Part shown: positions 1 through 64,000 of the stretch, one piece after another
Position numbering within the stretch: position 1 is the first letter of the stretch
How the letters are laid out: every line of letters starts with the position of its first letter
The notes under the pieces: model-generated
The model's database searches: none
Told to the model about the DNA's origin: nothing
The model's input: only the letters and a program-made list of their open reading frames with translations
Virus record (IMG/VR): IMGVR_UViG_2645727901_000008
Length of the DNA: 64,000 bases
Source: a virus
Taxonomy: Duplodnaviria > Heunggongvirae > Uroviricota > Caudoviricetes
Direction: 5' to 3' (one strand)
Made by a program: the position numbers and the translations under genes

Positions 1-600
1 CTCGATGACACCAGCAAAGTCACCTGATACAAAGGAAGTGTTTTTGAGTACGTCATCAGCCAAAAATGCCTTCATCTCTGCATGTGGGAAGTAGGGCGCT
101 TTGTATTTGCCATACCCCACGTTGAACTCGCCATTTTGGTTGTACCGCGTTACGCCATTAAAACAGTGACGATTAAGGTACAAAAATGCGGCAGCATGAT
201 GTAGTTGGTCATACTTTCCTCTGTTAAATGCCTCACGCACTTCGAGGTAAGCGTCAGCGTTGTTGTAATTTTTGAAAAAACTATATGACAGCGTGACGAG
301 CGAATGTCCTTCTCGCTGCAATGTCTGATAGAAGTTAATCAGGTCACCGTTAATATCATTAAGCAGGTTGTGGCGAAATCCTGCATTCGTAAATACGGAA
401 CCGCCACCAACGAATGGTTCTATTAACCGCTTACCGTGTGGTAGATGCTCAAGCACTGTAGGCAATTCTGAGAATTTACCACCTACCCATTTGAATATCG
501 GACGCTCATATTCATCCGGAGTCCGAATGGTGCGCATATAGCTAATTTCAGCCATCGTATCCTGTTTTTCTATGGCTATGCTTGCTATAGATTTACTCAT
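1..600 (-). CDS. DNA N6-adenine methyltransferase, Dam family (partial; C-terminus beyond window start)
   Basis: ATG at 600 on minus strand. Translation [47 protein letters not shown]...EPFVGGGSVF has the Dam-type FxGxG region. Start overlaps stop of the upstream cytosine-MTase-like gene (ATGAGTAA). Confidence 0.7.
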   Translation of the reverse strand, partial: MSKSIASIAIEKQDTMAEISYMRTIRTPDEYERPIFKWVGGKFSELPTVLEHLPHGKRLIEPFVGGGSVFTNAGFRHNLLNDINGDLINFYQTLQREGHSLVTLSYSFFKNYNNADAYLEVREAFNRGKYDQLHHAAAFLYLNRHCFNGVTRYNQNGEFNVGYGKYKAPYFPHAEMKAFLADDVLKNTSFVSGDFAGVIE

Positions 601-1273
601 AGAGCACCCCCTTATTCGCTTCGAAAACTGCCTTTGCGAATCCATGTGGAGTAGCACTTCGAAAATTAGCCCTGTCAGGCCCTGGTGGCGCGGCATGGAT
701 TCTGTTATCTGGCTTGCCTAATGATTCGTCCATTAGGGCATCAGGCATGACAAAGCCCTGGCCGCTCCAGAGGCATGTTTTTTTTGTGTAGTTATCTTCC
801 TGACAATATGCAGTGAAGAAGTAAGGGTGAAAGATGTGATCTGGCTTACGCCAGAATGTCGATATTTTGCTGACCGGATTTTCAATCATGTACGGACAAC
901 CGATCATCTTTGCAATGTCATAACACTGCCAGACAACCTGCATTGCTTTGAACTGGAAAACCGGATCTTTATTAGCCTTGTCCGAAAACCAGCGCGCGCC
1001 GGAAACAGCCAGGTCAGTACACGGTGGGAACCCGGCCAGAAACACGATGCGCTGCAAATTCTTACGGAGAAAAGCGTATACTTCATCGCTATCGATGATC
1101 GCACTAATACGCGTCAGAACGGCACCTGATTGCATCCGCTCGTCACTGGTCGATAAGTGCTGTGGATCGACGATAGCGGCATCGACACCGTATTCCAGCC
1201 AGGGGGCAACCATTGCCCCCGTAAAATCACAAAGACTCACAACAAGCTGTCGGTTATTATCGTTCTGCTTCAC
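593..1273 (-). CDS. DNA (cytosine-5) methyltransferase-like protein, short form
   Basis: Motifs [11 protein letters not shown] (motif I-like), [13 protein letters not shown] (PC motif), YMIENPV (ENV motif). Probable GTG start at 1273; the ORF track extends it to ATG 1345 overlapping rdgC. Translationally coupled to the dam-like gene. Confidence 0.55.
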
Positions 1274-2162
1274 CGCCAATGGCCTCCACCAGCGCGTTAA
1301 ACAGTGCAGATAATTCGCCCGTAAAGAGCACGAAATCAGCATCAAATCGTTGTGCTACATCCTCCCGGTCGATATCGTCGTTCTGGTCATAGAGATCATC
1401 ACAGAATGTCAGGGCTTTGATACTCATATCATCGTTGACTCTGAACGACGCACGGTCCATCCAGTTAATTGCAACGGTCGTAGCTACTTTCCCCGCCTCA
1501 ATGTGAGACATAATCTCGTCGGACTGTAGATCAACTTTGTTGCAGCGAACGGCACCACCATTATCGAGCAGACCCTTTAATGTGGCGTCTTCACCTGCTG
1601 TAAATCCGGCAGGGAAGCCGCTTTTAAACCACTCGGTCATTGTAATTTCCAGCGGTTCGCGTGGTGTGAATGGAATGACAGGCAGGCTGCCGAGCGACTT
1701 TCGCAATAAAGCCAGCTGGTCCTCTGCCTTTTTGGCGCTGCTTGCCTCAACGAATACCAGATGGTTGCTGCGGTCGATCAGGATTTTGGCGAGTGATTTT
1801 CTCGTGAACGCGCGAGGCAAAAGTGAATGCAGGACTTCATCTTTAAGACTGTCTCTTTCCGTTTTCTTCAGCTTGCGGGCTTGCTCTTCTTCGAGTTTCA
1901 GGACTTTTTTCTGCAACTCTTCCTTGAGCACCTGCGAGGGGAGAATTTTTTCTTCTCGCTTATGCTGTATTAGCAGAAAACCCTGGTATTCATGGGTGAG
2001 GTTGTCACCAAGAACAGGTGTCCAACCGACTTTAGCTGTGTCCTGAGAACCGCAAGGAGTAAACACGAATTTGCTAAGAGCATCGGATACTTCTGCGGCA
2101 CTCCAGTTAACTTCACGTGAAAGACGATAGATGAAGATGTTTTTGAAAGCGACTGATCTCAT
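1257..2162 (-). CDS. rdgC: recombination-associated protein RdgC
   Basis: N-terminus [25 protein letters not shown]...[17 protein letters not shown] matches the RdgC family signature. ATG at 2162 with GGTGA RBS. Confidence 0.8.
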
Positions 2163-2169
2163 GTTTCAC

Positions 2170-2211
2170 CAATTGTGTTAGAAAATTCTATTCAATTATC
2201 TAACACAATTG
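2170..2211. promoter_or_regulatory. 13-bp perfect inverted repeat CAATTGTGTTAGA-N16-TCTAACACAATTG immediately upstream of the rdgC start; carries the recurrent TGTTAGA/TCTAACA motif
   Basis: Read directly from the sequence. The arms are reverse complements. Confidence 0.6.
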
Positions 2212-2221
2212 GATGTGTTTT

Positions 2222-2875
2222 CTATCCCTTCTTGAAATCAAAGTTGCTTGCGATGGCCTGGAAGGTGCCTCCAGCCTTGAAATCAATATTTTCGTCGGCT
2301 GTCACAGTAATGTTTTTGCCATTAACGCTGATGTTATCGGCTGATTTGACGTTAACACTCCCTCCCGCATTCACTACTACATCAGCCGGACCAATGATGT
2401 ATATCTGCCCTGATTCATTCATTCCAATCCTTGAGCCTGCTGCCGTATTCGCTATTTCATATCCACCGCCAGCCGTTCGCACTTCGAGCACATTGTTGCG
2501 GTGAATCACGAAATCTTTTGTCGCCGAAAATTGCGGGCGGGGAGGCGCTCCGTCTACTTCTGGTGGCGTCCAGCCGCTACCATTGCCTGACGCCTCCGGC
2601 GCGACGTTTGGTACTCCTCCAGGCGCATCCTGAGCTGCGCCAACTATCATTGGGCGTCTGGTATCAATTCGACCATTAACATCCAGATAAGGAAACTCTA
2701 CCCATACCAGGTCGCCTTTTACTGTAGGTACAAACGCGTTACCTATGGGTAACAGGTATTCTGCCCAGGGTAGATCGTCATCAGGAACGCCATTCCAGTC
2801 TGGTAAAACACGGACCTGAGCACGCATAAGCCCTGCCGGGTGCACAGTTCCAACAATTTGCGCTCTACGCTTCAT
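2222..2875 (-). CDS. phage baseplate central spike/hub protein (gpV/gp5-like OB-fold plus beta-helix)
   Basis: IVGTVHPAGLMRAQVRVLPDW...LPWAEYLLPIG...GDLVWVEF pattern typical of gpV-type spikes, followed by a Gly/Asn-rich repetitive C-terminus. ATGA overlap with the upstream gene. Confidence 0.5.
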   Translation of the reverse strand: MKRRAQIVGTVHPAGLMRAQVRVLPDWNGVPDDDLPWAEYLLPIGNAFVPTVKGDLVWVEFPYLDVNGRIDTRRPMIVGAAQDAPGGVPNVAPEASGNGSGWTPPEVDGAPPRPQFSATKDFVIHRNNVLEVRTAGGGYEIANTAAGSRIGMNESGQIYIIGPADVVVNAGGSVNVKSADNISVNGKNITVTADENIDFKAGGTFQAIASNFDFKKG

Positions 2876-3852
2876 TTGTTCGGCACTCCTAATATCATTC
2901 GTGTTGTGTAGCCTACGCGGTCTTCAAAGTGCGCAACATTTTTTACTATCAGCTTGCGGGGCATTGATTCATCAATGCGGTTTTCCTGGTCATAGCGGTA
3001 TACGATAATCTCTATTACCATTCCCGGTTTTATATCCGGATTGCCTGCGACTTCTATATCCATTTTGGGGACGAGAGACAGCTGCATATTGCGAAGAGTT
3101 TCCATATCAGAATCGGATATATAACGCACTGGGAGTGAGCTATCGCCATATTCGACGTAGCCATCGGTCATGGAATACCCAACAAAACGATATTGATTCT
3201 TTGCTGTTGTCGCATGTTCCTGTTGGAGTAGGCGCATTTTGGACAAAGTGTATTCTGCTTTAGGGTTATTCCCCTCGTAGGTAAATGATGGCGTTTGCTT
3301 CATCAGATCAGCCAGGGTGTAAAAGTTAAATTCCCCACGGCATACCCAACATAATGCACCTTTGTCTCGCGCTATCTGCGAGAGCATTTTTGACGGTTTG
3401 TCACCGGCATTCAGATGATATGTAACTGCGCGTTTTAGCACGCTGCTGGTAATTTTAAGCTTGCCGGAATATGCCTTGAATATAGCGTCTGGTGTTTTGT
3501 TGGTATGTAAATTTGTGCGCGGGGAGGGGATCTTAAACCTGCGCACGTCTTCACTGACAGCAATAACGGTAACAACATCACCAGCCAGCATTGCAGACGT
3601 AACAAAGAAGTCTGTTTTAAAAGTGCCTGCATTACCGTTTGGATCGCCCATTTCAGCCACCAGCGATGCACCGTATTTGGCTTTCCAGTCATCAATTACG
3701 GTGCCGGTAGCGTCATGAATTTCCAGTTTTAGCAAAGGGGCTTTGAGGCTGGTTTTTTCTACATATACTGCGGTAAAAATCCAGTCTCGTGGCACTTTGT
3801 TATCGTTAATGAGCACTGACTGTAGAAAATATTGTTGTAACTCCTGGGCCAC
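2872..3852 (-). CDS. hypothetical phage morphogenesis protein (baseplate cluster)
   Basis: 326-aa ORF. GTG start at 3852 with GGGGTGA RBS. Start and stop coupled to neighbouring genes. Confidence 0.45.
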   Translation of the reverse strand: MAQELQQYFLQSVLINDNKVPRDWIFTAVYVEKTSLKAPLLKLEIHDATGTVIDDWKAKYGASLVAEMGDPNGNAGTFKTDFFVTSAMLAGDVVTVIAVSEDVRRFKIPSPRTNLHTNKTPDAIFKAYSGKLKITSSVLKRAVTYHLNAGDKPSKMLSQIARDKGALCWVCRGEFNFYTLADLMKQTPSFTYEGNNPKAEYTLSKMRLLQQEHATTAKNQYRFVGYSMTDGYVEYGDSSLPVRYISDSDMETLRNMQLSLVPKMDIEVAGNPDIKPGMVIEIIVYRYDQENRIDESMPRKLIVKNVAHFEDRVGYTTRMILGVPNK

Positions 3853-3855
3853 TTA

Positions 3856-4623
3856 TCACCCCATAGATATCGAGGTTTCGGTAATAATACGTTTTGCGTC
3901 CAACTCCCATGCTGTGATCACGTCTGCAATCACACTTATCGGCGCTTGTGTGGCATAAATACGCTCTTCTCCAATTGGTGCCGAAACATCCGTAAATCCG
4001 ACTTCTTTGGCATCCTGTATCGAGCAAATCAGCGGGACCGGGACACGAACAAGGTGAGTGGTTGCTTCAAATTGTGTACCTGTCATCAGGCGAAGCCGTG
4101 CGCCCAGCGAATTACACATCAGACTCATGGTCGCTTTATCAGTTGACATTAACGTAACGTCATACGTCAGAATGGCCTGGGTGTATTCCAGTTCTGCTAA
4201 AGGCATTCCGGTATCCGGTTCGCAAAAACTGGCTACTTTTTTGCGGTCAATCTGCTGATCATCGTTGATATAATTGATATCCATAGTGCGTGAGATATTG
4301 ACCAGGGGGAGAGCATCCCGGTTAATGTTCTGGTTTTCAGGTTTTCTCCCTTGCCCGGCATTTGCGCGACGAACTGCTTTAAGAAACTCGATCGCATTGT
4401 CGAAACGGGCCACATAGACACGCTCTGCTGGTGGACGATTCAGGAATGACGCAAAGCGTTTTTCTTCCGGCGCGGGGGCCACCAGTAAGATATCAGAAAA
4501 GATATTGCTGATTAGCGTAGCAAACGCGTTATCCACGTTTTCAAAGCCCGTGGTCTGGAATTTCCCTGTGCGTGAGGTTTGCCATTCACCTGTTCGCGCC
4601 AGGAGGGTTTTATTTGAAGTCAT
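3856..4623 (-). CDS. hypothetical phage morphogenesis protein
   Basis: 255-aa ORF. ATG at 4623 overlapping the upstream stop (ATGA). Confidence 0.45.
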   Translation of the reverse strand: MTSNKTLLARTGEWQTSRTGKFQTTGFENVDNAFATLISNIFSDILLVAPAPEEKRFASFLNRPPAERVYVARFDNAIEFLKAVRRANAGQGRKPENQNINRDALPLVNISRTMDINYINDDQQIDRKKVASFCEPDTGMPLAELEYTQAILTYDVTLMSTDKATMSLMCNSLGARLRLMTGTQFEATTHLVRVPVPLICSIQDAKEVGFTDVSAPIGEERIYATQAPISVIADVITAWELDAKRIITETSISMG

Positions 4624-5411
4624 TCGATCACTCCGTTTTGAGTCGTATCAAAATTCCTGGCAGGTATGCAGTAGTAAAGCGAACCAACATGCTGTGTGCC
4701 GTAGCTAAAAATACGGTGCACGTACCACCAGCGGCGGGCTACGCCGTTTACCATCTCTTCATTCCATTCAAGAATTGATCCGACGGGGACGTTATTTGCT
4801 GCAATACGCAGAATCAGAACATCATCGGTTAAGCCATCCTGCTCACCGTCTGCGTCAATCGCATGGAAAGAGTCACGCCCGTCCGGGTTATCCAGCACAT
4901 AAACGATTTCAGGTTCCTGGTAAGTCAGTTCGCGCTGGTTGTTATCCAGTTCAGTGAATGACTCTTCTCCTGTTTCGTCGCTGACTACCCCATATGTGCC
5001 AACATCTGGTCGATATAAGAGAGCCTGAAACGCGTCTGGGCTGGATTCAATAATCAGCATCCAGTCTGCGCGGATTTGGTCGTTAAAGGCTTTATGCCCG
5101 TTATAGCGTGCTTTTAGCTGTGGAGTTGGTTCTCTGCCAGCCAGGGAAGGTGGAAGTATGGCTATATCTGATTCGGCAGCATCCGGAGTAAGGCCAGCGT
5201 TGCTATCAGCAAAATTATCATGGCTATCAGCTTTGGCGGCGGGTTGCTCTTCCAGAATGCTGAATGAATCCGAACCGGTATTGCCATGTTCCGGCGCGCC
5301 TCCTGCATTCGCTTCAATCGGCGCTGGCGTTTCTCTCTGCGTGCTGTCATGTTCTGACTCATTACTTGCCAGGTTTGCATCGTCAGCAAACCATTCGTCA
5401 AAACGGCCCAT
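4620..5411 (-). CDS. hypothetical protein, first gene of the baseplate-like operon
   Basis: ORF runs 4620..5453. Best RBS (GAGGA-N5-ATG) supports the internal start MGRFDEW at 5411. Confidence 0.4.
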   Translation of the reverse strand: MGRFDEWFADDANLASNESEHDSTQRETPAPIEANAGGAPEHGNTGSDSFSILEEQPAAKADSHDNFADSNAGLTPDAAESDIAILPPSLAGREPTPQLKARYNGHKAFNDQIRADWMLIIESSPDAFQALLYRPDVGTYGVVSDETGEESFTELDNNQRELTYQEPEIVYVLDNPDGRDSFHAIDADGEQDGLTDDVLILRIAANNVPVGSILEWNEEMVNGVARRWWYVHRIFSYGTQHVGSLYYCIPARNFDTTQNGVIE

Positions 5412-5482
5412 AAGCATCCTCAAAGGTCGATTTATCAGGTATCGAGGGTGCATTGTCTGGAGATTGTGATTTCAATTCATAT

Positions 5483-5532
5483 CCCAACATGGGACTAAAG
5501 TGCTTTACATTGTCCCATATTGGGACTACTAT
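5483..5532 (+). promoter_or_regulatory. higBA promoter (TTTACA-N16-TACTAT) overlapped by two palindromic operators, TCCCAACATGGGA and GTCCCATATTGGGAC
   Basis: Read from the sequence. The palindromes flank and overlap the -35/-10 elements, as expected for HigA autoregulation. Confidence 0.55.
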
Positions 5533-5556
5533 ACTTTCAGAGAGAAGGAATCTGTG

Positions 5557-5859
5557 ATGAAAATAATTTCGGTAAAAACACTAAGGGATTTCTGGGCGAA
5601 GAATCCCGATGCAGAACAGCCATTAAAGGCATGGGTTGATGAAGCAACAAAGGCTGACTGGAAAAATCCGGCTGAGATCAAAGAACAGTACCGGACAGCC
5701 AGCATCCTTAAAAACAGGCGCGTGGTGTTCAATATTAAGGGAAATGATTACAGGTTAATTGTCGCAATTGCTTATCAGCGAGGATGGATGTTCGTTAAGT
5801 TTATTGGAACACATAAGGAATACGATGCCATTGAAGCGGATACAATAGAACTGGAGTAA
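5557..5859 (+). CDS. higB: type II toxin HigB (RelE/ParE superfamily mRNA interferase)
   Basis: MKIISVKTLRDFWAKNPD...FNIKGNDYRLIVAIAYQRGWMFVKFIGTHKEYDAI shows HigB-family conservation, including the THKEYD motif. Toxin-first gene order. Confidence 0.8.
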   Translation: MKIISVKTLRDFWAKNPDAEQPLKAWVDEATKADWKNPAEIKEQYRTASILKNRRVVFNIKGNDYRLIVAIAYQRGWMFVKFIGTHKEYDAIEADTIELE

Positions 5860-5862
5860 ATC

Positions 5863-6222
5863 ATGAACATTAAACCTATCCGTACAGAACAAGATTATGA
5901 GGCCGCACTGCGTGCGGTCGAACCGATGTTCGATAACGAACCGGAAATGAACACACCGGAAGGCGATTTCTTTGAAGTAATGTGCCTGCTCATTGAAGAG
6001 TACGAGAAAAAGCATTACCCAATTGAGCCACCATCACCTATTGAAGCCATTAAATTCCGTATGGAACAGCAAGGGCTGACCGTGAAGGATCTGGAACCGG
6101 CGATTGGTAAGTCAAATCGAGTTTACGAAGTGCTTAATGGGACACGAAATTTGACGTTACCTATGATTCGTCGTTTACATGCCCAGTTTGGTATTCCACT
6201 GGAAAGTCTGGTTGGTGTTTAA
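5863..6222 (+). CDS. higA: antitoxin HigA (XRE-family HTH)
   Basis: 119-aa protein starting 4 nt after the higB stop. C-terminal HTH-like region LTVKDLEPAIGKSNRVYEVLNGTRNLT. Confidence 0.75.
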   Translation: MNIKPIRTEQDYEAALRAVEPMFDNEPEMNTPEGDFFEVMCLLIEEYEKKHYPIEPPSPIEAIKFRMEQQGLTVKDLEPAIGKSNRVYEVLNGTRNLTLPMIRRLHAQFGIPLESLVGV

Positions 6223-6284
6223 GTTTGGCGGTCTGGAGGACCGCTTTTTATCTAAAATAAAAATTAGAAGGTTTGATAGCTTGT

Positions 6285-7022
6285 ATGGGCAAAAATTCAT
6301 CAACAGAAAACACATCTACAATTGACTCAATCAAGGGCACAATGGATGAAGCCATAAAAGATAAATTATTTAATAAATTATTTGCATATGTGGTGGTTTC
6401 ATTTTTTGTCGTTAATTGGCAAGAAATACTAATTTTGTTTAAATCTAAATATGATATATACACAACACTGTCTATAGTATGGGTAGGGGATAAATATCAA
6501 ATCCCTTATTTTGGAACCTTCATTGTATCTCCGTTTTTAGCTCACTTTGTGATGCCGTTTATATATGGCACTATTGCGTCCATAGTGATGCCTTATATTA
6601 CTATGCGTATATCAAAACTCACTGGTAGAAATTATGCGCAAATAAGATACATTGACCATGAATTTGACTCAGAAGAGAAAGCAAGAGTAAAGGCGTTGCT
6701 GAGAAACCTAAAGAAAAAAGAGGAAGAGCTTTTAAAATTAGAGGAACAAATAGAAGGTCAACAAAAAATACTGAATACAATCGAAGAAAAGAAGAGAGAG
6801 ATTGAGAGTGCCAGAGTGGCTCTGTATCACGGTATAAAAGTAATTGTTGATATATATAAAGCAAAAGATAAAAGGATTTCCACCAAAGAAGATTTTGCCG
6901 ATTTATTAAAAGCAATTGAAGAAAGTGATTTTTATAAAGACACTGGGTTGTGGGGTATTAATAAATTAATAGATGACGTGGAGACAATATATGAGTCTCA
7001 ATCGACATCAAAGGACAAGTAA
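6285..7022 (+). CDS. AT-rich membrane protein with 2-3 N-terminal TM helices and a long C-terminal coiled coil (unknown function; possible abortive-infection/exclusion protein)
   Basis: Hydrophobic stretches FAYVVVSFFVVNW and FGTFIVSPFLAHFVMPFIYGTIASIVMPYI, then a K/E-rich heptad region. Locally low GC. ATG at 6285. Confidence 0.45.
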   Translation: MGKNSSTENTSTIDSIKGTMDEAIKDKLFNKLFAYVVVSFFVVNWQEILILFKSKYDIYTTLSIVWVGDKYQIPYFGTFIVSPFLAHFVMPFIYGTIASIVMPYITMRISKLTGRNYAQIRYIDHEFDSEEKARVKALLRNLKKKEEELLKLEEQIEGQQKILNTIEEKKREIESARVALYHGIKVIVDIYKAKDKRISTKEDFADLLKAIEESDFYKDTGLWGINKLIDDVETIYESQSTSKDK

Positions 7023-7026
7023 TATA

Positions 7027-7051
7027 AAAGGCGGGATAACCGCCTTTGTTG
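7027..7051. terminator. bidirectional rho-independent terminator between convergent genes
   Basis: AAAGGCGGgataaCCGCCTTT hairpin followed by TTGTT. Confidence 0.6.
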
Positions 7052-7055
7052 TAAA

Positions 7056-8252
7056 TTAAGAACCTTTCTTCACATACTCCATGAACATTTTTTCAGCTTG
7101 TGCAGGTGGTGTTCCTGCCATGACCAGCGCATCAATGAACGCCTGCTTCTTCAGTGCGAACTGATCGGCCAGGCGTTGCTGAAGCTCCTTGTTTTTCTGT
7201 TTCTCACGTTGCAACGCCGCTTCTTTTGCTGCCGCCCGTTTTTTCTGTGCGTCTGACAACTTTCTGGCCTTGGTCAGTTGGTCACGTAGCTTGTCAATCT
7301 TGCCGTTGTCCTTTGCCAGTTTTGTGCTTAAAGCGGCCTGGCGCTTCTGATAGAGCCTCCATTCGCGCTTGGCAGCGTCAACGTTTGTTTTACTGTTGCG
7401 ATTGCGATTAAACTCCCTCTCGTCTTCTTTTGAGAAGTGTTTGGTTGTACGGCGGCGATCGTCACCAAATGCAATTTGCGTTGCGGCCTTTTGTAACGCA
7501 CGAGCAATACTCATTTGCCAACTAGCGGACTGTAACCGCGTCATTGAGTGGATCACGTGTTTACAGGCGACGCCTTGTAGCTTAGGGTTACGAACTTTTG
7601 GATAGGCGTATTCTTTTGGCGGGGCCAGGGCAAAGTTACCCGCAGTAGCGATGTAACGATACCAGTATTGATGACGACCACAGTCACAATCGAAAGACAC
7701 CCGCCCGGCGCACAGTGATTTAGTGATTTTCAGAGCTGATTTATCGTCTTCTGCGATGTCATCGACCATCTGATCCCATTCTTCAAAGCGTATCCGGACG
7801 ATATGGTGCTGGTGGACGGATATATCCGATGCTTCTACGCGGATATGAATCACGTTGTGGCGAAGAGATACGGGTGTAGCTCTTTTGATACCAGATCCGT
7901 CATCCACGGCGTTATTTGCACGCTTAATATCGATTGCCTGGCTGGATGCCACCAGCTGGGCGTATGTGATGCCAGCCGTCTTGCTGTCATATTTTTCGCG
8001 TGTTTTACTCCGTAGCTTTTCGAAACCTTTCAGGTCGTCTCGCGTGAAGAACGTGCCGCCTTTTTTCTTCCCTAACTTGAGAATATCTTCGGCGGATTTG
8101 TTCCTCAGTCTACCTGGCGTCAGCGTCCGGTGAGCTTGTCGGCGCTTACGGGTTTGTTCTTTCCTGATAAGGTCGAATAAACGCGTGAAGTCCTTAGAGG
8201 ACAGGCCGTCAGTGATATAGCGCCCGTCCTGGTTTTTCAGGAAATCAGGCAT
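7056..8252 (-). CDS. SWIM zinc-finger domain protein with a basic coiled-coil C-terminus
   Basis: CxC...CxH pattern (FDCDCGRHQYW...GVACKHVIH). ATG at 8252 with GGAGA RBS. Confidence 0.5.
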   Translation of the reverse strand: MPDFLKNQDGRYITDGLSSKDFTRLFDLIRKEQTRKRRQAHRTLTPGRLRNKSAEDILKLGKKKGGTFFTRDDLKGFEKLRSKTREKYDSKTAGITYAQLVASSQAIDIKRANNAVDDGSGIKRATPVSLRHNVIHIRVEASDISVHQHHIVRIRFEEWDQMVDDIAEDDKSALKITKSLCAGRVSFDCDCGRHQYWYRYIATAGNFALAPPKEYAYPKVRNPKLQGVACKHVIHSMTRLQSASWQMSIARALQKAATQIAFGDDRRRTTKHFSKEDEREFNRNRNSKTNVDAAKREWRLYQKRQAALSTKLAKDNGKIDKLRDQLTKARKLSDAQKKRAAAKEAALQREKQKNKELQQRLADQFALKKQAFIDALVMAGTPPAQAEKMFMEYVKKGS

Positions 8253-8574
8253 TTTCTATCTCCGGTTCCGCGCTCGCGTAATCACGGATCTTGTTCCTCA
8301 GCCATGCCACATCAGGAAGAGTTAACGTGGTCCCGGCGGGCATTTCTTCCATTTCTGACTCATGGCCCACCAGCACCCGGAATACCCAGCGCAAATCTGC
8401 ATTGCCATACGCCCTGTAGGCTGCAAGGTCTGAACGATATACTTCATCAATCTTTATCGTGTACTGGAAATTATCAGAGTGATACTCCGATACCCGCTTA
8501 ATCATTTCCTGGTGAAACAGCGCACGAAAAATATCGTCTTCAATGTACCTATCGTCGAGTCTGCTATAGCCCAT
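8245..8574 (-). CDS. hypothetical protein
   Basis: 109-aa ORF. GAGAGG RBS 8 nt upstream of ATG 8574. Overlaps the downstream gene start by 8 nt. Confidence 0.45.
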   Translation of the reverse strand: MGYSRLDDRYIEDDIFRALFHQEMIKRVSEYHSDNFQYTIKIDEVYRSDLAAYRAYGNADLRWVFRVLVGHESEMEEMPAGTTLTLPDVAWLRNKIRDYASAEPEIENA

Positions 8575-8767
8575 AACAAAGCCTCTCAGTCATAACATGG
8601 GGGAAACTGTATGCAGGGTGTGAAATGCGAGAAACAGACAGGCCACCAGTTCAGGGGGATGTGGTTCATAAATCCCCTCACTGGTGACAAGTGACTTTCA
8701 TTAATCTTTATGCGGGGGCCAGCTTCATTTGCTGGCATTAGATTAAAAATTAAACGGAGTGAATGAC

Positions 8768-8902
8768 ATGGATGTTATTCTAGAATTGTTAAAGCTTATT
8801 GATCTGTTTATGAACGCCTCATTGACCACTCAAATACTGGCGTCAATATTTTTGTTACTCTTCTACCTGGTATTGAGGGAGTTAACAAAGCTACTAATGT
8901 GA
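8768..8902 (+). CDS. small hydrophobic protein (44 aa), possible type I toxin-like or membrane peptide
   Basis: MDVILELLKLIDLFMNASLTTQILASIFLLLFYLVLRELTKLLM. GGAG RBS 9 nt upstream. Preceded by a structured untranslated region. Confidence 0.3.
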   Translation: MDVILELLKLIDLFMNASLTTQILASIFLLLFYLVLRELTKLLM

Positions 8903-9556
8903 TCAAAGTATCACGGTATCTTCATCAACTTCTTTCCCAGCCAGTGACTTTGGCTGGGAGGTGCCTGCTTTAACTTTTTCATGCCCAATAATGGAAAGGA
9001 ACGAAGCGAGTATGCCTGTTTTTTGCTCTTTCTCGACTGTACCGGTCATCTGCTCTACATAATCTGCACTGGCAACGTTGTGGTATACGGTCGCGTAGCA
9101 ACACAGGATCATCAGAATATGCTCCGGCCTGATATCCTGCCAGTTCACCCTGTAGACTTCTTCTCCGTTACCGTTGTATTCGGTATCAACGATAGAGTCG
9201 GGGATTTCGAAAGCACCTTTGTTATTTTGCGGCAGGGATAATAGTTTCTGGAGTTTTAACTCTCTGTATCTTTCCATCCCGACGATGATTGCTGCTCTTC
9301 CATCGGCATGACGGGTCTTGAGAGTCACCTGACTTGCTCCGGTGCCAGCGGAGATCGTTGGCGTAATTTCGTCTACCAGTACCTTAAATTTGCTTTTCCG
9401 CAGGGCTGCTATAGCTGGAGGAATTTTTTGCTTTTGCTCCAATGCTGACGCGGGAAGGGGTTTTACTTCGTTAATAATGAGAGCACCGTCTTTCAGTATT
9501 GCAGTGAGCATTTGAGGCTTGCTGGTGGTCAGGCTGAATATTGCGATCTTTTCCAT
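8903..9556 (-). CDS. hypothetical protein
   Basis: ORF 8903..9598. Strong GGAGGA RBS supports the ATG at 9556 (MEKIAIFSL...). Confidence 0.5.
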   Translation of the reverse strand: MEKIAIFSLTTSKPQMLTAILKDGALIINEVKPLPASALEQKQKIPPAIAALRKSKFKVLVDEITPTISAGTGASQVTLKTRHADGRAAIIVGMERYRELKLQKLLSLPQNNKGAFEIPDSIVDTEYNGNGEEVYRVNWQDIRPEHILMILCCYATVYHNVASADYVEQMTGTVEKEQKTGILASFLSIIGHEKVKAGTSQPKSLAGKEVDEDTVIL

Positions 9557-9583
9557 TGTCCTTCCTCCACGGATGACGGATAC

Positions 9584-9607
9584 AAAAAAAGGCCGCACAT
9601 GGCGGCC
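9584..9607 (-). terminator. rho-independent terminator-like hairpin (GGCCGCCATGTGCGGCC plus TTTTTTTG on minus strand)
   Basis: Read from the sequence. Lies just 5' of the 8903..9556 gene, so its functional role is unclear. Confidence 0.4.
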
Positions 9608-9824
9608 TGCTTTGGCGTTATGACTCCCTACCGCGCTTCGGCTGAAAGTTAATCGTCAAAAGAACCTTCAACGGGAGCCGTTAGCGCGATGGATTATGTG
9701 CAGTTTGTGATTTCCAAAATAGTGTCAACCACTTTTTGTGGATTTTATTTTTTGACCGAAATTTGGCCTAAATCATGTTGATGTAGTTAATTGTTTTTAT
9801 AACATAAAACTTCATTTTGTTTAC

Positions 9825-10448
9825 ATGAAGGATGGTGTAGTGAAGTTAAGGGTTTTAGGGGCCGCGCTCGCGGCTATGTTGGGATGCGTATCTGCTAATA
9901 CTGCCAATGCAACTGCGTTACCTGCACAATTCAGGGCAGGGCAGCAGGTTATGAATAATGCTGGTGGGGATCATTCACAAGCGGCCATTATGGACTTTTG
10001 CAAGAGGGAGGGCATTCCATTACGGCCTGTTGGAACTCAGTTTATTGGTAAAACTGACTTTTGCGTTTTTGCATATACAGCATATCTGACGGACAAAGCT
10101 ATAACAAAAACAGGTTATTCAACCAAAGATACTCTTTCCAGATTAAGTCAGGGATGGCAGCAATTCGAAGTGTATCGCCAGCAAGGATTAGGTGAGTTAT
10201 TGCAACCACTTTTTATGCTTGCGTTGGTGCCCGAGGGGCAGCAATTTTTGGTTAAAAAGGGAATGCTTCGCCAAAGTGATATTGCCGGGTTCGATAGCAT
10301 GATGGCTTATGAGCGCAAACTAACCGAGCAGCGAAATAAAAAACCATCTGCTTCATGTGTGCAAAGTAAAACAGCAGAATACAGTGCAGTAGCCGGGCCT
10401 TTAGCCAAACAAATGGCAGAGCAATGGTGTAAAAAATACGGGCAATAA
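9825..10448 (+). CDS. putative lipoprotein or secreted protein
   Basis: N-terminal signal peptide KLRVLGAALAAMLGC with a lipobox-like LGC. Possible GTG start at 9840 after an AAGGATGG RBS. Confidence 0.45.
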   Translation: MKDGVVKLRVLGAALAAMLGCVSANTANATALPAQFRAGQQVMNNAGGDHSQAAIMDFCKREGIPLRPVGTQFIGKTDFCVFAYTAYLTDKAITKTGYSTKDTLSRLSQGWQQFEVYRQQGLGELLQPLFMLALVPEGQQFLVKKGMLRQSDIAGFDSMMAYERKLTEQRNKKPSASCVQSKTAEYSAVAGPLAKQMAEQWCKKYGQ

Positions 10449-10468
10449 GTTACGCAGCGGAGGCAGAA

Positions 10469-10861
10469 TTGAAAAGATTGACTATTGCTTTACTGGCGTC
10501 TTTCCCTTTGATCGCGAGCGCCGGAAATTTACAAGTTAAGTGCGGTCGGTTTGATATAAAAATCTATCCAGATGCCATATTTCTGAATGGGAATAAGGTT
10601 GATAACGTACACCGAAAAACTAAATCTGACGTAATGAGCTATGTGTTCCAGGAGTATGCGGAGATGGGGGGAACTTACACGCTGTACTCGCTGGATGTTC
10701 CTTCTCGCGGTGATATGACATTATCCCATCAATGGCAGAACGCCGATGGCGAAGCTCTGCGCGAAGTTAAAACAGAAAAATGCGGCACTTTCCATTCTTT
10801 TAAAGGGAAAGTGCCAAATGTTAAATCTGTGCTTGAAAAACAGCGCGCAGGTGATTTTTAA
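10469..10861 (+). CDS. secreted protein (signal peptide), unknown function
   Basis: TTG start after a GCGGAGG RBS. MKRLTIALLASFPLIASA signal sequence. Confidence 0.45.
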   Translation: MKRLTIALLASFPLIASAGNLQVKCGRFDIKIYPDAIFLNGNKVDNVHRKTKSDVMSYVFQEYAEMGGTYTLYSLDVPSRGDMTLSHQWQNADGEALREVKTEKCGTFHSFKGKVPNVKSVLEKQRAGDF

Positions 10862-10883
10862 ACTGCGTTAGCACTTTGAACAT

Positions 10884-10928
10884 GGCGACAACACATCTTG
10901 GTGGCTGCGTTGTCGCTGTATGTTTTTA
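10884..10928 (+). terminator. rho-independent terminator after the secreted-protein genes
   Basis: GGCGACAAC...GTTGTCGC hairpin followed by TGTATGTTTTTA. Confidence 0.5.
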
Positions 10929-10949
10929 TAATATAAAGCATTAAAGTTT

Positions 10950-11567
10950 TCATTTTTGTCGGATCTTTTCCAGCATATTTAATTCATTATCACTTTCTGC
11001 TGCTGAGACGGTTGGCCTCACATTTCCGAAATATTTCCTGTGAGACTCATGACTTATGTATTCACCGACAGTTTCATTCTTGAATATACGAATTTGACAT
11101 ATGCGAGATCCAACAATAAGTTCTACAGGGCTATTCCCATGATTAAATAACTCTAAAGATATACAGCCTCTGTACCCTGGTTGTATCATGGTATTTAATG
11201 AAAGACCAAGCCTTGTATAGCTGCTTCTGGACAATACATCAGCGTAGCAATCTGGTGGCAAACAAACATATTCTAATGTTGTTGCCAGTACCACTTGATT
11301 CGGGTAAACAATGAATCTATCCCCAAGATCTCTCCTTGTTTCCTGGAAAAATGTTCTGATTGGTTGATGAGTATCATTGTTTTTTGATGGAATTAACTCT
11401 ATTGACGGCTTCCTTGTCATAATAGACACTAAAAAATCGTAACCAAGTCTAAGGTCTATGGTGAAGTTCCCAATTTGGTTTTTATTTAGAAGAGGTTCAA
11501 TGAACAACGACTCAGGTTCTTCTGATTCATAATATTGCAGCAATTCAGCTTTGCTTAGGAGATTCAT
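10950..11567 (-). CDS. dCTP deaminase (Dcd/dUTPase-fold) family protein with catalytic residues conserved
   Basis: Alignable by eye to E. coli Dcd: IDLRLGYDF ~ [44 protein letters not shown] ~ [49 protein letters not shown] ~ GWSGCIVLEFYNSG (RSS and the catalytic Glu are retained). GGAGTG RBS supports the MNLLSK start at 11567, which overlaps the upstream stop (ATGA). Confidence 0.65.
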   Translation of the reverse strand: [205 protein letters not shown]

Positions 11568-12637
11568 TGTGCACTCCATTTTTCAAGAATCATTACGTTT
11601 CGAATCGATTTTTCAACCAAATCATTTATAGTTTTTTCTATGGCTTCTTGTGACAACCCAGACCATATACCCGTAGGTTTTTCCCATTCAGAGCATAAGT
11701 ACTGCCAGCTGCTGTTAATAAAAGCATGCATTTCATTGTGGTCGCGAATAACAAAAGGACGCACATTATCAAAAGCTGATTTCACATCAAGCAAAGGTGT
11801 CGGCAATGTCAAACAAGGAGAAATAATCTGCCCACCATTATGTAAGGCTGATATCACAGCATTGAACATGCCAACAACTGGATTTTCCACTTTGTTCAAA
11901 AAGTCGCTTACAATTTTAACTCTATCTTCTGTGGATGGGTGAGTATAGCTTGCAGGATGAGAGCCAGCTAATTTGTATAAGAAATCTACCCCACTTTTTC
12001 CAATAAATTGGGCACTAAATAGATCTGCAAAATATTCTCTGCAATGATTTATCCAAATAACATCAGGTAGATTACTCCATTCTGGTCCAGGAAGTGTGCC
12101 TTTGTCCTTGGAACGATAGTTAAGACAGGCAAGCTCAGAAATACCTTTGCTAATATCAACGAAATGTCCCAATTCGTGATATAAAGGTATAGAGCATAAT
12201 GGTCGTCTTCTGTACATTTCAGGTAATGAAATCTGAATTAATTCGACATCGAATTTGACATTTAAAACTTCGTCAAATAAAGAATACAAATTCTTGTTTA
12301 CAGACTTAAAATAAAACCCATGCATATCTGGAGATAGGGCTGTGGTTATAAGTGTTTTTTCACTTATCCATTTTTTACAGGCATCATTTAAGCAATAGAC
12401 AATCTCGTAGGGAATTTTCTTTGTAGTACTGCCAGTGAAAAAATTAACTGCATCGGTGATAAAAAAAGTACAATCCGCAATTATTTTATCAGCAACATTC
12501 ACATGGTTTTCATAGAGCTTATCCACCGCTTCTTGTAGAACAGCAAGATATTCATGCATGTCTTTAGAAAAATAGGGAGATTCTGATATCTCCCTTAGCT
12601 TATTTCGAACTAATGTAAGTTGTGTAAATGCAAGCAT
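11564..12637 (-). CDS. ImmA/IrrE-family (M78) zinc metallopeptidase-like protein with extra N- and C-terminal regions
   Basis: HExxH (LYHELGHFVD) followed about 27 aa later by HCREYFADLFSAQF, resembling the E..AN.FA..LL third-ligand motif of ImmA/IrrE. AT-rich. Coupled to both neighbours (TAATG and ATGA overlaps). Confidence 0.55.
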   Translation of the reverse strand: MLAFTQLTLVRNKLREISESPYFSKDMHEYLAVLQEAVDKLYENHVNVADKIIADCTFFITDAVNFFTGSTTKKIPYEIVYCLNDACKKWISEKTLITTALSPDMHGFYFKSVNKNLYSLFDEVLNVKFDVELIQISLPEMYRRRPLCSIPLYHELGHFVDISKGISELACLNYRSKDKGTLPGPEWSNLPDVIWINHCREYFADLFSAQFIGKSGVDFLYKLAGSHPASYTHPSTEDRVKIVSDFLNKVENPVVGMFNAVISALHNGGQIISPCLTLPTPLLDVKSAFDNVRPFVIRDHNEMHAFINSSWQYLCSEWEKPTGIWSGLSQEAIEKTINDLVEKSIRNVMILEKWSAQ

Positions 12638-12942
12638 TAAATGTACTCTAATACATTCCGGGCCATTACGGGTTCTAACATATCTTCGCTAGTTACTTTG
12701 GTTAGCACCTGGGCGAGCGCCTTAGTGTGGCGTATCTCTACCGCGAGCGAGATGGACTCTCTGTGAGAAGGAATCTGTAATTGATCACCTTTATCTACAC
12801 TTAAGTTTGAGGCTTCTCTGATCACCTCATAAACCCGTAACTTTAACTGCTGTGACACTTCTTGTTGAGATGCTATAAGCTGAAGTACAGTCTTGATCAA
12901 CTTCAAAGAATCAGAAGCTTGCTGAGGAACCGCATAGAGCAT
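12637..12942 (-). CDS. small alpha-helical protein (101 aa), first gene of the peptidase-deaminase operon
   Basis: Strong AAAGGAGGGG RBS before ATG 12942. Stop overlaps the next start. Confidence 0.5.
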   Translation of the reverse strand: MLYAVPQQASDSLKLIKTVLQLIASQQEVSQQLKLRVYEVIREASNLSVDKGDQLQIPSHRESISLAVEIRHTKALAQVLTKVTSEDMLEPVMARNVLEYI

Positions 12943-13079
12943 AACCCCTCCTTTCCCTTATCTATAACCGCTTTCTTTTTTCTGTGTATGTTAAAAGTAG
13001 AAGCGGTTTTTACCTTTTGTAATATATATAGTGTCTAAAACTAACTTTGGCACTATATATGGCATGATATCTATGTTTT

Positions 13080-13121
13080 AAAGACACAAAAGCTCTGTTA
13101 AAACAGAGCTTTTGTGTCTTT
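13080..13121. other. near-perfect 20-bp inverted repeat hairpin (AAAGACACAAAAGCTCTGTT / AACAGAGCTTTTGTGTCTTT) between P1-like backbone and the accessory operon
   Basis: Read from the sequence. Confidence 0.6.
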
Positions 13122-13267
13122 AACTTGATCATTTTCTCGCTGAAGTGTATGTCAGGCTTAGCTCATAATCAAGTTGCTTCCAAGCTAAAAATGAGCTAGC
13201 TCCCTGAAACACTAAGAGCGGGGTGTTTCATTTATTAGCGTTGGGCCTGACGGTGTGTAGGTGAATT

Positions 13268-13555
13268 TTAGCTCATTACTCGATAACGACGGGGAATGGA
13301 ATTCTCCATCAGGCCACGAATTACTCCCGCCTCACGTAGTTCCTCTGTCTCCCAGTATCTGTTTGTCACCAGATCGAGGCTGGCTATGACCTTGTGCCGG
13401 TCATTCGGCATAGCTAATTTTTCTGCTATAACCATCAGTGAAAACTCTTCATCCAGTAGAATTTGATAGCAGTTTTTTGATAGTTCCACTTCCCTTATGA
13501 GACTGAAACGTCGCTGGATTGTGGCAGTAGAGTAAGTGAAATCTATTTTCTTCAT
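13268..13555 (-). CDS. hypothetical protein
   Basis: 95-aa ORF. Confidence 0.4.
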   Translation of the reverse strand: MKKIDFTYSTATIQRRFSLIREVELSKNCYQILLDEEFSLMVIAEKLAMPNDRHKVIASLDLVTNRYWETEELREAGVIRGLMENSIPRRYRVMS

Positions 13556-13584
13556 CGTGCGGAGAATCCGATTATTTAGCAGTT

Positions 13585-13607
13585 AAAGCCCCGGACAGGC
13601 CGGGGCA
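13585..13607 (-). terminator. GC hairpin GCCCCGGACAGGCCGGGGC downstream of the Rha-family gene (part of the dispersed repeat)
   Basis: Read from the sequence. A near-identical hairpin lies at 51537..51555. Confidence 0.45.
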
Positions 13608-13614
13608 ACAGTAA

Positions 13615-14541
13615 TTAACTAACAATCCAGTCCATAGCAACCATATCCTCTGGCGCTAAATCAATAGCATGGATTTTCCCATCCCGGATAGTGCGCCAGT
13701 GCTTCCTTGATCCGCCTTCGGGCCATACCCATACACCTTCAGACCATGAGGCGCGACGGCATACCGTTGCATATCCACTTCTGATCTTCTCTCTGGCGGT
13801 ATGCAGTGACAGATTATCTTTTGGGATTTCCGGTAAAGGATGATGGATTGCCTGAAACAGCCCCATCTTGGGATGATACCAGCGTTTGTTGCGTGGTTCT
13901 GCCTCCGACATAACCTGCTTGAAGGCTTTCTGGAAGGGGGCCAGGGCCACAATGGAGCGTCGCGCAAGCAAACCATCTGGAGTTAAAAACTCATGCGTAT
14001 CGGTGGGAATCCGGAAAGCGTTAACCAGGTTGCGACATTTGGCTTCGGTCAGGCCACATTTCGCCGCCAGCTGGCGGTAGCCAATGTAGCCTTCCGGAAT
14101 ATTGCCTTTCTTTATTTGCTCGAGTGTTTCAGCGACCATCGATACTTGTGCTGATACCTCGGCTACCTGGGCATTTACGGCGTTGATCCGGCGTTCATGC
14201 TCAAGATGCATTTGCGCCATTTCAGCCAGGATTTCGGCTTTTGATTTTAACTGTACCCGGGCATTCTCCAGTTCGCGCCAGCGGTCCACCAGCCGGGCGG
14301 TGAATTCGGGAGAGAGCTGCGCGACGACGACAATACTATCGCGCTTGCCTTGCTCGCCTTCGAAGACGTAATAGCTCGCCGGGCGGCCTGCGGTGGGCTT
14401 TTCCTCAATTTGAGGAAAAGATATTACGCCCCGTTCCGCCAGGTGTTCAATGGTGCGTTTAACGTTATCAGGGCGCTTACCTACCAGTTCCGCGATCTCA
14501 ATGCTGGTCATTGTCGCTTTTTGAGAGATGGACAGATTCAT
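13615..14541 (-). CDS. Rha-family phage regulatory/antirepressor protein with a C-terminal extension (copy 1, fused form)
   Basis: MTSIEIAELVGKRPDNVKRTIE... is a typical Rha (Phage_pRha) N-terminus. The C-terminal ~60 aa match the separate 66-aa ORF at 51564..51764. Confidence 0.7.
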   Translation of the reverse strand: MNLSISQKATMTSIEIAELVGKRPDNVKRTIEHLAERGVISFPQIEEKPTAGRPASYYVFEGEQGKRDSIVVVAQLSPEFTARLVDRWRELENARVQLKSKAEILAEMAQMHLEHERRINAVNAQVAEVSAQVSMVAETLEQIKKGNIPEGYIGYRQLAAKCGLTEAKCRNLVNAFRIPTDTHEFLTPDGLLARRSIVALAPFQKAFKQVMSEAEPRNKRWYHPKMGLFQAIHHPLPEIPKDNLSLHTAREKIRSGYATVCRRASWSEGVWVWPEGGSRKHWRTIRDGKIHAIDLAPEDMVAMDWIVS

Positions 14542-14756
14542 CAGTGCGCCTCCACGCAGTTCATCGGCAGATTCCAGTAATTGAGGATCTCCATCGCATC
14601 AAGAGTGAAGCGAGCAGCAAAAATGCAGGGTTCTTCGGGAAGGTATGAGCGCGCCTCTGCTTCGGTAGCAGCCATGACGCAGATATACAGGTGTTTTTGG
14701 CAGGAATAGAAACGCCAGATAAATTCAGAATGAGTTGGGGTAGGGATAGTAGCCAT
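14541..14756 (-). CDS. small protein (71 aa) coupled upstream of the Rha gene (icd-like position)
   Basis: AGGAGG RBS 9 nt from ATG 14756. ATGA overlap with the Rha gene. Paralog at 52468..52692 (shared EFIWRF..QKH, AATE.EAR motifs). Confidence 0.55.
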   Translation of the reverse strand: MATIPTPTHSEFIWRFYSCQKHLYICVMAATEAEARSYLPEEPCIFAARFTLDAMEILNYWNLPMNCVEAH

Positions 14757-14940
14757 ATTGGCAGCCTCCTTTGACTAAGTTAAGGAGCTACCGCGTGAGG
14801 TTCCAATCTCAATGGCGGTAGCACTGACTGGGTTGGAACTACCGGCGTCAAAGGGAACCGGCCTGCCTTTCGGCAGCCCAGCCAGCACTACCATTGATCT
14901 CTGAGCTAAACGCTACGTATGGCTGTGCGATGGCATGACA

Positions 14941-14965
14941 CAAAAAAAGACGCTTTCGGCGTCTG
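14941..14965 (-). terminator. rho-independent terminator (AGACGCCGAAAGCGTCT plus TTTTTTT on minus strand) upstream of the small-protein/Rha operon
   Basis: Read from the sequence. Confidence 0.5.
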
Positions 14966-15557
14966 TGTCGCCTTTGACATTATCCGGGGTTCCAATCCCG
15001 GCACCCGTTTTTCTAAGGTGCCGTAGAAATATACCCCACGATAATGCCAGGGCGCAACAGTCAGTATTTTATGCTTTGGCGGATTTCTTCCGGGCTTGCT
15101 TGCAGGCGTAGGCCATTGCTTTAGCTTTCACTTCATCCAGCTTCCCGGTGATCGCTTCTTTTCCGAGAGTGACAAACCAGTCATAGCAACCGCCAGTGAT
15201 GTTCTGGATTTGAAAGTTGAGGTAGCGAACGGTCATTTTGACACCCCCAGCGCGAGTAAAGAATGCAGATTATCGCGTGAGTGGCGGACAACGAGTGATG
15301 GGAAAAGACAGTAGCTGTTCATAGTGTAGTGACTCCTTGCTTTCGGAGCCGCCATCGACTGTTCCACGGTCTGGTGGCGGCGCAATAAAGGCTGGAACAC
15401 CGTGAGTCAACGGGGGCTTTTCAGCCACCTATATTGCACCGCCATAGGTATAGCGGCGGCAATAATACGAAAAACTAAACAGTTTGTCTCAAAAAGTTGA
15501 CCGGTGTGCCAATCGGTAGTGAATGTACATCGGAGAAATTTACAATTCAACTTAAAA

Positions 15558-15572
15558 TGTTAGAAAACTAAT
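15558..15572. promoter_or_regulatory. recurrent motif TGTTAGAAAACTAAT (rc ATTAGTTTTCTAACA) at the ref 3' end / upstream of the small-RNA-icd-like-Rha region
   Basis: Member of the motif family described in findings. Confidence 0.45.
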
Positions 15573-16146
15573 TTATCAATTCAATCGCCATCTGATACAA
15601 CGTCATTTCATCGGCATTGTGCCGCATGAAATCTGCTTTTCCGCCTATTTTTCCGTCAGCATGAACAGGGACCAGCCAGGGATATTGTTCTCGGACCTCG
15701 GCTGGCGCTGCGTACTGGTGGTGCCATTTACACAAAGGGAGGACATATTTATGCGCGTTCTCTGCCGTTCTCCCGAAGATATGGTGCAGGGATACTACTG
15801 GGCTATGTTGTCCGTGAATATGGCAGGCAATGCAGGGGAGAGTACCGATAGCGGTCTGTATCCGGCGTTCATCAGCTGTGAGTGATCTGCCCTTCAGGCC
15901 GCGTGACGTGCGTGTTTTTTTGGGCGGAGCGGATACAGCTTTATCTTTTCTCCGCTGTTCATATTGCTTTGCTTTTTCAATTTTCTTTTGCCGATATTCA
16001 GGCGATGCGGCTTTTTCTCTCGCTCGCTGCTGCTGGCGTTGAGCTTGTTGAAGGCGCTTTGCCCTTTGTTCCTCTCGCCAGGCCGGGTCAGCCAATTTTT
16101 GCATGGCTTTTTGTCTCTGTTTCTCCCAATAGCTCTGTTTCTGCAT
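15568..16146 (-). CDS. ref: Ref-like HNH endonuclease (recombination enhancement function): basic N-terminus plus HNH core
   Basis: K/R/Q-rich N-terminal ~90 aa, then CIACHIHGQHSPVVSLHHIFGRTAENAHKYVLPLCKWHH, matching the P1 Ref architecture. Confidence 0.6.
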   Translation of the reverse strand: MQKQSYWEKQRQKAMQKLADPAWREEQRAKRLQQAQRQQQRAREKAASPEYRQKKIEKAKQYEQRRKDKAVSAPPKKTRTSRGLKGRSLTADERRIQTAIGTLPCIACHIHGQHSPVVSLHHIFGRTAENAHKYVLPLCKWHHQYAAPAEVREQYPWLVPVHADGKIGGKADFMRHNADEMTLYQMAIELIN

Positions 16147-16194
16147 GATGGCAGTCTCTTACTTTTCAATGATTTTTCTATGATTGATCAAAAC

Positions 16195-16224
16195 TGTTAG
16201 ATATTCAAAATTGATTTTCTAACA
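16195..16224. promoter_or_regulatory. imperfect inverted repeat TGTTAGATATTCAAAA/TTGATTTTCTAACA in the divergent ref / early-operon control region
   Basis: Read from the sequence. Confidence 0.5.
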
Positions 16225-16263
16225 CAAAACATTAATATCATTCCTGATAACTGTTTGGAGGAC

Positions 16264-16419
16264 ATGATGCTTATAGCTTTAAGTGCGATCCACCAGCCAT
16301 CTGTGAATGAAATTGGCCTGTTCTATGTGTTGTTTTTCGGGGCGTTGGCGCTACTTGAGCTTGGTATTGAGCTTTTCGCAGTGCTTATGTTTTGCGTCAC
16401 GATTTTGGGGAAATTTTGA
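16264..16419 (+). CDS. small hydrophobic protein (51 aa, 2 predicted TM segments)
   Basis: TGGAGGA RBS before ATG 16264. Stop overlaps the ATG of the next gene (TGATG). Confidence 0.4.
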   Translation: MMLIALSAIHQPSVNEIGLFYVLFFGALALLELGIELFAVLMFCVTILGKF

Positions 16420-17042
16420 TGGTGAAACGAGTTTTGAAAATTTACATCGCGGGGCCGATGACTGGTTATCCAGATTACAACCGTGCTGCGTTTAATGCGA
16501 AAGCGAGCGAGCTGATGGCTGAAGGGCATATCGTTCTGAATCCAGCTGTGTTACCTGGTGGCCTTTGTCAGAGTGAATACATGGATATTTGCCTGGCAAT
16601 GGTGCGTTCTGCTGATGCGATCTACTTGCTCAATCGATGGGAGGAATCGATTGGTGCTCGTGCAGAGCACGCGCTGGCTGAAAAGCTGGGGCTGACTGTA
16701 ATTTATGAATCACCAACCAACATTGAATGCCAGGTTGCTCCGCATATTTACCGGGAACTGGTCAATGCGTTACGTGATGTTGCTATTGAATGTCACGGCA
16801 CGGATCAGCTTCGCGCTCGCTTAAGCCAAACCCTTTCCAGTTACCTGTCTTTGGCTGAAGGATACAACCTCCGACAGCGAAGAATGGTCAAATTAATCAC
16901 TCTTTTATCGCAATCCCTTGCAAATGCTGAACCAACCAATCCGCTACCTGGTGACGCAATGAATTATCTGAAGTCATGCGGTGTTGTTTCTGAAGATGCA
17001 GTTCGTTTTGTGGAGTTTATGTCTCGGAGGATGTCGGCGTGA
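16419..17042 (+). CDS. DUF4406 / nucleoside 2-deoxyribosyltransferase-like protein
   Basis: MVKRVLKIYIAGPMTGYPDYNRAAFN...VLNPA is the DUF4406 signature. The C-terminal 80 aa are shared with the 25135..25758 protein. Confidence 0.55.
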   Translation: MVKRVLKIYIAGPMTGYPDYNRAAFNAKASELMAEGHIVLNPAVLPGGLCQSEYMDICLAMVRSADAIYLLNRWEESIGARAEHALAEKLGLTVIYESPTNIECQVAPHIYRELVNALRDVAIECHGTDQLRARLSQTLSSYLSLAEGYNLRQRRMVKLITLLSQSLANAEPTNPLPGDAMNYLKSCGVVSEDAVRFVEFMSRRMSA

Positions 17043-17356
17043 GCTGGCGGGGATGGGGAAGGGCAGAAATCATGATACTCCGCCAGTGCGCCGGAACTAT
17101 GACGGTAGAGAGTATTGGGAAGCTGATCGGTCGTACCGGTGATGCCGTCAGGACTAAAGCGCGGGAGCTGGGGATCAGCATGATTCTGAAAGGAGACTTT
17201 CATCCGTCAGCCAAATACCGGCAGAGCGATATAGAACTGGCACGGCAGCTTCATCAGTGTGGTGTTCCCCGCCGTGAGATCGCGGAAAAACTCGAAATGC
17301 CCCTGGGCATGATTAATCAGTACGTTTATTTCGAAAGGAGAGTACATGAAGTCTGA
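17039..17356 (+). CDS. putative HTH DNA-binding protein
   Basis: GTG start overlapping the upstream stop. Helix-turn-helix-like AGTMTVESIGKLIGRTGDAVRTKARELGI. Confidence 0.4.
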   Translation: MSWRGWGRAEIMILRQCAGTMTVESIGKLIGRTGDAVRTKARELGISMILKGDFHPSAKYRQSDIELARQLHQCGVPRREIAEKLEMPLGMINQYVYFERRVHEV

Positions 17357-17771
17357 AGGTTTAACGCCAGAGCAACTGGCGGAGCGTAACGCTCAGTATG
17401 TGACGGAAATTTCCCGTCTTGAGAAAGAGCGCGCGGCGCTGGCGGCGGAGAATGCAGGGCTAAAGGCGATATGTGATGACTGTCGCAGGTTCATCATGAA
17501 TGGTGTGCAGATGGGTTATATCAAGGTGCCAACAGCGGAAACAGATCCAGACCTTGAGACAATACGTATTGCTATATCACCACAAAAGCCCATTCCAGCC
17601 ACCGATGCTTTTCTGGCTGAAGTCCGGGCACAGGGATTGGAGATGTTTGCTCAGAAATGTAACTCAAAATCAGAACAGTCGATTGCATCTGATATACGCG
17701 ATAACTGGAAACTACTCGGTGAACATGCCACTGACTTTGCCGCAGAGCTTCGCAAGGGAGGGAAACAGTGA
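17346..17771 (+). CDS. hypothetical coiled-coil protein
   Basis: AGGAG RBS. 141-aa ORF. Confidence 0.45.
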   Translation: MKSEGLTPEQLAERNAQYVTEISRLEKERAALAAENAGLKAICDDCRRFIMNGVQMGYIKVPTAETDPDLETIRIAISPQKPIPATDAFLAEVRAQGLEMFAQKCNSKSEQSIASDIRDNWKLLGEHATDFAAELRKGGKQ

Positions 17772-18016
17772 GTAATTCAGCACGACTACAGCTTGGTTTT
17801 TCACCGCTATCAAAAACCATCGTGTTGGCAAAAATGCGTGACTTAGGGGATGGAACAAAACGTCGTGTTGGCAATGATCGCGGTCGTGATGTAACCAACG
17901 AGGCCGCTCAACTCGTCTGGCATCTGGTCATGGCAGAAGGCGGTGAAATTAATTGGGAGCTGGATGATGGTTCGCGCATGGTATTGAAGGCAGAAAAGCA
18001 GGAGCCACCACAGTGA
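17768..18016 (+). CDS. hypothetical protein
   Basis: GTG start overlapping the upstream TGA. Lies in a run of coupled small genes. Confidence 0.35.
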   Translation: MSNSARLQLGFSPLSKTIVLAKMRDLGDGTKRRVGNDRGRDVTNEAAQLVWHLVMAEGGEINWELDDGSRMVLKAEKQEPPQ

Positions 18017-18306
18017 ATATCGACACCACGATAACGATCGATACGGCCCTCAACACAGGTTTGGCCCTGCTCGGTTGGTTTTACATCATGTTCAGTGCGG
18101 GGAAGTGGGCGGCCTCTGTTTTTCTAAAGCAGTGGGGAAAGCGCCGCAAACAGGAGATACGCCAGAAAGCGTTAGAGGCGTTCTATGACGCCTTTGAACT
18201 TAGCCGCATTGAGCCTGGCACAACAGCCAGGGTAGCAACAAAAGATGACCTGATGATCGTGATGTTCCGACAGGAGAAAGCAAATGGCAGCAAAGCGAAT
18301 GACTAA
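18013..18306 (+). CDS. small membrane protein
   Basis: TM segment GLALLGWFYIMFSAGKWAASVF. GTG overlapping the upstream stop. Confidence 0.35.
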   Translation: MNIDTTITIDTALNTGLALLGWFYIMFSAGKWAASVFLKQWGKRRKQEIRQKALEAFYDAFELSRIEPGTTARVATKDDLMIVMFRQEKANGSKAND

Positions 18307-18508
18307 TCGCGAACTTGTTGATGCCGCGATTGAACTTGCTGGCGATTTTTATTCCATGATGGGGTACACGCATCGCCCAGGCTTCAAATATTGGGAGTCT
18401 CCGCACCCGCAAGAGCAACGGGTATTTCAAATGGCCTGTCGCGCTTTTGAAGTTATTCGCGGTTCTGATGTGATGGACGCGATTGCTGATTTGGAGGATG
18501 AAGAGTGA
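18284..18508 (+). CDS. hypothetical protein
   Basis: 74-aa ORF starting at an ATG. Confidence 0.35.
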   Translation: MAAKRMTNRELVDAAIELAGDFYSMMGYTHRPGFKYWESPHPQEQRVFQMACRAFEVIRGSDVMDAIADLEDEE

Positions 18509-18816
18509 ACACAATTAAAGAAATGCCGGTAGAACGTGATGAATATGGCTGCTGGACACATCCGGAGTATGAGAAGTTTTGCGCAGGTCGTGAATATATT
18601 TCCACTGAGGAATTTGACGCCTGGATGAAGGAAAATAATCTTCAGTGGACTATTCGCAGTATGGATGAAGATGATTTTGATCTGGACGCAGCTGGTCCCG
18701 ATATTGCCGCCTGGGAACCGGAGCGACCAGAAGGTGAAGGCTGGTTTGTTGGCTCTATTCATGACACTGAAGATGGTCCAGTTTGTATCTGGCTGCGGGA
18801 GAAGGTTGCCGCATGA
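18505..18816 (+). CDS. hypothetical protein
   Basis: GTG overlapping the upstream stop. Confidence 0.35.
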
Positions 18817-19505
18817 TCCAAGCTATGCATGAAGTGAATTTATATAGCCGTATTGATGGTTCTGGCTACAGAAACATATGGGTAGTTGGTGATCTGCATG
18901 GTTGCTACACCAGACTGATGTCCGAACTCCATCGTGTGGATTTTGACCCGGCGCAGGATTTACTGATATCGGTTGGCGACCTTATCGATCGCGGTACTGA
19001 AAATGTCGAATGTCTGGAACTATTACAGATGCCCTGGTTCAGGGCAGTAATGGGGAACCATGAGCGGTTGATGCTTGATGCGTTAAGTCCTGATGGCAAC
19101 GTGAATAACTGGCTAATGAATGGCGGACAATGGTTCTTCATGCTGGACACTGATCAGGAAATATTAGCCAAGGCGCTGGTGGAGCTGGTAAAGCGTCTGC
19201 CATATATCATTGAGTTGAACACCGGACATGAAACTATCGTTATAGCCCATGCCGACTATCCAGGTGGAGAGTACCAGTTCGGTAAGGATGTATCGCTTTT
19301 TGATGTTGTCTGGTCGCGCAGTCGCGTCGGTGATTCGATAGATGGCATTGGTGGAGAAATCACAGGCGCAGATCGCTTTATCTTTGGGCACACACCGGTA
19401 CGAAGACCAAAAGCATACTGGAATCAGCACTACATAGACACGGGCGCGGTTTTTTGTGGAAATCTGACGCTAATGCAGGTGAAGGGAGGGCAGCTTAAAG
19501 TCTGA
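18813..19505 (+). CDS. serine/threonine protein phosphatase (lambda-phosphatase/PrpA-like metallophosphoesterase)
   Basis: GDLHG, GDLIDRG and GNHE motifs present. ATG at 18813 overlapping the upstream stop. Confidence 0.75.
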
Positions 19506-19531
19506 TCAAATCATTTACGCACTCAAAATGC

Positions 19532-19560
19532 GTTAGAACATTGATTTTAGTTTTCTAACA
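19532..19560. promoter_or_regulatory. inverted motif pair GTTAGAAC...TTTTCTAACA upstream of the 19603 gene
   Basis: Read from the sequence. Confidence 0.45.
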
Positions 19561-19602
19561 TATTATTTTACCACTCGGAACAAAACAGAGTCGGTATGCA
19601 TT

Positions 19603-20598
19603 ATGAGTGCAATAATCACCCCATATGTCGTAAATGAAACTGGTGTGGCTGTCTTTCCGGTAGACAAGCCCACCAGCAACTACATCGGCGCAGGTCGCCG
19701 TTTCATTATCTCACCACTTCCGCGAGAACAGGCTGAAAACACTCCAGATGGCGTAGTGGATCTGAATTATTCGCTGGTTGCCAACCAGTCGCTGAAACCA
19801 TTTTTTCAAAGCGAGCGCGTATTTAACGCGTTAGGCGGTGAAGATTCGCTTGTTCATTGGGTAAGTTCCAATATCCACGATTGCCAGGCGCACGATAAGC
19901 GCGATTGCAGCCACCAGCTAACCACTCATTTCTATAACGGCTCTGCCGTTCGCCTGTGCTGGAAGCATGATGCGGAATACATGATGAAGGGGTACAGCAA
20001 GCTGGACGACCAGTTATCCCTGAATCGCGCCAACTGGGTTATGAACTGGGCTGCGAGCGAGTTAAAACTACCGCCAGAACGCGATCTGAGCATGGTTGAA
20101 CTCACTTTTTGGGCCATTCGCCGGAATCTGAAAGATGAGCTGCCAGATGAAGCCGGGCGCATTGCATTTTGTCAGCCAAAAACTGAAATCCCTACCGGTA
20201 CGCTGAAAGAATCAGATATCACCTGGGAGCACAGTACCCGCGAGCTGGTGGACATAACCGCAGAGCAGATCGTCAACCTGTCTGTAGATGAGGATTCCGG
20301 CCTGCTTTATATGCGCCGACCAAAAGCGGTCCTCGGTAAAAGCCCAGCTTATCTCCGGTTTGTGGTTTCTCGTCCGTGCATCGGATGCGGTGGCAAAGTT
20401 AACCACCCGTTCATGTACCGCGCCCGCTCGTTAAACGAACACGACCGCTGGGCTGTTCCTCTTTGTGATGACTGCGCCAGAAGCGCAGAACACGATGTCC
20501 GGGCATGGGAAAAAGCACATGGCATACGCCTTTATGTAGCCGCTAACCAGCTTTTCGACTTCGCCATCGAGCGCGGAGTGATCACGTTCAATAACTGA
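19603..20598 (+). CDS. hypothetical protein with a C-terminal Cys/His (HNH/DUF968-like) zinc-binding module
   Basis: CIGCGGKVNHPFMYRARSLNEHDRWAVPLCDDC resembles the Ref C-terminal arrangement. Confidence 0.45.
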   Translation: MSAIITPYVVNETGVAVFPVDKPTSNYIGAGRRFIISPLPREQAENTPDGVVDLNYSLVANQSLKPFFQSERVFNALGGEDSLVHWVSSNIHDCQAHDKRDCSHQLTTHFYNGSAVRLCWKHDAEYMMKGYSKLDDQLSLNRANWVMNWAASELKLPPERDLSMVELTFWAIRRNLKDELPDEAGRIAFCQPKTEIPTGTLKESDITWEHSTRELVDITAEQIVNLSVDEDSGLLYMRRPKAVLGKSPAYLRFVVSRPCIGCGGKVNHPFMYRARSLNEHDRWAVPLCDDCARSAEHDVRAWEKAHGIRLYVAANQLFDFAIERGVITFNN

Positions 20599-20611
20599 TG
20601 GGAACAACGCA

Positions 20612-20911
20612 ATGAGTCAAGGTAACGGTGGTGGAGCTGCAAAGTGCAGAATCTCCACTTGTTTGATTAATGGCAGAAAAATAGAACCGTGCGCGGCGCT
20701 GGCACAATCTCTGGAGCAGGATGCTGAATACACGACGCGAAAAGGCCTGCTGAAATACAAAGTCTATAACCATGAATTAATTCATTCACAGGACCTGATC
20801 ATGCTGCGGTCTGGTGAATTTTCTAAATCGCCTATTCGAGTTTCATTTTGCCCATTCTGTGGTGAAAGTCTGAAAACGTGGGAAGCGGAGGCAACCAGTG
20901 AGCAAAATTAA
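20612..20911 (+). CDS. small Cys-rich protein (paralog of 22404..22667)
   Basis: Shared motifs CRI..C.ING..IEPCA.LA and FCPFCGESLKTW with its paralog. Confidence 0.45.
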   Translation: MSQGNGGGAAKCRISTCLINGRKIEPCAALAQSLEQDAEYTTRKGLLKYKVYNHELIHSQDLIMLRSGEFSKSPIRVSFCPFCGESLKTWEAEATSEQN

Positions 20912-21356
20912 CTATCAAGAACTGCGCGAGGCGGCGGAACAGGCAACGCAAGATGAATGGGTAGCATATATTTTGCCGGGTCATAACGGCATTTATCCTG
21001 CGCGCACGTCTGAAGGTAGGCATTGCGGATACTTTATTGACTGGCCTGGCATTGATGGACAAAGGAATGCTGGTGCTAATGCCCGTTATATCGCGGCTAT
21101 CCCACCAAAAGTTGCACTGTCACTCCTAGGCGAAATTAAGCGCCTGGAGGACAAAAATATTGATGCCATGTGCCAAATTGCAGAGCTGGAGAGCAATCGC
21201 GCGGCGCTGGCGGCGGAGCATGGTATTCAGATTGCAATAAATGAACTGCTTGCTCTGGCCCCGCGTCTGGATAAACGAGCGATGGATGCACTCTCTGTGG
21301 CTGTGGAGCACCTGTGTAAACTGATTAAGAAGGAGGCAGTCAGTGAGCAAAATTAA
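20898..21356 (+). CDS. Ead/Ea22-like family protein (paralog 1)
   Basis: MSKINYQELREAAEQATQDEW is the characteristic Ea22-like N-terminus. GTG start. Confidence 0.55.
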   Translation: MSKINYQELREAAEQATQDEWVAYILPGHNGIYPARTSEGRHCGYFIDWPGIDGQRNAGANARYIAAIPPKVALSLLGEIKRLEDKNIDAMCQIAELESNRAALAAEHGIQIAINELLALAPRLDKRAMDALSVAVEHLCKLIKKEAVSEQN

Positions 21357-22023
21357 TTACCAGGCACTGCGTGAGGCGGCAGAAAAAGCACTACATGGTG
21401 AATGGGGTTACGAGGCAGGGGCAATCTGGAATACCTGTGATAGCGGCTATGTTCAGCACATGGCAGCGGTCGAGACTGGCGATGATGTTAGCGATGAAGA
21501 GCATATGAGCAATATGCGTTTTATCACGCTCGCCACGCCAACTGTTGTTCTTGGATTGCTTGATGAGCTTTCTGAAGCTAAAGCTGCCGAAGAGAATGAG
21601 TCCAGTTGTGCTAACAGCGTTATCGACATCGCTATCAACTGGCAGATGCGAGCCAAAGATGCAGAAGCCAAGCTGGAAGCCGCAGAGAAGCGCATTGCGG
21701 AACTGGAAACAAAAGCGAACCAGCAAACCAGAATAAGCGATAAGAATCTGACCAGGCTGATTGCCGATGCTGACAAAATGCTGGGTATGCGTTCGCCGGT
21801 TATAGACAGCGAGTGGTGGACGCTTTTACGGCAGTTCCTGATTGAACTTCAGGATCGCCGCAGAAACAGCATTTCTGAATCTGGAATCCGTGCTGAAACC
21901 CTGAATGATTTAATCCGACATATTGACAGAAACCTGGATATTGACGCGATGAAATCGCCGTTTGAACTGTCATCTGAAATTGTGGATTACGTTAATAGGC
22001 AACTGCACAAGGAGAATTCGTAA
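21343..22023 (+). CDS. Ead/Ea22-like family protein (paralog 2, longer, coiled-coil)
   Basis: MSKINYQALREAAEKALHGEW. Confidence 0.55.
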   Translation: MSKINYQALREAAEKALHGEWGYEAGAIWNTCDSGYVQHMAAVETGDDVSDEEHMSNMRFITLATPTVVLGLLDELSEAKAAEENESSCANSVIDIAINWQMRAKDAEAKLEAAEKRIAELETKANQQTRISDKNLTRLIADADKMLGMRSPVIDSEWWTLLRQFLIELQDRRRNSISESGIRAETLNDLIRHIDRNLDIDAMKSPFELSSEIVDYVNRQLHKENS

Positions 22024-22242
22024 TGCAGGTGGCATTTGTTGGCCTGTTACCGCATCCGATCCGCCTTTGGGCGGATATGTCACTCATAAAAACGCATTTT
22101 TTTACTACTGATGGCGGCATTCCGGCACCAAAGCGCCGTCATACCGGTATTGCAGCGGCACGACGAGCAGCAAAGAGACGCAGGAGAGCAAAGCGATGAA
22201 AAACCGTAAAGCAAATAAAGTGGCAAAACAGGAGGCGGCGCA

Positions 22243-22407
22243 GTGAACCAGCAAACCAGAATAAGCGATAAGAGCCTGACCAGACTGATTGCCGATGCGG
22301 ACAAGGTGCTGGAGCGGAACACACCCGTTGCCGATGAGGAATGGTGGCAGGATTTCCGGGCTGCAATGCTGGAACTTCAGGAACGTCGTCGGGAGGAGTT
22401 GAAGTGA
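22243..22407 (+). CDS. short ORF (54 aa) duplicating the C-terminal module of paralog 2
   Basis: Near-identical roughly 70-nt stretch to 21715..21785 (NQQTRISDK.LTRLIADAD). GGAGG RBS. GTGA coupling to the next gene. Confidence 0.35.
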   Translation: MNQQTRISDKSLTRLIADADKVLERNTPVADEEWWQDFRAAMLELQERRREELK

Positions 22408-22667
22408 GTGAATTAAAGTGTCGAATTAATGGCAATCAGATAGAACCGTGTGCGGTACTGGCAAAAGCACTCGAATATGGAAATCCAGCCTTTAAGAGTA
22501 AAGGCATATTTATCCCGGAACGCGTGAATATAAATACCGGCGAGCCAGGCTTAGACATTGCTCAAATTCACTCCGGCCAATATGTCGGTCGTGGTGTTGC
22601 CATGTGTTTTTGCCCGTTCTGTGGTGAAAGTCTGAAAACATGGAAAAAGGAGGCAACCAGTGAGTGA
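22404..22667 (+). CDS. small Cys-rich protein (paralog of 20612..20911)
   Basis: GGAGGAG RBS before GTG 22404. Motif FCPFCGESLKTW. Confidence 0.45.
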   Translation: MSELKCRINGNQIEPCAVLAKALEYGNPAFKSKGIFIPERVNINTGEPGLDIAQIHSGQYVGRGVAMCFCPFCGESLKTWKKEATSE

Positions 22668-23214
22668 AGTTAACTATCAGGCACTGCGTGAGGTGGCAGA
22701 GGCCGCGAAGGGGGATACGACGTGGCAGAACCTACAGGCTTTTCATGCTGCGGCAACGCTGGAGGTTGTGCAGGCGTTGCTGGATGAAAACGAAAGACTG
22801 TGTCGCGATCTGATAGCTCGTAATGGTGAGATTGAAGGGCTTCGGGAGTGGGCAGAAGAACTGGAGGCACGGGAAGTGGCTTTGCCAGTAGCGTCATGCA
22901 TTGTTGAAGATGGATGCATGTGTGTTGATGGGTTCAGTGAGTATGTAGGTCACTCGCTACCTGATGGAATGCATGAGCTTTATGCTGCCCCACCAGCGTC
23001 GGTAGTGCCGGAAGGACTAGTTAAAGCAGTGCGTTTCTATGAACAGGTAAAGTGTGAGAATCCGCCAGTCGAAACCGGAGCATGGAAAGACGCTATTGAC
23101 TGGGTGCTCAAAGAGGCTTGCCAGGCTGTAAACATTGGCATCAAAGGAGAGAGATATGGCAACTTTAACAAAAAAAGAACAAGCATGGTTGAACGAATTA
23201 CAGGACGTTCTTGA
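22660..23214 (+). CDS. Ead/Ea22-like family protein (paralog 3)
   Basis: MSEVNYQALREVAEAAKGDTTW. Confidence 0.5.
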   Translation: MSEVNYQALREVAEAAKGDTTWQNLQAFHAAATLEVVQALLDENERLCRDLIARNGEIEGLREWAEELEAREVALPVASCIVEDGCMCVDGFSEYVGHSLPDGMHELYAAPPASVVPEGLVKAVRFYEQVKCENPPVETGAWKDAIDWVLKEACQAVNIGIKGERYGNFNKKRTSMVERITGRS

Positions 23215-23419
23215 TCGCTGTCCGTCACCGAAAAAAATAGGCTTTTACACCATTGGCGATAAAAACATTTACCTGTATGACCTACGCCGCATGGATGTAA
23301 TCATGGAGGCTCTTGATAATCGTTCGTCGATGGATTGGTGTGCTGCTGTCCATGATATGAATGCCGGATTTGATGAAACGATTTTGTTCCCCTCATCAGT
23401 TGAAAGCACTGCGGGTTAA
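23156..23419 (+). CDS. hypothetical protein
   Basis: AAAGGAGAGAG RBS before ATG 23156. Confidence 0.4.
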   Translation: MATLTKKEQAWLNELQDVLDRCPSPKKIGFYTIGDKNIYLYDLRRMDVIMEALDNRSSMDWCAAVHDMNAGFDETILFPSSVESTAG

Positions 23420-23429
23420 GGAGTAACAC

Positions 23430-23813
23430 ATGACCACTATTACCAAAGAACGTATTGAATTGTTCATTAAAAATCCGCTTGAAAACGGACTTACCCGTGG
23501 CGAACAAATGGAACTGGCACGAATTGCACTGGCCTCGCTTGAGGCAGAGCCAGTTGGTGCATTCCACATTGCTGAACAGCAAGTTGACGGCACAAGTGAC
23601 TACATCAAGGATGGGGAGTGGCCTATTGATAATGGGACAATTGAAGTCTACGCCGCCCCGCCAGTACCGGTAGTACCTGCTGCATTACCTGAGAACGACG
23701 ATGAGGACGGGCAGGACATTGATTATCTTGAGCCATCTGAAGTTTACGCGCTTGGGCGAACAGCTGGCTGGAACGCCTGCCGTGCTGCCATGCTTAAGGG
23801 AGATAAATCATGA
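23430..23813 (+). CDS. hypothetical protein
   Basis: 127-aa ORF. Shares a YAAPP..VVP motif with paralog 3. Confidence 0.4.
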   Translation: MTTITKERIELFIKNPLENGLTRGEQMELARIALASLEAEPVGAFHIAEQQVDGTSDYIKDGEWPIDNGTIEVYAAPPVPVVPAALPENDDEDGQDIDYLEPSEVYALGRTAGWNACRAAMLKGDKS

Positions 23814-24181
23814 TTAATCGTACCAAGCTGGAGCACATCCTCGAATATGCCAGACAGCAGAAGCGCTTTGGTCAGCATTGCAAAATTCCGCCAGGAGATA
23901 TGGTTGAAATCGTGGAGATTGCCATGCGTAAGGCTGGCAACTATCCGGTAACTCCGGATAGTTGGATAAGCTGTAGTGATCGAATGCCTGAAAAGGGCCA
24001 GAACGTGCTTATTTCGGTGAATTTCGATAGCTCTCTGGTTGAACCGCTAATATGCTCCGCACGCTATACCGGAAGCACCTTTCGGCGCGGAGATGCAACG
24101 ATTAAGCCGGGTAATGGTATTGAGCAAGCAACTCACTGGATTCCGCTACCGGAACCGCCGCAGGAGGTTAACCGTGGCTAA
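23810..24181 (+). CDS. DUF551 domain protein
   Basis: WISCSDRMPEKGQ...THWIPLPEPP is the DUF551 signature, common in enterobacterial prophages. Confidence 0.55.
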   Translation: MINRTKLEHILEYARQQKRFGQHCKIPPGDMVEIVEIAMRKAGNYPVTPDSWISCSDRMPEKGQNVLISVNFDSSLVEPLICSARYTGSTFRRGDATIKPGNGIEQATHWIPLPEPPQEVNRG

Positions 24182-24455
24182 CCTGCAACTTGCCGTCAAA
24201 GGTGAATACTTCGATGCCATGATTCGCGGGGAGAAAACAGAAGAATATCGCCTGTGTAATGACTACTGGAATAAGCGAATTATGTTCCGGGAATATGACC
24301 GCCTGATTATCACAAAGGGATATCCGAAGCGCGACGATTCCAGTCGCAGAATAGACGTCCCGTATAACGGATATGAAATCAAGACAATCACACATCCGCA
24401 CTTCGGTGATAAACCGGTAAAGGTGTTCGCGATAAAAGTGAAGATTAATAGCTAA
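24174..24455 (+). CDS. ASCH/PUA-like domain protein (probable)
   Basis: GTG start. FDAMIRGEKTEEYRL resembles the ASCH core. Confidence 0.35.
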   Translation: MANLQLAVKGEYFDAMIRGEKTEEYRLCNDYWNKRIMFREYDRLIITKGYPKRDDSSRRIDVPYNGYEIKTITHPHFGDKPVKVFAIKVKINS

Positions 24456-24478
24456 ATTTCAATTAACACGGAGTAATT

Positions 24479-24772
24479 ATGTGGCGCGGTAATAATCATG
24501 GCGGAAGCCAGATGATACTTACCGAATATACGTTCGACCCCAAAACCTATAAATCACGTTCAGTATATTTGCTTCGGCACAATAGCCGCGTAAGGAATAC
24601 CGTGCTGGAGCAAAATCTGACCGTTGAAATGGATAATTTTGGGAACTTCAAGCCAACAATTGCGCTTGATGATTTTCCGCGTGGTTTAAGCGAAAGAGAA
24701 GCAATGCTGAAATTAGCAGAATGGCTACAAAGATTAAGCATTGCTATTGAAGATAACTGGTCTGAACCTTAA
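24479..24772 (+). CDS. hypothetical protein
   Basis: 97-aa ORF. Confidence 0.35.
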   Translation: MWRGNNHGGSQMILTEYTFDPKTYKSRSVYLLRHNSRVRNTVLEQNLTVEMDNFGNFKPTIALDDFPRGLSEREAMLKLAEWLQRLSIAIEDNWSEP

Positions 24773-24778
24773 ATTTAT

Positions 24779-25153
24779 ATGATGACACTAAAACATTTTC
24801 TTGACCGCCCATTATGGGCGGCAGCCGCAGGCTATGATTTTAATTATATGGATTGCATGTCTTATACTGCCAATGCATACGACCATTCGTTCAGCCTGCT
24901 GTTTAATTCTTTAAGAATATTGCCGGAAACAGAAGTTGGAGAGCTTCATTTATGGCTATTGGGTTTTATCGCGGCTGTCGTTGGTATTGCTGTATGGCCT
25001 TTTATTTTCTGGCTGGTGGCTGTTGTAGTGTGGTTTAAGTGCAAGACATACCGGAAAAAGTATTTCTTAGGTGATGGAATGACTGATATTGCCAAAATGA
25101 ACATTGAAAAATGGACTAAGGAATGTGAAAAGAAATGGCGCAAAAAGAAATGA
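24779..25153 (+). CDS. membrane protein
   Basis: TM segments LWLLGFIAAVVGIAVWPFIFWLVAVVVWF. Confidence 0.4.
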   Translation: MMTLKHFLDRPLWAAAAGYDFNYMDCMSYTANAYDHSFSLLFNSLRILPETEVGELHLWLLGFIAAVVGIAVWPFIFWLVAVVVWFKCKTYRKKYFLGDGMTDIAKMNIEKWTKECEKKWRKKK

Positions 25154-25758
25154 CCAGAATCACTGAAGAGCGTATATCAGAGATTATTTCCCGTATCGAA
25201 ATGTATGGTCACGGAGCTGGATATACGGCAGATGAAGTATTGGAAATAGCCCAGCAGATGCTGGCCTTGAGACAAAAAGAGCAACATGAAAGTAATACGT
25301 GTAGATTGAATTTTGAGCAGTGGCTGGAACAGCAACGCGGGAAAATCGATGTGGACTGTGGTTGTGTGTCCACTGAAACATTCATGCACTGGCTGCGGGT
25401 AGCTTACGAGGCTGGCAACTATCCGGATATTCCGGATAGTTCGGCGCAAGCACCAGGGAAGGGGGGGTTCCCCGGAGAGCGGATCCGAATTAAGCCGCAT
25501 GTTTACCGTGAACTGGTTAACCGCCTCCACGATACAGCGATCAAGTGTGCTGGCACCCAGCAATTACGGGAAAGAATTAGCCGCGTTTTGGGCGAAGTTA
25601 TTACACCAGATCGTCATAAACAAGCCGAGAAAAGCGGCCTGGAAAGGAGTCATCTTGAGGCGGCATTAAACATTAAACCGGGGCATACGCTAGGTGTCAT
25701 TGATGCCATGTTGGTTCATGAAATGGCTAAGGCGTTATTGCCACTGGAGGCTGATTAA
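25135..25758 (+). CDS. hypothetical protein sharing its C-terminal domain with the DUF4406 protein
   Basis: KPHVYRELVNRLHDTAIKCAGTQQLRERISRVLGEV aligns with HIYRELVNALRDVAIECHGTDQLRARLSQTL (16419..17042). Confidence 0.45.
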   Translation: MAQKEMTRITEERISEIISRIEMYGHGAGYTADEVLEIAQQMLALRQKEQHESNTCRLNFEQWLEQQRGKIDVDCGCVSTETFMHWLRVAYEAGNYPDIPDSSAQAPGKGGFPGERIRIKPHVYRELVNRLHDTAIKCAGTQQLRERISRVLGEVITPDRHKQAEKSGLERSHLEAALNIKPGHTLGVIDAMLVHEMAKALLPLEAD

Positions 25759-25794
25759 ATTCCGGATAAAGCTGATATCTGATCACCATGCTAA

Positions 25795-25825
25795 AATCCC
25801 CTCAATTCACAGAGGGGATTTTTGT
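25795..25825 (+). terminator. rho-independent terminator
   Basis: ATCCCCTCaattcacaGAGGGGAT followed by TTTTTG. Confidence 0.65.
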
Positions 25826-25827
25826 AT

Positions 25828-26094
25828 ATGTTGCGTAGATTTTTAGGTAAAAGCGTTATTGTCGGTGCGATGTTGGCTATGTCTGGGTGTGCTATGGTGC
25901 AATACAATGACGGAGAAAAGGTTAGCATCCAGTCAGATGGTTGGTATGGCCTGGATAGCCTGCAAAAAACAGCGGATAAAGCCTGCCAGCAATACGGAAA
26001 GTCTAAAGCCGTATATCAGCATAGCGCGAACGCTAACCCTCATCTTGCGCCCGGTTCGGGTGTTCAGAATACCATCTGGAAATGTGAGCCTTAA
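25828..26094 (+). CDS. small lipoprotein (probable)
   Basis: Signal sequence with MLAMSGC lipobox. Confidence 0.45.
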
Positions 26095-26096
26095 AC

Positions 26097-26345
26097 ATGA
26101 GCGACTGGAATATTGCAGCCAAAAGTCAGGAAGAACGGGATAAGGTTAACGTAGATCTGGCTGCCAGCGGTGTGGCGTACAAAGAGCGATTGAACATACC
26201 AGTCATAGCGGAACAGGTGGCCAGGGAACAACCTGAGCACTTGCGTGCATATTTCATGGAAAGACTACGTTATTACCGCGAGCAGAGCGTGAAACTACCA
26301 AAAGGAAGTGATCCGGTATATCAAAAGGCAGATCCACAAAAATAA
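26097..26345 (+). CDS. hot: Hot, homolog of DNA polymerase III theta subunit (HolE)
   Basis: [43 protein letters not shown] aligns with E. coli theta ([43 protein letters not shown]). Confidence 0.8.
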
Positions 26346-26420
26346 GCCTTTTCAATAAGCTATATCACCACCAGCTAAAAAATACATTCTGACTTGCATG
26401 AAATGCGCCCTTTAGCGATA

Positions 26421-26440
26421 TACTGTATATAAACACAGTA
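26421..26440 (+). promoter_or_regulatory. LexA (SOS) box TACTGTATATAAACACAGTA upstream of humD
   Basis: Perfect CTGT-N8-ACAG consensus. Confidence 0.75.
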
Positions 26441-26456
26441 TTTAGGAGGGCGTATA

Positions 26457-26849
26457 ATGGGATTCCCATCACCAGCAGCCGATTTTGCTGAAAGCAGAAT
26501 TTCGCTTGACGCACAATTCATCAAACGACCAACCGCAACATATTTCATGCGGGCCGCCTGCTCACATCTCCGTGAGGGGATTTTGCAAGGTGCAATGCTG
26601 GTGGTTGATTCATCTCTTCCACCACTGGATGGTTCTCTACTCATATGTGCCGTAGAGGGAGAATTTCGCGTAAAGCGATACCGCAAGCATCCTCGCCCAC
26701 ACCTTGAGGATCTGGAAAGCGGAAGACGTGAGTCACTGCCAGATGATGATGACAGCAGCTATTCCGGGAGTCAGGCCATATTCGGGGTAATCACATACAT
26801 CATTAACGATGCCAGGAGTGGGGAATTTGATGATTGCCCGGTGATTTAA
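26457..26849 (+). CDS. humD: HumD, UmuD-prime-like translesion-synthesis accessory protein
   Basis: MGFPSPAADFAESRISLD...ATYFMRAACSHLREGILQGAMLVVD follows the UmuD/HumD pattern. AGGAGG RBS. Confidence 0.8.
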   Translation: MGFPSPAADFAESRISLDAQFIKRPTATYFMRAACSHLREGILQGAMLVVDSSLPPLDGSLLICAVEGEFRVKRYRKHPRPHLEDLESGRRESLPDDDDSSYSGSQAIFGVITYIINDARSGEFDDCPVI

Positions 26850-26889
26850 GCTGCAAAGAGCTGGTGCTTTATGCTTGTGAAGTTTATAC

Positions 26890-26916
26890 TTGTGTACACA
26901 TAACGAGTACACGAGG
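26890..26916 (+). promoter_or_regulatory. phd-doc promoter/operator region with TGTGTACACA and GAGTACACGAG palindromic sites
   Basis: Palindromes lie directly upstream of the phd ATG, as in P1. Confidence 0.5.
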
Positions 26917-26921
26917 TGTTT

Positions 26922-27143
26922 ATGCAATCCATTAACTTCCGTACCGCGCGTGGCAACCTTTCTGAAGTGCTCAACAATGTTGAAGCCGGGGAAGAGGTTG
27001 AAATCACCCGCAGAGGCCGTGAGCCAGCAGTAATTGTCAGCAAGGCTACTTTCGAAGCCTACAAAAAAGCGGCGCTGGATGCTGAATTTGCATCCCTGTT
27101 TGACACCCTGGACTCCACCAACAAGGAACTGGTTAACCGATAA
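26922..27143 (+). CDS. phd: Phd antitoxin (prevents host death)
   Basis: [39 protein letters not shown]... matches P1 Phd essentially throughout. Confidence 0.9.
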
Positions 27144-27523
27144 TGAGGCATATATCACCGGAAGAACTTATTGCGCTTCATGATGCGAATATAAGCCGCT
27201 ACGGCGGCCTGCCGGGAATGTCAGATCCGGGTAGGGCAGAGGCCATTATCGGGAGAGTTCAGGCCAGAGTTGCCTACGACGAGATCACCGACCTTTTCGA
27301 AGTCTCCGCCACCTACCTGGTGGCTACGGCGAGAGGGCATATATTCAATGATGCCAATAAGCGTACCGCGCTAAACAGTGCGCTGCTATTTCTACGCCGT
27401 AACGGTATACAGGTATATGATTCTCCCGTGCTGGTGGAACTTGCGGTGGGGGCCGCAACTGGTGAAATCCCCGTATCTTCAGTAGCGGAAAAACTACGTG
27501 AATTATTTGGTTCCAATATTTGA
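27143..27523 (+). CDS. doc: Doc toxin (Fic-family kinase)
   Basis: [40 protein letters not shown]... matches the P1 Doc family. TAATG coupling to phd. Confidence 0.9.
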
Positions 27524-27526
27524 AAA

Positions 27527-27552
27527 GAAGCCCGCTCAACCAGGCGGGCTTC
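27527..27552. terminator. bidirectional terminator hairpin GAAGCCCGC...GCGGGCTTC between convergent doc and the 27607 gene
   Basis: Read from the sequence. Confidence 0.55.
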
Positions 27553-27606
27553 CTACTATCACTCAATGATTTTTTCTGCTGTCAGCCAGCTAATTCGGTG
27601 ATGTTT

Positions 27607-28413
27607 TTAGGCGTCAGCATCAGCATCCTCCGCTACCTCTGCTTCCACATCAGCCACGGCTTCATCGGACGGTTCTTCTTTGGCCTGATCTGCAATCGCC
27701 GCACGGCATTTCGCCCTGGCTGTAGCGATTGCTTCAGCTCGCACATCATCAGGAATCGTTGACGTGATATACATATCCACTTCTTCGGCGCGGAACACTG
27801 TTTGGTCCAGATATTCGCGTAGCATCCAGGTAAATTCGAAATCACACGCGATAATCTCTGCGCTACCTTCTGCACCATTTGAGAAATGAATAAATGCCTG
27901 TTTAGCCAAACCGATAACACGACATGCGGTTGCCAAAACAGCGACAACTAGGTTTACATTTTCACACGCTACGGGCTGATTAACGCCGGAGATTACTCCA
28001 TTTAACTGTCGGTTATATGGAAGGTAGTTTGAGATGCGTTCTACGCGCCATGTGCCAGTCAGGCTGCCATTTTTAAATATAATTGGTGTAACGGATAGCC
28101 CAAGCTCGCGTATAAGTCGTTGCGCTATAGCAGGATCATTAAACAGGTCTAATGCTATACATTCGAAAGACTGCGCAAGGGCAAACAGTTCTTCCAGAGA
28201 GTAGTCTTTGCCCCTGGCGGTGATGTAACGACGAACGCCGCTGTCTGCATCACTCCATATAGCTACGCCATGCTCTTCATTCAGCACTTCATTAAAGCCG
28301 AGATACGTCATGATAGTGCGTTCAATCGTGTCAAACGGCAGTGACATGTCGGCGTTAACAGCCACCAGCAGGCCATTACGCAAGCGGTATTGAATTGTTT
28401 TGGTGCTTTCCAT
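27607..28413 (-). CDS. hypothetical protein with an acidic Ala/Asp/Glu-rich C-terminus
   Basis: GGAG RBS 9 nt from ATG 28413. Confidence 0.45.
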   Translation of the reverse strand: MESTKTIQYRLRNGLLVAVNADMSLPFDTIERTIMTYLGFNEVLNEEHGVAIWSDADSGVRRYITARGKDYSLEELFALAQSFECIALDLFNDPAIAQRLIRELGLSVTPIIFKNGSLTGTWRVERISNYLPYNRQLNGVISGVNQPVACENVNLVVAVLATACRVIGLAKQAFIHFSNGAEGSAEIIACDFEFTWMLREYLDQTVFRAEEVDMYITSTIPDDVRAEAIATARAKCRAAIADQAKEEPSDEAVADVEAEVAEDADADA

Positions 28414-28419
28414 GTCAAA

Positions 28420-29097
28420 TCACTCCACTACAAACCAGTCACATGCCAGTAAGTCGCCTACAGAAGGAACCCACGGAACAACTACACCTTGTGCATTTTT
28501 TAAGGCGAAATAAGCACCATACGGAACGAGGTCGCCGGGGAAATATCCCTTAATGGGTTCCATTCGTGCCGGGTACTGTCCTTCAGGAACCAGCCAGCAG
28601 AATTGGTTTTCGCCGTTCCACCCGCGTCGAGCAACTTTCTTGCCATCCTTCAGCCACATCAGCGCGTCAGAAAAGTCGGCTGCTTCAAGGTCGATTTCTT
28701 CTTGCTGGGTGGTGATGCCACCAGCAGAAATAGTTACGCTCCCGGTAAGATTAATCATCACGCCGTTGTCATCCGTAATGATGACCGTGGTTCCATTTTT
28801 GGCGGCGTCGTTAACCAGGCCATAGCGTTCCTCAAATGGTTTCTCCGGGGCATAGAACAAATAACCGTTTTCATAAACGATCAGATACCCGCCAGTTTTT
28901 GGTCGGTGTTTTTGTAAAAACATTGCGTCAACACAAACTGTTGCCCCTTTTGGCTCAACGAGTTCGATGCAGCCCCAAAGTGGGGCATCAGTTACTCCGA
29001 AAATAACAACATTTTTGATTTTCGATGCACTAACGTTTTTGTGAGCTTTGTATTTGGGAAGGAACTTAAAAAGCTCTTTCGTTGCCATGTTATTCAT
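28420..29097 (-). CDS. two-domain protein with a C-terminal DUF2829 (Tad2-like, Thoeris anti-defence family) domain
   Basis: C-terminus ALMWLKDGKKVARRGWNGENQFCWLVPEG...PWVPSVGDLLACDWFVVE has the DUF2829 signature (A..G.K..R.GW.G......PW..S..D.LA.DW.VV). Confidence 0.5.
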   Translation of the reverse strand: MNNMATKELFKFLPKYKAHKNVSASKIKNVVIFGVTDAPLWGCIELVEPKGATVCVDAMFLQKHRPKTGGYLIVYENGYLFYAPEKPFEERYGLVNDAAKNGTTVIITDDNGVMINLTGSVTISAGGITTQQEEIDLEAADFSDALMWLKDGKKVARRGWNGENQFCWLVPEGQYPARMEPIKGYFPGDLVPYGAYFALKNAQGVVVPWVPSVGDLLACDWFVVE

Positions 29098-29111
29098 AGT
29101 CTTTTCTCTGC

Positions 29112-29606
29112 TTATAACTTTTCGTACTGAAGCGGTGAACGCTTAATTTCAAAGTGGCCTTCCGATGTGCTACCAAAGCCACCAGCACCACGTTCCGTTT
29201 CGTTGAGTTCCTCAACCTCGACTAGTGAGACTTGTTCAACACGCTCAAAAATGCCTTGCATGACAGCCATTCCTGGCTTGAGACAAACGCCTTCCCCGCC
29301 GGGATCAGTAATCAGTTTTGCCATGATTTCACCGCGATAATCGGAGTCGATAATTCCTACGCAGTTAGCCAGGCGAGTATGTTTTTTGCAGCCCAATCCG
29401 GATCGCGGATAGAGTTTCAGACACCAGCCGGGCGGGATCTCCATAGCCAGTCCGGTATACACCCACCAGCTTGAGGAAATTGCACCATTGCTATCGACGC
29501 ATGTTTTTATTTCAACAGCCTCAAAATCCATCGCCGCCGATCCGGAGGTGGCATAAGCTGGAAGTTTTGCTGCCGGATGTAGGCGTTTCACTTTTACGTA
29601 AATCAT
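29112..29606 (-). CDS. dut: dUTP diphosphatase (trimeric Dut)
   Basis: Dut motifs AAMDF, PRSGLG, GIIDSDYRGEI and the C-terminal GGFGSTS motif V. Confidence 0.8.
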   Translation of the reverse strand: MIYVKVKRLHPAAKLPAYATSGSAAMDFEAVEIKTCVDSNGAISSSWWVYTGLAMEIPPGWCLKLYPRSGLGCKKHTRLANCVGIIDSDYRGEIMAKLITDPGGEGVCLKPGMAVMQGIFERVEQVSLVEVEELNETERGAGGFGSTSEGHFEIKRSPLQYEKL

Positions 29607-30079
29607 TGTTTTTTAGCTCTCTGCGTGAAGGTGTAAACCCGACGTTTGATATGTGGAACGGTAGGAACAGGAAGACAGGAACTTTCAATAACCCCTTGCT
29701 CCTCCAGCGATCGCACCGCCCGCAAGAACTGCGACGTGTCGCCGCCAAACTGGCGGGCATAGGTGCTGCCGTTAAGAAGTATTTGAGCTATTACCCGAGC
29801 TTTTGTCTGGCTGTCACGATATGCGAATAGCCGCACGGCCTCTTCTGGCGCAATCGCTAACTGATAGCCTTTACCGGCACGGTGTCGAATGAATCCATGC
29901 GCCAGTAGGTTTTTGAGTTCGTTACGAGTGCGAACAGATCCGTAATCCAGGAAGTGCGGATTAATAACGACTGGCTTAAACCATTCCGTAGGTGCTTTAG
30001 CTAATAGAGCTAACAGCTTTCCGGACAATTCTGGATAGGAAGACGGGTAACAATTCAGAGATGGGTAATAAGTTTTCAC
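29603..30079 (-). CDS. hypothetical protein
   Basis: GTG start overlapping the upstream stop. 158 aa. Confidence 0.4.
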   Translation of the reverse strand: MKTYYPSLNCYPSSYPELSGKLLALLAKAPTEWFKPVVINPHFLDYGSVRTRNELKNLLAHGFIRHRAGKGYQLAIAPEEAVRLFAYRDSQTKARVIAQILLNGSTYARQFGGDTSQFLRAVRSLEEQGVIESSCLPVPTVPHIKRRVYTFTQRAKKQ

Positions 30080-30420
30080 CGACGCCCCCTTGCAGGATAT
30101 CGACCTGCATCAGTATCCGGTGCGATAAAGCCGGTAGTGGGGCGAGTGAAAGCGAGATTAATCTTCTCGACCATAGTGCGATAATTTTCCTGATAGTGGG
30201 CCAGGAGTTTTTCGGCGGCAATGATGGTTACTTTCCGGACGTAGCTTTCTGCTTCCTCCAGATTTCGCCAGTTTTTTTCGAGGGTAAACACAGGGACGGC
30301 CTCAAGCCCGGTCATGATGCCGAATACAACGACAGCATGACTGTTCTTAACACCAGCAGCGAAGGTTACGGTGTAACCATCCACCTTAAAGCGTCTTGAT
30401 TCCGTGATTTGACTCTGCAA
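30076..30420 (-). CDS. hypothetical protein, first gene downstream of the cre homolog
   Basis: TTG start with GGAGGG RBS. A motif site lies immediately upstream. Confidence 0.4.
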   Translation of the reverse strand: MQSQITESRRFKVDGYTVTFAAGVKNSHAVVVFGIMTGLEAVPVFTLEKNWRNLEEAESYVRKVTIIAAEKLLAHYQENYRTMVEKINLAFTRPTTGFIAPDTDAGRYPARGRR

Positions 30421-30478
30421 AGCACCCTCCGAAATAGGCGAGGGTACTTTACAGCAAAGATAACAATCTAAAAAGATG

Positions 30479-30493
30479 TGTTAGAAATTTAAT
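30479..30493. promoter_or_regulatory. recurrent motif TGTTAGAAATTTAAT between the cre-like stop and the 30420 gene
   Basis: Motif family member. Confidence 0.45.
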
Positions 30494-31522
30494 TTATGAA
30501 TCCATCAGGCGGCTATTAGCCCCCACAGACACGCCGCCACGGCGCAGATACCGCATAAGTGTTTCCGGTTTCTTCCAGGTTCCTTCCTGCATGATCTCCA
30601 CCATAGACACCTGCTTTTCAGCCATATCGATAGCGGCCCCGACACGAGCACTATGCCCGGTCCACGTCCGGTATCTCCCTTTGTTTGGCGTGGCATCTCT
30701 TTTATTCAGCAACACCCAGGCGTCGCTGAATATTTTCTCCATTGCAGGTGCAGTAAGGGGAGTTGTCGTAATCCTGGCCTTATTGCTACGGTGTATCGGC
30801 GGGAACAGCACCGCGTCAGGATGTTCACGAAGCCCGGAAACATCCAGCCAGTCATTCAGCACTGCGGTAGTGCGACGGGAAAGCACCTTATCAAGCCCGG
30901 CGGCGGTCGTTATTGTCTTCGTGTGTGAAATATGTAGCGTGACAGTGTCACCTGTTTGGTCCAGATCTCCTACACGAATACGCGAGATTTCAGACATTCG
31001 CATCAGCGTATTGTATGCAACGAAGAGGAAAGCCCGGTTACGCAGGTCCACCAGCCGTTCTGACCTGGACAACAGGACGTCGAGCAGTTTCAGATCGTCC
31101 CACCGCAGCGGTATAGCCTGGCCTGTTCGTTCGCCTTTTTCCGTTGCCGCTTCGCGCCGGATGCGCCGCATAGCCAGAGAAACACTTTTATCATCCGAAA
31201 GTGGCGGAAGGCCACAATGCGAAAGCAGCATGTTAAGCATGGCGTAGTGCTTATCAATGGTGGTCGAAGCCAGATCAGCATCATGCAGCTGAAGAAAATA
31301 CTCGCGGGCCATCTCTGGTGAGATCGGGAACCAAGCGAGCTGGCGAGCGTGGCACCATCGCGCCCAGGAGTGAAACACTAACCGGAGATCGCGCAAAGTA
31401 TTCGGCGCGTAAGCCCCCTGGTCATTCATGAACCGCATAAAGTTTTCTGCGGCCTCCTGGTACTCTTTGCCAATGTTGCGCAGAAAACCACCGGAGCTGC
31501 CAGAGATAATTAATTCACTCAT
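30494..31522 (-). CDS. cre: Cre-family tyrosine site-specific recombinase (P1 Cre homolog)
   Basis: Alignable to P1 Cre along the whole length: VSLAMRRIRRE vs VSLVMRRIRKE; AFLFVAYNTLMRMSEISRIRVGDL vs AFLGIAYNTLLRIAEIARIRVKDI; WTGHSARVGAAIDMA vs WSGHSARVGAARDMA; IMQEGTW vs IMQAGGW. The catalytic R..H..R..Y context is retained. Confidence 0.85.
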   Translation of the reverse strand: MSELIISGSSGGFLRNIGKEYQEAAENFMRFMNDQGAYAPNTLRDLRLVFHSWARWCHARQLAWFPISPEMAREYFLQLHDADLASTTIDKHYAMLNMLLSHCGLPPLSDDKSVSLAMRRIRREAATEKGERTGQAIPLRWDDLKLLDVLLSRSERLVDLRNRAFLFVAYNTLMRMSEISRIRVGDLDQTGDTVTLHISHTKTITTAAGLDKVLSRRTTAVLNDWLDVSGLREHPDAVLFPPIHRSNKARITTTPLTAPAMEKIFSDAWVLLNKRDATPNKGRYRTWTGHSARVGAAIDMAEKQVSMVEIMQEGTWKKPETLMRYLRRGGVSVGANSRLMDS

Positions 31523-31672
31523 GAAACTATTTAACCTCTATATACAGATGACGCTACGCAAAAATATAAAAATGACAGGGTAGCTATAAGTTAATTTTCA
31601 AAATTCAAGCCTTTGATTCGAGGCACGTATTTTTAGTGATGTCAACACTGATCATCTACCCATGATTATAGT

Positions 31673-31706
31673 CTAACTTTAAATAATGCCAATTATCTAA
31701 AGTTAG
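31673..31706. other. lox-like recombination site: CTAACTTTAAATA-ATGCCAAT-TATCTAAAGTTAG (13-bp arms, 12/13 symmetric, 8-bp asymmetric spacer)
   Basis: Sits 150 bp upstream of the cre-like start. Arms share TAACTT...ATA with loxP arms (ATAACTTCGTATA). Confidence 0.6.
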
Positions 31707-31878
31707 AAACTTAGGAATTTTTTTCCTTTCCCCGTAGATGGGCAATGCATTGCTGGCGTGGGCTTTAAGTTATGCCTGGCAGTTTTTAAGCAGAATTTTC
31801 TAAATTGGATGACAAAAAAATGCATCTTGATCCTTTACTCACCCTGTTATTCGGCATAGATTTGTCATAGTAATTTTA

Positions 31879-31893
31879 TGTTAGAAAACTAAA
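31879..31893. promoter_or_regulatory. recurrent motif TGTTAGAAAACTAAA immediately upstream of the RBS of the 31907 gene
   Basis: Motif family member. Confidence 0.45.
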
Positions 31894-31906
31894 TCGAGTA
31901 GGAATA

Positions 31907-32944
31907 ATGAGTAAGAAGTCGATCGAGAAAGAGTACAAACGGTTCCTGCAAACCGCTGAACGGTGGAAAGAGCTGGTGGTCGCAAACTCTGTTTTCCATG
32001 ATACCAGTTATGCCGGCGAGGAATTCCGCCACGTTGCACTAACACATGATCAGAATGTACTAGAAGAAGCTGAAAAGTGCCTCACAGAATGGAAAGCCTT
32101 TGTTGACTTGTGCCGTAACGCTGACGGCAAAGCGTCCAACATTGTTGAGTCTGTATATTCTCCGATCCCATTCATTATTGAGGACACAAATCAAAGCACG
32201 CATATTGTTGTGCAAAGCGCGACCACCACCCGCTCATTTACGCGCGAAAATCTGCTCAAAAAATATGATGCAATTATAAAGAAAAGCCTGAAAAACAAGA
32301 TATTTTCGCAGATTGTTGGTGCACTTGAAGAAGAGCGCCGTTTTTTCGCATCAGAACCTGAAGGGGAAGTTTACCGGGCGCGCAAAGATGGATACACAGA
32401 TGTAGTGCTTACAACAAACATTGAAGGCAGCAATGCTCTGTCACGATTCAGGGTAGGCGCACACGGAGCCTTAGTGTTCGCAAAACTTCCGAACACCACA
32501 GTGCCCGTTGTTAATAATGTCGGCGAACGTCGCAGCATTACTATTTATTCTGGGGTTGAGTCGATACCTTGCGGCCTGCTTGGTGACTTTAGCCTCTATC
32601 GCGTTCGCGATCTGGAGAAACACCAACCAAGCTATGTTGCGAAGTCATATATCTTGCGAAACATCGACATCCGCAATGAGAGCTTAAAGAACAAATCAGC
32701 CAAAATGCTTGAGGAAGCCGATCCGGCTATTCGCCATATCATTGAGCGTAAAATACAGACAGCACGCGAAGCGATGGCGAGACTGAATAAAATGGATCTG
32801 GAGTTGTTAGACGTAATGATGACATCCGGAGATGACCTGACAGGCATAAAACTGACAGACGCGCGGAAAAGATACGGTAAAACCATAGAAGAACGTTACG
32901 GGTTCACTTTCTCCCAAACACAGCACGCCGCTAAACTCTGGTAA
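31907..32944 (+). CDS. hypothetical protein at the position of the P1 immunity (c1) gene, between the lox site and pacB; candidate regulator
   Basis: 345-aa ORF with GAGTAGGA RBS. No similarity to P1 C1 detectable by eye, so the call is positional only. Confidence 0.4.
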   Translation: MSKKSIEKEYKRFLQTAERWKELVVANSVFHDTSYAGEEFRHVALTHDQNVLEEAEKCLTEWKAFVDLCRNADGKASNIVESVYSPIPFIIEDTNQSTHIVVQSATTTRSFTRENLLKKYDAIIKKSLKNKIFSQIVGALEEERRFFASEPEGEVYRARKDGYTDVVLTTNIEGSNALSRFRVGAHGALVFAKLPNTTVPVVNNVGERRSITIYSGVESIPCGLLGDFSLYRVRDLEKHQPSYVAKSYILRNIDIRNESLKNKSAKMLEEADPAIRHIIERKIQTAREAMARLNKMDLELLDVMMTSGDDLTGIKLTDARKRYGKTIEERYGFTFSQTQHAAKLW

Positions 32945-32948
32945 TCAC

Positions 32949-32970
32949 AAGCCCCGCATTGCCGGGGCTT
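32949..32970. terminator. bidirectional terminator AAGCCCCGcattgCCGGGGCTT between convergent genes
   Basis: Read from the sequence. Confidence 0.6.
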
Positions 32971-34478
32971 TATATATCCAGATCTGGCATTTCCACATCT
33001 GCAAGAACCTGATCGCGGAAGGTAGCCATTTCAGCGCCGATATCTTCATTAGCAGGAACATAGTCCACCAGCATTGTAAAGCAGTAGGTATCCCATCGGT
33101 CAGGTGATTTGATGTTCAGCTTTTGCCGCATGTGCTCCTTGCGCATCATCGCCATCTTCCCTTCTTCATTAAGTAAAAAGGGGATTTTTGACGCTTGCTC
33201 TGCCGTTTTAGGGTCACTGTCTATTCGCATACGACCTGACTTTATGGCATCACGAGCCATAATATTTGCGTAGGCACGTTGGTTAACAAAACGCTCCTTG
33301 TCTTTGTTCGAAAACATGGGTTTCCCCCACCGAATACGTACCGGATTAGCCCCACGGCGCACCAGCTGCGCACAGGTATCTGAACCAAAACCGTCTGCGT
33401 CAACCGCGATTGTAATATTCGGGTATTTATCCGGCGTGCATTCGTTGTATATAAAGTCAGCAAAAGCCAGCGGGTCCATAGTCCCTGGCATTTCCATTAT
33501 CTTAAAGTTAACAACGCGCCGCTTATTCCTGTGACCTGACACCTTGCAGATGTTAAGGACCGACTTGTCTCGCCCGTTCCCAACGTCAGCTGTCGCTACC
33601 CACCCCCAATTTTTCTCCAACAACACCTTGCGCCGCGCAGCGCGATCGCATTCATCACGACCAAGCAAATAGCCGTTAATCTCCCGAGGGAACTGACCAA
33701 GCACCTTAACCATATACTCAATAGAATCGCGCCCGCCATATTCCAGGAGTTTCTGCCTGATGAATTGTGGTGTGACGAACGGTGATTCTTCTGAGTTAAG
33801 AACAATTGCTGTCCAGATCCCTTTCGGGTTGTCTGGGGTTTTAGCTTGAGAATGGTGCGAATCGTAGAAATAACCACTTGGCCTTGTTGGCTGGGATAGC
33901 ATCAACATTCGGTTATCTTCTTCAGTAAGAGCACCGGTCATTACGCCGATCGCCTTATCAGATATACCAGATGCTTCATCCAGAATTAGAAGCAAATGTG
34001 CCGCGTGTTCCCCCGCCAGCGCTTCTTCGTTGCCGAGTCGATAACCTTTGCAGAGAACTTCCCAAATCCCCTTACGGGAGCGCTCATAAAACATGGTGTC
34101 AGAGAGGACAAAATAGGTCTGCAACCACCCATGACGCTTAACTGCATTCGCCCAATACTGTTTAACGTATTTGAATACGCCTGTTTTTACCTGGCCTATC
34201 TTGTTAGCAACAATGATGACACGGGCATCGGGGAACAGGATCATAAAAATCAACAGCAACATCGCGGTAAGGGACGACTTCCCCGTTCCGTGTCCGGACG
34301 TGACGGTAGTCCTACTCCCCGTTTCCTGCACTGACTGAATGATCTGCTGCTGCTGGTGGGAGGGGAACATCCCAAAAATATCGACAACAGCCTGGGTAAA
34401 GTTGTAGCGGTATTTGATTACCATATCGCGCCAGCGTGGATCGCTGGTGACGCATTTAATCTTGCGCCCGCCAGCCAT
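32970..34478 (-). CDS. pacB: terminase large subunit (PacB-like)
   Basis: Walker A GHGTGKSS and the ILDEASGI Walker-B-like motif. 502 aa. TAATG coupling to the upstream gene. Confidence 0.75.
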   Translation of the reverse strand: MAGGRKIKCVTSDPRWRDMVIKYRYNFTQAVVDIFGMFPSHQQQQIIQSVQETGSRTTVTSGHGTGKSSLTAMLLLIFMILFPDARVIIVANKIGQVKTGVFKYVKQYWANAVKRHGWLQTYFVLSDTMFYERSRKGIWEVLCKGYRLGNEEALAGEHAAHLLLILDEASGISDKAIGVMTGALTEEDNRMLMLSQPTRPSGYFYDSHHSQAKTPDNPKGIWTAIVLNSEESPFVTPQFIRQKLLEYGGRDSIEYMVKVLGQFPREINGYLLGRDECDRAARRKVLLEKNWGWVATADVGNGRDKSVLNICKVSGHRNKRRVVNFKIMEMPGTMDPLAFADFIYNECTPDKYPNITIAVDADGFGSDTCAQLVRRGANPVRIRWGKPMFSNKDKERFVNQRAYANIMARDAIKSGRMRIDSDPKTAEQASKIPFLLNEEGKMAMMRKEHMRQKLNIKSPDRWDTYCFTMLVDYVPANEDIGAEMATFRDQVLADVEMPDLDI

Positions 34479-35842
34479 TAATCATCCTCCGGCGGTTCTA
34501 TCGCGATATCATCATCTCCGGCGTCATACCCTGCATCAGATACATCATAATCACCGTAAATTTCAGCCGTTGCCGAAGGGTCAATATCCAGCTCTTCGTC
34601 GTTGGCCTCGAATTCTCCAGCTTTACGCTCGCCATTGCGGTCGTAATCTCCGCACCCCAATTCTTCAACAATGGTTGCCACATCCGCCCGGCGCTCTGCC
34701 AGCCATTGCGGATGGTTAGCCTGAAGCGTTGCAAACTCCCTTGCCTCTTTGTCCAGCTGTTCATCATCAACATCATTGACGTCAGAAACAGGTGGTTCGA
34801 GAAGAGTGATAGCTTTCGCCGCGCGCGCCGCGAGGATAGCCGGGACGCTGACCCCCTGGCGCTCGATGTATTCAGCAACACCGATATCATCCAGTTCCTC
34901 GCGCTCACGCATACGTATAGCGGCGGCGATAACTCTGGCTGCGCGTGCGTCAGCGCCAATGCGATATTCAATCTCTTTGCCACGCTGTTCGGCCTGTAGG
35001 CGTGCTAATTCGAGTTTTTCTCTGGCCTCAGCCTCTTTGAATGCTTGCTGGCGAGCGCTCTGACGAAGCTTTTCATCCCCCTGTCGCAGCTTTTGTTCGG
35101 ACTGATATATAGCTGCCAACCTACTGATAAAATCATTCATGTAGTAGGCCGCGTCACTGATTAGACCGAGAAGACGCTGCCCAGGGTGCATTCCTTCTGG
35201 CTCTTTATCGCCCAAGGCGTCTATTTCCGCCTGTAGGCGTTCGGCCTCCTGATCAACAATGCTTTGATACTGAAGTGCGCGCTCTTGCGCCATTTGAATT
35301 GCTAACCGCAGGTGTTCTTCTGCGCCGTTCTTCATCATATCGCGAGCCACATTCGTAGTGGGCAATGTGGCACGCTGCACAGCACCGTCAGGGATCATTG
35401 CAGAAGATCCCTCAATTTTTGGGGCGCTTTTATCTTCTTCGGGGATCATTTTCGCCATTTTTTCGCGCAATGATCTCCTGACAGATTCTTTTATCTCATT
35501 GTTATTATTTGCATTATTTTCATGATCCGAAGTTTTCTTTCTCGGCATACTTCGGAAAGAACCTGCGCCCTGCGAATTGTCAATTTCTGTAAATTTTGTT
35601 TTTTCTGCACCCTCTTCCAGCTTTTTTGTTGCTCTTCCCGCCCGTTTTTTTTCAGGTGATTTGGTGCTTTTTTTTGTTGTCTTTACCTGCGACCGCACCT
35701 CATTTTTTTTCATATTGAGATGCTTTCTGGCTGTATTGAAGCTAAGGCCATGCTCCTCACAGTATTCCTTTACAGTGATCCCTTTTTCTTCACGCAACGC
35801 TATAAAGCGGGCGCGGTGCTCCTCCCAATTAACCAGACTCAT
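34478..35842 (-). CDS. pacA: terminase small/pac-recognition subunit (PacA-like)
   Basis: Position immediately upstream of the terminase large subunit. N-terminal HTH-like region. Contains an internal GATC cluster (candidate pac). Confidence 0.55.
   Translation of the reverse strand: MSLVNWEEHRARFIALREEKGITVKEYCEEHGLSFNTARKHLNMKKNEVRSQVKTTKKSTKSPEKKRAGRATKKLEEGAEKTKFTEIDNSQGAGSFRSMPRKKTSDHENNANNNNEIKESVRRSLREKMAKMIPEEDKSAPKIEGSSAMIPDGAVQRATLPTTNVARDMMKNGAEEHLRLAIQMAQERALQYQSIVDQEAERLQAEIDALGDKEPEGMHPGQRLLGLISDAAYYMNDFISRLAAIYQSEQKLRQGDEKLRQSARQQAFKEAEAREKLELARLQAEQRGKEIEYRIGADARAARVIAAAIRMREREELDDIGVAEYIERQGVSVPAILAARAAKAITLLEPPVSDVNDVDDEQLDKEAREFATLQANHPQWLAERRADVATIVEELGCGDYDRNGERKAGEFEANDEELDIDPSATAEIYGDYDVSDAGYDAGDDDIAIEPPEDD
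35390..35530. other. candidate pac site: 5 GATC (Dam) sites within about 135 bp inside the 5' third of pacA
   Basis: GATC at 35393, 35406, 35454, 35472 and 35524. Local density is far above the background expectation. Confidence 0.4.
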
Positions 35843-36231
35843 AAAGCAACACCACGCTTTTTAACGGCGGCATTCCACAGCTTATTCGCCATGTCCACCA
35901 GCTCTCGTTGCTCTTTTCGCGCCTGTTCGACTGATTTCCTGCTACAGTTTTTAACCAGTAAGCTACCGTATTCAGGCGTGCGCCCGCGCACCTTGAACTG
36001 ATATCCGTTCAGACCATGTAGCCAATATTTTCGTGGATACACACGATCATCCAGCTCACAGATTGCCCTGCTTGAACGAACAAAATGACGAATGATGTTA
36101 GTTACACTTACTCGTGAAACATGGAGATGAGGGTATTTTTCTTTGGCGAGAGTGGTAATTTCAGTGACTGTCAGATAGCAGTCAGCCCTGATCATGATAT
36201 CCGCAATTTCTGCGCTGCTGATTTGTTCCAT
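35839..36231 (-). CDS. small basic protein in the position of P1 Lpa (late promoter activator), upstream of pacA
   Basis: 130 aa. ATGA coupling to pacA. A motif site lies upstream. Confidence 0.35.
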   Translation of the reverse strand: MEQISSAEIADIMIRADCYLTVTEITTLAKEKYPHLHVSRVSVTNIIRHFVRSSRAICELDDRVYPRKYWLHGLNGYQFKVRGRTPEYGSLLVKNCSRKSVEQARKEQRELVDMANKLWNAAVKKRGVAL

Positions 36232-36308
36232 TAATCCCCCGGGCAGGAAATGACCGAGGGGATGATAATGAGAATGTTAAAACTGTATAGACTGGTAAAA
36301 AGATGATT

Positions 36309-36327
36309 ATATTAGAAAATTAATATT
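36309..36327. promoter_or_regulatory. motif variant ATATTAGAAAATTAATATT upstream of the lpa-like gene
   Basis: Motif family member (variant core TTCTAATA). Confidence 0.35.
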
Positions 36328-36339
36328 AAATACCTAACG

Positions 36340-36732
36340 CTACCAGCGAGACAAACGAACAACATGTTTCACTTTTGCGATCCACTTTCCGCGATAACTA
36401 TTGATTACGGCCTGTGCCAGCTTCAAATTGGCTTCAAAATCAGCCTTACTACCATCAGACTCCACCAGCATTCCTCCATCTATTTCTGGTAAACATAGAT
36501 AATCCTGCTCAACCTGCAGCGGCATTGATGGCTCTCTGAATGGCGTTACTTGCTCTGCTTTCCAGCGAAATCTAACCCTCATCCCCCTGGTGGTCATTAC
36601 TAGATAGCCTGTTATAGTGCTTTTATGGCCCACATCAGTACGCGTGGCATTGCATGACACGATCTTACAGTTAGCGATAGACCACTCCATATTGGTGGCC
36701 TGTTGAGTGCTTAATTTGGTAGTCCCGTACAT
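36340..36732 (-). CDS. hypothetical protein
   Basis: 130 aa. ATGA coupling. Confidence 0.4.
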   Translation of the reverse strand: MYGTTKLSTQQATNMEWSIANCKIVSCNATRTDVGHKSTITGYLVMTTRGMRVRFRWKAEQVTPFREPSMPLQVEQDYLCLPEIDGGMLVESDGSKADFEANLKLAQAVINSYRGKWIAKVKHVVRLSRW

Positions 36733-37307
36733 CAGAAAGCCTCCCAGTCAGTCGCGATAATATCCACACCAGTTGCAAACCAGTCTGTCTGCGCCTGTAA
36801 ATCACCATTCATCATTACCAGGCGAGGCATCACCATCACATCGCACCCTTCCACAATATCGAATGCCTCTTCCGGCAAGAATTCGAAGAGCTTTTCTTTG
36901 CTGCCAATGCTGCCACGGAACATCGATATATAGCTCCCTTTAGGCCATGATGTCCGCCGGGCATCAAGCCCTTTCATCATCCAGTAAAAAGCCGAGGAAA
37001 AAGGGATATTCTTTTTGCCAATGATTACATTATTCGCTTCTGTGTACTTCAGGAACTTAACTAACCTTACCATTGACTCGGATAACGCAACGTATGGCTC
37101 ATGATTGATTGCTGACACGCTTACACCGTGCAATCCAACGCTTACCACTGTCATATCGCCGCTTTGTGCGGTTTCGATATTGACGCCTTTGCGAACTAAT
37201 GAGGCGTAAAGTTCCTCTCGCTTTTGGGTCCAGCGTTCACGCTTCCCTATGAAGTCACTCAAAATGAGATCTTCTTCTGCATATGCGTTATCGTTCGCCA
37301 TTAACAT
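36732..37307 (-). CDS. hypothetical protein
   Basis: AGGAG RBS 6 nt from ATG 37307. Confidence 0.45.
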   Translation of the reverse strand: MLMANDNAYAEEDLILSDFIGKRERWTQKREELYASLVRKGVNIETAQSGDMTVVSVGLHGVSVSAINHEPYVALSESMVRLVKFLKYTEANNVIIGKKNIPFSSAFYWMMKGLDARRTSWPKGSYISMFRGSIGSKEKLFEFLPEEAFDIVEGCDVMVMPRLVMMNGDLQAQTDWFATGVDIIATDWEAF

Positions 37308-37762
37308 AACGTCTCCTTTTTTACACGCGCGACTATCCCCCGGAAGTACCGGTAGTGATGTCGTAACTTCGTATTAATTAAGGGGTACAGCCTGAGCGGC
37401 TATATGATGAATTGAAAGGAGTTGTGGCGGTGGTGCCTCCACCTGCCAGGTTAGCCACTCCCGGCGACGTCACTTATCAGAACGTAGTGAATGAAAATGG
37501 CTTCGTCACGAGCGCATAGCCGCAATTACCACAACGGAAACGGCGCTCACGCTAATTAAACGCCTTTTCCTGTTGTGCGCCGTACTCTTCCGGCTGTCAC
37601 ACCGAATCGCCAGGATGGTGAGTCCTCGGTCCGACGATATGAACGGGGCTTGCACATTCCGGCTACCTGGTTTGTTGCCTGAGCTAGGGGAAAAGGTAAC
37701 CCCTTTAACGTCACCAGACCGCTAACGACGCATGTGCCATACGCCGTGTTACAACCAAATAT

Positions 37763-37838
37763 GGTGGCCCCTACCGGACTTGAACCGGTGACCGTGCGAT
37801 TATGAGTCGCCAGCTCTAACCACTGAGCTAAAGGGCCA
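37763..37838 (-). tRNA. tRNA with anticodon CAT, ileX-like (probable tRNA-Ile2 lysidine type, alternatively Met)
   Basis: GGCCCTTTAGCTCAGTGGTTAGAGCTGGCGACTCATAATCGCACGGTCACCGGTTCAAGTCCGGTAGGGGCCACCA. Cloverleaf with a 7-bp acceptor stem. Very similar to E. coli ileX. Confidence 0.8.
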
Positions 37839-37847
37839 ATTAGTGTT

Positions 37848-37961
37848 TTATTTTCGACGCCTGAGATTCTTCGCGACTTGTTCTACGCCGTATACGATCA
37901 CAAGTAGAAACAGCAAAAACCATCCAGGGTTCTTATCGATATACGTCCAAAAATCCATCAT
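37848..37961 (-). CDS. small membrane protein (37 aa), third gene of the TerB-like operon
   Basis: MMDFWTYIDKNPGWFLLFLLVIVYGVEQ... ATGA coupling with the upstream small gene. Confidence 0.35.
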   Translation of the reverse strand: MMDFWTYIDKNPGWFLLFLLVIVYGVEQVAKNLRRRK

Positions 37962-38122
37962 GAGTTCCTGAACGCACCTTCAATAATCGGCAATAGCAAT
38001 ACCACAGCTACTGAAACTAATGCCCCATCAGCCAACACCGACATCACTTTGCTGGTGAAATCCACCAGTACGGACAAAACGAGAAAGCCAATGGCGCCCG
38101 CAATACGCGCCTTGCCAATCAT
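37959..38122 (-). CDS. small membrane protein (54 aa) coupled to the TerB-like gene
   Basis: MIGKARIAGAIGFLVLSVLVDF... TAATG overlap with the TerB-like stop. Confidence 0.4.
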
Positions 38123-38556
38123 TACAGATAATCTTCCACACGAAGGCCAAGACGGCGACCAACCTCTTCCAGAACCTTATGCTCCGCAGGTTCGATTTCA
38201 CCATCTGCTTCAGCGATCGTGAGCATGTTCACGAAGACTTCTTCCGCTTCTTTGGGATCGTTTTTGATATCTTCAATTTCGCGGAGGATATTCATGCGAC
38301 CAACACGGAAACCAGCTTCCAGTTGCTCAGTAAAACGGGTGATTGTTGCGGTAATTTCGTTGCCAAAATGACTTAAGCGAGGATTAGAGCGGACAAGCTG
38401 ATCAAGTTTCGCTGTTTCTTCCTTTTCGATTTCACCATCTGCGGCAGACACCAGCAAACAGCCACCGATGATGGCCTCCATCAGATCGCGATTCTCAACC
38501 CTTTTCAGCTCTACTTTTGCTGAAGCGACTTTCTTACCGAAAAATTTACCGAACAT
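38122..38556 (-). CDS. TerB-like tellurite-resistance-family protein (TciA-like)
   Basis: Two TerB-type repeats (AADGEIEKEE... and EADGEIEPAEHKVLEEV). GAGGGA RBS supports the MFGKFFGKK start at 38556. Confidence 0.65.
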   Translation of the reverse strand: MFGKFFGKKVASAKVELKRVENRDLMEAIIGGCLLVSAADGEIEKEETAKLDQLVRSNPRLSHFGNEITATITRFTEQLEAGFRVGRMNILREIEDIKNDPKEAEEVFVNMLTIAEADGEIEPAEHKVLEEVGRRLGLRVEDYL

Positions 38557-38823
38557 TGGTTTTCCCTCAATAAACATGACGTATTTATTAGGTTGCGGTG
38601 CCTGGTGCCTCCAGGTGACGTTAACCAGTTAACAATTAACGCCGGGATTTTTGTCTTCACAATTAAGGAGGATTGTTTTAACTGTTCCGCGTGCGCTTAG
38701 CCGCATTCACCGCAATGGTAAGAGCACTTGGCTGGCTGGGCGGCGATGACGCCTGTACGCATTTGGTGAACCGGTTCTGCTTCCGGCATTCGCTTAATTA
38801 GCCAAATACTCTTAACGTTGCAC

Positions 38824-38910
38824 TGGCGGAGAGTAATGGAATCGAACCATCATCGCTTGCGCAATGGGACGGTTTTCAAGACCGCTTGAGCACCATGCTC
38901 CCTACTCTCC
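38824..38910 (-). tRNA. tRNA-Ser (anticodon TGA), type II with long variable arm
   Basis: GGAGAGT...CGGTCTTGAAAACCG anticodon arm. Variable-arm stem CATTGC/GCGATG with GCAA loop. T-arm ATGGTTCGATTCCAT. 3' CCA encoded. 87 nt. Confidence 0.65.
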
Positions 38911-39282
38911 CGTTATTGTGGCGACCGGTGCTGATCTCCGGCTTGCGGTTATTTCAGACTCTCACGGGCGTTTAATTGCCCCGCCGAACAGCTCTTTTCC
39001 GCAATAGCTGCAATGTCTTTCGCGCATCAGCCTGCGCATTCACCACAATGTTGAGAACACTGGTTGTCACGCTGCAACGCAACATTTATTCGTAGATTGG
39101 GATATGACCCCGTTACGCCAGTGTTCTCAACGTTGTAGTGCCGGTTACGGTTCCGGCCAGGCCTCTTCCTCAACGGGTTGTTCTCCATACGGACTACCGT
39201 TTATTGGTCGTTCCTGCGGTTTATGTTGTGAAGCCAGATGCTTATCTTCTGGTTGCTTCAAAGAGCTGCACTTCATCACAAC

Positions 39283-39360
39283 GGTAAGGGTACTTCGTAG
39301 GGATTCGAACCCTCTGCCAAGCACGGCGATCTCCGACGTCGCAAAATACCCTTACCTGTT
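39283..39360 (-). other. tRNA-like fragment (T-arm-like GGGTTCGAATCCC flanked by a 10-bp inverted repeat GGTAAGGGTA/TACCCTTACC); not foldable as a canonical tRNA
   Basis: Manual cloverleaf attempts fail: there are 6 extra nt between the T stem and the acceptor. Confidence 0.3.
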
Positions 39361-39364
39361 GCGT

Positions 39365-39440
39365 TGGTGCCGATTAACGGGATCGAACCGCTGACCATTC
39401 GCTTACAAAGCGACTGCTCTACCAACTGAGCTAAACCGGC
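39365..39440 (-). tRNA. tRNA-Thr (anticodon TGT)
   Basis: GCCGGTTTAGCTCAGTTGGTAGAGCAGTCGCTTTGTAAGCGAATGGTCAGCGGTTCGATCCCGTTAATCGGCACCA. Confidence 0.8.
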
Positions 39441-39444
39441 AATT

Positions 39445-39531
39445 TGGTGGGGAGTGATGGAGTCGAACCACCCGAGTCGCAATGACAGTAGATTTACAGT
39501 CTACCCCGCTACCCCTACGGACTAACTCCCC
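39445..39531 (-). tRNA. tRNA-Tyr (anticodon GTA), type II
   Basis: Anticodon arm GTAGACTGTAAATCTAC. Long variable arm. Acceptor GGGGAGT/ACTCCCC. CCA encoded. Confidence 0.75.
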
Positions 39532-39536
39532 TAAAG

Positions 39537-39613
39537 TGGCGATGGTGGGTGGATTCGAACCACCGACCGACAGCTTAGAAGGCTGCTGCTCTATCCTACT
39601 GAGCTACACCATC
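39537..39613 (-). tRNA. tRNA-Arg (anticodon TCT, reads the rare AGA codon)
   Basis: GATGGTGTAGCTCAGTAGGATAGAGCAGCAGCCTTCTAAGCTGTCGGTCGGTGGTTCGAATCCACCCACCATCGCCA. Confidence 0.8.
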
Positions 39614-39619
39614 ACTTGC

Positions 39620-40680
39620 CGGGTACGTCTCCGGCGAGGGCTTCCACCTCCGTATGCTTTTCGGCGCACCGCGCCCTGGCTGCAATTCAGTAACAGGGGA
39701 TGCATAACCCTGGCTTCCAGCGTGATTAGCGCCTTCAGCATGACGGGATATACCCGTAACCAACAAACTTTCCCATATACCATCAAACAATGGCTGTTAC
39801 GCGGGAGGGACGTAACAGGTAAGGGCGCTGACCAGAAAGACCTGACCCTTCTCATTCATCTGGTTAATCACACCAGCGCCCTTGCCTGTTATGTCTCCCC
39901 GTTCCCTAATACACAGACGGGGACACTCTGCGGTCGATTTTTTGACGGGGGACGACTCATACCCCGTGGCGTCTGGCTTCTTAGGCCGCTACCATCATCA
40001 GATCATCGTTTGCATTTACTTTAATGGTCGGTTTCTAAACCGCCGCAAAGCCGCTAACCATGACGAAAACCCTAAAAAAGCCCACCCGAAGATGGGCAAA
40101 TACGCTACATCTCACACAAGAAAGAAGCCGACTGCCTGAGCTGGATTCACTTTCAAATGCCCGCAGAAAGGGAACACAAGTCGGCTTCTTTCTTGATGCG
40201 GCACTCTCTCCGCCCGTCACCGTTCTGTCTCGGTTGTCGCGTTTGCCACGCCAGCCGTAACGAGGTTTAAAGTCTTTGCACGTTTCCATCACTCGACTGC
40301 CGTCTGTGGCTGTTCGTTGCAGCGGGGGTGCCTCCCCCTGGGGATATCCCCGGCCTTACCCCATTCTTTCAAGACACAATGCAAGGCCGCATCCGCATAG
40401 GTGCATTACCGCAACATTAAGGAGACTTAGGGCAAAAGGTAATCGCCACAAAAAAAATCCCTATGCCTCCTTAATGTTGAGGATGTGCATTGATGATGAT
40501 TCGATGCGGCGAGTCCCGTTACTCTCTGCCGGACCATCATCAATGAACATCTTAAAAAGACCTTCCGTGGCTCAACATGTCTTGTCGTTTACTCCGTAAA
40601 GTGCTCTCTCTGAAACCACTTTACGCACTAAACCTGCTGAACTTTGGCTTGCTCGGTGCCAAAGCGAGTCCCTGTATGTA
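39620..40680 (-). other. roughly 1-kb GC-rich noncoding region with multiple long inverted repeats (candidate structured RNA(s) co-transcribed with the tRNA array)
   Basis: No convincing ORF on either strand. Perfect 16-bp IR AAGAAAGAAGCCGACT (40118..40133) / AGTCGGCTTCTTTCTT (40179..40194). 12-bp IR AACATTAAGGAG / CTCCTTAATGTT (40412..40477). 23-bp imperfect IR GGACGTAACAGGTAAGGGCGCTG / CAGCGCCCTTGCCTGTTATGTCTCC. Confidence 0.35.
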
Positions 40681-40682
40681 TG

Positions 40683-40697
40683 TAATTTTCTAACACT
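40683..40697. promoter_or_regulatory. motif TAATTTTCTAACACT
   Basis: Motif family member. Confidence 0.4.
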
Positions 40698-40836
40698 TTA
40701 ATTTGTTATTTGCTGGTGGGCGAACAACAACCAATAAGTGACTATCAAGCCCAGCAAGCGAAATGTGGCAACGCTCCACCAGCAAGGAAAATTCTAAGTT
40801 AAGTTACTCTCACAATCAATACGTTCGTTTAGTGAA

Positions 40837-40852
40837 ATTAGATTTCTAACAT
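40837..40852. promoter_or_regulatory. motif ATTAGATTTCTAACAT just 3' of the 40854 gene
   Basis: Motif family member. Confidence 0.45.
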
Positions 40853-40853
40853 T

Positions 40854-42074
40854 TTATTTCCCATAAAGATCTTCTACGCCCCCATTCTTCTTGTCCCATT
40901 CGTTAGCCCACACCCGGCAGGCATCAATAATTTCTTGACGACGGTCGCCCTGCATAAAGGGGATGCTTTCATGAAAACTACTTGGGATACAGGCCACGCT
41001 GAATACGGTATCAAACGCAGTCTGTTTGATAGCTTCCAACGTCTCTGGGCGCATTTTCAATTCATCGATCGGCGCATCCTTAGAGTCCATAATCCGGCGA
41101 TGCAGGCGCGGGAAATCAGTCTCCAGGTACGCCATAATTTTATCTGCCAGGCATTCGTCTATATCGGTATTCCAGTCCGTTTCGAAGCCGGGCAGGCGAT
41201 AGTAAAGCGGCGTTCCCCATACTGATGGGATCACATCCATCGTCAGCAGGCGGTTGGTTCTAATTTGTTGATGGTAATTAGCCGTCAACAGAGCTTCACC
41301 ACGCTGACCAGTCTCCGCAACCAGACCATGCGGGTACTCATGGATATAGGCAATAGCATCCACCCCGTCATACATGAGCGGGAATGTCTCTGGCCTTTGT
41401 CCCATACCACAAGCGCGGTTCAGATCATGACCAAGCTGTGAGCACTCTCGTTTCAGCGTTTCAATAATGTTCTGCGCTGTTGCTAACTTTTTACGCAGTG
41501 TGACGCCTTCGCCTTGATACTTAATGCATTGCTGATTCAGCTCTGTTAAACGCTCTTTTAGTTCCCGACGCTCTCTTTTCAGCGCACGGTTATCCTTCTC
41601 CGCAACATCCAGTCGTTTTGACAGACTGGCTGGATAGTCTTTTTTGTAACGACTCAAATCGGCTTCTGCGGATTTGCGCAGTGTGTTTGCCTGTTCAAGA
41701 CGCGCTTCCAGATTACCGATCTCACTACGCATATTCGCGGCAAATTGATTAACAGCATTGCCAAGACTTTCAACTGTCGCTGATACGCCTGTGACTTGTG
41801 AAAAACGGATCAAGCCATCATTAACGGCTTGTTGATATCCCTCAAACTGATCCACCAGCTTGTTGTAATCAACCGTCCCTTCCTCAAGTAGCTGGTTGAT
41901 CTCCGCGACCAGGTTATCAGTAGTGGCAATGACGCTCTCATGTAACCGTCTGGACAGGTCATCCCCCGGATTCCGCTTTTGAATAAGGGCGATCTGTGTC
42001 CGCAGCGTTTCAATCGCGGCTGAGATGATTTCCAGATTAGAAGTATCAGTTTGTTGACTCATTGCAGTTCCCAT
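40854..42074 (-). CDS. hypothetical protein with an N-terminal long coiled coil plus a C-terminal globular domain
   Basis: ORF 40854..42146. First in-frame ATG at 42074 (MGTAMSQQ...). Confidence 0.45.
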   Translation of the reverse strand: MGTAMSQQTDTSNLEIISAAIETLRTQIALIQKRNPGDDLSRRLHESVIATTDNLVAEINQLLEEGTVDYNKLVDQFEGYQQAVNDGLIRFSQVTGVSATVESLGNAVNQFAANMRSEIGNLEARLEQANTLRKSAEADLSRYKKDYPASLSKRLDVAEKDNRALKRERRELKERLTELNQQCIKYQGEGVTLRKKLATAQNIIETLKRECSQLGHDLNRACGMGQRPETFPLMYDGVDAIAYIHEYPHGLVAETGQRGEALLTANYHQQIRTNRLLTMDVIPSVWGTPLYYRLPGFETDWNTDIDECLADKIMAYLETDFPRLHRRIMDSKDAPIDELKMRPETLEAIKQTAFDTVFSVACIPSSFHESIPFMQGDRRQEIIDACRVWANEWDKKNGGVEDLYGK

Positions 42075-42087
42075 TGTTTTTTGCAAG

Positions 42088-42103
42088 ATTAGTTTTCTAA
42101 CAT
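42088..42103. promoter_or_regulatory. motif ATTAGTTTTCTAACAT about 14 nt upstream of the 42074 start codon
   Basis: Motif family member. Confidence 0.45.
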
Positions 42104-42177
42104 ATTTTATTAGTATGAGAACAAGAGCGAAAGATGTGATAAACAAAAAACCCGCTAATCGGCGGGTTTTTGAGCGG

Positions 42178-42492
42178 TTATTGTGTCATTGCCTGGTAGA
42201 TAAAATACACGATGCATACCGGTACGATAGCCCATTGCAGCAATGAAAGCAGCCTCATGGCTGTCATGGGAGTAACTCCATCTACGTATTCCTTCTCTGA
42301 CATTTTCCCTAACCAACTAACCGACAAAAGGGTCGAGTTCTCCCCCATTTCCAGCTCCCTGAGGGCTTCCCGGATTAAAGGCGCTGTTACCACCTTGCGG
42401 GCAGTGTTGAGCGTAATGCTCCGCGTCCTCCCGGCGTCATCGGCAAACGCCAGGTTCACATGATATTTTTTGCTCAATGTACAAACTCCCAA
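42178..42492 (-). CDS. hypothetical protein with a C-terminal TM helix
   Basis: Non-ATG start in the ORF track. Low confidence. Confidence 0.3.
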   Translation of the reverse strand: MGVCTLSKKYHVNLAFADDAGRTRSITLNTARKVVTAPLIREALRELEMGENSTLLSVSWLGKMSEKEYVDGVTPMTAMRLLSLLQWAIVPVCIVYFIYQAMTQ

Positions 42493-42674
42493 TCATTGGC
42501 TTTCGCGCTTTCCGGGGTAATGCATACCTTGTCGCCGGTAACTATGTTTCGGGCTTCTAATGCCCCATCATCCATCTTTTTAAGCTCTATACAGAAAGAA
42601 TGAGGCCATGAGCAGCGACGAGCAACAACGTTAGCACCAGCAGGGATAAGTTCAGCCACGTTAAGTAAACGCAA
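42474..42674 (-). CDS. hypothetical small protein
   Basis: 66-aa ORF. Start uncertain. Confidence 0.25.
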   Translation of the reverse strand: MRLLNVAELIPAGANVVARRCSWPHSFCIELKKMDDGALEARNIVTGDKVCITPESAKANDWEFVH

Positions 42675-42688
42675 AACGATTTCTCCGT

Positions 42689-43132
42689 TTAATCAAGACA
42701 AACATATTCCGTGATAGCTTTTATGGCTTCATCGGCACTGCGCGCCTCAAAGCAGTAATAGCCTGCTTCCGTGAGGCGAGTCATCCAGACGAGCTGTTCG
42801 GGAGTCAGACGGTTTCTCCCGTGCTTCATCTCAATGCGCATTCCGTGATACCCACCACGAGCAAGGTCAATAGAAAGGTCCGGATAGCCCTTCTTCTGAC
42901 CTTCTGCCACCATCTTAATGGCTGTCCTTTTGCCTCTCAGGCCGCCGTTCGGTGTTGAGTGTGTGTGCTCATACACGTATCGCATGTTGCGATACAGCCA
43001 ATCCAGAACGCGAACCTGTTCGTAATGTTCGTAATTCCGTTTTAATAAGTCAGGATTTCTTTCTAACTCTCTCAGTGCAGCAGCGTGCGGGGATATTTCA
43101 GAATACGCACTATGATGCCTGCGTCTTCGCAT
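42689..43132 (-). CDS. VRR-NUC domain nuclease (PD-(D/E)xK superfamily)
   Basis: C-terminal region GYPDLSIDLARGGYHGMRIEMKHG...EQLVWMTRL is the VRR-NUC signature. Confidence 0.55.
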   Translation of the reverse strand: MRRRRHHSAYSEISPHAAALRELERNPDLLKRNYEHYEQVRVLDWLYRNMRYVYEHTHSTPNGGLRGKRTAIKMVAEGQKKGYPDLSIDLARGGYHGMRIEMKHGRNRLTPEQLVWMTRLTEAGYYCFEARSADEAIKAITEYVCLD

Positions 43133-43147
43133 CAAATTTCTAACACA
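43133..43147. promoter_or_regulatory. motif TCAAATTTCTAACAC abutting the VRR-NUC gene start
   Basis: Motif family member. Confidence 0.4.
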
Positions 43148-43320
43148 AACTTACTGAATTCATGAACACGATAATAACAAGAGCGTTAGTTTTATCAAAC
43201 CGAGGGGAATACTACTGAAGAGATAGGCGGATGCAACAGGTCGGACTTGTTTTTAGAGTAAATGGTGATGCGGGTCAACAAGCCGGGTAAATTGTATGTC
43301 ATTTACCCAACTTGTTATTT

Positions 43321-43581
43321 TTAATGGTTTATTTTATCAGGTTCGTTAATTTCCGTAACCGCCTTGTCGATAGCAATCATCCATCCTTCATAGGATAAAT
43401 CATCAACAAGTCCCACCAGCTTATCGTCAGTGTGCGGAAAATAAATCCATCCCCATTTCGAAGGGTTTCCTATATGCCGCAGGGTAAATACCCGCTTATA
43501 ACGGTGGTATTCAAGGGCGTATCCCTTCCCTTGTGAGTACGCTTTTAAGTCGTCGATCGTAAACCTACGATTCTTCCGCAT
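43321..43581 (-). CDS. hypothetical protein
   Basis: 86 aa. Confidence 0.4.
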   Translation of the reverse strand: MRKNRRFTIDDLKAYSQGKGYALEYHRYKRVFTLRHIGNPSKWGWIYFPHTDDKLVGLVDDLSYEGWMIAIDKAVTEINEPDKINH

Positions 43582-43583
43582 GG

Positions 43584-44018
43584 CTACCCCACGATTCGAT
43601 ATTTCTCTATAGACTCGTCGTAACTTGTGTATACGTATGGCTCTGTATCATCAGCATAAGGCGCGACTTCCAGAGCATGAACGGGATTGTATACCGCGTC
43701 ATTTTCCAGGCGATCGCTCGAATACAGATGCCCGGCTAAAACCGTAAGCGCCGGGCGACTCATTTTGTAGATTTCTGCCACATCACTATCTACAACTTGT
43801 CCAAATGATATGTCGCCACGCTCCAGCAATAACGTTTTAAGCGCAGGCCACCACGGCCCATAAAGATGATAAAGCTGTGGATCTCTTTTCAGCCTTTCCG
43901 CCATGCCATCCAGATATGCATCCAGAAACGCCTCTTCACTCCTGCCATTGAGCGCCTGCGGCAAAATGTCCTCAAGGTAGGATTCCGTCGGTTTTACAGT
44001 GTCAATTAATGTCGTCAT
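43584..44018 (-). CDS. hypothetical protein
   Basis: 144 aa. Immediately downstream of the darB-like gene. Confidence 0.4.
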   Translation of the reverse strand: MTTLIDTVKPTESYLEDILPQALNGRSEEAFLDAYLDGMAERLKRDPQLYHLYGPWWPALKTLLLERGDISFGQVVDSDVAEIYKMSRPALTVLAGHLYSSDRLENDAVYNPVHALEVAPYADDTEPYVYTSYDESIEKYRIVG

Positions 44019-44054
44019 TCAAATTCGGCCCCGGTTGGGGCCGCTCCTTATCTG

Positions 44055-47000
44055 TTAGGCCGCATCGGCGATTATTTTACGCAATTCATCTACCGAGTAA
44101 CGCGTAGATACCATCCATGCAGGACGGTCAAAGTTCACATCAGCAACCGGGTTTGCTTCAAAATTCCAGAAACGCCCGCCAATCTTCTTAATCGCGTCTT
44201 TGGCGTTCCGTATTGTCGAGGAACCAGGTTGGTCGGCAATGAGATAAACCGCACCGACGTCCTCGCTGACACTCCACCAGCGCCCGCGAACACGCGCCTT
44301 AGCGCGAATCGGCTTATCATTAACCACAATGATATAGTCATCATTCGCCGCTTCATCAGCTCTGGCTTCAGCCACTGCCGCCTGCTCTTCTCTTTTGCTT
44401 TCAGCCTGTTCAAGCCTTTCCGCGATCTCTGATTCGGTGGCCCCGCCGTTTTTCAGCGATACATAGTCTTGCCACGTTGCTGATTTGAGCGCATCCGGCA
44501 ACTCATTCACATAGTCACCGTCTTTCAACTCACGGGCGCGGCGGGTAGCCATTTCTACCAGGCGATTAACAGAAACAGCATCAGCAAAATCGTCCTTACT
44601 AATGTGTTTTTCATCAAATGCATTGATGACAGCCCCCACCTTAATCCACTGCGCTGCTGGCGAATCCAGAGGATTATCGGCCTGAACAATGGCTAATTTC
44701 GCTCCATCGACACCATTATTAGCCAGCTGCTCCAATGCCGACCAGCCATCGGCATCGCTGAGTGATTTATATTGCTCAAACAATGCATCGCGCCAGGCCA
44801 CCAGCGCAGCTCGTGTTTTCTCAATTTTCGCCGTAATTTTCGCGGCCTTCACCTGATTAAACATCCGTTCAATGTCATCAGTGTTGCTAAAGGCTTTCAT
44901 CCTGCCCTGGAATAAACGGTATGCCACCACGGTCTTCCAGAAAGATTCCAGCCCTTCTCCGGACGGTTTACGGAACAGGCTAAGAATATCTTCAGAAGTA
45001 ACTTTATTAAGTGAGCGACCGGACAAACCACGCCCTGCCATCCAGTTTTCAAACTCCTGGGAAACATCATCCATCGTGGCCTGTGACCCCCATGCCTGCA
45101 TTCCCTGGATGTAATCATATCCATACAATGCCTGGAGGAATCCCTCGCCGTCCACGACATTCAGCGGGTTATCACTGGCTTGTATTTTTGCCACTTCACG
45201 CTTCAGCGCCTCATCGTTGCCATCAGGGTAAATCCACCGCTCAGGCGCTATATCCGATGCTCGCCCGATTTTTTGACCTATTACGCCATCATAAGCCGAT
45301 GACAGTGCAATCTGACCATCATCGGTGCGATAAGCCCAGTATTTAATAGCTGAACCACCGCCCCATACTCTACTAGGCTTCCCGGCAGTGACATTCATTA
45401 CCCCATTGCGAATAGCATCATAGAACTGATCGCGCGTAAGTGTTGTTGATAGCTGGTGGCATTGAACACCACGTGCAGCTGTTTCACGCGATTCTGCAAC
45501 TCCCTCTTCAAAGGTTACCGATTCAATTATCAGGTTAAAGGGCAAAAATAATGCCGTCCCCGGAGAACGAGAGTAACGACTAGCCACATCCAGCCAGGAT
45601 ATGCGGCACGTACACCCGCCCCTTTCCGCATCAATGGCGGTAACACGAACAATTGCTGTCGTATTGTGATTCTCATCGATGATCGCGCGATAATGGCTGC
45701 CCTTGTGCAACAAGATATTTTTCTCAGTGCGTACATACTCCTGTGGGTTCTGCAATACATCGGCATCAAGCTCCAGAACCCCGGCTTTAATCGCACGTTC
45801 CAGATCACCACGAGAACGTTTCATAACGGTGTCAGCGTCTTTAGCTCTGGTGATCGCAAAGCGTAGCTCCCGCACACGTTTTCTGTAGTCTCGCAACTGT
45901 TCCAGAACATATTTCTGCCCGTTCCTGTTCGTCCCCGCTTTAATCAGGTCGTCAAGATTGCGCTGGTAATGCTCTACCTGCTCCATCGCGCTTTTCAGTT
46001 CTGTCTCCATCATGCCGATATCTTTCCCGGCAGCATTCGCCGCTTTCAGGTAGTTATCGAGAGCATTATTGGCTTCGCGTAGGGCTTTCAGTTTCAGACG
46101 TTCTTCACGCTCTTGCGCCTGACGACTCATGATTGCACGGCGTTCTTCCGGATTTGCCGCCAGCATAATGGCGCGTTCATCTGCGTCATCCGCATCACCA
46201 TTGGCGATCTCTGACATGTCGGAGGTCATCACCATATTGATCCAGTCCTTCTTACGTTTCAGCGTATCCAGACGGAAGTCATCAAATGTGCCTTTGCCAC
46301 AATAGTAGTGAACATTGACCTTTTCTTGTGGTGAGCCTACCCGAGCGCCGCGCCCATTACGTTGGTCGATACTGGCAGGAGTCCAGGGTAGTGTCAGATG
46401 GTGGATATCGGTTGTCCCGATGTGCAAGTTAATACCTACTTCAGCCTTCTTGTTACAGATTATGATGCGCGTGCGACCTTCGTTATAGTCGGCGGCAATA
46501 CCTTCCATGCCCTCAAGGCCAGCATCATTTTTAGCTGAGAGATAATCCTCATATTGGGCAAGTTTGCTGTAGTAGGTTTCCCATGCACCTTCTTTGTATT
46601 CACCGTTTTTATTTGGCGTAGGTTCAGTCGGCTTATTCACCTTCTTCAGCTTGACGCCGCCAGCCTGGCTAACTGTCGTCGCATTGATAATGCCTATCTC
46701 CTGCTCCGGCATTTGCAGTGCACTGGCAATAATACGGCGCAGCTTCTGGTGCTGGGCTTTTTCATCAATGAAGACGATTTGTTTACCGTTCTTCAGACCT
46801 TCACGAAGGTTTTCGATCAGCGCGGCATACTTCGGCGGGATGGGGTGTGATACCTGCTGCATATCAATACCGGCAGCCGCAATGGCCTTCAGTATTTCAG
46901 CTTCCAGTTCAATGCCAGCACGTATTTCAACATGCGACGGATGTTCGCTAAAGGTGGTCTTCACTACCTTGCTGGCACGCGTACTGACCAGCCCACCAGC

Positions 47001-50000
47001 GCCATCTTCTTCGGCCTCGTCTACATCATCTGCCACTTTACCGCCAGCTACTTTTGGCAGGGCATCAGCAATAGCTTTTACCTTGTCTGCAAGCTCAACG
47101 GGGAACTGGAATGTAATCGCACTGGCATACAGATCAGGATCTATAGCAACCTTATCCATGTCGCGGATGATGGAGAAGATGAAATCATCCGGTTTTTCGT
47201 TTGTGATATGCCCGTTTTCATCGACCGTCAGCGCATCTTTACTACTTAACTCCTGTGCACGCTTACGAAGTTCTTCGTAAATGGCCTCTTGCTCTCCTGT
47301 CATCGGGATCTGCAAGGTATTCTCGACAATATCAGGGATTTTTACCGTCGCCCCGACGTCCGCAGCAGTCTTCAGAGTAGTCCAGCGATGGAAAATACCA
47401 CGCAGACCATCCAGGTTCTGGAAGCCCACCAGTCCCTGCTTCTCTTCCACCTCACCGGAAATTTTCTGAACCTGAACTGTGGCTGTTTTACCGAACACGC
47501 GAACGAAATCATCCGGCGTAACAATACCCATGCGCATCCACTCTTCCTGCGGAATGACAGTAGACAGCATGTTGAAAGCATCAATCGGGCTGTTCACCAG
47601 CGGTGTTGCCGTCAGCATAACCACACCACGCCCGTTGTTGCGTTTCATCATGTACGCAGCTTTTACAGCCATGTCGCGGGCCATTTTGGATACTGCCGGG
47701 TTAGGCAAATATGCCAGTTGCCCCGCTTCGCGCCCGGCGCTAAAGGAGTTGCGGTAGTTATGCCCTTCGTCGGCAATTACGCTATCGAAGTTCATATCCT
47801 CAAAGTACGGGATATTCTGCTTCTTCGTTGTACCGGTATTTGCGGCCTGGTCCTTAATCTTGTTCTTCTTCTGCGCGTCACGGTGTTTGCCAGATGCCAG
47901 GTCAAGACGCCCCATTTCCACAGCATTAAAGACCGCTTGCTGTGAGTTTTCCTCAATGGTTTCTTCTCGTAGCGGGATAGACGCGAATTGCTCTTTTGTC
48001 ATGATGACCGTTCGCCAATTTGACGACGGGATCATGTTCATGCGCTGAACGATAACGGCGCTGGCGGACTCTTTCACAACATTTCTGGTAAGAGCCTGCC
48101 CGTTACTGTCGAGGCGTGGTTCGCCATTTTCATCAAGCACCGGCGCGGTCAGAATATTTCCGCTGTCATCACGAACTTCATCCAAACCGATAAACATCAT
48201 ATTGGCGAAGGCATCAGAACTGTAGAAACTCTGTGCCTCGTGATACCAGTTCTGATAAACCGCCTTCGGAACAACAATACACGTGCGTTTAGTGCGACCT
48301 GTTTCGAAGTTATACGCCTCAAGCGCAAGCGCGGTCGTGGTTTTACCCAGCCCGGTGCCAAATCCCATGATGCCGCGCCCATCTTCTGATAAGCGACGAA
48401 CTTCTTCATTCTGATAAGTCAGAGGAATGCGCTTCCCACTAATCCCCTCCAGGCCAAGCGGTGCGTCAGAATGCGTAAACGGGATGAAGCCATTAAATGC
48501 GTCGTTATAGTCGCGGGCTATCTGATCAGCCTGCGGGTGAGTGCGTAACCAGTCGTTGAAGCTAATTTCCAGTTGAGCAATCTTATCCAGGTACTCGTTA
48601 GCGTTCTGCCCACGCGGTTTAATGCCGTTCAGGTAGTTTTCTAACTGGTTCAGGAAGCCGTCTTTATTGTTGGCCTTCTTGAACTCATTCCCGTTTTTGC
48701 CGTTTACGGTTCGTAGTTGATAGCCAGTAAATACCCCGTCCTTACCTTCGTAATCGTCCGGAGATACCAGAATGCCGTCCTCAACCTTAAGGTCGGGTTC
48801 TGTATACTTAAACTCGTCATAGCCCTGCTCTGCCAGGAACTCTTTTATCAAGCGGCGATCCAGCCAGCGGGCGTTCAGATTAACGGTGACTTTATTTAGT
48901 GGCGTGAAAATGCGTTTCTCTTCGATTTTCGCCAACTGACGCTCAAAGTTCGCTTTCTGCTCACCTGTTGACGCATCACGCCAGCCCACCAGCAATGCTG
49001 TTTTGGTTGCAATATCGCCGCTGGTGGCGCGGTCCATCGGCAGCAGGCAGCCATACCCATCAATAGCGATATCATCAAATTTCGCCAGGTATTCCAGAGC
49101 AGCATCGTCGTCTCCTGGCAGTTCGCCAGCAAACGCCTCACGAAAATCGTCCAGTGTGATTGGATTAAGTGCCACGTCACTGAAAAGGTGGGTTACAACT
49201 TGTTCCGGGCGTGTAAAGTCAATACCGGCAGCACCATCCGTTACATCAAGTCGTCCAGCAAGGAGGTCAGAAGCAGAGCCGTCCTGTTTCACGTTGCCAG
49301 TGAAAGTCATCCAGTTTTTAGCGCCAGCTTCAGCAATCCCATTCAGCTTAATCGCGTGCGGCGGACCATACTTCGCAATTTCGGCTTCCGCCAGGCGCGC
49401 GGCATCAGCAAGTACATCATCAACATTTTCCCCCAGATTACGCTTATCAAGCGCCTTGTTGATCAACTGCCCTATCAGTGCGCCGCGCATAACGCGTTCT
49501 CTGTCTTTTTCTCTCTGCTTGCCAGCAAAGCGAATCATTGCCGCTACTTCATCACTGATAACCGATGGATAGTCGGACGCGATCGCCGATATCTGGTCCC
49601 ATGACAACGCCAGAATGCCATTTGTTGACTGAAACGCGATCTGCAGATCACCAAACGTCGTAACACCATATCGATTTACATCAAGCGCGGAGGATTTGGT
49701 TGTCGCGTCCTTGACCCATTTCAGACCATCAAACTCATGCCAGATGCCGCCTACAAGGCGTTTATCGCCCACTTTCGCGCCCTGCCATGCCTGAGTAGTT
49801 ACGCCAAGCAAATCCCAATTAATGCGGCTTTCAAAGCGGCGCGATAGAGCGGTTTTCATCGACTCATTGGATACACGACCGTCCTTTTTCACCACCAGGG
49901 TATTGCGGAAGCTGGTACGCTCCATATCGCCGTAAACAAATCGCTTCCCTTCGGTTGTAAACCATTTTCCTTTGAGGAAGGTATCCCAAAGGACGTTTGC

Positions 50001-50894
50001 CGATTTGAGCGTTGCATCATCCGTGTCGGGGATCATCTCCAGGAAGGTTTCCGGGTGTTTACGCAATACCCATACGTCCACCACGGTATCTGTACCGGAT
50101 TCGCTGAACGTACCAGAAGGCATACGATGTGCGCCCAAAAATTCCGCTTTACGGCTGACTTTATCGCGCAATTTTTTGTATTTCGTACCATCGGTCATGC
50201 CATTCGGCACCACCAATACAATTAGTCCACCAGGTTTAACCTTGTCGATCGTGCGCAACACAAAGTAATTGCCAACGTTCTTCTCGTTTGCATATGCCGG
50301 ATCAAGCCCGGCAACGCCGGAACGCCCTTCACCAAACGGTACGTTACCAACAGCGTGGTCATACATTGCGTCTTTCGCCGCCAGCGCCTCAAACGCCCCG
50401 ATATTCACATCGTCTTCCGGGTGCAAAAGCTGGTTTATTCGACCGGAAATCGGAGACAGTTCGGCGCTGGTCATTATCATGCCCTGCCGTTTTGTCTCCT
50501 GGAAAATACCTGTGCCCGCTGATGGTTCCAGTACGTGCCCACCATCAATACCGTAGTCAGCAAACAGATCCCATATACCTTCAGCCATAAACTGTGGCGT
50601 GTAGTATTCGTATTGGCTGCCCTCACCATCTGTCAGGCCGCCTTCACCGGTATACCCGGCAAGAATCTGACGTTGTTCGTCAGTTAATTTCGCCCCATCG
50701 AAGCCGGGCGGAAGGGAATTAAGAAGATTTACTGCGGCATTGTTTGCTGCCCGGCGTGTTTTCTGAATACTGACGCCATCGGCTTTCCTGACGCCAAAGG
50801 TCGCAACAGCACGTAATTTATGCAACCGACTAACAATTTCAATCAGTTCGCCTAAGCTGGAGGCTTCACTGATTGAATGAAGTAGTTTGTCCAA
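44055..50894 (-). CDS. darB: DarB-like giant antirestriction protein (N6-adenine methyltransferase domain plus SF2 helicase domain)
   Basis: 2279 aa. MTase motif I VLEPSAGTGIF and motif IV GNVPFGEG. Helicase Walker A GFGTGLGKTT, DEGH box and a C-terminal helicase lobe. TTG start with GAGGGGGA RBS. Confidence 0.75.
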   Translation of the reverse strand: MDKLLHSISEASSLGELIEIVSRLHKLRAVATFGVRKADGVSIQKTRRAANNAAVNLLNSLPPGFDGAKLTDEQRQILAGYTGEGGLTDGEGSQYEYYTPQFMAEGIWDLFADYGIDGGHVLEPSAGTGIFQETKRQGMIMTSAELSPISGRINQLLHPEDDVNIGAFEALAAKDAMYDHAVGNVPFGEGRSGVAGLDPAYANEKNVGNYFVLRTIDKVKPGGLIVLVVPNGMTDGTKYKKLRDKVSRKAEFLGAHRMPSGTFSESGTDTVVDVWVLRKHPETFLEMIPDTDDATLKSANVLWDTFLKGKWFTTEGKRFVYGDMERTSFRNTLVVKKDGRVSNESMKTALSRRFESRINWDLLGVTTQAWQGAKVGDKRLVGGIWHEFDGLKWVKDATTKSSALDVNRYGVTTFGDLQIAFQSTNGILALSWDQISAIASDYPSVISDEVAAMIRFAGKQREKDRERVMRGALIGQLINKALDKRNLGENVDDVLADAARLAEAEIAKYGPPHAIKLNGIAEAGAKNWMTFTGNVKQDGSASDLLAGRLDVTDGAAGIDFTRPEQVVTHLFSDVALNPITLDDFREAFAGELPGDDDAALEYLAKFDDIAIDGYGCLLPMDRATSGDIATKTALLVGWRDASTGEQKANFERQLAKIEEKRIFTPLNKVTVNLNARWLDRRLIKEFLAEQGYDEFKYTEPDLKVEDGILVSPDDYEGKDGVFTGYQLRTVNGKNGNEFKKANNKDGFLNQLENYLNGIKPRGQNANEYLDKIAQLEISFNDWLRTHPQADQIARDYNDAFNGFIPFTHSDAPLGLEGISGKRIPLTYQNEEVRRLSEDGRGIMGFGTGLGKTTTALALEAYNFETGRTKRTCIVVPKAVYQNWYHEAQSFYSSDAFANMMFIGLDEVRDDSGNILTAPVLDENGEPRLDSNGQALTRNVVKESASAVIVQRMNMIPSSNWRTVIMTKEQFASIPLREETIEENSQQAVFNAVEMGRLDLASGKHRDAQKKNKIKDQAANTGTTKKQNIPYFEDMNFDSVIADEGHNYRNSFSAGREAGQLAYLPNPAVSKMARDMAVKAAYMMKRNNGRGVVMLTATPLVNSPIDAFNMLSTVIPQEEWMRMGIVTPDDFVRVFGKTATVQVQKISGEVEEKQGLVGFQNLDGLRGIFHRWTTLKTAADVGATVKIPDIVENTLQIPMTGEQEAIYEELRKRAQELSSKDALTVDENGHITNEKPDDFIFSIIRDMDKVAIDPDLYASAITFQFPVELADKVKAIADALPKVAGGKVADDVDEAEEDGAGGLVSTRASKVVKTTFSEHPSHVEIRAGIELEAEILKAIAAAGIDMQQVSHPIPPKYAALIENLREGLKNGKQIVFIDEKAQHQKLRRIIASALQMPEQEIGIINATTVSQAGGVKLKKVNKPTEPTPNKNGEYKEGAWETYYSKLAQYEDYLSAKNDAGLEGMEGIAADYNEGRTRIIICNKKAEVGINLHIGTTDIHHLTLPWTPASIDQRNGRGARVGSPQEKVNVHYYCGKGTFDDFRLDTLKRKKDWINMVMTSDMSEIANGDADDADERAIMLAANPEERRAIMSRQAQEREERLKLKALREANNALDNYLKAANAAGKDIGMMETELKSAMEQVEHYQRNLDDLIKAGTNRNGQKYVLEQLRDYRKRVRELRFAITRAKDADTVMKRSRGDLERAIKAGVLELDADVLQNPQEYVRTEKNILLHKGSHYRAIIDENHNTTAIVRVTAIDAERGGCTCRISWLDVASRYSRSPGTALFLPFNLIIESVTFEEGVAESRETAARGVQCHQLSTTLTRDQFYDAIRNGVMNVTAGKPSRVWGGGSAIKYWAYRTDDGQIALSSAYDGVIGQKIGRASDIAPERWIYPDGNDEALKREVAKIQASDNPLNVVDGEGFLQALYGYDYIQGMQAWGSQATMDDVSQEFENWMAGRGLSGRSLNKVTSEDILSLFRKPSGEGLESFWKTVVAYRLFQGRMKAFSNTDDIERMFNQVKAAKITAKIEKTRAALVAWRDALFEQYKSLSDADGWSALEQLANNGVDGAKLAIVQADNPLDSPAAQWIKVGAVINAFDEKHISKDDFADAVSVNRLVEMATRRARELKDGDYVNELPDALKSATWQDYVSLKNGGATESEIAERLEQAESKREEQAAVAEARADEAANDDYIIVVNDKPIRAKARVRGRWWSVSEDVGAVYLIADQPGSSTIRNAKDAIKKIGGRFWNFEANPVADVNFDRPAWMVSTRYSVDELRKIIADAA

Positions 50895-51045
50895 AGGATT
50901 TCCCCCTCTAAACCGTAAAAAATTCCGCTATGCGGTACGGTTGAGAGGGTATGGAGAATGTTATTTTCAGGGGGACGATACTACCGTCAAAATCACATAC
51001 TCCCCATAGTTTGCCTACTTATTAACCCATGACCGGGAGAAAAAT

Positions 51046-51531
51046 ATGGCAAACATTGAACCTCGCTGGCTAATTGAAGCCCGTAAGCACATTGGCCTGA
51101 CTGAAATAAAAGGCGCTAAACACAACCCTGAAATCGTTCAGTTCTGGCGCGACATCAAGCGCGGCGGAATTAAAGACGATGAAACGCCGTGGTGCGCAGC
51201 ATTTGTCGGTGCAATGCTGGAACGTGTAGGCATCCGCTCAACAAGATTTGAGTCGGCAAAATCCTATCTGGATTGGGGCGAGAAATTAGATACACCGGCA
51301 TACGGATGTATCGTTGTATTTACCCGCGTAGGCGGTGGGCACGTAGGCTTCGTTGTCGGACGCCGTGCCAATGGCGATCTGCTTGTCCTGGGTGGGAACC
51401 AGGGGGATGCTGTTAATATTCGCGCATTCCCAACATCAAGAGTGTCTGGCTATCGCTGGCCTGCTGGCGAACCACGCAATACCGCTCTGTTACCAGTCGG
51501 AGACGCAGCAACCTCAACTAATGAGGCATGA
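51046..51531 (+). CDS. NlpC/P60-like (TIGR02594-type) cell-wall hydrolase domain protein
   Basis: Cys/His pair context TPWCAAFVGAM ... GGGHVGFVVG. Confidence 0.45.
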   Translation: MANIEPRWLIEARKHIGLTEIKGAKHNPEIVQFWRDIKRGGIKDDETPWCAAFVGAMLERVGIRSTRFESAKSYLDWGEKLDTPAYGCIVVFTRVGGGHVGFVVGRRANGDLLVLGGNQGDAVNIRAFPTSRVSGYRWPAGEPRNTALLPVGDAATSTNEA

Positions 51532-51556
51532 AAAAAGCCCCGGCCAGGCCGGGGCA
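51531..51556 (-). terminator. rho-independent terminator (GCCCCGGCCAGGCCGGGGC plus TTTTTT on minus strand) after the split Rha module
   Basis: Read from the sequence. Paralogous to the hairpin at 13587..13605. Confidence 0.6.
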
Positions 51557-51563
51557 TCACGCT

Positions 51564-51764
51564 TCAATTCACGATCCAATCATTACCGACTATATCAGCC
51601 GTCGATAAATCAACTTCCCGGATCTGGAGTCCATTAATACAAAACCATCCGGTAGTAGAGTAATTATCAGGCCAGGCCCATACACCAACACTCCATGCTT
51701 TACGGCGGCACACTTCAGCCTGTCCTTCCCTGATTTTTTTTACCGCCTGCATGATGTCCATCAC
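51564..51764 (-). CDS. small protein equivalent to the C-terminal extension of the fused Rha protein (copy 2, split form)
   Basis: EVCRRKAWSVGVWAWP...DIVGNDWIVN matches the C-terminus of the 13615..14541 product. Own strong RBS GGGGAGGTGA. Confidence 0.55.
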   Translation of the reverse strand: MMDIMQAVKKIREGQAEVCRRKAWSVGVWAWPDNYSTTGWFCINGLQIREVDLSTADIVGNDWIVN

Positions 51765-52468
51765 TCACCTCCCCAACCGATCACCTGGAATTGCCCCATT
51801 TTGGGGTGATACCAGCGTTTTCCTCGGTGTTCAGCCTCCGACATCATCCGGTTAAAAGCATTCATGAAGGGAGATAAGGCCACGATGGAACGACGCGACA
51901 ATACCCCCTCTGGAGTTAAAAACTCATGTGTATCGGTGGGGATCCGGTAAGCGTTAACCAGGTTGCGACATTTGGCTTCGGTCAGGCCGCATTTTGCCGC
52001 CAGCTGGCGGTAGCCAATGTAACCTTCCGGCATGTTGCCCTTCTTGATTTGCTCGACGGTTTCTACCACCTGGCTAACCTTTGACTCAACAACATGAAGC
52101 CGCTTTTGCTGCTGAACTGCATTTGCAGCCATTGCGGCGATCATCTCTATTTCGGTCAACGGCTGGCGTGCTTGTTCTTCCAGTTCGCGCCAGCGGTCCA
52201 CCAGCCGGGCGGTGAATTCGGGAGAGAGCTGCGCGACGACGATAATGCTATCGCGCTTGCCTTGCTCGCCTTCGAAGACGTAAGCCTCAACACTACGTCG
52301 TAGTCCTAAGTTATTGATTTTTTCGAAAACCTCAATTTGAGGACGAACAATAACGCCACCTTTGTCTAATGTCTCAATAGTGCGTTTCACATTGTCATGA
52401 CGTTTTCCCACCAGCTCCGCGATCTCAATGCTGGTCATTGATGGCTTTTCGAGAATGCAGATATCCAT
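51761..52468 (-). CDS. Rha-family phage regulatory/antirepressor protein (copy 2)
   Basis: MTSIEIAELVGKRHDNVKRTIE... Long stretches about 90% identical at nucleotide level to copy 1. Confidence 0.7.
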   Translation of the reverse strand: MDICILEKPSMTSIEIAELVGKRHDNVKRTIETLDKGGVIVRPQIEVFEKINNLGLRRSVEAYVFEGEQGKRDSIIVVAQLSPEFTARLVDRWRELEEQARQPLTEIEMIAAMAANAVQQQKRLHVVESKVSQVVETVEQIKKGNMPEGYIGYRQLAAKCGLTEAKCRNLVNAYRIPTDTHEFLTPEGVLSRRSIVALSPFMNAFNRMMSEAEHRGKRWYHPKMGQFQVIGWGGE

Positions 52469-52692
52469 CAGTGAGCCTCCGCAATGCCGGGATTGGTAAT
52501 ATTGCGATACCAGGGATTGGTGTTTGGTTGTGGGGAAGTGGAGAAACGACCAGTGAGAACGCCATACTGATCAGGGATCAGAGAACGGGCTTCTTTTTCA
52601 GTTGCGGCAATTGCGAAGTGATCGCAGTGTTTTTGCAGGGAGTGAAAACGCCAGATGAATTCTGGACGTGAGCAAGGATTGGCATTAACCAT
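52468..52692 (-). CDS. small protein (74 aa), paralog of 14541..14756
   Basis: PEFIWRFHSLQKH...AIAATEKEARS shared motifs. ATGA coupling. Confidence 0.5.
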   Translation of the reverse strand: MVNANPCSRPEFIWRFHSLQKHCDHFAIAATEKEARSLIPDQYGVLTGRFSTSPQPNTNPWYRNITNPGIAEAH

Positions 52693-53036
52693 AGTTACGG
52701 CCTCACTAACAGGTTTAACAACCTGCTACCCGCTGCTAAACAGGTGGCAGGACGTGACGGGGTTAGCAGACTGGCGTTAGTGAAACCAGCAGGCCGAAGC
52801 CTCCCCATCACGCCCCACCATAATTTGGGCGTAACGCGGTTTTACGGACACAAAAATACCGCAATATCGGATATCTGCGGTTGTCCGCACTAACATTCAG
52901 GCTGCTAAACCCGGTCGCAGAATTTGCTACGACGACATGAATATAAGCCTGAAAACATGGAAGATCAACTAAAAATTTCAGCAATAGATGACTTCAGTCG
53001 ATGATGCAGATCATACATTCCGATTTAGAAACGGCA

Positions 53037-53052
53037 AATTAATTTTCTAACA
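53037..53052. promoter_or_regulatory. motif AATTAATTTTCTAACA
   Basis: Motif family member. Confidence 0.45.
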
Positions 53053-53106
53053 CAAAATGTCGAGCGAGCATTTTCCGATCATTGGGATGTTTTGTAGACG
53101 CACAGG

Positions 53107-54069
53107 TCACCCCCTAAAGCCAGCCGGGATTGACCAATCCTCACGGTCAAATTCAGACCGATAGCCACGCTGTTTCATCAGGTCAAAGGCTTCACCAATG
53201 GTTGCACACCCCTGGGAGCCAGAATAATCCATTGAGAAATCCAGGGCACTGGATTGTTTAGGCTTATTCACTGCGGTAGCGGCACTACGTATCCATGCAA
53301 ATTTTTTTGCCAGCTTTTCAGCGGTACGATACAGAGCCTGCCGTTTTGTGTGCCCCTCGTCTGAACGACGCTTTGCAGCTCTCGCTTTTGCCGCCGCCAG
53401 GCAGTGGTTGGTCTGTTCTTCCCTGATTACTGTTTTTTTATCCAGCACCCCGTTATCCGTTTGAGAACTATCTGCTGGTGAAGCCTTTGGCTGAACCGCG
53501 CATGATCTTTCTCTTCTTTTGGCTATAGAGTGACTCTTATTTTCTATTGGCTGTTCATTTTGAACATGGGGGGACTTGTTCAATTTGAACAGGGGGTTCC
53601 CAGTTTCAAAAAAATAACGAACCTTTGAAATCAACTGCTTAACCAGTTTTGTGGCGTTGGCAAATTTGATGCCCTGCTTACCCCCTATCTCCATTGCTAC
53701 ATGAATGAAGTGGAGAAATTGTGTCGTAAACCGATATACGTTACACACCTGGGCATTGTTATTCGCTACCTGATGTTGCTTAACAAGCATTCCGCACTTC
53801 GTCGCTTCAGCAAATGCCCGGCGTACAGTAGAAATACTGCGTCCTGTAATCTCGGACATATCAGCATATGAGCGACGGATCATGTATTCATCGGTAGACC
53901 CTGCCAGGTTGGCGAACTCGGCAATAATGGCGCTATGTGAAGGGGAAAGAAGACCGCTATGACGAGCAAAAAAACTCAACTGATGACCTTTGATTTTTTT
54001 GTGGTATTCAGTGTTGTTTTTATACTCAGAAGTGTTGAAAGTTACTGAAACTGAATTTAAAATATTCAT
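53107..54069 (-). CDS. putative DNA-binding protein with a central HTH (possible replication-initiator/regulator)
   Basis: HTH-like MSEITGRSISTVRRAFAEATKCGMLVKQ. Basic C-terminal region. Stand-alone transcription unit between two terminators. Confidence 0.35.
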   Translation of the reverse strand: MNILNSVSVTFNTSEYKNNTEYHKKIKGHQLSFFARHSGLLSPSHSAIIAEFANLAGSTDEYMIRRSYADMSEITGRSISTVRRAFAEATKCGMLVKQHQVANNNAQVCNVYRFTTQFLHFIHVAMEIGGKQGIKFANATKLVKQLISKVRYFFETGNPLFKLNKSPHVQNEQPIENKSHSIAKRRERSCAVQPKASPADSSQTDNGVLDKKTVIREEQTNHCLAAAKARAAKRRSDEGHTKRQALYRTAEKLAKKFAWIRSAATAVNKPKQSSALDFSMDYSGSQGCATIGEAFDLMKQRGYRSEFDREDWSIPAGFRG

Positions 54070-54129
54070 CAGATAGTTCCGTGCAAAAATCTATCTACCG
54101 TATAAATCTATGCCAGTGGATTTATACAC

Positions 54130-54168
54130 CAAAAAGCCGCTTCTCAGCGGCTTTTGCTTTTTTTGGCA
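54130..54168. terminator. bidirectional terminator GCCGCTTCTCAGCGGC flanked by A-run and T-run
   Basis: Read from the sequence. Confidence 0.6.
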
Positions 54169-54242
54169 GTCGCTACCGGAGCAGTGACCGCGATCCTACT
54201 CAATCACATCGGACAGGATCAACAGTGTATATAAATACACTA

Positions 54243-54257
54243 TGTTAGAAATTTAAT
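54243..54257. promoter_or_regulatory. motif TGTTAGAAATTTAAT
   Basis: Motif family member. Confidence 0.45.
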
Positions 54258-54269
54258 TTCATGCAGCGG

Positions 54270-55268
54270 TTATCCCCGTCGCGAAACGAAGAGTAATGGG
54301 GTAGTATTTTTGCTCTCCTTCGGCGATAACTCCGGCTCTTTCTTGCCTGATATCGGCAAGCCATAAGTCGCATTTGCCCCCAGAGATTCAAGCATCGCAG
54401 CCACTATGCGAGCATCATCTTCAGACTGCATACGGCAGAGCGCCCGACGCTGTTCTGCGCTGATAAAAACAGGCAGCTCCTGGATAGCATCACGCAAAAT
54501 CCTACGGCATTTCTTCGCATCTTCGCCCTGGCTTTCCATCATTGCGGCCTGGTTGCGTAATTCGTCGCGAAGTTGCATATTTTCCACTTCAAGGAGCATC
54601 AATTCTGACTCAAGGGCTTCACGCTGTGCTGACTCGAAAATAGCCTGCTGATTCTTCATTGCTGAAAAGTGGTGAACAAGATCCGTAGCCGCGTTATCGG
54701 TAAAACCTTGTTCGATAAGTGCCGCATGAATAGCCGCGTCGCGCTCTTCTGCTGATTCCAGCATCAGACTTTTCTTGTCGAGGCTGATATAGTTAGGCAC
54801 AGTTACGTAATCAAAGCCGTGGAAAGACTTTACCAGGGATACCGATGAATCTGGACCAGATGTAGCCCACGACCAACCACCAGCACCAGAGTTAATCATG
54901 CCCTGAACAATACGCCCGGTGTCTGTATCCAGTATTTCCTGCGTATGAGTAACAATGCCGTTGTCGTCAATCGAAATGTCGATAGTCCTGTTTGACGGCA
55001 CGTTCTCCAATACAACAGGCTTCCCATCTACCATCACAACAGAGACTTCCGGCAAGTTCAGGCTTTTCGTTTTGTTATAGTGCATCGCCCGGCGACCATG
55101 ACCGTAATAACCATACATCTCACCCAGCGCGATACGCTCTTTTGTTTCTGGCGAGTTGAATGTGTCTCGTACCGACTGAATGACGTAATTTCGGTTGTTC
55201 TGCGGTGTGTGTTTGCGGATTTTCTCTACCAGGGAGAAGCGATCCGTAACAGTATTCAGTGATTGCAT
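54270..55268 (-). CDS. putative prohead protease/scaffold protein (Pro-like position after portal)
   Basis: 332 aa with GGAGGG RBS. C-terminal coiled-coil and acidic region. Call is positional. Confidence 0.35.
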   Translation of the reverse strand: MQSLNTVTDRFSLVEKIRKHTPQNNRNYVIQSVRDTFNSPETKERIALGEMYGYYGHGRRAMHYNKTKSLNLPEVSVVMVDGKPVVLENVPSNRTIDISIDDNGIVTHTQEILDTDTGRIVQGMINSGAGGWSWATSGPDSSVSLVKSFHGFDYVTVPNYISLDKKSLMLESAEERDAAIHAALIEQGFTDNAATDLVHHFSAMKNQQAIFESAQREALESELMLLEVENMQLRDELRNQAAMMESQGEDAKKCRRILRDAIQELPVFISAEQRRALCRMQSEDDARIVAAMLESLGANATYGLPISGKKEPELSPKESKNTTPLLFVSRRG

Positions 55269-55281
55269 TATTTCCCTCCGG

Positions 55282-56964
55282 TTAATTGCTCATCACAAAT
55301 TTTGCAAAGTTTATTAACTGTTCTGGCGTCCAGTTTTCCGGATCGTCACCGGACGACAACGGCGCGGATTCGTACATACCATGCTCGTTGTTTTGCTCTG
55401 ATTCATTCGCCTTAAACTCTTTGATCATGGTGTTGAGAGTGTCATCGTCGATGTGCAACTGCTCAGTGAACAGATAACGCATAAACGCGTCGCTACCAGC
55501 CAGTTTCGGGTTGTTCTGGATCTGGTCCATAATTTGGGAGATGACAGCAACAAAGTTGGCGCGTGCATCCAGTTCTCGGTTTTCCTCTTCCTGGATAGCA
55601 GTGTTCATTGAGTTGAATTGCACGTCATAAGGGCGGTTTGTTTCGGTGTAAACCTTGCCGTATTTATAAGCGAGGTGAATGTCCAGAAGCCGATAAATAG
55701 TTCGCTGGGCGGCCTGTCTGATCCAGTTCGCACGCAATGCAGCCTGGATAGCAGTTTGCTGCCAGCCGCCTTCTCCAAGCCCTCCGCTCATCTGATCAGC
55801 CCAGCCAAGCATTGTTGCGTCAATGCCGAGGCTTGCAGCAAGCTGCCGGAGGTGAAACATAACGTCTTCGATACCACTGATATCTGCGGGTATGGATTGC
55901 GTATCAATGGTGATGCCGTTCTTCCCGTCTCCCATAACAGGTATCAGATGGTTAAGCACAGTCGGAATAGCGTTGGCATTAATCGACCTTTGCGCCACCA
56001 GGTCACTATGACGCTTCAATGCCTGGCTGACGCCACGCGTATAGTTCGCCGCATTAACCGGGTCCAGTGTGTTCGTCGTAAGAGCAATCAGGCGGTCAAT
56101 TTTGGCTGCATTATTTCGCGTTGATTTCAGCGCGGCGAGCGAAGCACATAAATTAAGGTAAGGTTCATAGCTGTATTCCAGGAATGAAGTTCCGTAATTC
56201 TGCGTCTCCATTAACGGCTTATCAGCCTGATCACTTAACAGTGAATACCCTTTTGTACCGTAGCTAACCGGAATAACCTTATGCTGCGGCGTCCAATACG
56301 GGTTTTTCATGGAAACAAGATTCCACGGTTCGGTTATTACCCTGCGCAAACTATGCGTATCCAGAATGTAATCACCACTAAAACCGACCAGCTGGCTACC
56401 GCGATAAAATTCCTGGACGAAGTGTGGAAGAGTGTAATAACTGGATTCAATGCCAGTTATCCCTCTGCCCTGTTCAGCATAAGGTCGGACATAAGACACC
56501 CCAAAGATCGCCATAATCATGGCCCATGAAGGAAGTCCGTCATTAATCATTGCCCCCAAATCAGCTGTTAACTCTTCACACCTACTTACCGCCTCGGCAT
56601 CGGAACCATCTTTTGGCGAAAGCATGAATGCCAGCCCGGTTTTCTTTGAAGGCGCAAGCGCATGTGCAATATGAATGTTTAAAGCCGTTGAGATAGTCGG
56701 GCTTTTAGCCATCGTTTCCAGGATGTTGTACTTTTGCAGGCGCTCGCCGGGCAGTTCAGCGGATAAAGAAATTGAATCTGCTGCACTCGTCATGCCATCG
56801 CTGTTGCTACCCAGGATGCCTGGACGTAAAGCGGACAGGCCGGAACGAGCAACGACACTATGCCCGCTCGTAAAAACGACCGGATCGGCGGGCGTAACAT
56901 CACCACCGTTGAAGGCTTTCTTCAATGCCGACAGAAAGCCTTTGTTTTTGTCTTTCGTTGCCAT
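55282..56964 (-). CDS. putative portal protein (Prt-like)
   Basis: 560-aa protein upstream of the protease-like gene in the head morphogenesis cluster. Confidence 0.4.
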   Translation of the reverse strand: MATKDKNKGFLSALKKAFNGGDVTPADPVVFTSGHSVVARSGLSALRPGILGSNSDGMTSAADSISLSAELPGERLQKYNILETMAKSPTISTALNIHIAHALAPSKKTGLAFMLSPKDGSDAEAVSRCEELTADLGAMINDGLPSWAMIMAIFGVSYVRPYAEQGRGITGIESSYYTLPHFVQEFYRGSQLVGFSGDYILDTHSLRRVITEPWNLVSMKNPYWTPQHKVIPVSYGTKGYSLLSDQADKPLMETQNYGTSFLEYSYEPYLNLCASLAALKSTRNNAAKIDRLIALTTNTLDPVNAANYTRGVSQALKRHSDLVAQRSINANAIPTVLNHLIPVMGDGKNGITIDTQSIPADISGIEDVMFHLRQLAASLGIDATMLGWADQMSGGLGEGGWQQTAIQAALRANWIRQAAQRTIYRLLDIHLAYKYGKVYTETNRPYDVQFNSMNTAIQEEENRELDARANFVAVISQIMDQIQNNPKLAGSDAFMRYLFTEQLHIDDDTLNTMIKEFKANESEQNNEHGMYESAPLSSGDDPENWTPEQLINFAKFVMSN

Positions 56965-57048
56965 GAATCACCGCGAATTGTTTCCAGTTTCGCGGCAGCA
57001 TAATCAGTATGTGATTTGATAGGAGAGTTTTATTGGTGCTGTTAATGA

Positions 57049-57381
57049 TTACTTACACGCTTCCCTGCCCACATAGTCAGCGATGGAACCACTTACAATC
57101 CCCCCCATTTTGGGATCAGGTTTTGAATTTTTCATCTGTTCAAGCGTCTCCCCAGAACCAAGATACTTCACTTCATTTGTCATGCAATTATATATTCTCT
57201 TCGAATATGCTGTCCCAGATGGGCCTTCCCTTTTTGTAATGATAGTTTTATATTCACCTTCACGACCAATATCCAGCACTGTATAAGTAGCTTTTGGATC
57301 AGAAGGGATTTTTATCTTATAGGGCGCAGCACAAACTGATGCAGAAGCTAATAAAGCACAAACCAGGATTATATTTCTCAT
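57049..57381 (-). CDS. small secreted protein (signal peptide), AT-rich
   Basis: MRNIILVCALLASASVCAAPY signal sequence. GGAG RBS. Confidence 0.45.
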   Translation of the reverse strand: MRNIILVCALLASASVCAAPYKIKIPSDPKATYTVLDIGREGEYKTIITKREGPSGTAYSKRIYNCMTNEVKYLGSGETLEQMKNSKPDPKMGGIVSGSIADYVGREACK

Positions 57382-57425
57382 AACTATACTCCATGTTATA
57401 AATTATCAAAGCTAAGTAAGTAAAA

Positions 57426-57983
57426 CTAATCTGGATCAACAATAAGTTGTGAAACCTTCGCTGCAAGTCTTATATAGCGTTCAGCTTCATTTCTGGTGAT
57501 TTCAAAATCCAGAAAGTGCGCGGCTTCATTTCTTAGCGAGCGAAGCCGTTTTAACAGCAAAGCAGCGGAATCTTCAAGTTTTCCTTCTTGAATCAACCAG
57601 TCAATGAATAGTTCTGGATTCCGTTTCGGCTTTAACCCTCCCTGTATAAAACCAGAGCGCCCGGCAGCCTCCTCTACCATCAACCATGACTCCATAATAG
57701 CAGCTCTAGGTGAAAAATCAGCAATTCTCTCTAATTGTGCGATTTTATTTATATATTCAGAGTTATTATTACCATTGTTAATATTTTTATTCCCAACTGA
57801 TGCATCTGTTGCTAATACTTCTGCTGCGGTTAGTCCCGCATTAAACTCAGCTTCAGCTGCTCCAATCTTGAATCTACTCAGACGTACTATTAACTCCTTA
57901 ATATCAACCCCATACTTATTAACAAACCACACAAACACCAATGGCCATGCAAGAGCTGAAACCAAATCTGTAAATGATGACAT
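57426..57983 (-). CDS. N-terminal TM-anchored protein with a DUF4145-like C-terminal helical domain; AT-rich cargo gene
   Basis: TM LVSALAWPLVFVWFV. C-terminus LLKRLRSLRNEAAHFLDFEITRNEAERYIRLAAKV resembles the DUF4145 R-N-x-x-A-H core. GAGGA RBS. Confidence 0.4.
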   Translation of the reverse strand: MSSFTDLVSALAWPLVFVWFVNKYGVDIKELIVRLSRFKIGAAEAEFNAGLTAAEVLATDASVGNKNINNGNNNSEYINKIAQLERIADFSPRAAIMESWLMVEEAAGRSGFIQGGLKPKRNPELFIDWLIQEGKLEDSAALLLKRLRSLRNEAAHFLDFEITRNEAERYIRLAAKVSQLIVDPD

Positions 57984-58108
57984 CGGTTATCCTCATTCAT
58001 TATATTCTCAGCTAGTTTACATATTATTAAACAGGAACAAAAATGAATTATGCGCCCATCTTCAGATATGTTATGAACGCACAGAAAGAGCATTAAGTTA
58101 CATTGATG

Positions 58109-59485
58109 TTACCCAACAGAGGTTGACTCAAACATAGAAAAAATTAACCCTTTACCTTCGCCAAACTCAGTCTCAATTTCATCAGAAACGGCAGATAAAA
58201 TGCTACGCAGATCGACATCTCCGCCGCCGAACATATCGCCTAACGCTTGTTGTTGGTGAATAAGTTCATCGTTAATTTTTTGCGCCAGTTTCTTGAAAGC
58301 GGCCCCCATTCGCTTAGCGCTTCGGTTGTTGGCAACAATAAACAGAGCAAGCGCTTCTGCTTCCGGAGTGCTATCTCCAAACAATCCACGCTGTGCGATC
58401 ACCTCTTCTACTGCCTGACCGTTATCTTTTGCTTCACGAACAAGGTTAATTGCTTCCTGGAGTGCTGCTATCGCCTGTGTATCCAGGCCATTAACCTGCT
58501 CTATACCGTCCACTAAGCCTGTTACTGCGTCATGGTGAGCGTCGCCAGACAGCGACTGCATTTGCGCAAAATCGCTGGCTGCCGTATTTAATGCGGTCAG
58601 GATATTACGCATTTCCGGATCTGGCTCTTCCGACACTAGCCGAACAAGCCTTTCATCCTTGTACGCTTTGGCAAAAATTGCATTCTGGATGCGATCGATA
58701 AGCTGTTTCGTGGGACGCCCATCGGCAGTAAGCAAGCCTGCCGTCGCTGTATCGCCAATTTCGCGCAAAAACGCACGAATAAACGCATCATTGGACCGCG
58801 CCAGCAGATTTCCATCATCTGAAGGATTAAATAGCGCCATGACGCTCTCAGTGAGAAATTGCGCATCCGCATACGCTTTTTCACTTGCTGCCATCTCTTG
58901 CAGATCGCTAATGTTTGAATCGCGGGCAAATTGAGCGCGGTCTACATCTGTGAGTCTTTCTCGCACTAGTACGGGCATAGACATTTGCGAAATTTCGTCA
59001 GGATTCAGACCAAACTCTTTCGCATGGTCGATCAGGTACTGGCGATACTCATCCGCCTGTCCTTGCTCATAGGCACGCCAGATACCCATACTCCTTCCGT
59101 TGCCGGATTCAACAACGTTGTCCGGACCAACTATCGGCGCTCCGTGGCTGCTCATACCGGAATCCGTTAATTGTGCCGGGCGTAAATTGGAGGCAATACG
59201 GTTAACCTGGAGTTTGCTGGATAGCCGGGTACGATCTCGTGGTTGGAGTTCTTCCGGGAAGGCCGGGTTAATCATACCGTCAAGGTTGTTCGAAATGATC
59301 AGACTGCTGGCATCAACGACCTTAAAAGCCGTCTTTACCTCTGCACCTTTGCTGGTGACTACGTAGCTACTTCGCCCCAGGCGTGTTTCTTTCCTCTCTA
59401 ATGAAGAAACCAGAGCAATGACGCTGTTAATATCTGCGGCCTCGGAAAGCGCAGAAGTAACTGATTTGTTCAAAATACACTCCAA
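58109..59485 (-). CDS. putative internal head protein of the Dar antirestriction/head cluster (DdrB-like position)
   Basis: ORF starts with TTG in the track. GGAGTG RBS favours a TTG at 59473. No early ATG. Confidence 0.35.
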   Translation of the reverse strand: MECILNKSVTSALSEAADINSVIALVSSLERKETRLGRSSYVVTSKGAEVKTAFKVVDASSLIISNNLDGMINPAFPEELQPRDRTRLSSKLQVNRIASNLRPAQLTDSGMSSHGAPIVGPDNVVESGNGRSMGIWRAYEQGQADEYRQYLIDHAKEFGLNPDEISQMSMPVLVRERLTDVDRAQFARDSNISDLQEMAASEKAYADAQFLTESVMALFNPSDDGNLLARSNDAFIRAFLREIGDTATAGLLTADGRPTKQLIDRIQNAIFAKAYKDERLVRLVSEEPDPEMRNILTALNTAASDFAQMQSLSGDAHHDAVTGLVDGIEQVNGLDTQAIAALQEAINLVREAKDNGQAVEEVIAQRGLFGDSTPEAEALALFIVANNRSAKRMGAAFKKLAQKINDELIHQQQALGDMFGGGDVDLRSILSAVSDEIETEFGEGKGLIFSMFESTSVG

Positions 59486-59567
59486 CTATAGAGAAAGCTG
59501 TGAGTGTAAAAAGAGTGTGATTTATGTGAGAACAGAGAAGTGAAAGGGGCATTTCGCCCCCTTTTGA

Positions 59568-59936
59568 TTACCCGGCATAACCGTTGGCTTTCACCCAGCT
59601 TATGGTCTGTTCTTTAGCCTGCTCCAACGTAAGGAACTCGCCAACATAGTTTGAGATCCCACGCAGCGCATCAATAAATTCCATTTGTGTGGACTTTGTG
59701 AACACACCGCCCAGGAAGTCAGTCACTATCTTAGGGACTTCATCTACAACAGGATCAGTCTGTTGTTGCGGTTCCGCTGCCGGTTGCGCGGCAGTCCCCA
59801 GGCCCAATTTCAGCATCACATCAACAATCTGCTTACCAATGGTGACGCGTTGCAATACTGGCGCAGTTTTCTGCGCCTGCATTAGATCTGATAGCTCTTT
59901 ACCTAATTTCAGGCGGTCTAAAACAGAGATGGTCAT
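59568..59936 (-). CDS. small head-associated protein (DdrA-like position)
   Basis: 122 aa. TAATG coupling to the upstream gene. Confidence 0.4.
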   Translation of the reverse strand: MTISVLDRLKLGKELSDLMQAQKTAPVLQRVTIGKQIVDVMLKLGLGTAAQPAAEPQQQTDPVVDEVPKIVTDFLGGVFTKSTQMEFIDALRGISNYVGEFLTLEQAKEQTISWVKANGYAG

Positions 59937-61861
59937 TAAGCACCTCCCTGCTGAATTTCAGCCAGAATGTTGATCAGGTAGTCAACTGCTGCACCCACAG
60001 TGGCTTCGTTCTCGTCGTATCGACCTGCACTGATTAGAGCATTTGCTGCTTCCTGTACATGATCAAGTTCAGTACTGATGACCGTCAGATCGCGGGGTGT
60101 AAACTGCTCCGGAACGGATTTCAGGTACTCCAGCGCTTTATCTGCCTCCTGATCAGCTTCACTTGCTGATTCACCAGCTTCTTCTGGCTCCGGCTCCTGT
60201 TCTGTTGCTGGTTGTGGTTGTGATTCCGGATCAACCACATGCTCTGTTTTTACTTCGATTGAATGATTTTGAAGGGCGTTATACACGTCCATAATGAAAA
60301 GGTTCTCCCCATCACCAAGTGGATACGCCACGTTTGGAAACGCTTTGCGGAAAAGAATTTTCACTTGCGCCTTGAATGTTTTCAGGTCACTGCCAAACAG
60401 GTCTACATAGCCATCAATATGTTTCGACATGCTGGACACAACCAATTGGCCTGCAAAATCTTTCAGCTCATCTTCATCAGGAAGATAGAGCAACTCGTAC
60501 TGGCTGACTTCTTCATCTGTCAGTTTACGGTCATACGTAATGATACCGTGACGAGCATATTCGTAATACTGATCAGCCTGGTCAGGACGATCAATCACGG
60601 CTTTATTTCCATCCGGCACAGCACCAACACCAGCCGGGCGAGATTGAAGTGCATAGTGGTATTTACCTACATCCTGGCTCTCTTGTTGTGATACTGGGTT
60701 CGTCTCGGGGTCTGTCTGTGGTGGTTCGGAGTCTTCCTGCTGGCCTGGTAACACATCAACTTTATATTTATCTGCGTTATGCTCTCGGTAGGCTTTAAGT
60801 AATTTGGTTGCAGCATCTGCCAAACTGCCTCCTTTGACAGCACTGGCATCAATACTGAATTTACCTTCAGGTGCTACTATCGTAACGAAATTGTCACTGC
60901 CGGACGTGACATAATTAACTTCAGCGCCATTATCCAGCACTGTTTTTCCGTCAATGGCAAGATTATGTTTTACATGTCGCAGCTGGTCACTAAACGCTCG
61001 CTCTTTCGTTTTTTCACCTTTAGCAGACAACAATTTATCGCGTTTTGCTTGTAATTCCTCGTTGATGGCTTTCTGGGCATCAAGTTTTTTTTGCATCTCC
61101 GTAAGAGCAGCACGCTTTTCAGTCAGCCCACGTTGCGCAACTTCCACCTGATCAATCATTATTGACCGTTCTTCTGCCAGTTTATCTGCTTCATTGAGAT
61201 AACTCTCAATATCTGCCTTCATTTTGTCCTGGCGCTCTTTTGCTTTCTTAAATTTTTCGCTGTTACGCTCAATCAAATTAGATAGCGCCTGGCATACCTG
61301 GCTTAAAGAAACATCTCTCCCACCAATCGGGGCGACAACGTGAGTTACGTTACGTTTATTAAGTAAAAACTGAAATGCAACAAGCTCGTCGTTACTCTTT
61401 ATTTTTGCCCCGTCAGATGTTGGAGAGTGGAAAATTATGCTTGTACTCTGCCCGTCAGTAAGCGGTATCTGCGCGGTCAAAACAGGGATATTAGCTACCC
61501 GACGTACACGACCGATAATCGCACCACCAATACAATTACGTCCATTTTCATCGGCCCCGGCTTCATCAGTCCCTGCCATAATATTCGTACCATTCAGGCC
61601 ACGATTCAGCGCACGGACGAAAGCTCGCATTGTTTGAGCTAACCGAATTCTGGTTGTAGTTATGGACTCAAACATAGCTTCGTCAGACACAACCAGAATT
61701 TCATTGCCCATATAGGCAAGCTCAATATCTTCTAAGGTCGCCGCCTCAAAAATCAGGTCATCTTCGCTTAATTCTTCTGAAGACCAGCGACTTGGCATAT
61801 AGCCGGGGATCGTATCAGCAAAAGTAGACTGAATATTAATTCGTAAAGGATTGTTAATCAT
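59936..61861 (-). CDS. large internal head protein (DarA-like position and size)
   Basis: ORF 59936..61900. GGAGGA-N5-ATG supports the start at 61861. Central coiled coil. Acidic Glu/Asp-rich C-terminal region. Confidence 0.4.
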   Translation of the reverse strand: MINNPLRINIQSTFADTIPGYMPSRWSSEELSEDDLIFEAATLEDIELAYMGNEILVVSDEAMFESITTTRIRLAQTMRAFVRALNRGLNGTNIMAGTDEAGADENGRNCIGGAIIGRVRRVANIPVLTAQIPLTDGQSTSIIFHSPTSDGAKIKSNDELVAFQFLLNKRNVTHVVAPIGGRDVSLSQVCQALSNLIERNSEKFKKAKERQDKMKADIESYLNEADKLAEERSIMIDQVEVAQRGLTEKRAALTEMQKKLDAQKAINEELQAKRDKLLSAKGEKTKERAFSDQLRHVKHNLAIDGKTVLDNGAEVNYVTSGSDNFVTIVAPEGKFSIDASAVKGGSLADAATKLLKAYREHNADKYKVDVLPGQQEDSEPPQTDPETNPVSQQESQDVGKYHYALQSRPAGVGAVPDGNKAVIDRPDQADQYYEYARHGIITYDRKLTDEEVSQYELLYLPDEDELKDFAGQLVVSSMSKHIDGYVDLFGSDLKTFKAQVKILFRKAFPNVAYPLGDGENLFIMDVYNALQNHSIEVKTEHVVDPESQPQPATEQEPEPEEAGESASEADQEADKALEYLKSVPEQFTPRDLTVISTELDHVQEAANALISAGRYDENEATVGAAVDYLINILAEIQQGGA

Positions 61862-62474
61862 GCTCATCCTCCAGGCGCGCGATTTCTTCTTTAAGAGCAC
61901 GTGTCTTAGCTACTTCCTGAGACAAGGCAGCTTTAACGTTACCCGTATCTTGCATTACTTTGTCTGACTTGCTCTGGAGTTTAGACAGTTTGTCGTTAGC
62001 ATTAGCGATATCTTCACGGAGTGCATCACGTGATTCTTTCGCTTCAGCTAATTTCTGAGCGTTAGATTTAACTCCCTGCCGCTTCTTATTTCCGTCATCA
62101 ATATTTTTTGCTGCACGAGCAAGTTTTCGAGCTAATGACTTCTGGAAAGAAGTTGCTCCGCGATTAAATAAAGCCGCAAGAGATTGCCCCAAAGCCGACA
62201 TTGTTTTTACTGGCTTGAACGGTACTGTTTTACCATTCAGTTTGATCCCAGATATATCACCGGTATCGTTAACCTGAACTTCCATTGTCTGTTCATCAAT
62301 ACCAATAAGGGTAAACGTGCGCGTCATGATCCCATCTTTCTTCCTGCCATTACTTGCAGGGATCACCCTCGCTATCTTGTAACCACCTTTGCTGATTTCT
62401 TTGACGAGTTTTGCCAGCCCCTTTTCGTTTAACTCATCATAATTAAGAAGAACATAATTATTCTTATTTGACAT
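61854..62474 (-). CDS. head-size-determination-like protein (Hdf-like position)
   Basis: AGGAG RBS supports the MSNKNNY start at 62474. Lys-rich C-terminal coiled coil. Confidence 0.35.
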   Translation of the reverse strand: MSNKNNYVLLNYDELNEKGLAKLVKEISKGGYKIARVIPASNGRKKDGIMTRTFTLIGIDEQTMEVQVNDTGDISGIKLNGKTVPFKPVKTMSALGQSLAALFNRGATSFQKSLARKLARAAKNIDDGNKKRQGVKSNAQKLAEAKESRDALREDIANANDKLSKLQSKSDKVMQDTGNVKAALSQEVAKTRALKEEIARLEDEHD

Positions 62475-62910
62475 CCCAGTCTCCTTCACGCTTTTCGATC
62501 GTAAACTGGCGCTCTATGCAGTCATTGATAGGGAAAATGCGATAAAGCGGATTCAGTCGACAGTTACCGTTAGTCAATGTGACTTTCAGATCCCACTTCG
62601 TTGGCTCAAGATATTTCGTATCGATGAGCAAATACTCTTCTCTCTCACCGCGTTTTGAGGCGTCAACTGGTCGCGTTTTCCCTGAAATAACCACAGATGG
62701 ATTTTTCAGGTCTTGCAACCAATATTCGATTTGAGCATTGCTGACCCAGCTTCGCTTAACACGTAGCGAAACAGGAAATGCTATAGCGGATTCTTTCACT
62801 ACAGCGTCACCAATACTCAAAATCTCAACACTCTTGCGACGAAAAATGAAACGGTCAATGATGGCAACAAATGCCATGATAAAAATGAAATAATTTCCAA
62901 AGTTACCCAT
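62464..62910 (-). CDS. LydB-like protein (antiholin position)
   Basis: 148 aa with N-terminal TM. TAATG coupling to the holin-like gene. Confidence 0.35.
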   Translation of the reverse strand: MGNFGNYFIFIMAFVAIIDRFIFRRKSVEILSIGDAVVKESAIAFPVSLRVKRSWVSNAQIEYWLQDLKNPSVVISGKTRPVDASKRGEREEYLLIDTKYLEPTKWDLKVTLTNGNCRLNPLYRIFPINDCIERQFTIEKREGDWDVK

Positions 62911-63236
62911 TATTTCTCTCCACCTTTTCCCCCATTCGCTATTACGCTTAAGAGATTCAAGACGTTACTAGCTCTGGACTTCAAGCCCTGTAAAATTTCA
63001 CTACCGTTGTTACTGGCAATCAGAACAACGCAGAAAATGATACCTTCAGGCCATTCTTGGCTAACCGCCACCCCATACCCCGCAAGCCCGGCTGTTACCG
63101 CAGTAAACAATTCACTCGCAAGATTGAGCAGGGACGCAGAAATGCGCCCGTCTCTAACTCCGAGAAGGAATACGCCGGTTCCACTTAGTAGGGATGTTAT
63201 GACTACTACAGCCAGATTTTCATAATCTGCAAACAT
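62910..63236 (-). CDS. holin-like membrane protein (LydA-like)
   Basis: 108 aa with three hydrophobic segments and a charged C-terminal tail. Confidence 0.45.
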   Translation of the reverse strand: MFADYENLAVVVITSLLSGTGVFLLGVRDGRISASLLNLASELFTAVTAGLAGYGVAVSQEWPEGIIFCVVLIASNNGSEILQGLKSRASNVLNLLSVIANGGKGGEK

Positions 63237-63314
63237 ACCCCTCCAGAAATAACATCTAATGCGCCACTAACTTAGTCAGTTTGTTATTTCCTTACAGGAC
63301 ATCTTCTAGAATCT

Positions 63315-63337
63315 CCCCCCTTAACATACAAGGGGGG
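63315..63337 (+). promoter_or_regulatory. stable hairpin CCCCCCTT...AAGGGGGG sequestering the cin ribosome-binding site
   Basis: 8-bp G/C stem directly upstream of ATG 63342. Confidence 0.4.
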
Positions 63338-63341
63338 ACAT

Positions 63342-63902
63342 ATGCTTATTGGATACATTCGCGTATCAACTAATGACCAAAACACCGCTTTACAACGAAA
63401 CGCCCTTGAAAGCGCAGGATGTGAGCTAATTTTTGAGGATAAGGCGAGCGGCAAAAAGGCTGAACGCCCAGGGTTAAAAAAGGTTCTGCGTATTCTTTCC
63501 AGAGGTGACACCCTGGTCGTATGGAAGTTAGATCGTCTTGGGCGCAGCATGCGTCACTTGGTTGTGCTGGTGGAAGAGCTGCGTGACAGAGGCATTAACT
63601 TCCGGAGTCTCACTGACTCCATCGACACCAGTACACCAATGGGGCGCTTTTTCTTTCACGTAATGGGGGCGCTGGCAGAAATGGAACGTGAGCTTATCAT
63701 TGAACGTACACGCGCTGGACTTGATGCAGCTCGCGCAGAAGGTCGTATAGGTGGGCGTCGGCCTAAATACCAAGAAGAAACATGGCAGCAAATGCGGCGA
63801 TTGCTGGAGAAGGGCATCCCTCGTAAGCAAGTTGCAATCATCTATGATGTGGCTGTTTCCACGCTTTATAAGAAGTTTCCGGCATCATCATTTCAATCCT
63901 AA
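63342..63902 (+). CDS. cin: Cin DNA invertase (serine recombinase, Hin/Gin/Cin family)
   Basis: MLIGYIRVSTNDQNTALQRNAL...TLVVWKLDRLGRSMRHL...FRSLTDSIDTSTPMGRFFFHVMGALAEMERELIIERT is near-identical in pattern to P1 Cin. Confidence 0.9.
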   Translation: MLIGYIRVSTNDQNTALQRNALESAGCELIFEDKASGKKAERPGLKKVLRILSRGDTLVVWKLDRLGRSMRHLVVLVEELRDRGINFRSLTDSIDTSTPMGRFFFHVMGALAEMERELIIERTRAGLDAARAEGRIGGRRPKYQEETWQQMRRLLEKGIPRKQVAIIYDVAVSTLYKKFPASSFQS

Positions 63903-63922
63903 ACCTTGGTTTAAGAGAACTC
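63897..63922. other. cix inversion crossover site overlapping the cin stop (rc TTCTCTTAAACCAAGGTTTAGGA)
   Basis: Matches the hix/gix/cix consensus TTCTCTTAAACCAAGGTTT.... The invertible segment would lie beyond the window end. Confidence 0.7.
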
Positions 63923-64000
63923 GGTACCAGCGGTGAAAAGATCCCCCTGTTGAGTACGGCTAACACATGGAGTGCGCGCCAGACTTTCAACGGCGGGATC

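Follow-up and report, generated by a model that had tools for sequence, protein, structure and literature searches.

The immI operon of phage P1 is a classic case of antisense-RNA immunity control. In P1 and P7 the antisense RNA C4 is encoded in the operon's own leader and processed from it, with the decoys a1/b1 upstream of it and the targets a2/b2 downstream; b2 lies over the ribosome-binding site of icd, and Icd is the first cistron and is coupled to the next gene. The Phage_pRha domain is found in the Roi/Rha proteins of lambdoid phages (HK97/HK022 Roi, Stx-phage Roi, P22/phi80 Rha), whose genes are located in the early regions of these phages and are not known to be accompanied by a C4 leader or icd. 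In the isrK-orf45-anrP locus of Gifsy-1 in Salmonella, for which the IsrK mechanism has been published (PMC4825925), the first ORF is small, and translational coupling ties it to a gene for a predicted antirepressor. Tad2 proteins, in turn, are signal sponges (bioRxiv 10.1101/2023.05.01.538930; PMC12393519).

The DNA analysed here, called the window, is a stretch of 64,000 nucleotides from a Caudoviricetes record (IMGVR_UViG_2645727901_000008). It has ~95% nucleotide identity to phage D6 (NC_050154), which makes it a D6-like P1-type plasmid-prophage; the D6-like plasmid pYU39_89 has been described (PMC6799933). A second c4/icd region is already in the literature, so that the duplicated region is known, as is the D6 annotation. 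Apparently new are the recognition of one cargo domain as Tad2-like, its connection with c4 control and the mix-and-match nature of the C4 specificities.

Anatomy of the two modules

An earlier note on this DNA had placed two diverged copies of a terminator, small-protein and Rha-antirepressor module at 13560..14760 and 51530..52700, and both copies are indeed present there (Table 1). The gene order that it gave for the + strand is, however, reversed, as all the genes are on the minus strand, and the modules reach ~300 bp further upstream, to ~15057 and ~52968, where they include regulatory RNAs absent from the note.

Table 1. Features of the two modules, with positions in the window
Feature	Position	Strand	Basis or remark
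Copy 1 candidate promoter	15028..15057	-	TTGCGC, 18-nt spacer, TATATT; read from sequence
Copy 1 IsrK-type leader	14943..15021	-	Rfam RF01394 isrK, 62.7 bits (gathering 50)
Copy 1 decoy a1	14995..14989	-	TTGGAAC; complementary to C4
Copy 1 decoy b1	14978..14971	-	GTCAAAGG; complementary to C4
Copy 1 leader intrinsic terminator	14964..14948	-	called hairpin, then T7 (U run)
Copy 1 C4 antisense RNA	14811..14898	-	Rfam RF01695, 77.1 bits (gathering 45), full length
Copy 1 mRNA targets	14768..14806 (a2 14806..14800, b2 14775..14768)	-	exact complementarity to C4 loops
Copy 1 Icd homologue, 71 aa	14541..14756	-	63% identity to P1 Icd, E 5e-28
Copy 1 fused gene, 308 aa	13615..14541	-	Rha/Roi-type part and Tad2-like domain
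Copy 1 3′ GC-rich hairpin	13588..13607	-	after stop codon; read from sequence
Copy 2 promoter	52940..52968	-	TTGATC, 17-nt spacer, TATATT; aligns with annotated P1 promoter P51b
Copy 2 leader	52888..52946	-	Rfam RF03163 c4-a1b1, 51.5 bits (gathering 46.7)
Copy 2 decoy a1	52908..52902	-	TTAGCAG; pairs with C4
Copy 2 decoy b1	52894..52888	-	GTTAGTG; pairs with C4
Copy 2 C4 antisense RNA	52740..52825	-	Rfam RF01695, 70 bits (gathering 45), full length
Copy 2 targets	52703..52739 (a2 52739..52733, b2 52710..52703)	-	exact match to C4 loops
Copy 2 Icd homologue, 74 aa	52468..52692	-	61% identity to P1 Icd, E 8e-27
Copy 2 Rha/Roi-type protein, 235 aa	51761..52468	-	without Tad2-like domain
Copy 2 stand-alone Tad2-like ORF	51564..51764	-	65 aa from ATG 51761, 66 aa from GTG 51764
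Copy 2 intrinsic terminator	51537..51555	-	8 GC pairs, then T6 (called); strong
Block A	14266..14370	-	partner 52282..52178; putative gene-conversion tract
Block B	13978..14115	-	partner 52048..51911; high-identity tract

In copy 1 the candidate promoter was not called by a strict consensus scan; its position is taken from the isrK-type match, which starts (15021) 7 nt beyond the promoter end. The predicted fold of the leader puts a1 inside a hairpin loop and b1 partly inside one. Fold and pairing identify CCTTTGAC at nt 45-52 of C4 as loop b′ and GTTCCAA at nt 60-66 as loop a′, and b2 overlaps the Shine-Dalgarno sequence of icd. The Icd homologue scores 49.5 bits with NCBIfam NF033153 (cut-off 25) and matches phrog_1426; its stop codon overlaps the start of the Rha-like gene by 1 nt (TGATG). 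In the fused protein the N-terminal DNA-binding region and the core are of Rha/Roi type and extend from residue 1 to ~232; a linker of 11 residues then leads to the Tad2-like domain (residues 244-308, nt 13812..13618). The hairpin at the 3′ end is a weak terminator with a short T run behind it, which the terminator scan did not call.

In the C4 of copy 2, loop b′ reads TCACTAAC, the sequence seen in P1, and loop a′ reads CTGCTAA, that of P7; b2 sits over the icd ribosome-binding site. The Icd homologue (NF033153 40 bits, above the cut-off) is coupled to the Rha-like gene by the same TGATG overlap, which recurs where the ATG of the Tad2-like ORF (phrog_7385) overlaps the Rha-like stop codon. 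The ribosome-binding site that had been claimed for this ORF was found as GGGGAGGTGA at 51774..51765, its Shine-Dalgarno motif being GGAGG at 51772..51768. The terminator lies between the operon and a convergent CHAP hydrolase gene. The description of one copy as fused and the other as split is also correct: the C-terminal domain of the copy 1 protein is a separate ORF in copy 2.

The likeness to the P1 c4-icd-ant operon is stronger than the note had put it, with C4 at both copies (77 and 70 bits), small proteins homologous to Icd (61-63% identity to that of P1), and both a1/b1 and a2/b2; the leader and icd of copy 2 are ~91% identical in DNA to P1 and P7. The features of P1/P7 immI given above recur here, C4 presumably being processed from the leader too. 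What differs is that each genome has two operons whose recognition sequences do not match, that the cargo is a Rha/Roi-type protein and a Tad2-like domain rather than the ANT/KilAC-domain proteins Ant1/Ant2 of P1, and that repL lies upstream of the operon instead of downstream. The C1 operator Op51 is also absent: its P1 consensus (ATTGCTCTAATAAATTT) had no match in the whole window with up to 3 mismatches allowed, and the sequence at the position aligned with Op51 is not conserved.

In nine c4 loci a1 equals a2 and b1 equals b2, both being complementary to the C4 loops, with the exception of one locus (L008) that has no b1 and no full match to a2. As the a and b sequences themselves vary among these loci, this amounts to a three-way covariation. 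Between the C4 loops of one window operon and the a/b sites of the other there is no cross-match of at least 7 nt. Therefore each operon should be silenced by its own RNA only, since the two C4 RNAs recognize different sequences. Window copy 2 joins a-type sites of P7 with b-type sites of P1. Phage D6 has the same two modules at the same genomic positions (orf83-orf82 and orf19-orf18-orf17) and in the same arrangement, fused (313 aa) and split (235 + 65 aa), yet its C4 recognition codes differ from those of the window at both operons.

The isrK-type leader is confined to copy 1. As in Gifsy-1 it matches the isrK model and ends in an intrinsic terminator, so it is predicted to yield a short RNA and a read-through mRNA. 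The processed RNA STnc1160, which lies downstream of IsrK in Gifsy-1, would correspond to C4 in the window. The two loci differ in that the first ORF here is a 71-aa Icd homologue and not orf45, and that the downstream protein has a Tad2-like domain; also Gifsy-1 is an integrated lambdoid prophage whereas the window is a plasmid-prophage.

The cargo proteins

The likeness between the two copies goes far beyond chance: their Rha cores are 67% identical over 237 aa (E 1e-109), and the small Icd-like proteins upstream of them are 45% identical (E 2e-15). The copy 2 protein has Pfam Phage_pRha (PF09669) at 36.8 bits, above the 29.9 cut-off, and shares it with the lambdoid Roi/Rha proteins; the copy 1 protein is just below the cut-off at 29.6 bits and matches phrog_63, 'anti-repressor Ant', with E 2e-62. 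The antirepressor of the earlier note is thus of Rha type, but it is not a homologue of P1 Ant: BLASTP with P1 Ant1 gave an E of 0.3 and no ANT/KilAC domain was detected in the window proteins; P1 Ant1 has PF03374, and these have Phage_pRha. The position of the genes in the operon suggests that these Rha/Roi-type DNA-binding proteins may act as antirepressors. Over its full length the copy 2 protein is 68-72% identical to a 'DNA-binding protein' (Roi/Rha type) of Stx1 and Klebsiella phages, which ends at the same place, and none of the lambdoid homologues listed has a Tad2-like extension. Fused homologues of 301-314 aa form >100 clusters, on contigs of ~90 kb. It may be noted that the N-terminal part of the copy 1 fused protein has only ~58% DNA identity to its D6 orthologue and is partly nearer to the copy 2 type.

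The last 65 residues of the fused protein and the 66-aa ORF are 45% identical (E 5e-19), and both look like a divergent Tad2-like (DUF2829) fold, which the note had not recognized; the ORF is annotated in D6 (orf17) as hypothetical only. Pfam PF11195 aligned with both over the full length but weakly, the 66-aa ORF scoring 14.9 bits (E 0.04) and the copy 1 domain 9.9 bits, both below the 25 bits of the gathering cut-off. When 1.84 billion proteins were searched exhaustively with HMMER, just 7 matches to the domain emerged, among them P0127, which scores 37.4 bits with PF11195 and so passes the cut-off, and P0124 with 23.9 bits. The AlphaFold model of the 66-aa ORF has a pLDDT of 90.5, on an alignment that included one bona fide Tad2-like sequence, which may bias the model towards that fold. 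With this model the best 12 Foldseek matches in the PDB were all Tad2 (TM 0.73-0.77, each at a probability of 1.00), and the match that followed them had a probability of 0.51; the E-values of the Tad2 matches are only 0.005-0.03 and the sequence similarity to the characterized sponges is 13-17%. In BFVD the best matches were likewise Tad2-like/DUF2829 (TM up to 0.80). A control model from three D6-type sequences only had a pLDDT of 62.6, which is low confidence, and Tad2 ranked first and second with it. A sequence profile search of the PDB also placed Tad2/AcrIIA7 on top, at E-values of 0.05-0.5 that are not significant alone.

Other searches added little to this. Word-indexed homology searches gave 3 matches for the 66-aa ORF and 1 for P0127, too few to build a family alignment; among phage genomes, tblastn with the 66-aa ORF found D6 only; a scan of genome contigs gave two weak, uninformative loci (L005 and L006); and PADLOC returned no matches for the domain, the fused protein or the neighbouring unknown ORFs.

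Compared with SPO1 Tad2, MoTad2 and HgmTad2/AcrIIA7, the predicted domain has the same order of an N-terminal helix, a beta-sheet, a short helix and a final strand, together with the family hallmarks R-R/K-x-x-W near the N-terminus and D-W-I/V-V at the C-terminus. It is minimal at 65 residues against ~75-90 in the family, and it is without the beta2-beta3 loop helix that forms the dimer interface in SPO1 Tad2. It also differs from the family in being placed with a C4 antisense RNA and, in copy 1, in being fused to a DNA-binding regulator. The nearest homologues outside D6-like elements (P0124 and P0125) are stand-alone genes on contigs of 88-90 kb that directly follow c4-a1b1 and C4; b2 covers their ribosome-binding site, and they are not accompanied by an icd or ant gene. 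When the window is compared with D6, the domain of the fused gene shows a pN/pS of 0.18, which indicates purifying selection.

Possible roles of the operons and their repeats

Building on the observed anatomy, homologies, predicted fold and pairing code, we consider it rather likely that this D6-like plasmid-prophage has two independently switched immI-type operons whose cargo is a Rha/Roi regulator and a Tad2-like sponge, and whose near-identical blocks come from gene conversion. Each operon would be transcribed from its own promoter, and its 5′ leader would supply the decoys a1 and b1, that of copy 1 acting as an IsrK-type short RNA with its own terminator. The C4 loops a′ and b′ would pair with a2 and b2 of the same transcript and so presumably repress the operon in this phage. 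As b2 covers the icd ribosome-binding site, C4 should block translation of icd, and because of the TGATG overlaps this should also block the coupled genes. The cargo, in place of P1 Ant, would be a Rha/Roi-type DNA-binding protein with a small Tad2-like domain, made from a separate coupled gene in copy 2 and joined to Rha through the linker in copy 1. Most likely the operons would fire when C4 is scarce, just after infection, or when it is titrated by the a1/b1 decoy RNA, and firing would most likely deliver a lysis-promoting regulator along with a sponge for Thoeris, CBASS or Pycsar nucleotide signals. The binding of such ligands by the domain is suggested by its likeness to Tad2.

The locus adds three new things to the P1 immI case: one RNA switch has been duplicated within a genome with recognition codes that do not match, the codes have been shuffled among relatives as close as the window and D6, which differ at both switches despite their overall identity, and the switch has been re-used for different cargo that includes a Tad2-like domain. 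The table of a/b codes also offers a simple means of predicting which D6-like plasmids form heteroimmunity groups. Should the domain work as a sponge, anti-defence proteins would be built into the lysis-lysogeny anti-immunity circuit of phage-plasmids that are widespread in E. coli and Salmonella, and the natural pair of fused and split forms would allow the effect of fusion to a regulator to be tested.

The same fold could serve without any immune nucleotide, as an oligomerization or partner-binding module that multimerizes Rha or docks on the prophage repressor, in which case fusion and splitting would be two routes to one protein complex. Tad2 proteins are obligate tetramers, so that the fold is a ready oligomerization unit, and in D6-like elements the domain invariably comes last, as a cistron or a protein domain, behind a Rha-type regulator to which it is tightly coupled; its truncation to 65 residues with one helix missing, and its low similarity to the characterized sponges, would also suit such a role. 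But those members of the family that have been tested are signal sponges (PMC12393519), the Roi/Rha relatives of full length in other phages do without the domain, and the closest outside relatives stand alone behind a C4 RNA with no adjoining Rha gene, which argues that the domain has a function of its own. We regard this alternative as possible but less probable than a sponge carried as cargo. In a more speculative reading, which we think unlikely, the fused domain would be a ligand sensor on the Rha regulator, so that a host Thoeris, CBASS or Pycsar signal, raised for example on superinfection by another phage, would alter the activity or oligomeric state of the regulator and trigger lytic growth of the prophage. 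The prophage would thus take the host's immune alarm as its cue to exit, while the split copy would act as a free sponge. More modestly, the C4-controlled operons might be a dedicated system by which P1/D6-type phage-plasmids deliver anti-defence functions early, which fits the operons at two loci (L008 and L009) that run from c4 to a Tad2-like gene only.

The emphasis of the earlier note was on the copies as repeats. They are direct repeats on the same strand, ~37.9 kb apart, and the interval holds, as it had said, the terminase (32970..35842), five tRNAs and a darB-like gene (44055..50894). That the copies matter mainly by driving deletion or circle formation of this interval is a quite improbable reading. 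RecA-dependent recombination in E. coli has a minimum of roughly 25 bp, which the longest exact runs between the copies (64, 40 and 36 bp) exceed; a gene for a Ref-like RecA-dependent nuclease lies just upstream of copy 1, and sequence has been exchanged between the copies. Yet a crossover would remove the terminase, the tRNAs and darB and leave a defective phage, and the 60 listed of 122 plasmid records with the domain include no derivative near the expected 53 kb, their sizes being 74-216 kb (mostly ~87-96 kb, most with both copies). The truncated D6-like variant p75 is not such a deletion either, as it misses another region, 15 kb of tail and baseplate genes (PMC6799933). The inversion-like rearrangement that had also been proposed can be dismissed, because direct repeats cannot produce inversions. 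Still less credible, and already refuted by the comparative data, is that one copy is a redundant decaying duplicate or that the duplication is an assembly artefact, for which nothing speaks beyond the duplication itself. Both copies have intact ORFs, a C4 above the Rfam thresholds and matched a/b sites, and purifying selection acts on the domain. A collapsed or duplicated contig, which the note had named as its own refutation, is ruled out since the copies are only ~50% identical over much of their length and since D6 and most (>100) of the 122 complete plasmids with the domain have both modules.

The blocks of high identity are real: block A has 102 of 105 and block B 128 of 138 positions identical, against 40-75% in the rest of the alignment. 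They look like the outcome of gene conversion, that is non-reciprocal exchange between the copies, rather than of deletion, as judged from small counts of differences. Of the 105 nt of block A, 3 differ between the paralogues of the window and 10 between those of D6, with 6 and 8 differences in the orthologue pairs; among codons for identical residues, synonymous differences are found in 2 of 34 in block A as against about half outside the blocks.

Gene layout and immI-type anatomy of the two copies

The features that the earlier note placed in the two regions are present in both, but it had misread strand and order, as all these genes lie on the minus strand. A 1-base overlap (TGATG) joins the two ORFs of copy 1, and the three ORFs of copy 2 are likewise linked by TGATG overlaps. 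Identity between the two large proteins is 67% across 237 residues (E 1e-109). The 66-aa ORF shares 45% identity (E 5e-19) with the C-terminal 65 residues of the 308-aa protein, and the two small proteins encoded upstream also share 45%. A gene for a CHAP-domain peptidoglycan hydrolase (51046..51531, +) is convergent with copy 2, from which the GC-rich terminator at 51537..51555 separates it.

Features of the two copies and of related loci
Feature	Coordinates	Strand	Remark
Copy 1 isrK match	15021..14943	-	Rfam 62.7 bits; upstream of C4
Copy 1 C4 antisense RNA	14898..14811	-	Rfam 77.1 bits
Copy 1 sites	a1 14995..14989; b1 14978..14971; a2 14806..14800; b2 14775..14768	-	C4-loop complementarity
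Copy 1 small ORF, 71 aa	14756..14541	-	first in transcription order
Copy 1 large ORF, 308 aa	14541..13615	-	overlaps 71-aa ORF
Copy 1 GC-rich hairpin	13607..13588	-	after 308-aa ORF
Copy 2 promoter	52968..52940	-	TTGATC, 17-nt spacer, TATATT
Copy 2 c4-a1b1 match	52946..52894	-	Rfam 51.5 bits; upstream of C4
Copy 2 C4 antisense RNA	52825..52740	-	Rfam 70 bits
Copy 2 sites	a1 52908..52902; b1 52894..52888; a2 52739..52733; b2 52710..52703	-	C4-loop complementarity
Copy 2 small ORF, 74 aa	52692..52468	-	first in transcription order
Copy 2 large ORF, 235 aa	52468..51761	-	second cistron
Copy 2 last ORF, 65/66 aa	51761(51764)..51564	-	third cistron
Copy 2 strong terminator	51555..51537	-	3' of 65/66-aa ORF
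Block A	14370..14266 vs 52282..52178		102/105 identical
Block B	14115..13978 vs 52048..51911		128/138 identical
Tad2-like only operon, L008	3752..4291		c4-a1b1 + C4; 88-90 kb contig
Tad2-like only operon, L009	3746..4207		c4-a1b1 + C4; 88-90 kb contig

The likeness to P1 immI proposed earlier holds and can be stated exactly: both modules are complete operons of the immI type, each with a C4 antisense RNA (Rfam gathering score 45), an Icd homologue and matched sites. The small proteins are 61-63% identical to P1 Icd and both exceed the NCBIfam NF033153 cut-off. The C4 loops of each copy are exactly complementary to two upstream decoy sites (a1, b1) and two downstream targets (a2, b2), of which b2 covers the icd Shine-Dalgarno in both copies. 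The copy 2 promoter aligns with P1 promoter P51b, and no P1 C1 operator was found there or elsewhere within the window. The leader of copy 1 has an intrinsic terminator at its end (14964..14948, then T7), and its predicted fold places a1 within a hairpin loop and b1 partly within such a loop. This is the anatomy of Gifsy-1 IsrK, a short terminated RNA that acts in trans on the read-through mRNA to open up for translation a small ORF to which an antirepressor is coupled (PMC4825925). The copy 2 promoter is directly preceded by a repL-like lytic replication gene (53107..54069, -), whereas in P1 kilA-repL is downstream of ant, so the immI/repL neighbourhood is rearranged relative to P1.

P1 Ant was rejected as the identity of the cargo, as the large proteins of the window do not resemble P1 Ant1 in sequence (E 0.3) and match the Phage_pRha domain (36.8 and 29.6 bits, cut-off 29.9) instead; the ANT/KilAC domain occurs in P1 Ant1 and also in the second 'ant' of the P1-like phage RCS47. 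Relatives that align over the full length, at 68-72% identity, occur in Stx1 and Klebsiella phages as 'DNA-binding protein' genes and stop where the 235-aa protein stops; other Stx and lambdoid phages have partial matches labelled Roi or anti-repressor. Position and database labels (phrog_63) suggest an antirepressor role for these Rha-type proteins.

The Tad2-like domain and its placement behind C4

The domain that is fused in copy 1 and separate in copy 2 is Tad2-like by profile links and modelled fold, which is apparently new. The 66-aa ORF matches PF11195 (Thoeris anti-defense 2-like) weakly (E 0.04) over profile positions 1-72 of 73. When 1.84 billion representative proteins were searched exhaustively with a profile, only seven matched, so the sequence family is very narrow; three of the seven come from outside D6-like elements, and of these homologues P0127 scores 37.4 bits and P0124 23.9 bits on PF11195 (cut-off 25). 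The AlphaFold model from a six-sequence alignment (pLDDT 90.5) was searched with Foldseek against the PDB, where the top 12 matches are all Tad2 (Myroides odoratus, SPO1; probability 1.00, TM 0.73-0.77) and the next has a probability of 0.51; the top BFVD matches are Tad2-like/DUF2829 proteins (TM up to 0.80). To check for bias from P0127, a control model was built from D6-type sequences only; though poor (pLDDT 62.6), it too ranks Tad2 first and second. The modelled order of helix, four strands, short helix and strand is the published Tad2 topology except that the beta2-beta3 loop helix is absent. Tad2 proteins form tetramers and act as sponges for the signals of Thoeris, CBASS and Pycsar (bioRxiv 10.1101/2023.05.01.538930; PMC12393519). 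Ligand binding by the minimal version here is putative; if the domain proved to work as a sponge, or to sense a ligand for the regulator, the importance of the finding would rise sharply. A six-frame scan of the window with the Tad2-like profile also gave a 66-aa ORF (42474..42674, -; phrog_7206) at E 0.0014, just downstream of a VRR-NUC ORF (42689..43135) and the darB-like gene. This 66-aa ORF has no Pfam match but aligns in full length by hhalign (probability 73%, E 3e-5) with the same hallmarks RR..W and ANDW..V, and may be a third Tad2-like gene.

The nearest homologues beyond D6-like elements, P0124 and P0125, are on 88-90 kb contigs only distantly related to D6-like plasmids. Their genes stand alone directly 3' of a c4-a1b1 element and C4 RNA, with their own ribosome-binding site under b2 and no icd, ant or Rha gene beside them at either locus (L008, L009). 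Both operons adjoin ParM/StbA partition genes, and the contigs are phage-plasmid-like. The Tad2-like gene thus lies behind C4 in three ways, by itself, coupled as the third cistron (copy 2) and fused to Rha (copy 1), a recurrent placement that is apparently new. The earlier note saw a case of fusion or fission, and the fused and split forms are real; fission giving copy 2 is less simple than fusion in copy 1, because the stand-alone state is found in the P0124/P0125 outgroups and the Tad2 family generally, and the Roi/Rha relatives are without the domain. The fused form occurs in more than 100 protein clusters (301-314 aa, on ~90 kb contigs), its domain is under purifying selection between window and D6 (pN/pS 0.18), and judged from these sequences it is stable.

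C4 recognition codes

Target sequences at nine C4 loci
Locus	a	b
P1	TTGACAG	GTTAGTG
P7	TTAGCAG	GATTGTG
Window copy 2	TTAGCAG	GTTAGTG
D6 copy 2	TTGACAG	ACTTACG
Window copy 1	TTGGAAC	GTCAAAGG
D6 copy 1	TTGAGAC	GCAAAAGG
RCS47 second locus	TTGAGAC	GTCAAAGG
L008	TTGACAG	ACTCAAG
L009	TTGACAG	CACTCAAGA

Upstream site, downstream site and C4 loop covary locus by locus, with the partial exception of L008 (b1 absent, a2 match incomplete), which gives good grounds for regarding the pairing as functional. The immunity difference between P1 and P7 is known to act through c4. Window copy 2 is a hybrid that pairs an a site of P7 type with a b site of P1 type. For neither window operon do the C4 loops match the a/b sites of the other over 7 nt or more, so that the two operons should, on sequence, be silenced independently. 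Specificity should also differ between window and D6 at both loci despite ~95% overall identity. The hybrid and the non-matching codes are apparently new, and the mix-and-match pattern is apparently undescribed in the literature. RCS47 carries a second, unannotated isrK-type leader and C4 RNA (L007 2704..2914; record 103.4-103.8 kb) upstream of its ORF6N+ANT 'ant' gene, between pacB and c1, so duplicated immI-type switches extend beyond D6-like elements.

Duplication and probable exchange between the copies

Escherichia phage D6, a P1-type plasmid-prophage with ~95% identity to the window, also has both modules, annotated as orf83 (icd-like) and orf82 (313-aa 'anti-repressor') for copy 1 and as orf19 (icd-like), orf18 (235 aa) and orf17 (65 aa, hypothetical) for copy 2. 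Of the copy 1 region, 87 plasmid records contain 80% or more, and 122 plasmids have a relative of the 66-aa ORF, most with two places among the matches listed. The assembly error that the earlier note raised as a source of the duplication is therefore excluded; the duplicated c4/icd region and the D6 gene calls are already known. D6 similarity ends at ~13332, and window 11564..13330 replaces D6 orf80 and simB with a 357-aa ORF (11564..12637; HExxH motif YHELGHF; no Pfam match) overlapping a 101-aa ORF (12637..12942), neither with a PADLOC match; the stretch may represent a variable slot for accessory or defence genes.

The DNA alignment of the copies is a mosaic, in which the high-identity blocks claimed earlier were recovered (blocks A and B); the longest exact run is 64 bp, and identity outside the blocks is 40-75%. 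In block A the window paralogues differ at 3 of 105 nt, as against 6 for copy 1 and 8 for copy 2 when each is compared with its D6 orthologue, and 10 between the D6 paralogues. Between the blocks, orthologues are 96-99% identical and paralogues ~50%. Of the 34 block A codons that encode identical residues, only 2 differ synonymously, as against about half outside the blocks, which argues for homogenisation of the DNA and not protein constraint alone. Also, codons 11-30 of window copy 1 share 83-88% identity with the copy 2 type and only 63% with D6 copy 1. Such a mosaic, although the counts are small, is the pattern that would be expected from gene conversion between the copies, and the conversion tracts are apparently new; exchange with other D6-like elements could contribute. 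Deletion between the copies, also proposed earlier, would remove the terminase, tRNAs and darB, but no sign of it was seen: the plasmids of the 60 of 122 matches listed are 74-216 kb (most ~87-96 kb), none near the expected 53 kb, and the described truncated D6-like variant lacks a different region. An inversion-like rearrangement does not apply, as direct repeats cannot invert. ARAGORN gave five tRNA genes (Met, Ser, Thr, Tyr, Arg; 37762..39613, -), of which Rfam at the gathering threshold gave four, missing tRNA-Ser (38824..38910). Immediately upstream of copy 1 is a gene for a Ref-like RecA-dependent nuclease (15568..16146, -; PF16786, 119.6 bits), which might promote exchange between the repeats.

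Follow-up and report, generated by a model that had tools for sequence, protein, structure and literature searches.

A Dec-like OB-fold fused to a ModTad2-like domain in an accessory gene of D6-type phage-plasmids

Results

Genomic organization of the fusion gene

The window, the whole stretch of 64,000 nucleotides analysed here, contains on its minus strand an open reading frame with an ATG start and 225 codons before the stop (Table 1). PHROGs already holds this fusion, which phrog_872 matches from end to end (E 2.9e-58), and the N-terminal part alone is a separate entry, phrog_11049; both are listed under "unknown function". The dUTPase gene on the same strand ends 14 bases before the fusion gene; it is normal by sequence, and its counterpart in phage-plasmid D6 is annotated as a dUTP diphosphatase. 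The two hypothetical genes before it are joined by 4-base overlaps. They correspond to PHROGs 6669 and 1968, both of unknown function, and neither matched any Pfam or NCBIfam model. The first gene of the series encodes a tyrosine recombinase, annotated in D6 as "similar to P1 gene cre" and named dre in AY753669. The order from 5' to 3' is thus recombinase, the two hypothetical genes, dUTPase, fusion gene and isaA-like gene, six genes that are tightly packed. The sequence-only reading had delimited the open reading frame exactly and had described the dUTPase, the two hypothetical genes and an upstream cre homolog as we found them, and its cre homolog is the Dre of D6.

Table 1. Positions of the fusion gene, its parts and the surrounding features in the window
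Feature	Position	Strand	Remarks
Fusion gene (Dec-like OB-fold, beta-rich linker, Tad2-like domain)	28420..29097	-	ORF list; phrog_872
N-terminal OB-fold, homologous to phage L Dec OB-fold	28807..29070	-	residues about 10-97
Beta-rich linker	28693..28806	-	residues about 98-135; INLTGSVTISAG resembles the start of the Dec trimeric spike
Tad2-like domain, ModTad2-like	28423..28692	-	residues 136-225; PF11195
Beta2-beta5 insertion, hypervariable cassette, allele A	28510..28584	-	residues about 172-196; ModTad2 length
Segment absent from D6	28801..29037	-	in-frame 237-bp deletion, residues 21-99; protein and DNA alignment with D6 orf114
dUTPase, next gene upstream	29112..29606	-	PF00692 E 5.7e-15; phrog_135 dUTPase E 3.3e-62
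Two hypothetical genes	29603..30079 and 30076..30420	-	equivalents of D6 orf116 and orf117
Dre-type (Cre-like) tyrosine recombinase	30494..31522	-	PF00589 E 5.3e-17; first gene of apparent operon
isaA-like gene, 6 bases downstream	27607..28413	-	46% identity to P1 IsaA, E 2e-85; phrog_2326
Promoter-like site upstream of dre	31692-31665	-	TTGGCA-16-TATAAT, 11/12 bases; consensus match only
rox-like site, overlapping promoter-like site	31674-31705		half-site identical to D6 record
Terminator-like site	27545-27530		consensus match only

The six genes are bracketed by a promoter-like and a terminator-like site, an arrangement consistent with one operon. Upstream of this putative operon, no P1 C1 operator was matched within the window at up to three mismatches. 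In the P1-like phage SJ46 the gene stands directly after ssb; in P1 the C1 repressor governs the ssb operon, and this would place expression early in the lytic cycle. Pfam, NCBIfam and PHROGs yielded no function for the orf116 and orf117 equivalents or for the isaA-like gene, whose family phrog_2326 is also of unknown function.

The C-terminal domain is a member of the Tad2 family

Sequence, comparison with solved structures and predicted fold all identify the C-terminal part as a genuine Tad2-family domain. The Tad2-like model PF11195 matched residues 141-224 over its positions 2-73 of 73 (E 1.7e-22; 80.1 bits against a cutoff of 25). The DUF2829/Tad2 signature named in the sequence-only reading is therefore present, down to the individual motifs, with RRGWNG at residues 157-162 and PWVPSVGDLLACDWFVVE at residues 208-225. 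A weak Pfam EF-P OB match to residues 133-163 was discarded as noise, since it coincides with the Tad2 helix and also turns up in Tad2 proteins that are unrelated. In a phmmer search of PDB sequences, ModTad2 (9eib/8v3e) was the best match (E 1e-19), followed by HgmTad2/AcrIIA7, SPO1 Tad2 and SptTad2 (E about 5e-10 to 7e-8). BLASTP aligned the domain to ModTad2 at 45% identity over 89 amino acids with a single one-residue gap, and the beta2-beta5 insertion is therefore of equal length in the two proteins; identity to SPO1 Tad2, HgmTad2 and SptTad2 was 28-35%. By both identity and insertion length, ModTad2 is closer to the domain than are the binders of gcADPR or cyclic dinucleotides.

An AlphaFold2 monomer model built on 48 homologues has the Tad2 fold, an N-terminal helix and an antiparallel beta-sheet with the beta2-beta5 insertion, and is superposable on the solved Tad2 structures. 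Confidence is high across the Tad2 core (pLDDT 84-92) except at the tip of the insertion (about 40 at residues 180-190). The structural comparison that the sequence-only reading had proposed as a check agreed with its call: the 24 best Foldseek matches of the model in the PDB were all Tad2 proteins (E 1e-7 to 6e-5, target TM 0.61-0.86). First among them was the ModTad2-hisADPR complex (E 1.4e-7, target TM 0.74-0.86).

In HgmTad2 the ADPR moiety is contacted by W21, N22, G23, W87, S90, T92 and D93 (PMC10680739). These residues align with W160, N161, G162, W209, S212, G214 and D215 of the window protein; six of the seven are identical, the sole exception being T92, which is replaced by G214. W160, W209, S212 and D215 are invariant across the 48 homologues. 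On the adenine side, the alignment shows residues that differ from those of HgmTad2, and where HgmTad2 has its cGG contacts R31 and N85 the window protein has V170 and a hydrophobic residue. The HgmTad2-type dinucleotide pocket, formed with a 35-41-residue insertion and R31, S47, F70 and N85, is absent; the insertion here has about 25 residues.

The N-terminal domain is a Dec-like OB-fold

The first 135 or so residues have no match in Pfam or NCBIfam, and to that extent the "novel" N-terminal domain of the sequence-only reading stands. The domain is nevertheless not an orphan. When a profile of 27 diverse N-domains was compared with all PDB sequences, the decoration protein Dec of phage L was the sole significant match (E 1e-5, Dec residues 14-101); a single-sequence search also found Dec, at E 0.0045. 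Foldseek matched the N-domain to Dec with E 1.4e-3 and probability 1.0, at a sequence identity of 24-26%, and the domain has the OB-fold topology of three strands, a helix and two further strands (beta1-3, helix, beta4-5). The profile search and Foldseek together identify the N-terminal domain as an OB-fold homologous to Dec. A BFVD structure search returned only uncharacterised proteins.

The similarity to Dec runs on into the linker. The phmmer alignment pairs query residues 56-126 with Dec 53-122, and the linker segment INLTGSVTISAG aligns with ITLTGAVTGSAS, the start of the Dec trimeric spike. The linker comprises about 35 residues, is modelled with low confidence (pLDDT 47-69) and is absent from many, more distant family members. 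A Dec-type trimeric stalk in front of a tetramer-forming domain would create a symmetry mismatch, a feature that counts against our main reading of the protein.

Two other identities were considered for the N-domain. A shared motif towards the C-terminus, G[DG][WY][IL][IV]...G....P..F..Y, had suggested homology to the sponge Acb4 (PF13876). None of the 27 N-domains matched PF13876 at E<=1, hhalign against Acb4-like segments gave a probability of 1%, and no Acb4 protein was among the fold matches, which rules this homology out. Lockin forms hexamers of curved beta-sheet proteins and is reported to be absent from INPHARED; the N-domain occurs in INPHARED phages and is therefore not Lockin.

The Dec-like domain belongs to a very large phage family with sponge partners

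When 1.84 billion representative proteins were searched exhaustively with a profile, 3,176 matched at E<=1e-10 (about 3,200 clusters at 50% identity) and 5,346 at E<=1e-3, the latter an upper bound, some top matches being spurious. The spurious ones are giant proteins (P0131, P0136 and others), Big_9/cadherin adhesins whose scores are summed over many partial repeats. The remaining members are small, most of them stand-alone proteins of 80-100 amino acids, and no Pfam model covers the family. Its consensus reads LPxYKCHKxVxAxKI ... KHxPxxGGYxVVYEDGYxSYSPAxAFExGY; at about 20 positions conservation reaches 90% or more, and H, K, H, Y, D and E side chains are among them.

Where the domain is fused to others, the partners fall into a narrow set. 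Among the 141 best family members, a sample biased by a profile derived from Tad2 fusions, 20 carried Sequestin (PF21825), 15 Tad2 (PF11195) and four Acb4 (PF13876); the Acb2/Tad1 hairpin (PF24729) and RyR (PF02026) occurred once each, along with three unrelated singletons. Because of this bias, a second search was seeded from a stand-alone 90-aa member. Most of the 36 relatives in this second sample were again stand-alone (77-158 amino acids), and their only Pfam partners were Sequestin and the Acb2/Tad1 hairpin, in one protein each. Within the two samples, any Pfam partner that occurred in at least two proteins of a sample is a sponge family (Sequestin, Tad2 or Acb4). Sequestin and Acb4 are signal sponges, and Sequestin was itself discovered through its fusion to known sponges (PMC12265669); an RyR-related protein has been described as a Thoeris sponge (PMC13251945).

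In the window, as in most relatives, the gene is surrounded by early or accessory genes and is not part of a head module. In Klebsiella phage ZX1, Pseudomonas phage Dolphis, Escherichia phage Dewey, Caulobacter phage Jess A and two metagenomic phage contigs, its neighbours are small unannotated genes of the early or accessory kind. The exception is formed by Ralstonia phages of the GP4 group, in which it stands between the portal and capsid genes, beside a csrA moron. The literature searched gave no description of the Dec-like domain and none linking Tad2 to an OB-fold partner.

The gene is common, mosaic and frequently deleted in phage-plasmids

The window region is 97% identical to D6, in which an in-frame deletion, its junction in an A-run, has shortened the gene to orf114; the window therefore carries the intact form. 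PLSDB contains the gene in 229 plasmids, nearly all of them non-mobilizable and from Escherichia, Salmonella or Shigella; among the matches listed, most plasmids are about 90 kb and every copy is annotated as a DUF2829 protein. Proteins 96-99% identical to that of the window are encoded by E. coli plasmids. The gene is thus a common and already catalogued accessory gene of P1/D6-type phage-plasmids. In both the D6 and the SJ46 lineage it is paired with isaA. In P1, ssb is followed directly by isaA and the whole gene is missing. We considered P1 isaA and isaB as possible remnants; neither resembles the gene, and P1 IsaA instead matches the product of the downstream isaA-like gene, so P1 simply lacks it.

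Alignment of the phage-plasmid homologues revealed that the segments of the gene assort independently. The N-domain exists in at least two alleles, about 55-60% identical, and two linker alleles circulate. The beta2-beta5 insertion has three alleles in proteins otherwise 90-100% identical: allele A, that of the window, equals the ModTad2 insertion in length; B is longer; and C, which is short, is accompanied by a change of GWNG to EWKG. In one homologue (P0016) the N-domain is 59% identical and the Tad2 core 100%; in another (P0007) the N-domain is 98% identical and the insertion is allele C. In HgmTad2 and MoTad2 the insertion forms a second ligand pocket, and exchange of this cassette is therefore what would be expected from an arms race over ligand specificity. 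In-frame deletions are also frequent; one (P0056) fuses dut directly to the Tad2 domain, and others remove the Tad2 domain. Such deletions and truncations speak against the main reading in that selection for the protein is not uniformly strong.

Discussion

Proposed function and ligand

The gene most plausibly encodes an accessory counter-defence protein of a D6-like phage-plasmid. We infer the oligomeric state, ligand and phenotype of the protein, and any function of its N-domain, along the following lines. By analogy with the solved Tad2 proteins, residues 136-225 would form a homotetramer with inter-subunit pockets, and these pockets would bind and sequester an ADP-ribose-containing alarm molecule made by a TIR protein. 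With the alarm molecule sequestered, the host Thoeris effector would never be switched on. We consider it probable that the domain is such a tetrameric sponge, that it takes up a TIR-derived ADPR conjugate (His-ADPR being the most likely one) and that it thereby blocks type II Thoeris. His-ADPR is favoured because the domain falls in the ModTad2 branch, with 45% identity and an insertion of equal length. ModTad2 sequesters the His-ADPR of type II Thoeris and inhibits neither type I Thoeris, type IV Thoeris nor CBASS. In MoTad2, cUMP or cCMP is bound in a second pocket and Pycsar is inhibited (PMC12393519), and the window protein may likewise hold these nucleotides in its second pocket and counter Pycsar. 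A Tad2 domain with an N-terminal fusion is functional elsewhere, in the Acb4-Tad2 protein of phage Pm86.

The choice of His-ADPR as the most likely ligand follows the nearest characterised neighbour and nothing else, and overall identity does not predict ligand specificity within Tad2. Members of the family inhibit CBASS, Pycsar and Thoeris types I, II and IV (PMC12393519), and about a quarter of the sponges tested (Acb2, Tad1 and Tad2) inhibit none of seven systems. Since specificity varies this widely, the ligand step is something we infer and not a result. The sequence-only reading had proposed gcADPR or cyclic-nucleotide signals. In that account the domain would mainly sequester gcADPR (3'cADPR, type I Thoeris) or the cyclic di- and oligonucleotides of CBASS, and not His-ADPR. 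The ADPR-binding core, GWNG and W..S..D, is indeed common to the gcADPR binders SPO1 Tad2 and HgmTad2, and most of the Tad2 homologues tested inhibit type I Thoeris, some of them several Thoeris types at once. The nearest characterised homologue (45% identity, against 31-35% for SPO1 Tad2 and HgmTad2), however, is ModTad2, which inhibits neither type I Thoeris nor CBASS, and for a dinucleotide ligand the R31 and N85 contacts and the longer insertion of HgmTad2 are missing. gcADPR is thus probably not the main ligand, the residues by which HgmTad2 holds cyclic dinucleotides are not conserved, and we regard this alternative as rather unlikely.

What the N-terminal domain may contribute

The N-terminal part is an accessory module, its loss not being lethal to the phage. 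A second and independent counter-defence function appears most likely for it, because its relatives are repeatedly fused to other sponge families. By the same guilt-by-fusion logic that revealed Sequestin, the Dec-like OB-fold might be the founding piece of an undescribed and very large phage counter-defence family, a proposal that we put forward tentatively. Such a family might provide a sixth kind of signal sponge or, alternatively, proteins that mask a structural trigger of TIR or CBASS sensors. If so, the window protein would be a two-headed inhibitor.

The domain might instead have no activity of its own and serve Tad2 as a scaffold, solubility or oligomerisation handle. Copies in which it is deleted (D6) or replaced in frame by dut (P0056), with Tad2 left intact, would suit such a role, as would homologues with unrelated N-terminal segments (P0068, P0070, P0075). 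Most family members stand alone, however, so the domain must be able to act by itself, and conservation at some 20 positions is more than a passive handle needs. We judge the handle unlikely.

Dec binds capsids through its OB-fold (PMC6449081), and the homology spans the whole of that fold and extends to the start of the spike. The module could therefore be capsid-binding, of the decoration type, and place the protein on capsids or procapsids, where it would mask a TIR-sensed structural protein or hold the sponge at the trigger site. The stand-alone 91-aa member of phage GP4, between the portal and major capsid genes, fits this idea, members in phages Dolphis and Jeremy are annotated "capsid decoration protein", and capsid and vertex proteins are reported as Thoeris triggers or escape sites. 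Against it, the window, SJ46, ZX1, Dolphis, Dewey, Jess A and the two metagenomic contigs all place the gene in the company of small accessory or early genes and not in the head module; the GP4 site, too, holds a csrA moron. Residues 21-99 are dispensable for the propagation of D6, and the entire gene for that of P1, so that the protein is not a required part of the virion; a protein on the capsid exterior would not reach the next cell; the stalk is poorly modelled, and the "decoration" annotations probably derive from Dec by homology transfer themselves. Capsid binding is accordingly improbable in our view.

It is very improbable that the gene is a decaying passenger or an AcrIIA7-like anti-CRISPR: many copies are truncated, frameshifted or internally deleted and a DUF2829 protein was once reported as AcrIIA7, but the intact 225-aa form is 96-99% identical in many plasmids (clusters of 389 and 453 members), the Tad2 part remains 99-100% identical where the N-domains of two lineages differ by 40%, and the anti-Cas9 activity of HgmTad2 was not reproducible (PMC10680739).

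Significance

The Tad2 sponge, which we continue to favour for the C-terminal domain, is a correct call but adds little that is new; the family is well studied, and the fusion is catalogued as phrog_872 and labelled DUF2829 in public records. The "counter-defence locus" of the sequence-only reading is plausible for this one gene, for which a sponge role is the best reading. Nothing that we ran gives its neighbours an anti-defence function; to enlist dut, orf116, orf117 and isaA in counter-defence would go beyond the evidence, gene adjacency being the sole argument. What is new is the recognition of the N-terminal module as the Dec-like OB-fold of a huge unannotated, sponge-associated family, and the shuffling of insertion alleles in the Tad2 domain. 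The former ties a capsid-decoration fold to a phage family whose partners are almost all sponges, and makes that family a candidate for a new kind of counter-defence. The latter, three alleles of a pocket insertion, one of which alters the GWNG phosphate-binding motif, is in effect a natural experiment on the evolution of sponge specificity.

The P1- and D6-type phage-plasmids found in E. coli and Salmonella are major carriers of resistance genes. A ModTad2-like sponge is common on such elements, and this leads to the prediction that their spread is limited by type II Thoeris, Pycsar or both.

Comparison with known systems

ModTad2/MoTad2 of a Myroides odoratus prophage (8V3E, apo; 9EIB, with His-ADPR) is the best match in both sequence and structure, over residues 137-225, and shares the GWNG and W-x-P-S-V-x-D motifs. 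It is a stand-alone protein of 89 amino acids, whereas the window protein has 135 additional N-terminal residues. SPO1 Tad2 (gp34.65), HgmTad2/AcrIIA7 and SptTad2 have the same fold and the same core ADPR-binding residues; they differ in the insertion, which is shorter in SPO1 Tad2 and, in HgmTad2 and SptTad2, longer and able to bind cGG/cGAMP.

The joining of small phage domains in one polypeptide recalls the multi-sponge fusions Acb4-Tad2 of Pasteurella phage Pm86, Tad2-Sequestin and Acb4-Sequestin of phage Ab09, and relatives of the window gene also carry Sequestin and Acb4-like domains (P0137, P0139, P0148). The partner in the window protein differs in being an OB-fold that is not homologous to Acb4 and is not Lockin. 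Dec (PDB 6E3C) has in common with the N-domain the core KPxxGGYL...G.L.Y....FE..Y. It is a 134-aa virion protein with a full trimeric beta-helix, in contrast to the stalk of about 35 residues followed by Tad2 that is found here, and the window gene lies outside the head module.

Two orthologues bear the annotation "DUF2829 domain-containing protein". D6 orf114 (YP_009914791) is 99% identical apart from its deletion and likewise neighbours isaA. SJ46 J46_0048 is a full-length orthologue, 74% identical overall and 99-100% in the Tad2 part, and is also followed by isaA; it differs in having a different N-domain allele and a different linker allele, and in its place after ssb and not after dut.

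Allelic mosaicism and deletions of the Tad2-fusion gene

Among phage-plasmids, the Tad2-fusion gene is a combinatorial mosaic (window 28423-28692; homologues P0002, P0007, P0016, P0021, and P0048) in which the N-domain comes in different alleles, the linker in two, and the Tad2 beta2-beta5 insertion in three, each combined independently of the others. Allele C of this insertion is short and also carries EWKG in place of the conserved GWNG motif. Deletions have reshaped the gene further. Residues 21-99 (window 28801-29037, minus strand) are intact in the window and missing from the reference phage D6 through an in-frame 237-bp deletion, which takes out most of the OB-fold and has its junction in an A-run. 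In some plasmids, an in-frame deletion has joined the dUTPase to the Tad2 domain, yielding the 241-aa protein P0056, found in E. coli on contigs as long as 88 kb; the entire N-terminal module is gone at its junction, ...ERGAGG|ITTQQEEIDLE.... In other variants it is the Tad2 domain that is lost, as in P0061, or a stretch covering residues 63-172, as in P0122.

Stand-alone and multi-module relatives

Ralstonia phage GP4 (locus 3992-4491) encodes a 91-aa stand-alone member of the N-domain family, flanked by the portal and major capsid genes and followed directly by a phage-encoded homologue of csrA (carbon storage regulator). The metagenomic relatives P0137, P0139, P0148, and P0151 (270-360 aa) combine up to four modules per polypeptide, drawn from the Dec-like OB-fold, an Acb4-like domain, Tad2, and Sequestin. 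No Pfam model covers an additional helical segment conserved in this set (...YSHSLPEGPER...). The top of the N-domain profile search was occupied by giant proteins of 2,182-4,559 aa (P0131, P0132, P0136, P0160, and P0217), none of them a relative. The two that were checked, P0131 and P0136, are Big_9/cadherin-repeat adhesins whose scores were summed over 12-19 partial repeats, and the other three likewise matched the profile through numerous partial alignments.

Neighbouring genes and the rox-like site

Features on either side of the Tad2-fusion locus are listed below. The rox-like site overlaps a promoter-like site upstream of dre, and its second arm is one base off the published rox.

Features around the Tad2-fusion locus
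Feature	Window position	Strand	Sequence	Remark
humD-like gene	26457-26849	plus		just downstream of the Tad2-fusion locus
phd/doc addiction module	26916-27143 and 27143-27523	plus		likewise just downstream; 94-95% identical to P1 phd/doc
rox-like site, Dre recombinase	31674-31705		TAACTTTAAATAATGCCAATTATCTAAAGTTA	first half identical to the D6 record

The ssb-isaA region in P1 and SJ46

In P1 (record 21051-24132), isaA directly follows ssb; in SJ46, the Tad2 fusion is inserted between the two. The long annotated N-terminal extensions of P1 IsaA and SJ46 J46_0048 have the leader FHEKNTPRYC.RWWEN in common, which suggests that the starts of both proteins were mis-called within a shared upstream region.

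Follow-up and report, generated by a model that had tools for sequence, protein, structure and literature searches.

The window, by which we mean the whole 64,000-nt (64-kb) stretch of viral DNA that was analysed, almost certainly carries the Dre/rox recombination module of a D6-type, P1-related phage-plasmid of Enterobacteriaceae; within this reading, the role in multimer resolution and the activity of the T24C form of the site are what we infer. The features of the locus are collected in Table 1.

Table 1. Features of the dre-rox-c1 locus, in window coordinates
Feature	Position	Strand	Basis or remark
dre, 342-aa Cre-family tyrosine recombinase	30494..31522	-	ORF; protein identical to D6 Dre
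Candidate sigma-70 promoter for dre	31665..31692	-	consensus scan, 11/12
Extended palindrome, 16-4-16, one mismatch	31672..31707		repeat search
rox site, natural allele	31674..31705	+	32 bp: 14-bp inverted arms and 4-bp asymmetric core GCCA
T-to-C change relative to canonical rox (T24C)	31697	+	position 24/32, 9th from the outer end of the c1-side arm
Hypervariable patch abutting the c1-side rox arm	31707..31800		travels with the c1 allele
c1 repressor homolog, allele unlike that of D6	31907..32944	+	345 aa; c1 annotated in AY753669 and MF356679

Identity of the recombinase and its site

The intergenic region spans 384 nt (31523-31906), from the recombinase start at 31522 on the minus strand to the start of the next gene at 31907 on the plus strand. 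The preliminary description had placed a lox-like 13-8-13 site here, 150 bp upstream of a recombinase about 40% identical to Cre and in the recombinase-adjacent intergenic region as in P1, and had noted that the motif TAACTT..ATA is common to its arms and those of loxP. All of this was borne out: direct reading of the sequence gave CTAACTTTAAATA-ATGCCAAT-TATCTAAAGTTAG at 31673-31706, between dre and c1 and upstream of the recombinase gene, with an arm symmetry of 12/13 and 150 nt between the site and the recombinase ATG; the shared arm motif was present, and alignment of the protein with Cre contained 132 identities in 323 columns (40.9%). A repeat search found a palindrome longer than the 13-8-13 repeat described earlier, with arms of 16 nt each (31672-31687 and 31692-31707) that are 94% complementary and lie 4 nt apart. 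The extra symmetric base pairs, TC...GA, that flank rox were found in the window haplotype only, whereas the D6 flanks, C...T, are non-complementary. When the 384-nt region was resampled with a first-order Markov model, a 13-8-13 inverted repeat with at most one mismatch arose in 22 of 20,000 resamples and a 14-4-14 inverted repeat in 4 of 20,000; the rox palindrome is not attributable to chance.

We defined rox by the GenBank feature and by PMC4777119. The annotated rox of AY753669 (record positions 4909-4940), TAACTTTAAATAATGCCAATTATTTAAAGTTA, is the same as the wild-type rox quoted in PMC4777119 and is identical at 31 of 32 positions to window 31674-31705. The window allele reads TAACTTTAAATAATGCCAATTATCTAAAGTTA; its core GCCA and its left arm match the canonical site, and the sole change is T24C in the right arm. 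According to the passages of PMC4777119 that cite Sauer and McDermott 2004, rox as published has 14-bp arms and a 4-bp asymmetric core, while Karimova et al. align it in a loxP-like 13-8-13 frame (PMC4957104). Since mutational evidence points to a functional crossover stretch in rox of about the same length as in loxP (PMC4777119), the 13-8-13 parse is an acceptable alternative for the same DNA. The earlier 13-8-13 parse is therefore one of two legitimate readings (PMC4957104), the published one being 14-4-14 (PMC4777119). With up to three mismatches allowed, the rox pattern occurs once in the 64-kb window and in none of 100 shuffles, and no further rox copy or half-site (at most two mismatches) was found elsewhere in the 64 kb.

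The window recombinase is identical at 342 of 342 residues to Dre AAV84949.1 (AY753669) and to D6_118/ASR76376.1 (MF356679). This was the outcome that the preliminary description had itself set against its claim, namely that the recombinase would prove identical to a Cre-family enzyme already on record whose target is known; here that enzyme is Dre AAV84949.1. The protein matched the Pfam family Phage_integrase (PF00589) at 62.6 bits, above the cutoff of 27.1, and residues 22-341 aligned to the Cre crystal-structure chains (E=5e-69). Because this alignment is full-length, a two-domain C-clamp fold as in the Cre-loxP crystals is very likely; a PDB search found no structure of Dre. The active site R-K-H-R-W/H-Y is present, with all six Cre catalytic residues conserved: R175, K202, H290, R293, W316, and Y325 align with R173, K201, H289, R292, W315, and Y324 of Cre. 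With the exception of the lysine, the catalytic residues given for Dre in PMC4777119 match this set. At positions that Karimova et al. tied to the discrimination of rox/pox from loxP (K43, R259, and G263 in Cre; PMC4957104), the window protein has R44, P259, and K263, which are the Dre/Panto type.

At the nucleotide level, dre differs from the D6 gene at 33 of 1029 positions (dS 0.147), 30 at third and 3 at first codon positions, and all 33 differences are synonymous with 0 non-synonymous. Most natural Dre copies in IMG/VR carry 0-3 amino acid changes. As judged from such substitutions, dre is under strong purifying selection, unusually tight relative to the neighbouring genes, for which omega against D6 is 0.03-0.19.

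A megablast search of 30400-32000 against phage records returned matches solely to Escherichia phage D6, namely the 'immC region' record AY753669 (100% coverage, 93.6% identity) and the complete genome MF356679/NC_050154. The D6 features under the match are annotated 'dre: tyrosine recombinase', 'c1', and 'region of crossover (rox) site for Dre recombinase'. The order dre-rox-c1-pacB-pacA is common to the window and D6, and rox has the same position and orientation in both, between dre and c1. Beyond this locus, collinearity between the window and D6 extends from about 61.9 kb of the D6 genome, across the rox junction at which the D6 record was linearised, to about 32.2 kb, and the window is therefore a D6-type phage-plasmid. 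The D6 HSPs cover 53.3 of the 64 kb; most of them are 92-97% identical, and a few short ones are 72-88% identical. Relative to D6, the window differs in T24C in the c1-side arm, the two additional symmetric flanking base pairs, the 33 silent changes in dre, the c1 allele (84% nucleotide identity), and a patch of about 100 bp beside rox. The largest stretches without a D6 counterpart by blastn lie at 9883-13331 and 20930-25409, and presumably represent cargo or variable DNA by which this element and D6 are distinguished.

The closest plasmid was E. coli NZ_CP122510.1, at 99.4% identity. Matches were found in 146 PLSDB plasmids, 125 of which contain the greater part of the locus, and in 126 of 5426 complete E. 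coli genomes, 109 of which match at least 80% of the query. D6-type plasmids are thus carried by about 2% of complete E. coli genomes.

The c1 boundary and a candidate promoter within rox

The c1-side arm of rox is the exact point at which divergence from D6 rises abruptly. Identity to D6-type loci is 92-97% in the 150 nt left of the site, as opposed to 59-64% in the approximately 100-110 nt to its right, where the hypervariable patch lies; this patch is probably a c1 control region. The c1 gene itself differs from that of D6 at 166 of 1038 nucleotides (dS 0.94), with 311 of 345 residues identical. The match of its product to the NCBIfam model phage_rep_C1 was weak (23 bits against a cutoff of 500). 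Across 22 loci, the left and right flanks of rox reassort: L022 has the dre closest to that of the window (98.9%) yet a D6-type c1 side, and L010 has a divergent dre (80% nucleotide identity) yet a window-type c1 side (92-95%). This reassortment marks rox as a junction between a backbone module and an immunity cassette. The C allele of rox accompanies the window-type c1 side, with L034 as the exception, and in this set of loci T24C goes together with the haplotype on the c1 side. A search of the window for the P1 C1 operator consensus ATTGCTCTAATAAATTT, with up to three mismatches allowed, gave no match, and a P1-type pac cluster of TGATCA/G hexamers is absent from pacA and from the rest of the window; the C1 operators and the pac site of D6-type elements must therefore differ from those of P1.

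The consensus scan also placed a candidate promoter for dre across the site. Its -35 hexamer TTGGCA (31692..31687) falls in the rox core plus neighbouring bases, its -10 hexamer TATAAT lies at 31670..31665, and the 16-nt spacer consists of the left arm of rox plus 3 nt. In the 64-kb window it is the only sigma-70 match scoring at least 11/12, and it is the sole promoter-like site in 31400-32000. An Rfam scan of 31300-32100 (E<=1) gave no match. A tentative proposal, compatible with the Dre/rox identification, is that rox doubles as an operator, so that rox-bound Dre would occlude the -35 hexamer and the spacer and thereby autoregulate its own gene. The uniqueness of the match, its orientation on the dre strand, and the placement of the -10 hexamer just 3 nt outside the left arm speak for this proposal, as does the invariance of that hexamer, at the same distance from rox, in 34 of 34 rox-bearing sequences, including three lineages that have 14-20 changes in the 40-nt flank and Dre proteins 70-94% identical. 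In P1, by comparison, none of the three annotated cre promoters overlaps lox, and all are situated 100-420 bp beyond it, whereas rox overlaps the best promoter match; a promoter embedded in rox would therefore be a feature of the D6 clade. However, the candidate is a consensus match whose 11/12 score was equalled by 37 of 2000 shuffles of the intergenic region (1.85%), and contacts that Dre makes just outside its site could instead account for the 9 nt conserved beside rox. The sites of the Rosenbergiella and Pantoea homologs moreover lack the arrangement, and the -35 hexamer scores only 3/6 in the natural core variant CCCC. A literature search for promoters or autoregulation embedded in rox or loxP returned nothing relevant. 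We regard a rox-embedded, Dre-repressible promoter as a plausible prediction for the D6 clade; if it is real, users of rox in bacteria should expect outward transcription from the site that Dre can repress.

Joining these observations, we put forward, as a speculation that is more doubtful than the identification of the module, that rox would act as the crossover site, as the part of the dre promoter (-35 element and spacer) through which Dre would set its own level, and as the junction at which backbone and c1 reassort between co-resident plasmids, an exchange that Dre itself may carry out. T24C would then be a marker of the c1 side and not a defect.

Natural variation at arm position 9

The position changed in the window allele is equivalent to A25/T10 of loxP, and it lies inside the three-base block that separates the rox arms from those of loxP (PMC4957104, Fig. 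7 legend); because of this location, T24C may affect the affinity of Dre. To survey its occurrence, IMG/VR was scanned with a pattern in which arm positions 8-9 and the core were left free. The scan returned 32 contigs, of which 21 had canonical rox, 9 the C allele of the window, and 2 core variants; every one of the nine C alleles is in the c1-side arm. A metagenome scan of 16 contigs gave 11 T and 5 C alleles. Identical Dre proteins were found beside the T allele (L001, L003, L006, L013, L019, L032, and L034) as well as beside the C allele (the window, L011, L033, L052, and L061), and the Dre proteins beside the C allele range from 89% to 100% identity. We found no co-variation of Dre residues with the rox allele. 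Across the rox-like family, all four bases occur at arm position 9. In native pox, too, the two arms differ at the position altered in the window allele; its A was changed to T to make the site symmetric before it was used (PMC4957104, Fig. 1 legend and supplement). The exact T24C sequence had no match in the searchable literature.

Since the allele is common, stands beside identical Dre, and falls at a position that varies in pox and in rox-like sites, T24C is probably a tolerated natural polymorphism at the least-constrained position of the arm. We consider it improbable that T24C marks a weakened or inactive rox, whether as a decaying resolution site or as a poor partner of canonical rox. 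The change does break the perfect arm symmetry of the canonical site and falls within the rox/loxP specificity block (PMC4957104), but the allele is common on several backgrounds (9/32 IMG/VR and 5/16 metagenome contigs), the adjoining dre is intact and under purifying selection, and position 9 is naturally asymmetric in pox, in Rosenbergiella, and in Ca. Pantoea borealis. The core that determines the recombination partner (GCCA) is also unchanged. Taken as a tolerated polymorphism, a natural change at arm position 9 of rox would be useful in the design and screening of pseudo-rox sites.

The scans also returned sites outside the T and C alleles of D6-type rox. A rox-like site with T/C at position 9 lies beside a Dre homolog of 42% identity in Rosenbergiella collisarenosi (L039:3211-3240), and another with T/A at position 9 lies beside a homolog of 55% identity in Ca. 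Pantoea borealis (L044:4961-4990); these loci are possible further Dre/Panto-like pairs. The natural core variants are CCCC (L021:12405-12436), which stands beside a Dre of 99.4% identity and could be a sequencing error, and GCTA (L009:3706-3737), beside a Dre homolog of 70% identity. Given their changed cores, both should be incompatible with canonical rox. Loose pattern matches in Lactobacillus, Clostridia, Chitinophagaceae, and an uncultured bacterium had no Dre homolog nearby and were set aside as chance AT-rich palindromes. A match in Mixta tenebrionis likewise had no Dre homolog nearby, but its site is 182 nt from the end of the locus.

Relation to Cre/loxP and Panto/pox, and proposed role

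Dre shares its enzyme family and catalytic residues with the Cre of P1, at about 41% full-length identity. The neighbourhoods are alike, with c1 and pacAB on one side of the site and the recombinase on the other, and the arms of loxP and of the window rox have TAACTT..ATA in common. The systems differ in that the loxP arms carry CGT where rox has TAA, and in that loxP has a 13-8-13 layout and another core. In P1, about 420 bp separate lox from cre, a stretch that holds cra and three promoters, whereas rox in the window is 150 nt from dre. The window site does not read ATAACTTCGTATA-8-TATACGAAGTTAT, differing in the arm triplet and in the core, and its recombinase, at 40.9% identity, is a homolog of Cre. 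Dre and Cre are heterospecific (PMC4777119). A closer relative is Panto/pox of Pantoea sp. aB, in which the pox arms are one nucleotide from those of rox (PMC4957104). Panto is 52% identical to Dre, and each enzyme acts on the site of the other, Dre recombining pox and Panto recombining rox; because their cores differ, there is no recombination between rox and pox (PMC4957104).

The mechanism follows that of Cre/loxP: each 14-bp arm of rox is bound by one Dre monomer, and two rox sites form a synapse with a Dre tetramer. Tyr325 cleaves the DNA, and strands are exchanged across the asymmetric core via a Holliday junction. In P1, Cre/loxP recombination resolves multimers of the plasmid and helps it to be inherited stably (PMC2409434). 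Recombination at rox would likewise convert plasmid multimers to monomers for stable inheritance, and infecting DNA may be circularised at rox; multimer resolution or cyclization would thus be a reasonable role for Dre/rox in D6-type plasmids. Efficient recombination by Dre at rox is documented in E. coli and in mammalian cells (PMC4777119, PMC4957104), and Dre would be expected to act on the T24C allele as well.

The preliminary description judged the kind of system rightly, a Cre homolog with its own lox-like site on a phage-plasmid, and erred on its novelty, since the parts are Dre and rox. Its proposal of a new orthogonal Cre/lox pair for genome engineering, that is, a divergent recombinase with an undescribed target, draws on the roughly 41% identity to Cre and on a site distinct from loxP, but is practically excluded by a protein identical to Dre (342/342) and a site matching rox at 31/32, both deposited in 2004 (AY753669) and widely used, and by the earlier detection of Dre/rox in E. 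coli genome assemblies by Karimova et al. (PMC4957104). Dre/rox was published in 2004 and has been taken up broadly (PMC4777119, PMC4957104). From these sequence identities, the window holds a natural allelic form of an already known system and not a new Cre/lox pair. It therefore represents a rediscovery and adds no new genome-engineering tool, Dre/rox having been routine since 2004-2009.

Inverted repeats of lox geometry at 2174, 13078, and 25791 were considered as secondary Dre sites and discarded, as they have no similarity to rox. The repeat at 2174-2207 is a 13-8-13 inverted repeat with one mismatch, TGTGTTAGAAAAT-TCTATTCA-ATTATCTAACACA, unrelated to rox; by coordinate, it maps to a D6 intergenic gap at about 64.1 kb, between orf65 and orf66, and it may be a regulatory operator. 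At 13078-13123 we found a perfect hairpin with a 21-bp stem and a 4-nt loop, TTAAAGACACAAAAGCTCTGT-TAAA-ACAGAGCTTTTGTGTCTTTAA, where no ORF of at least 50 aa is listed; this could be a terminator-like structure or a protein-binding palindrome. The inverted repeat at 25791 looks like a terminator hairpin.
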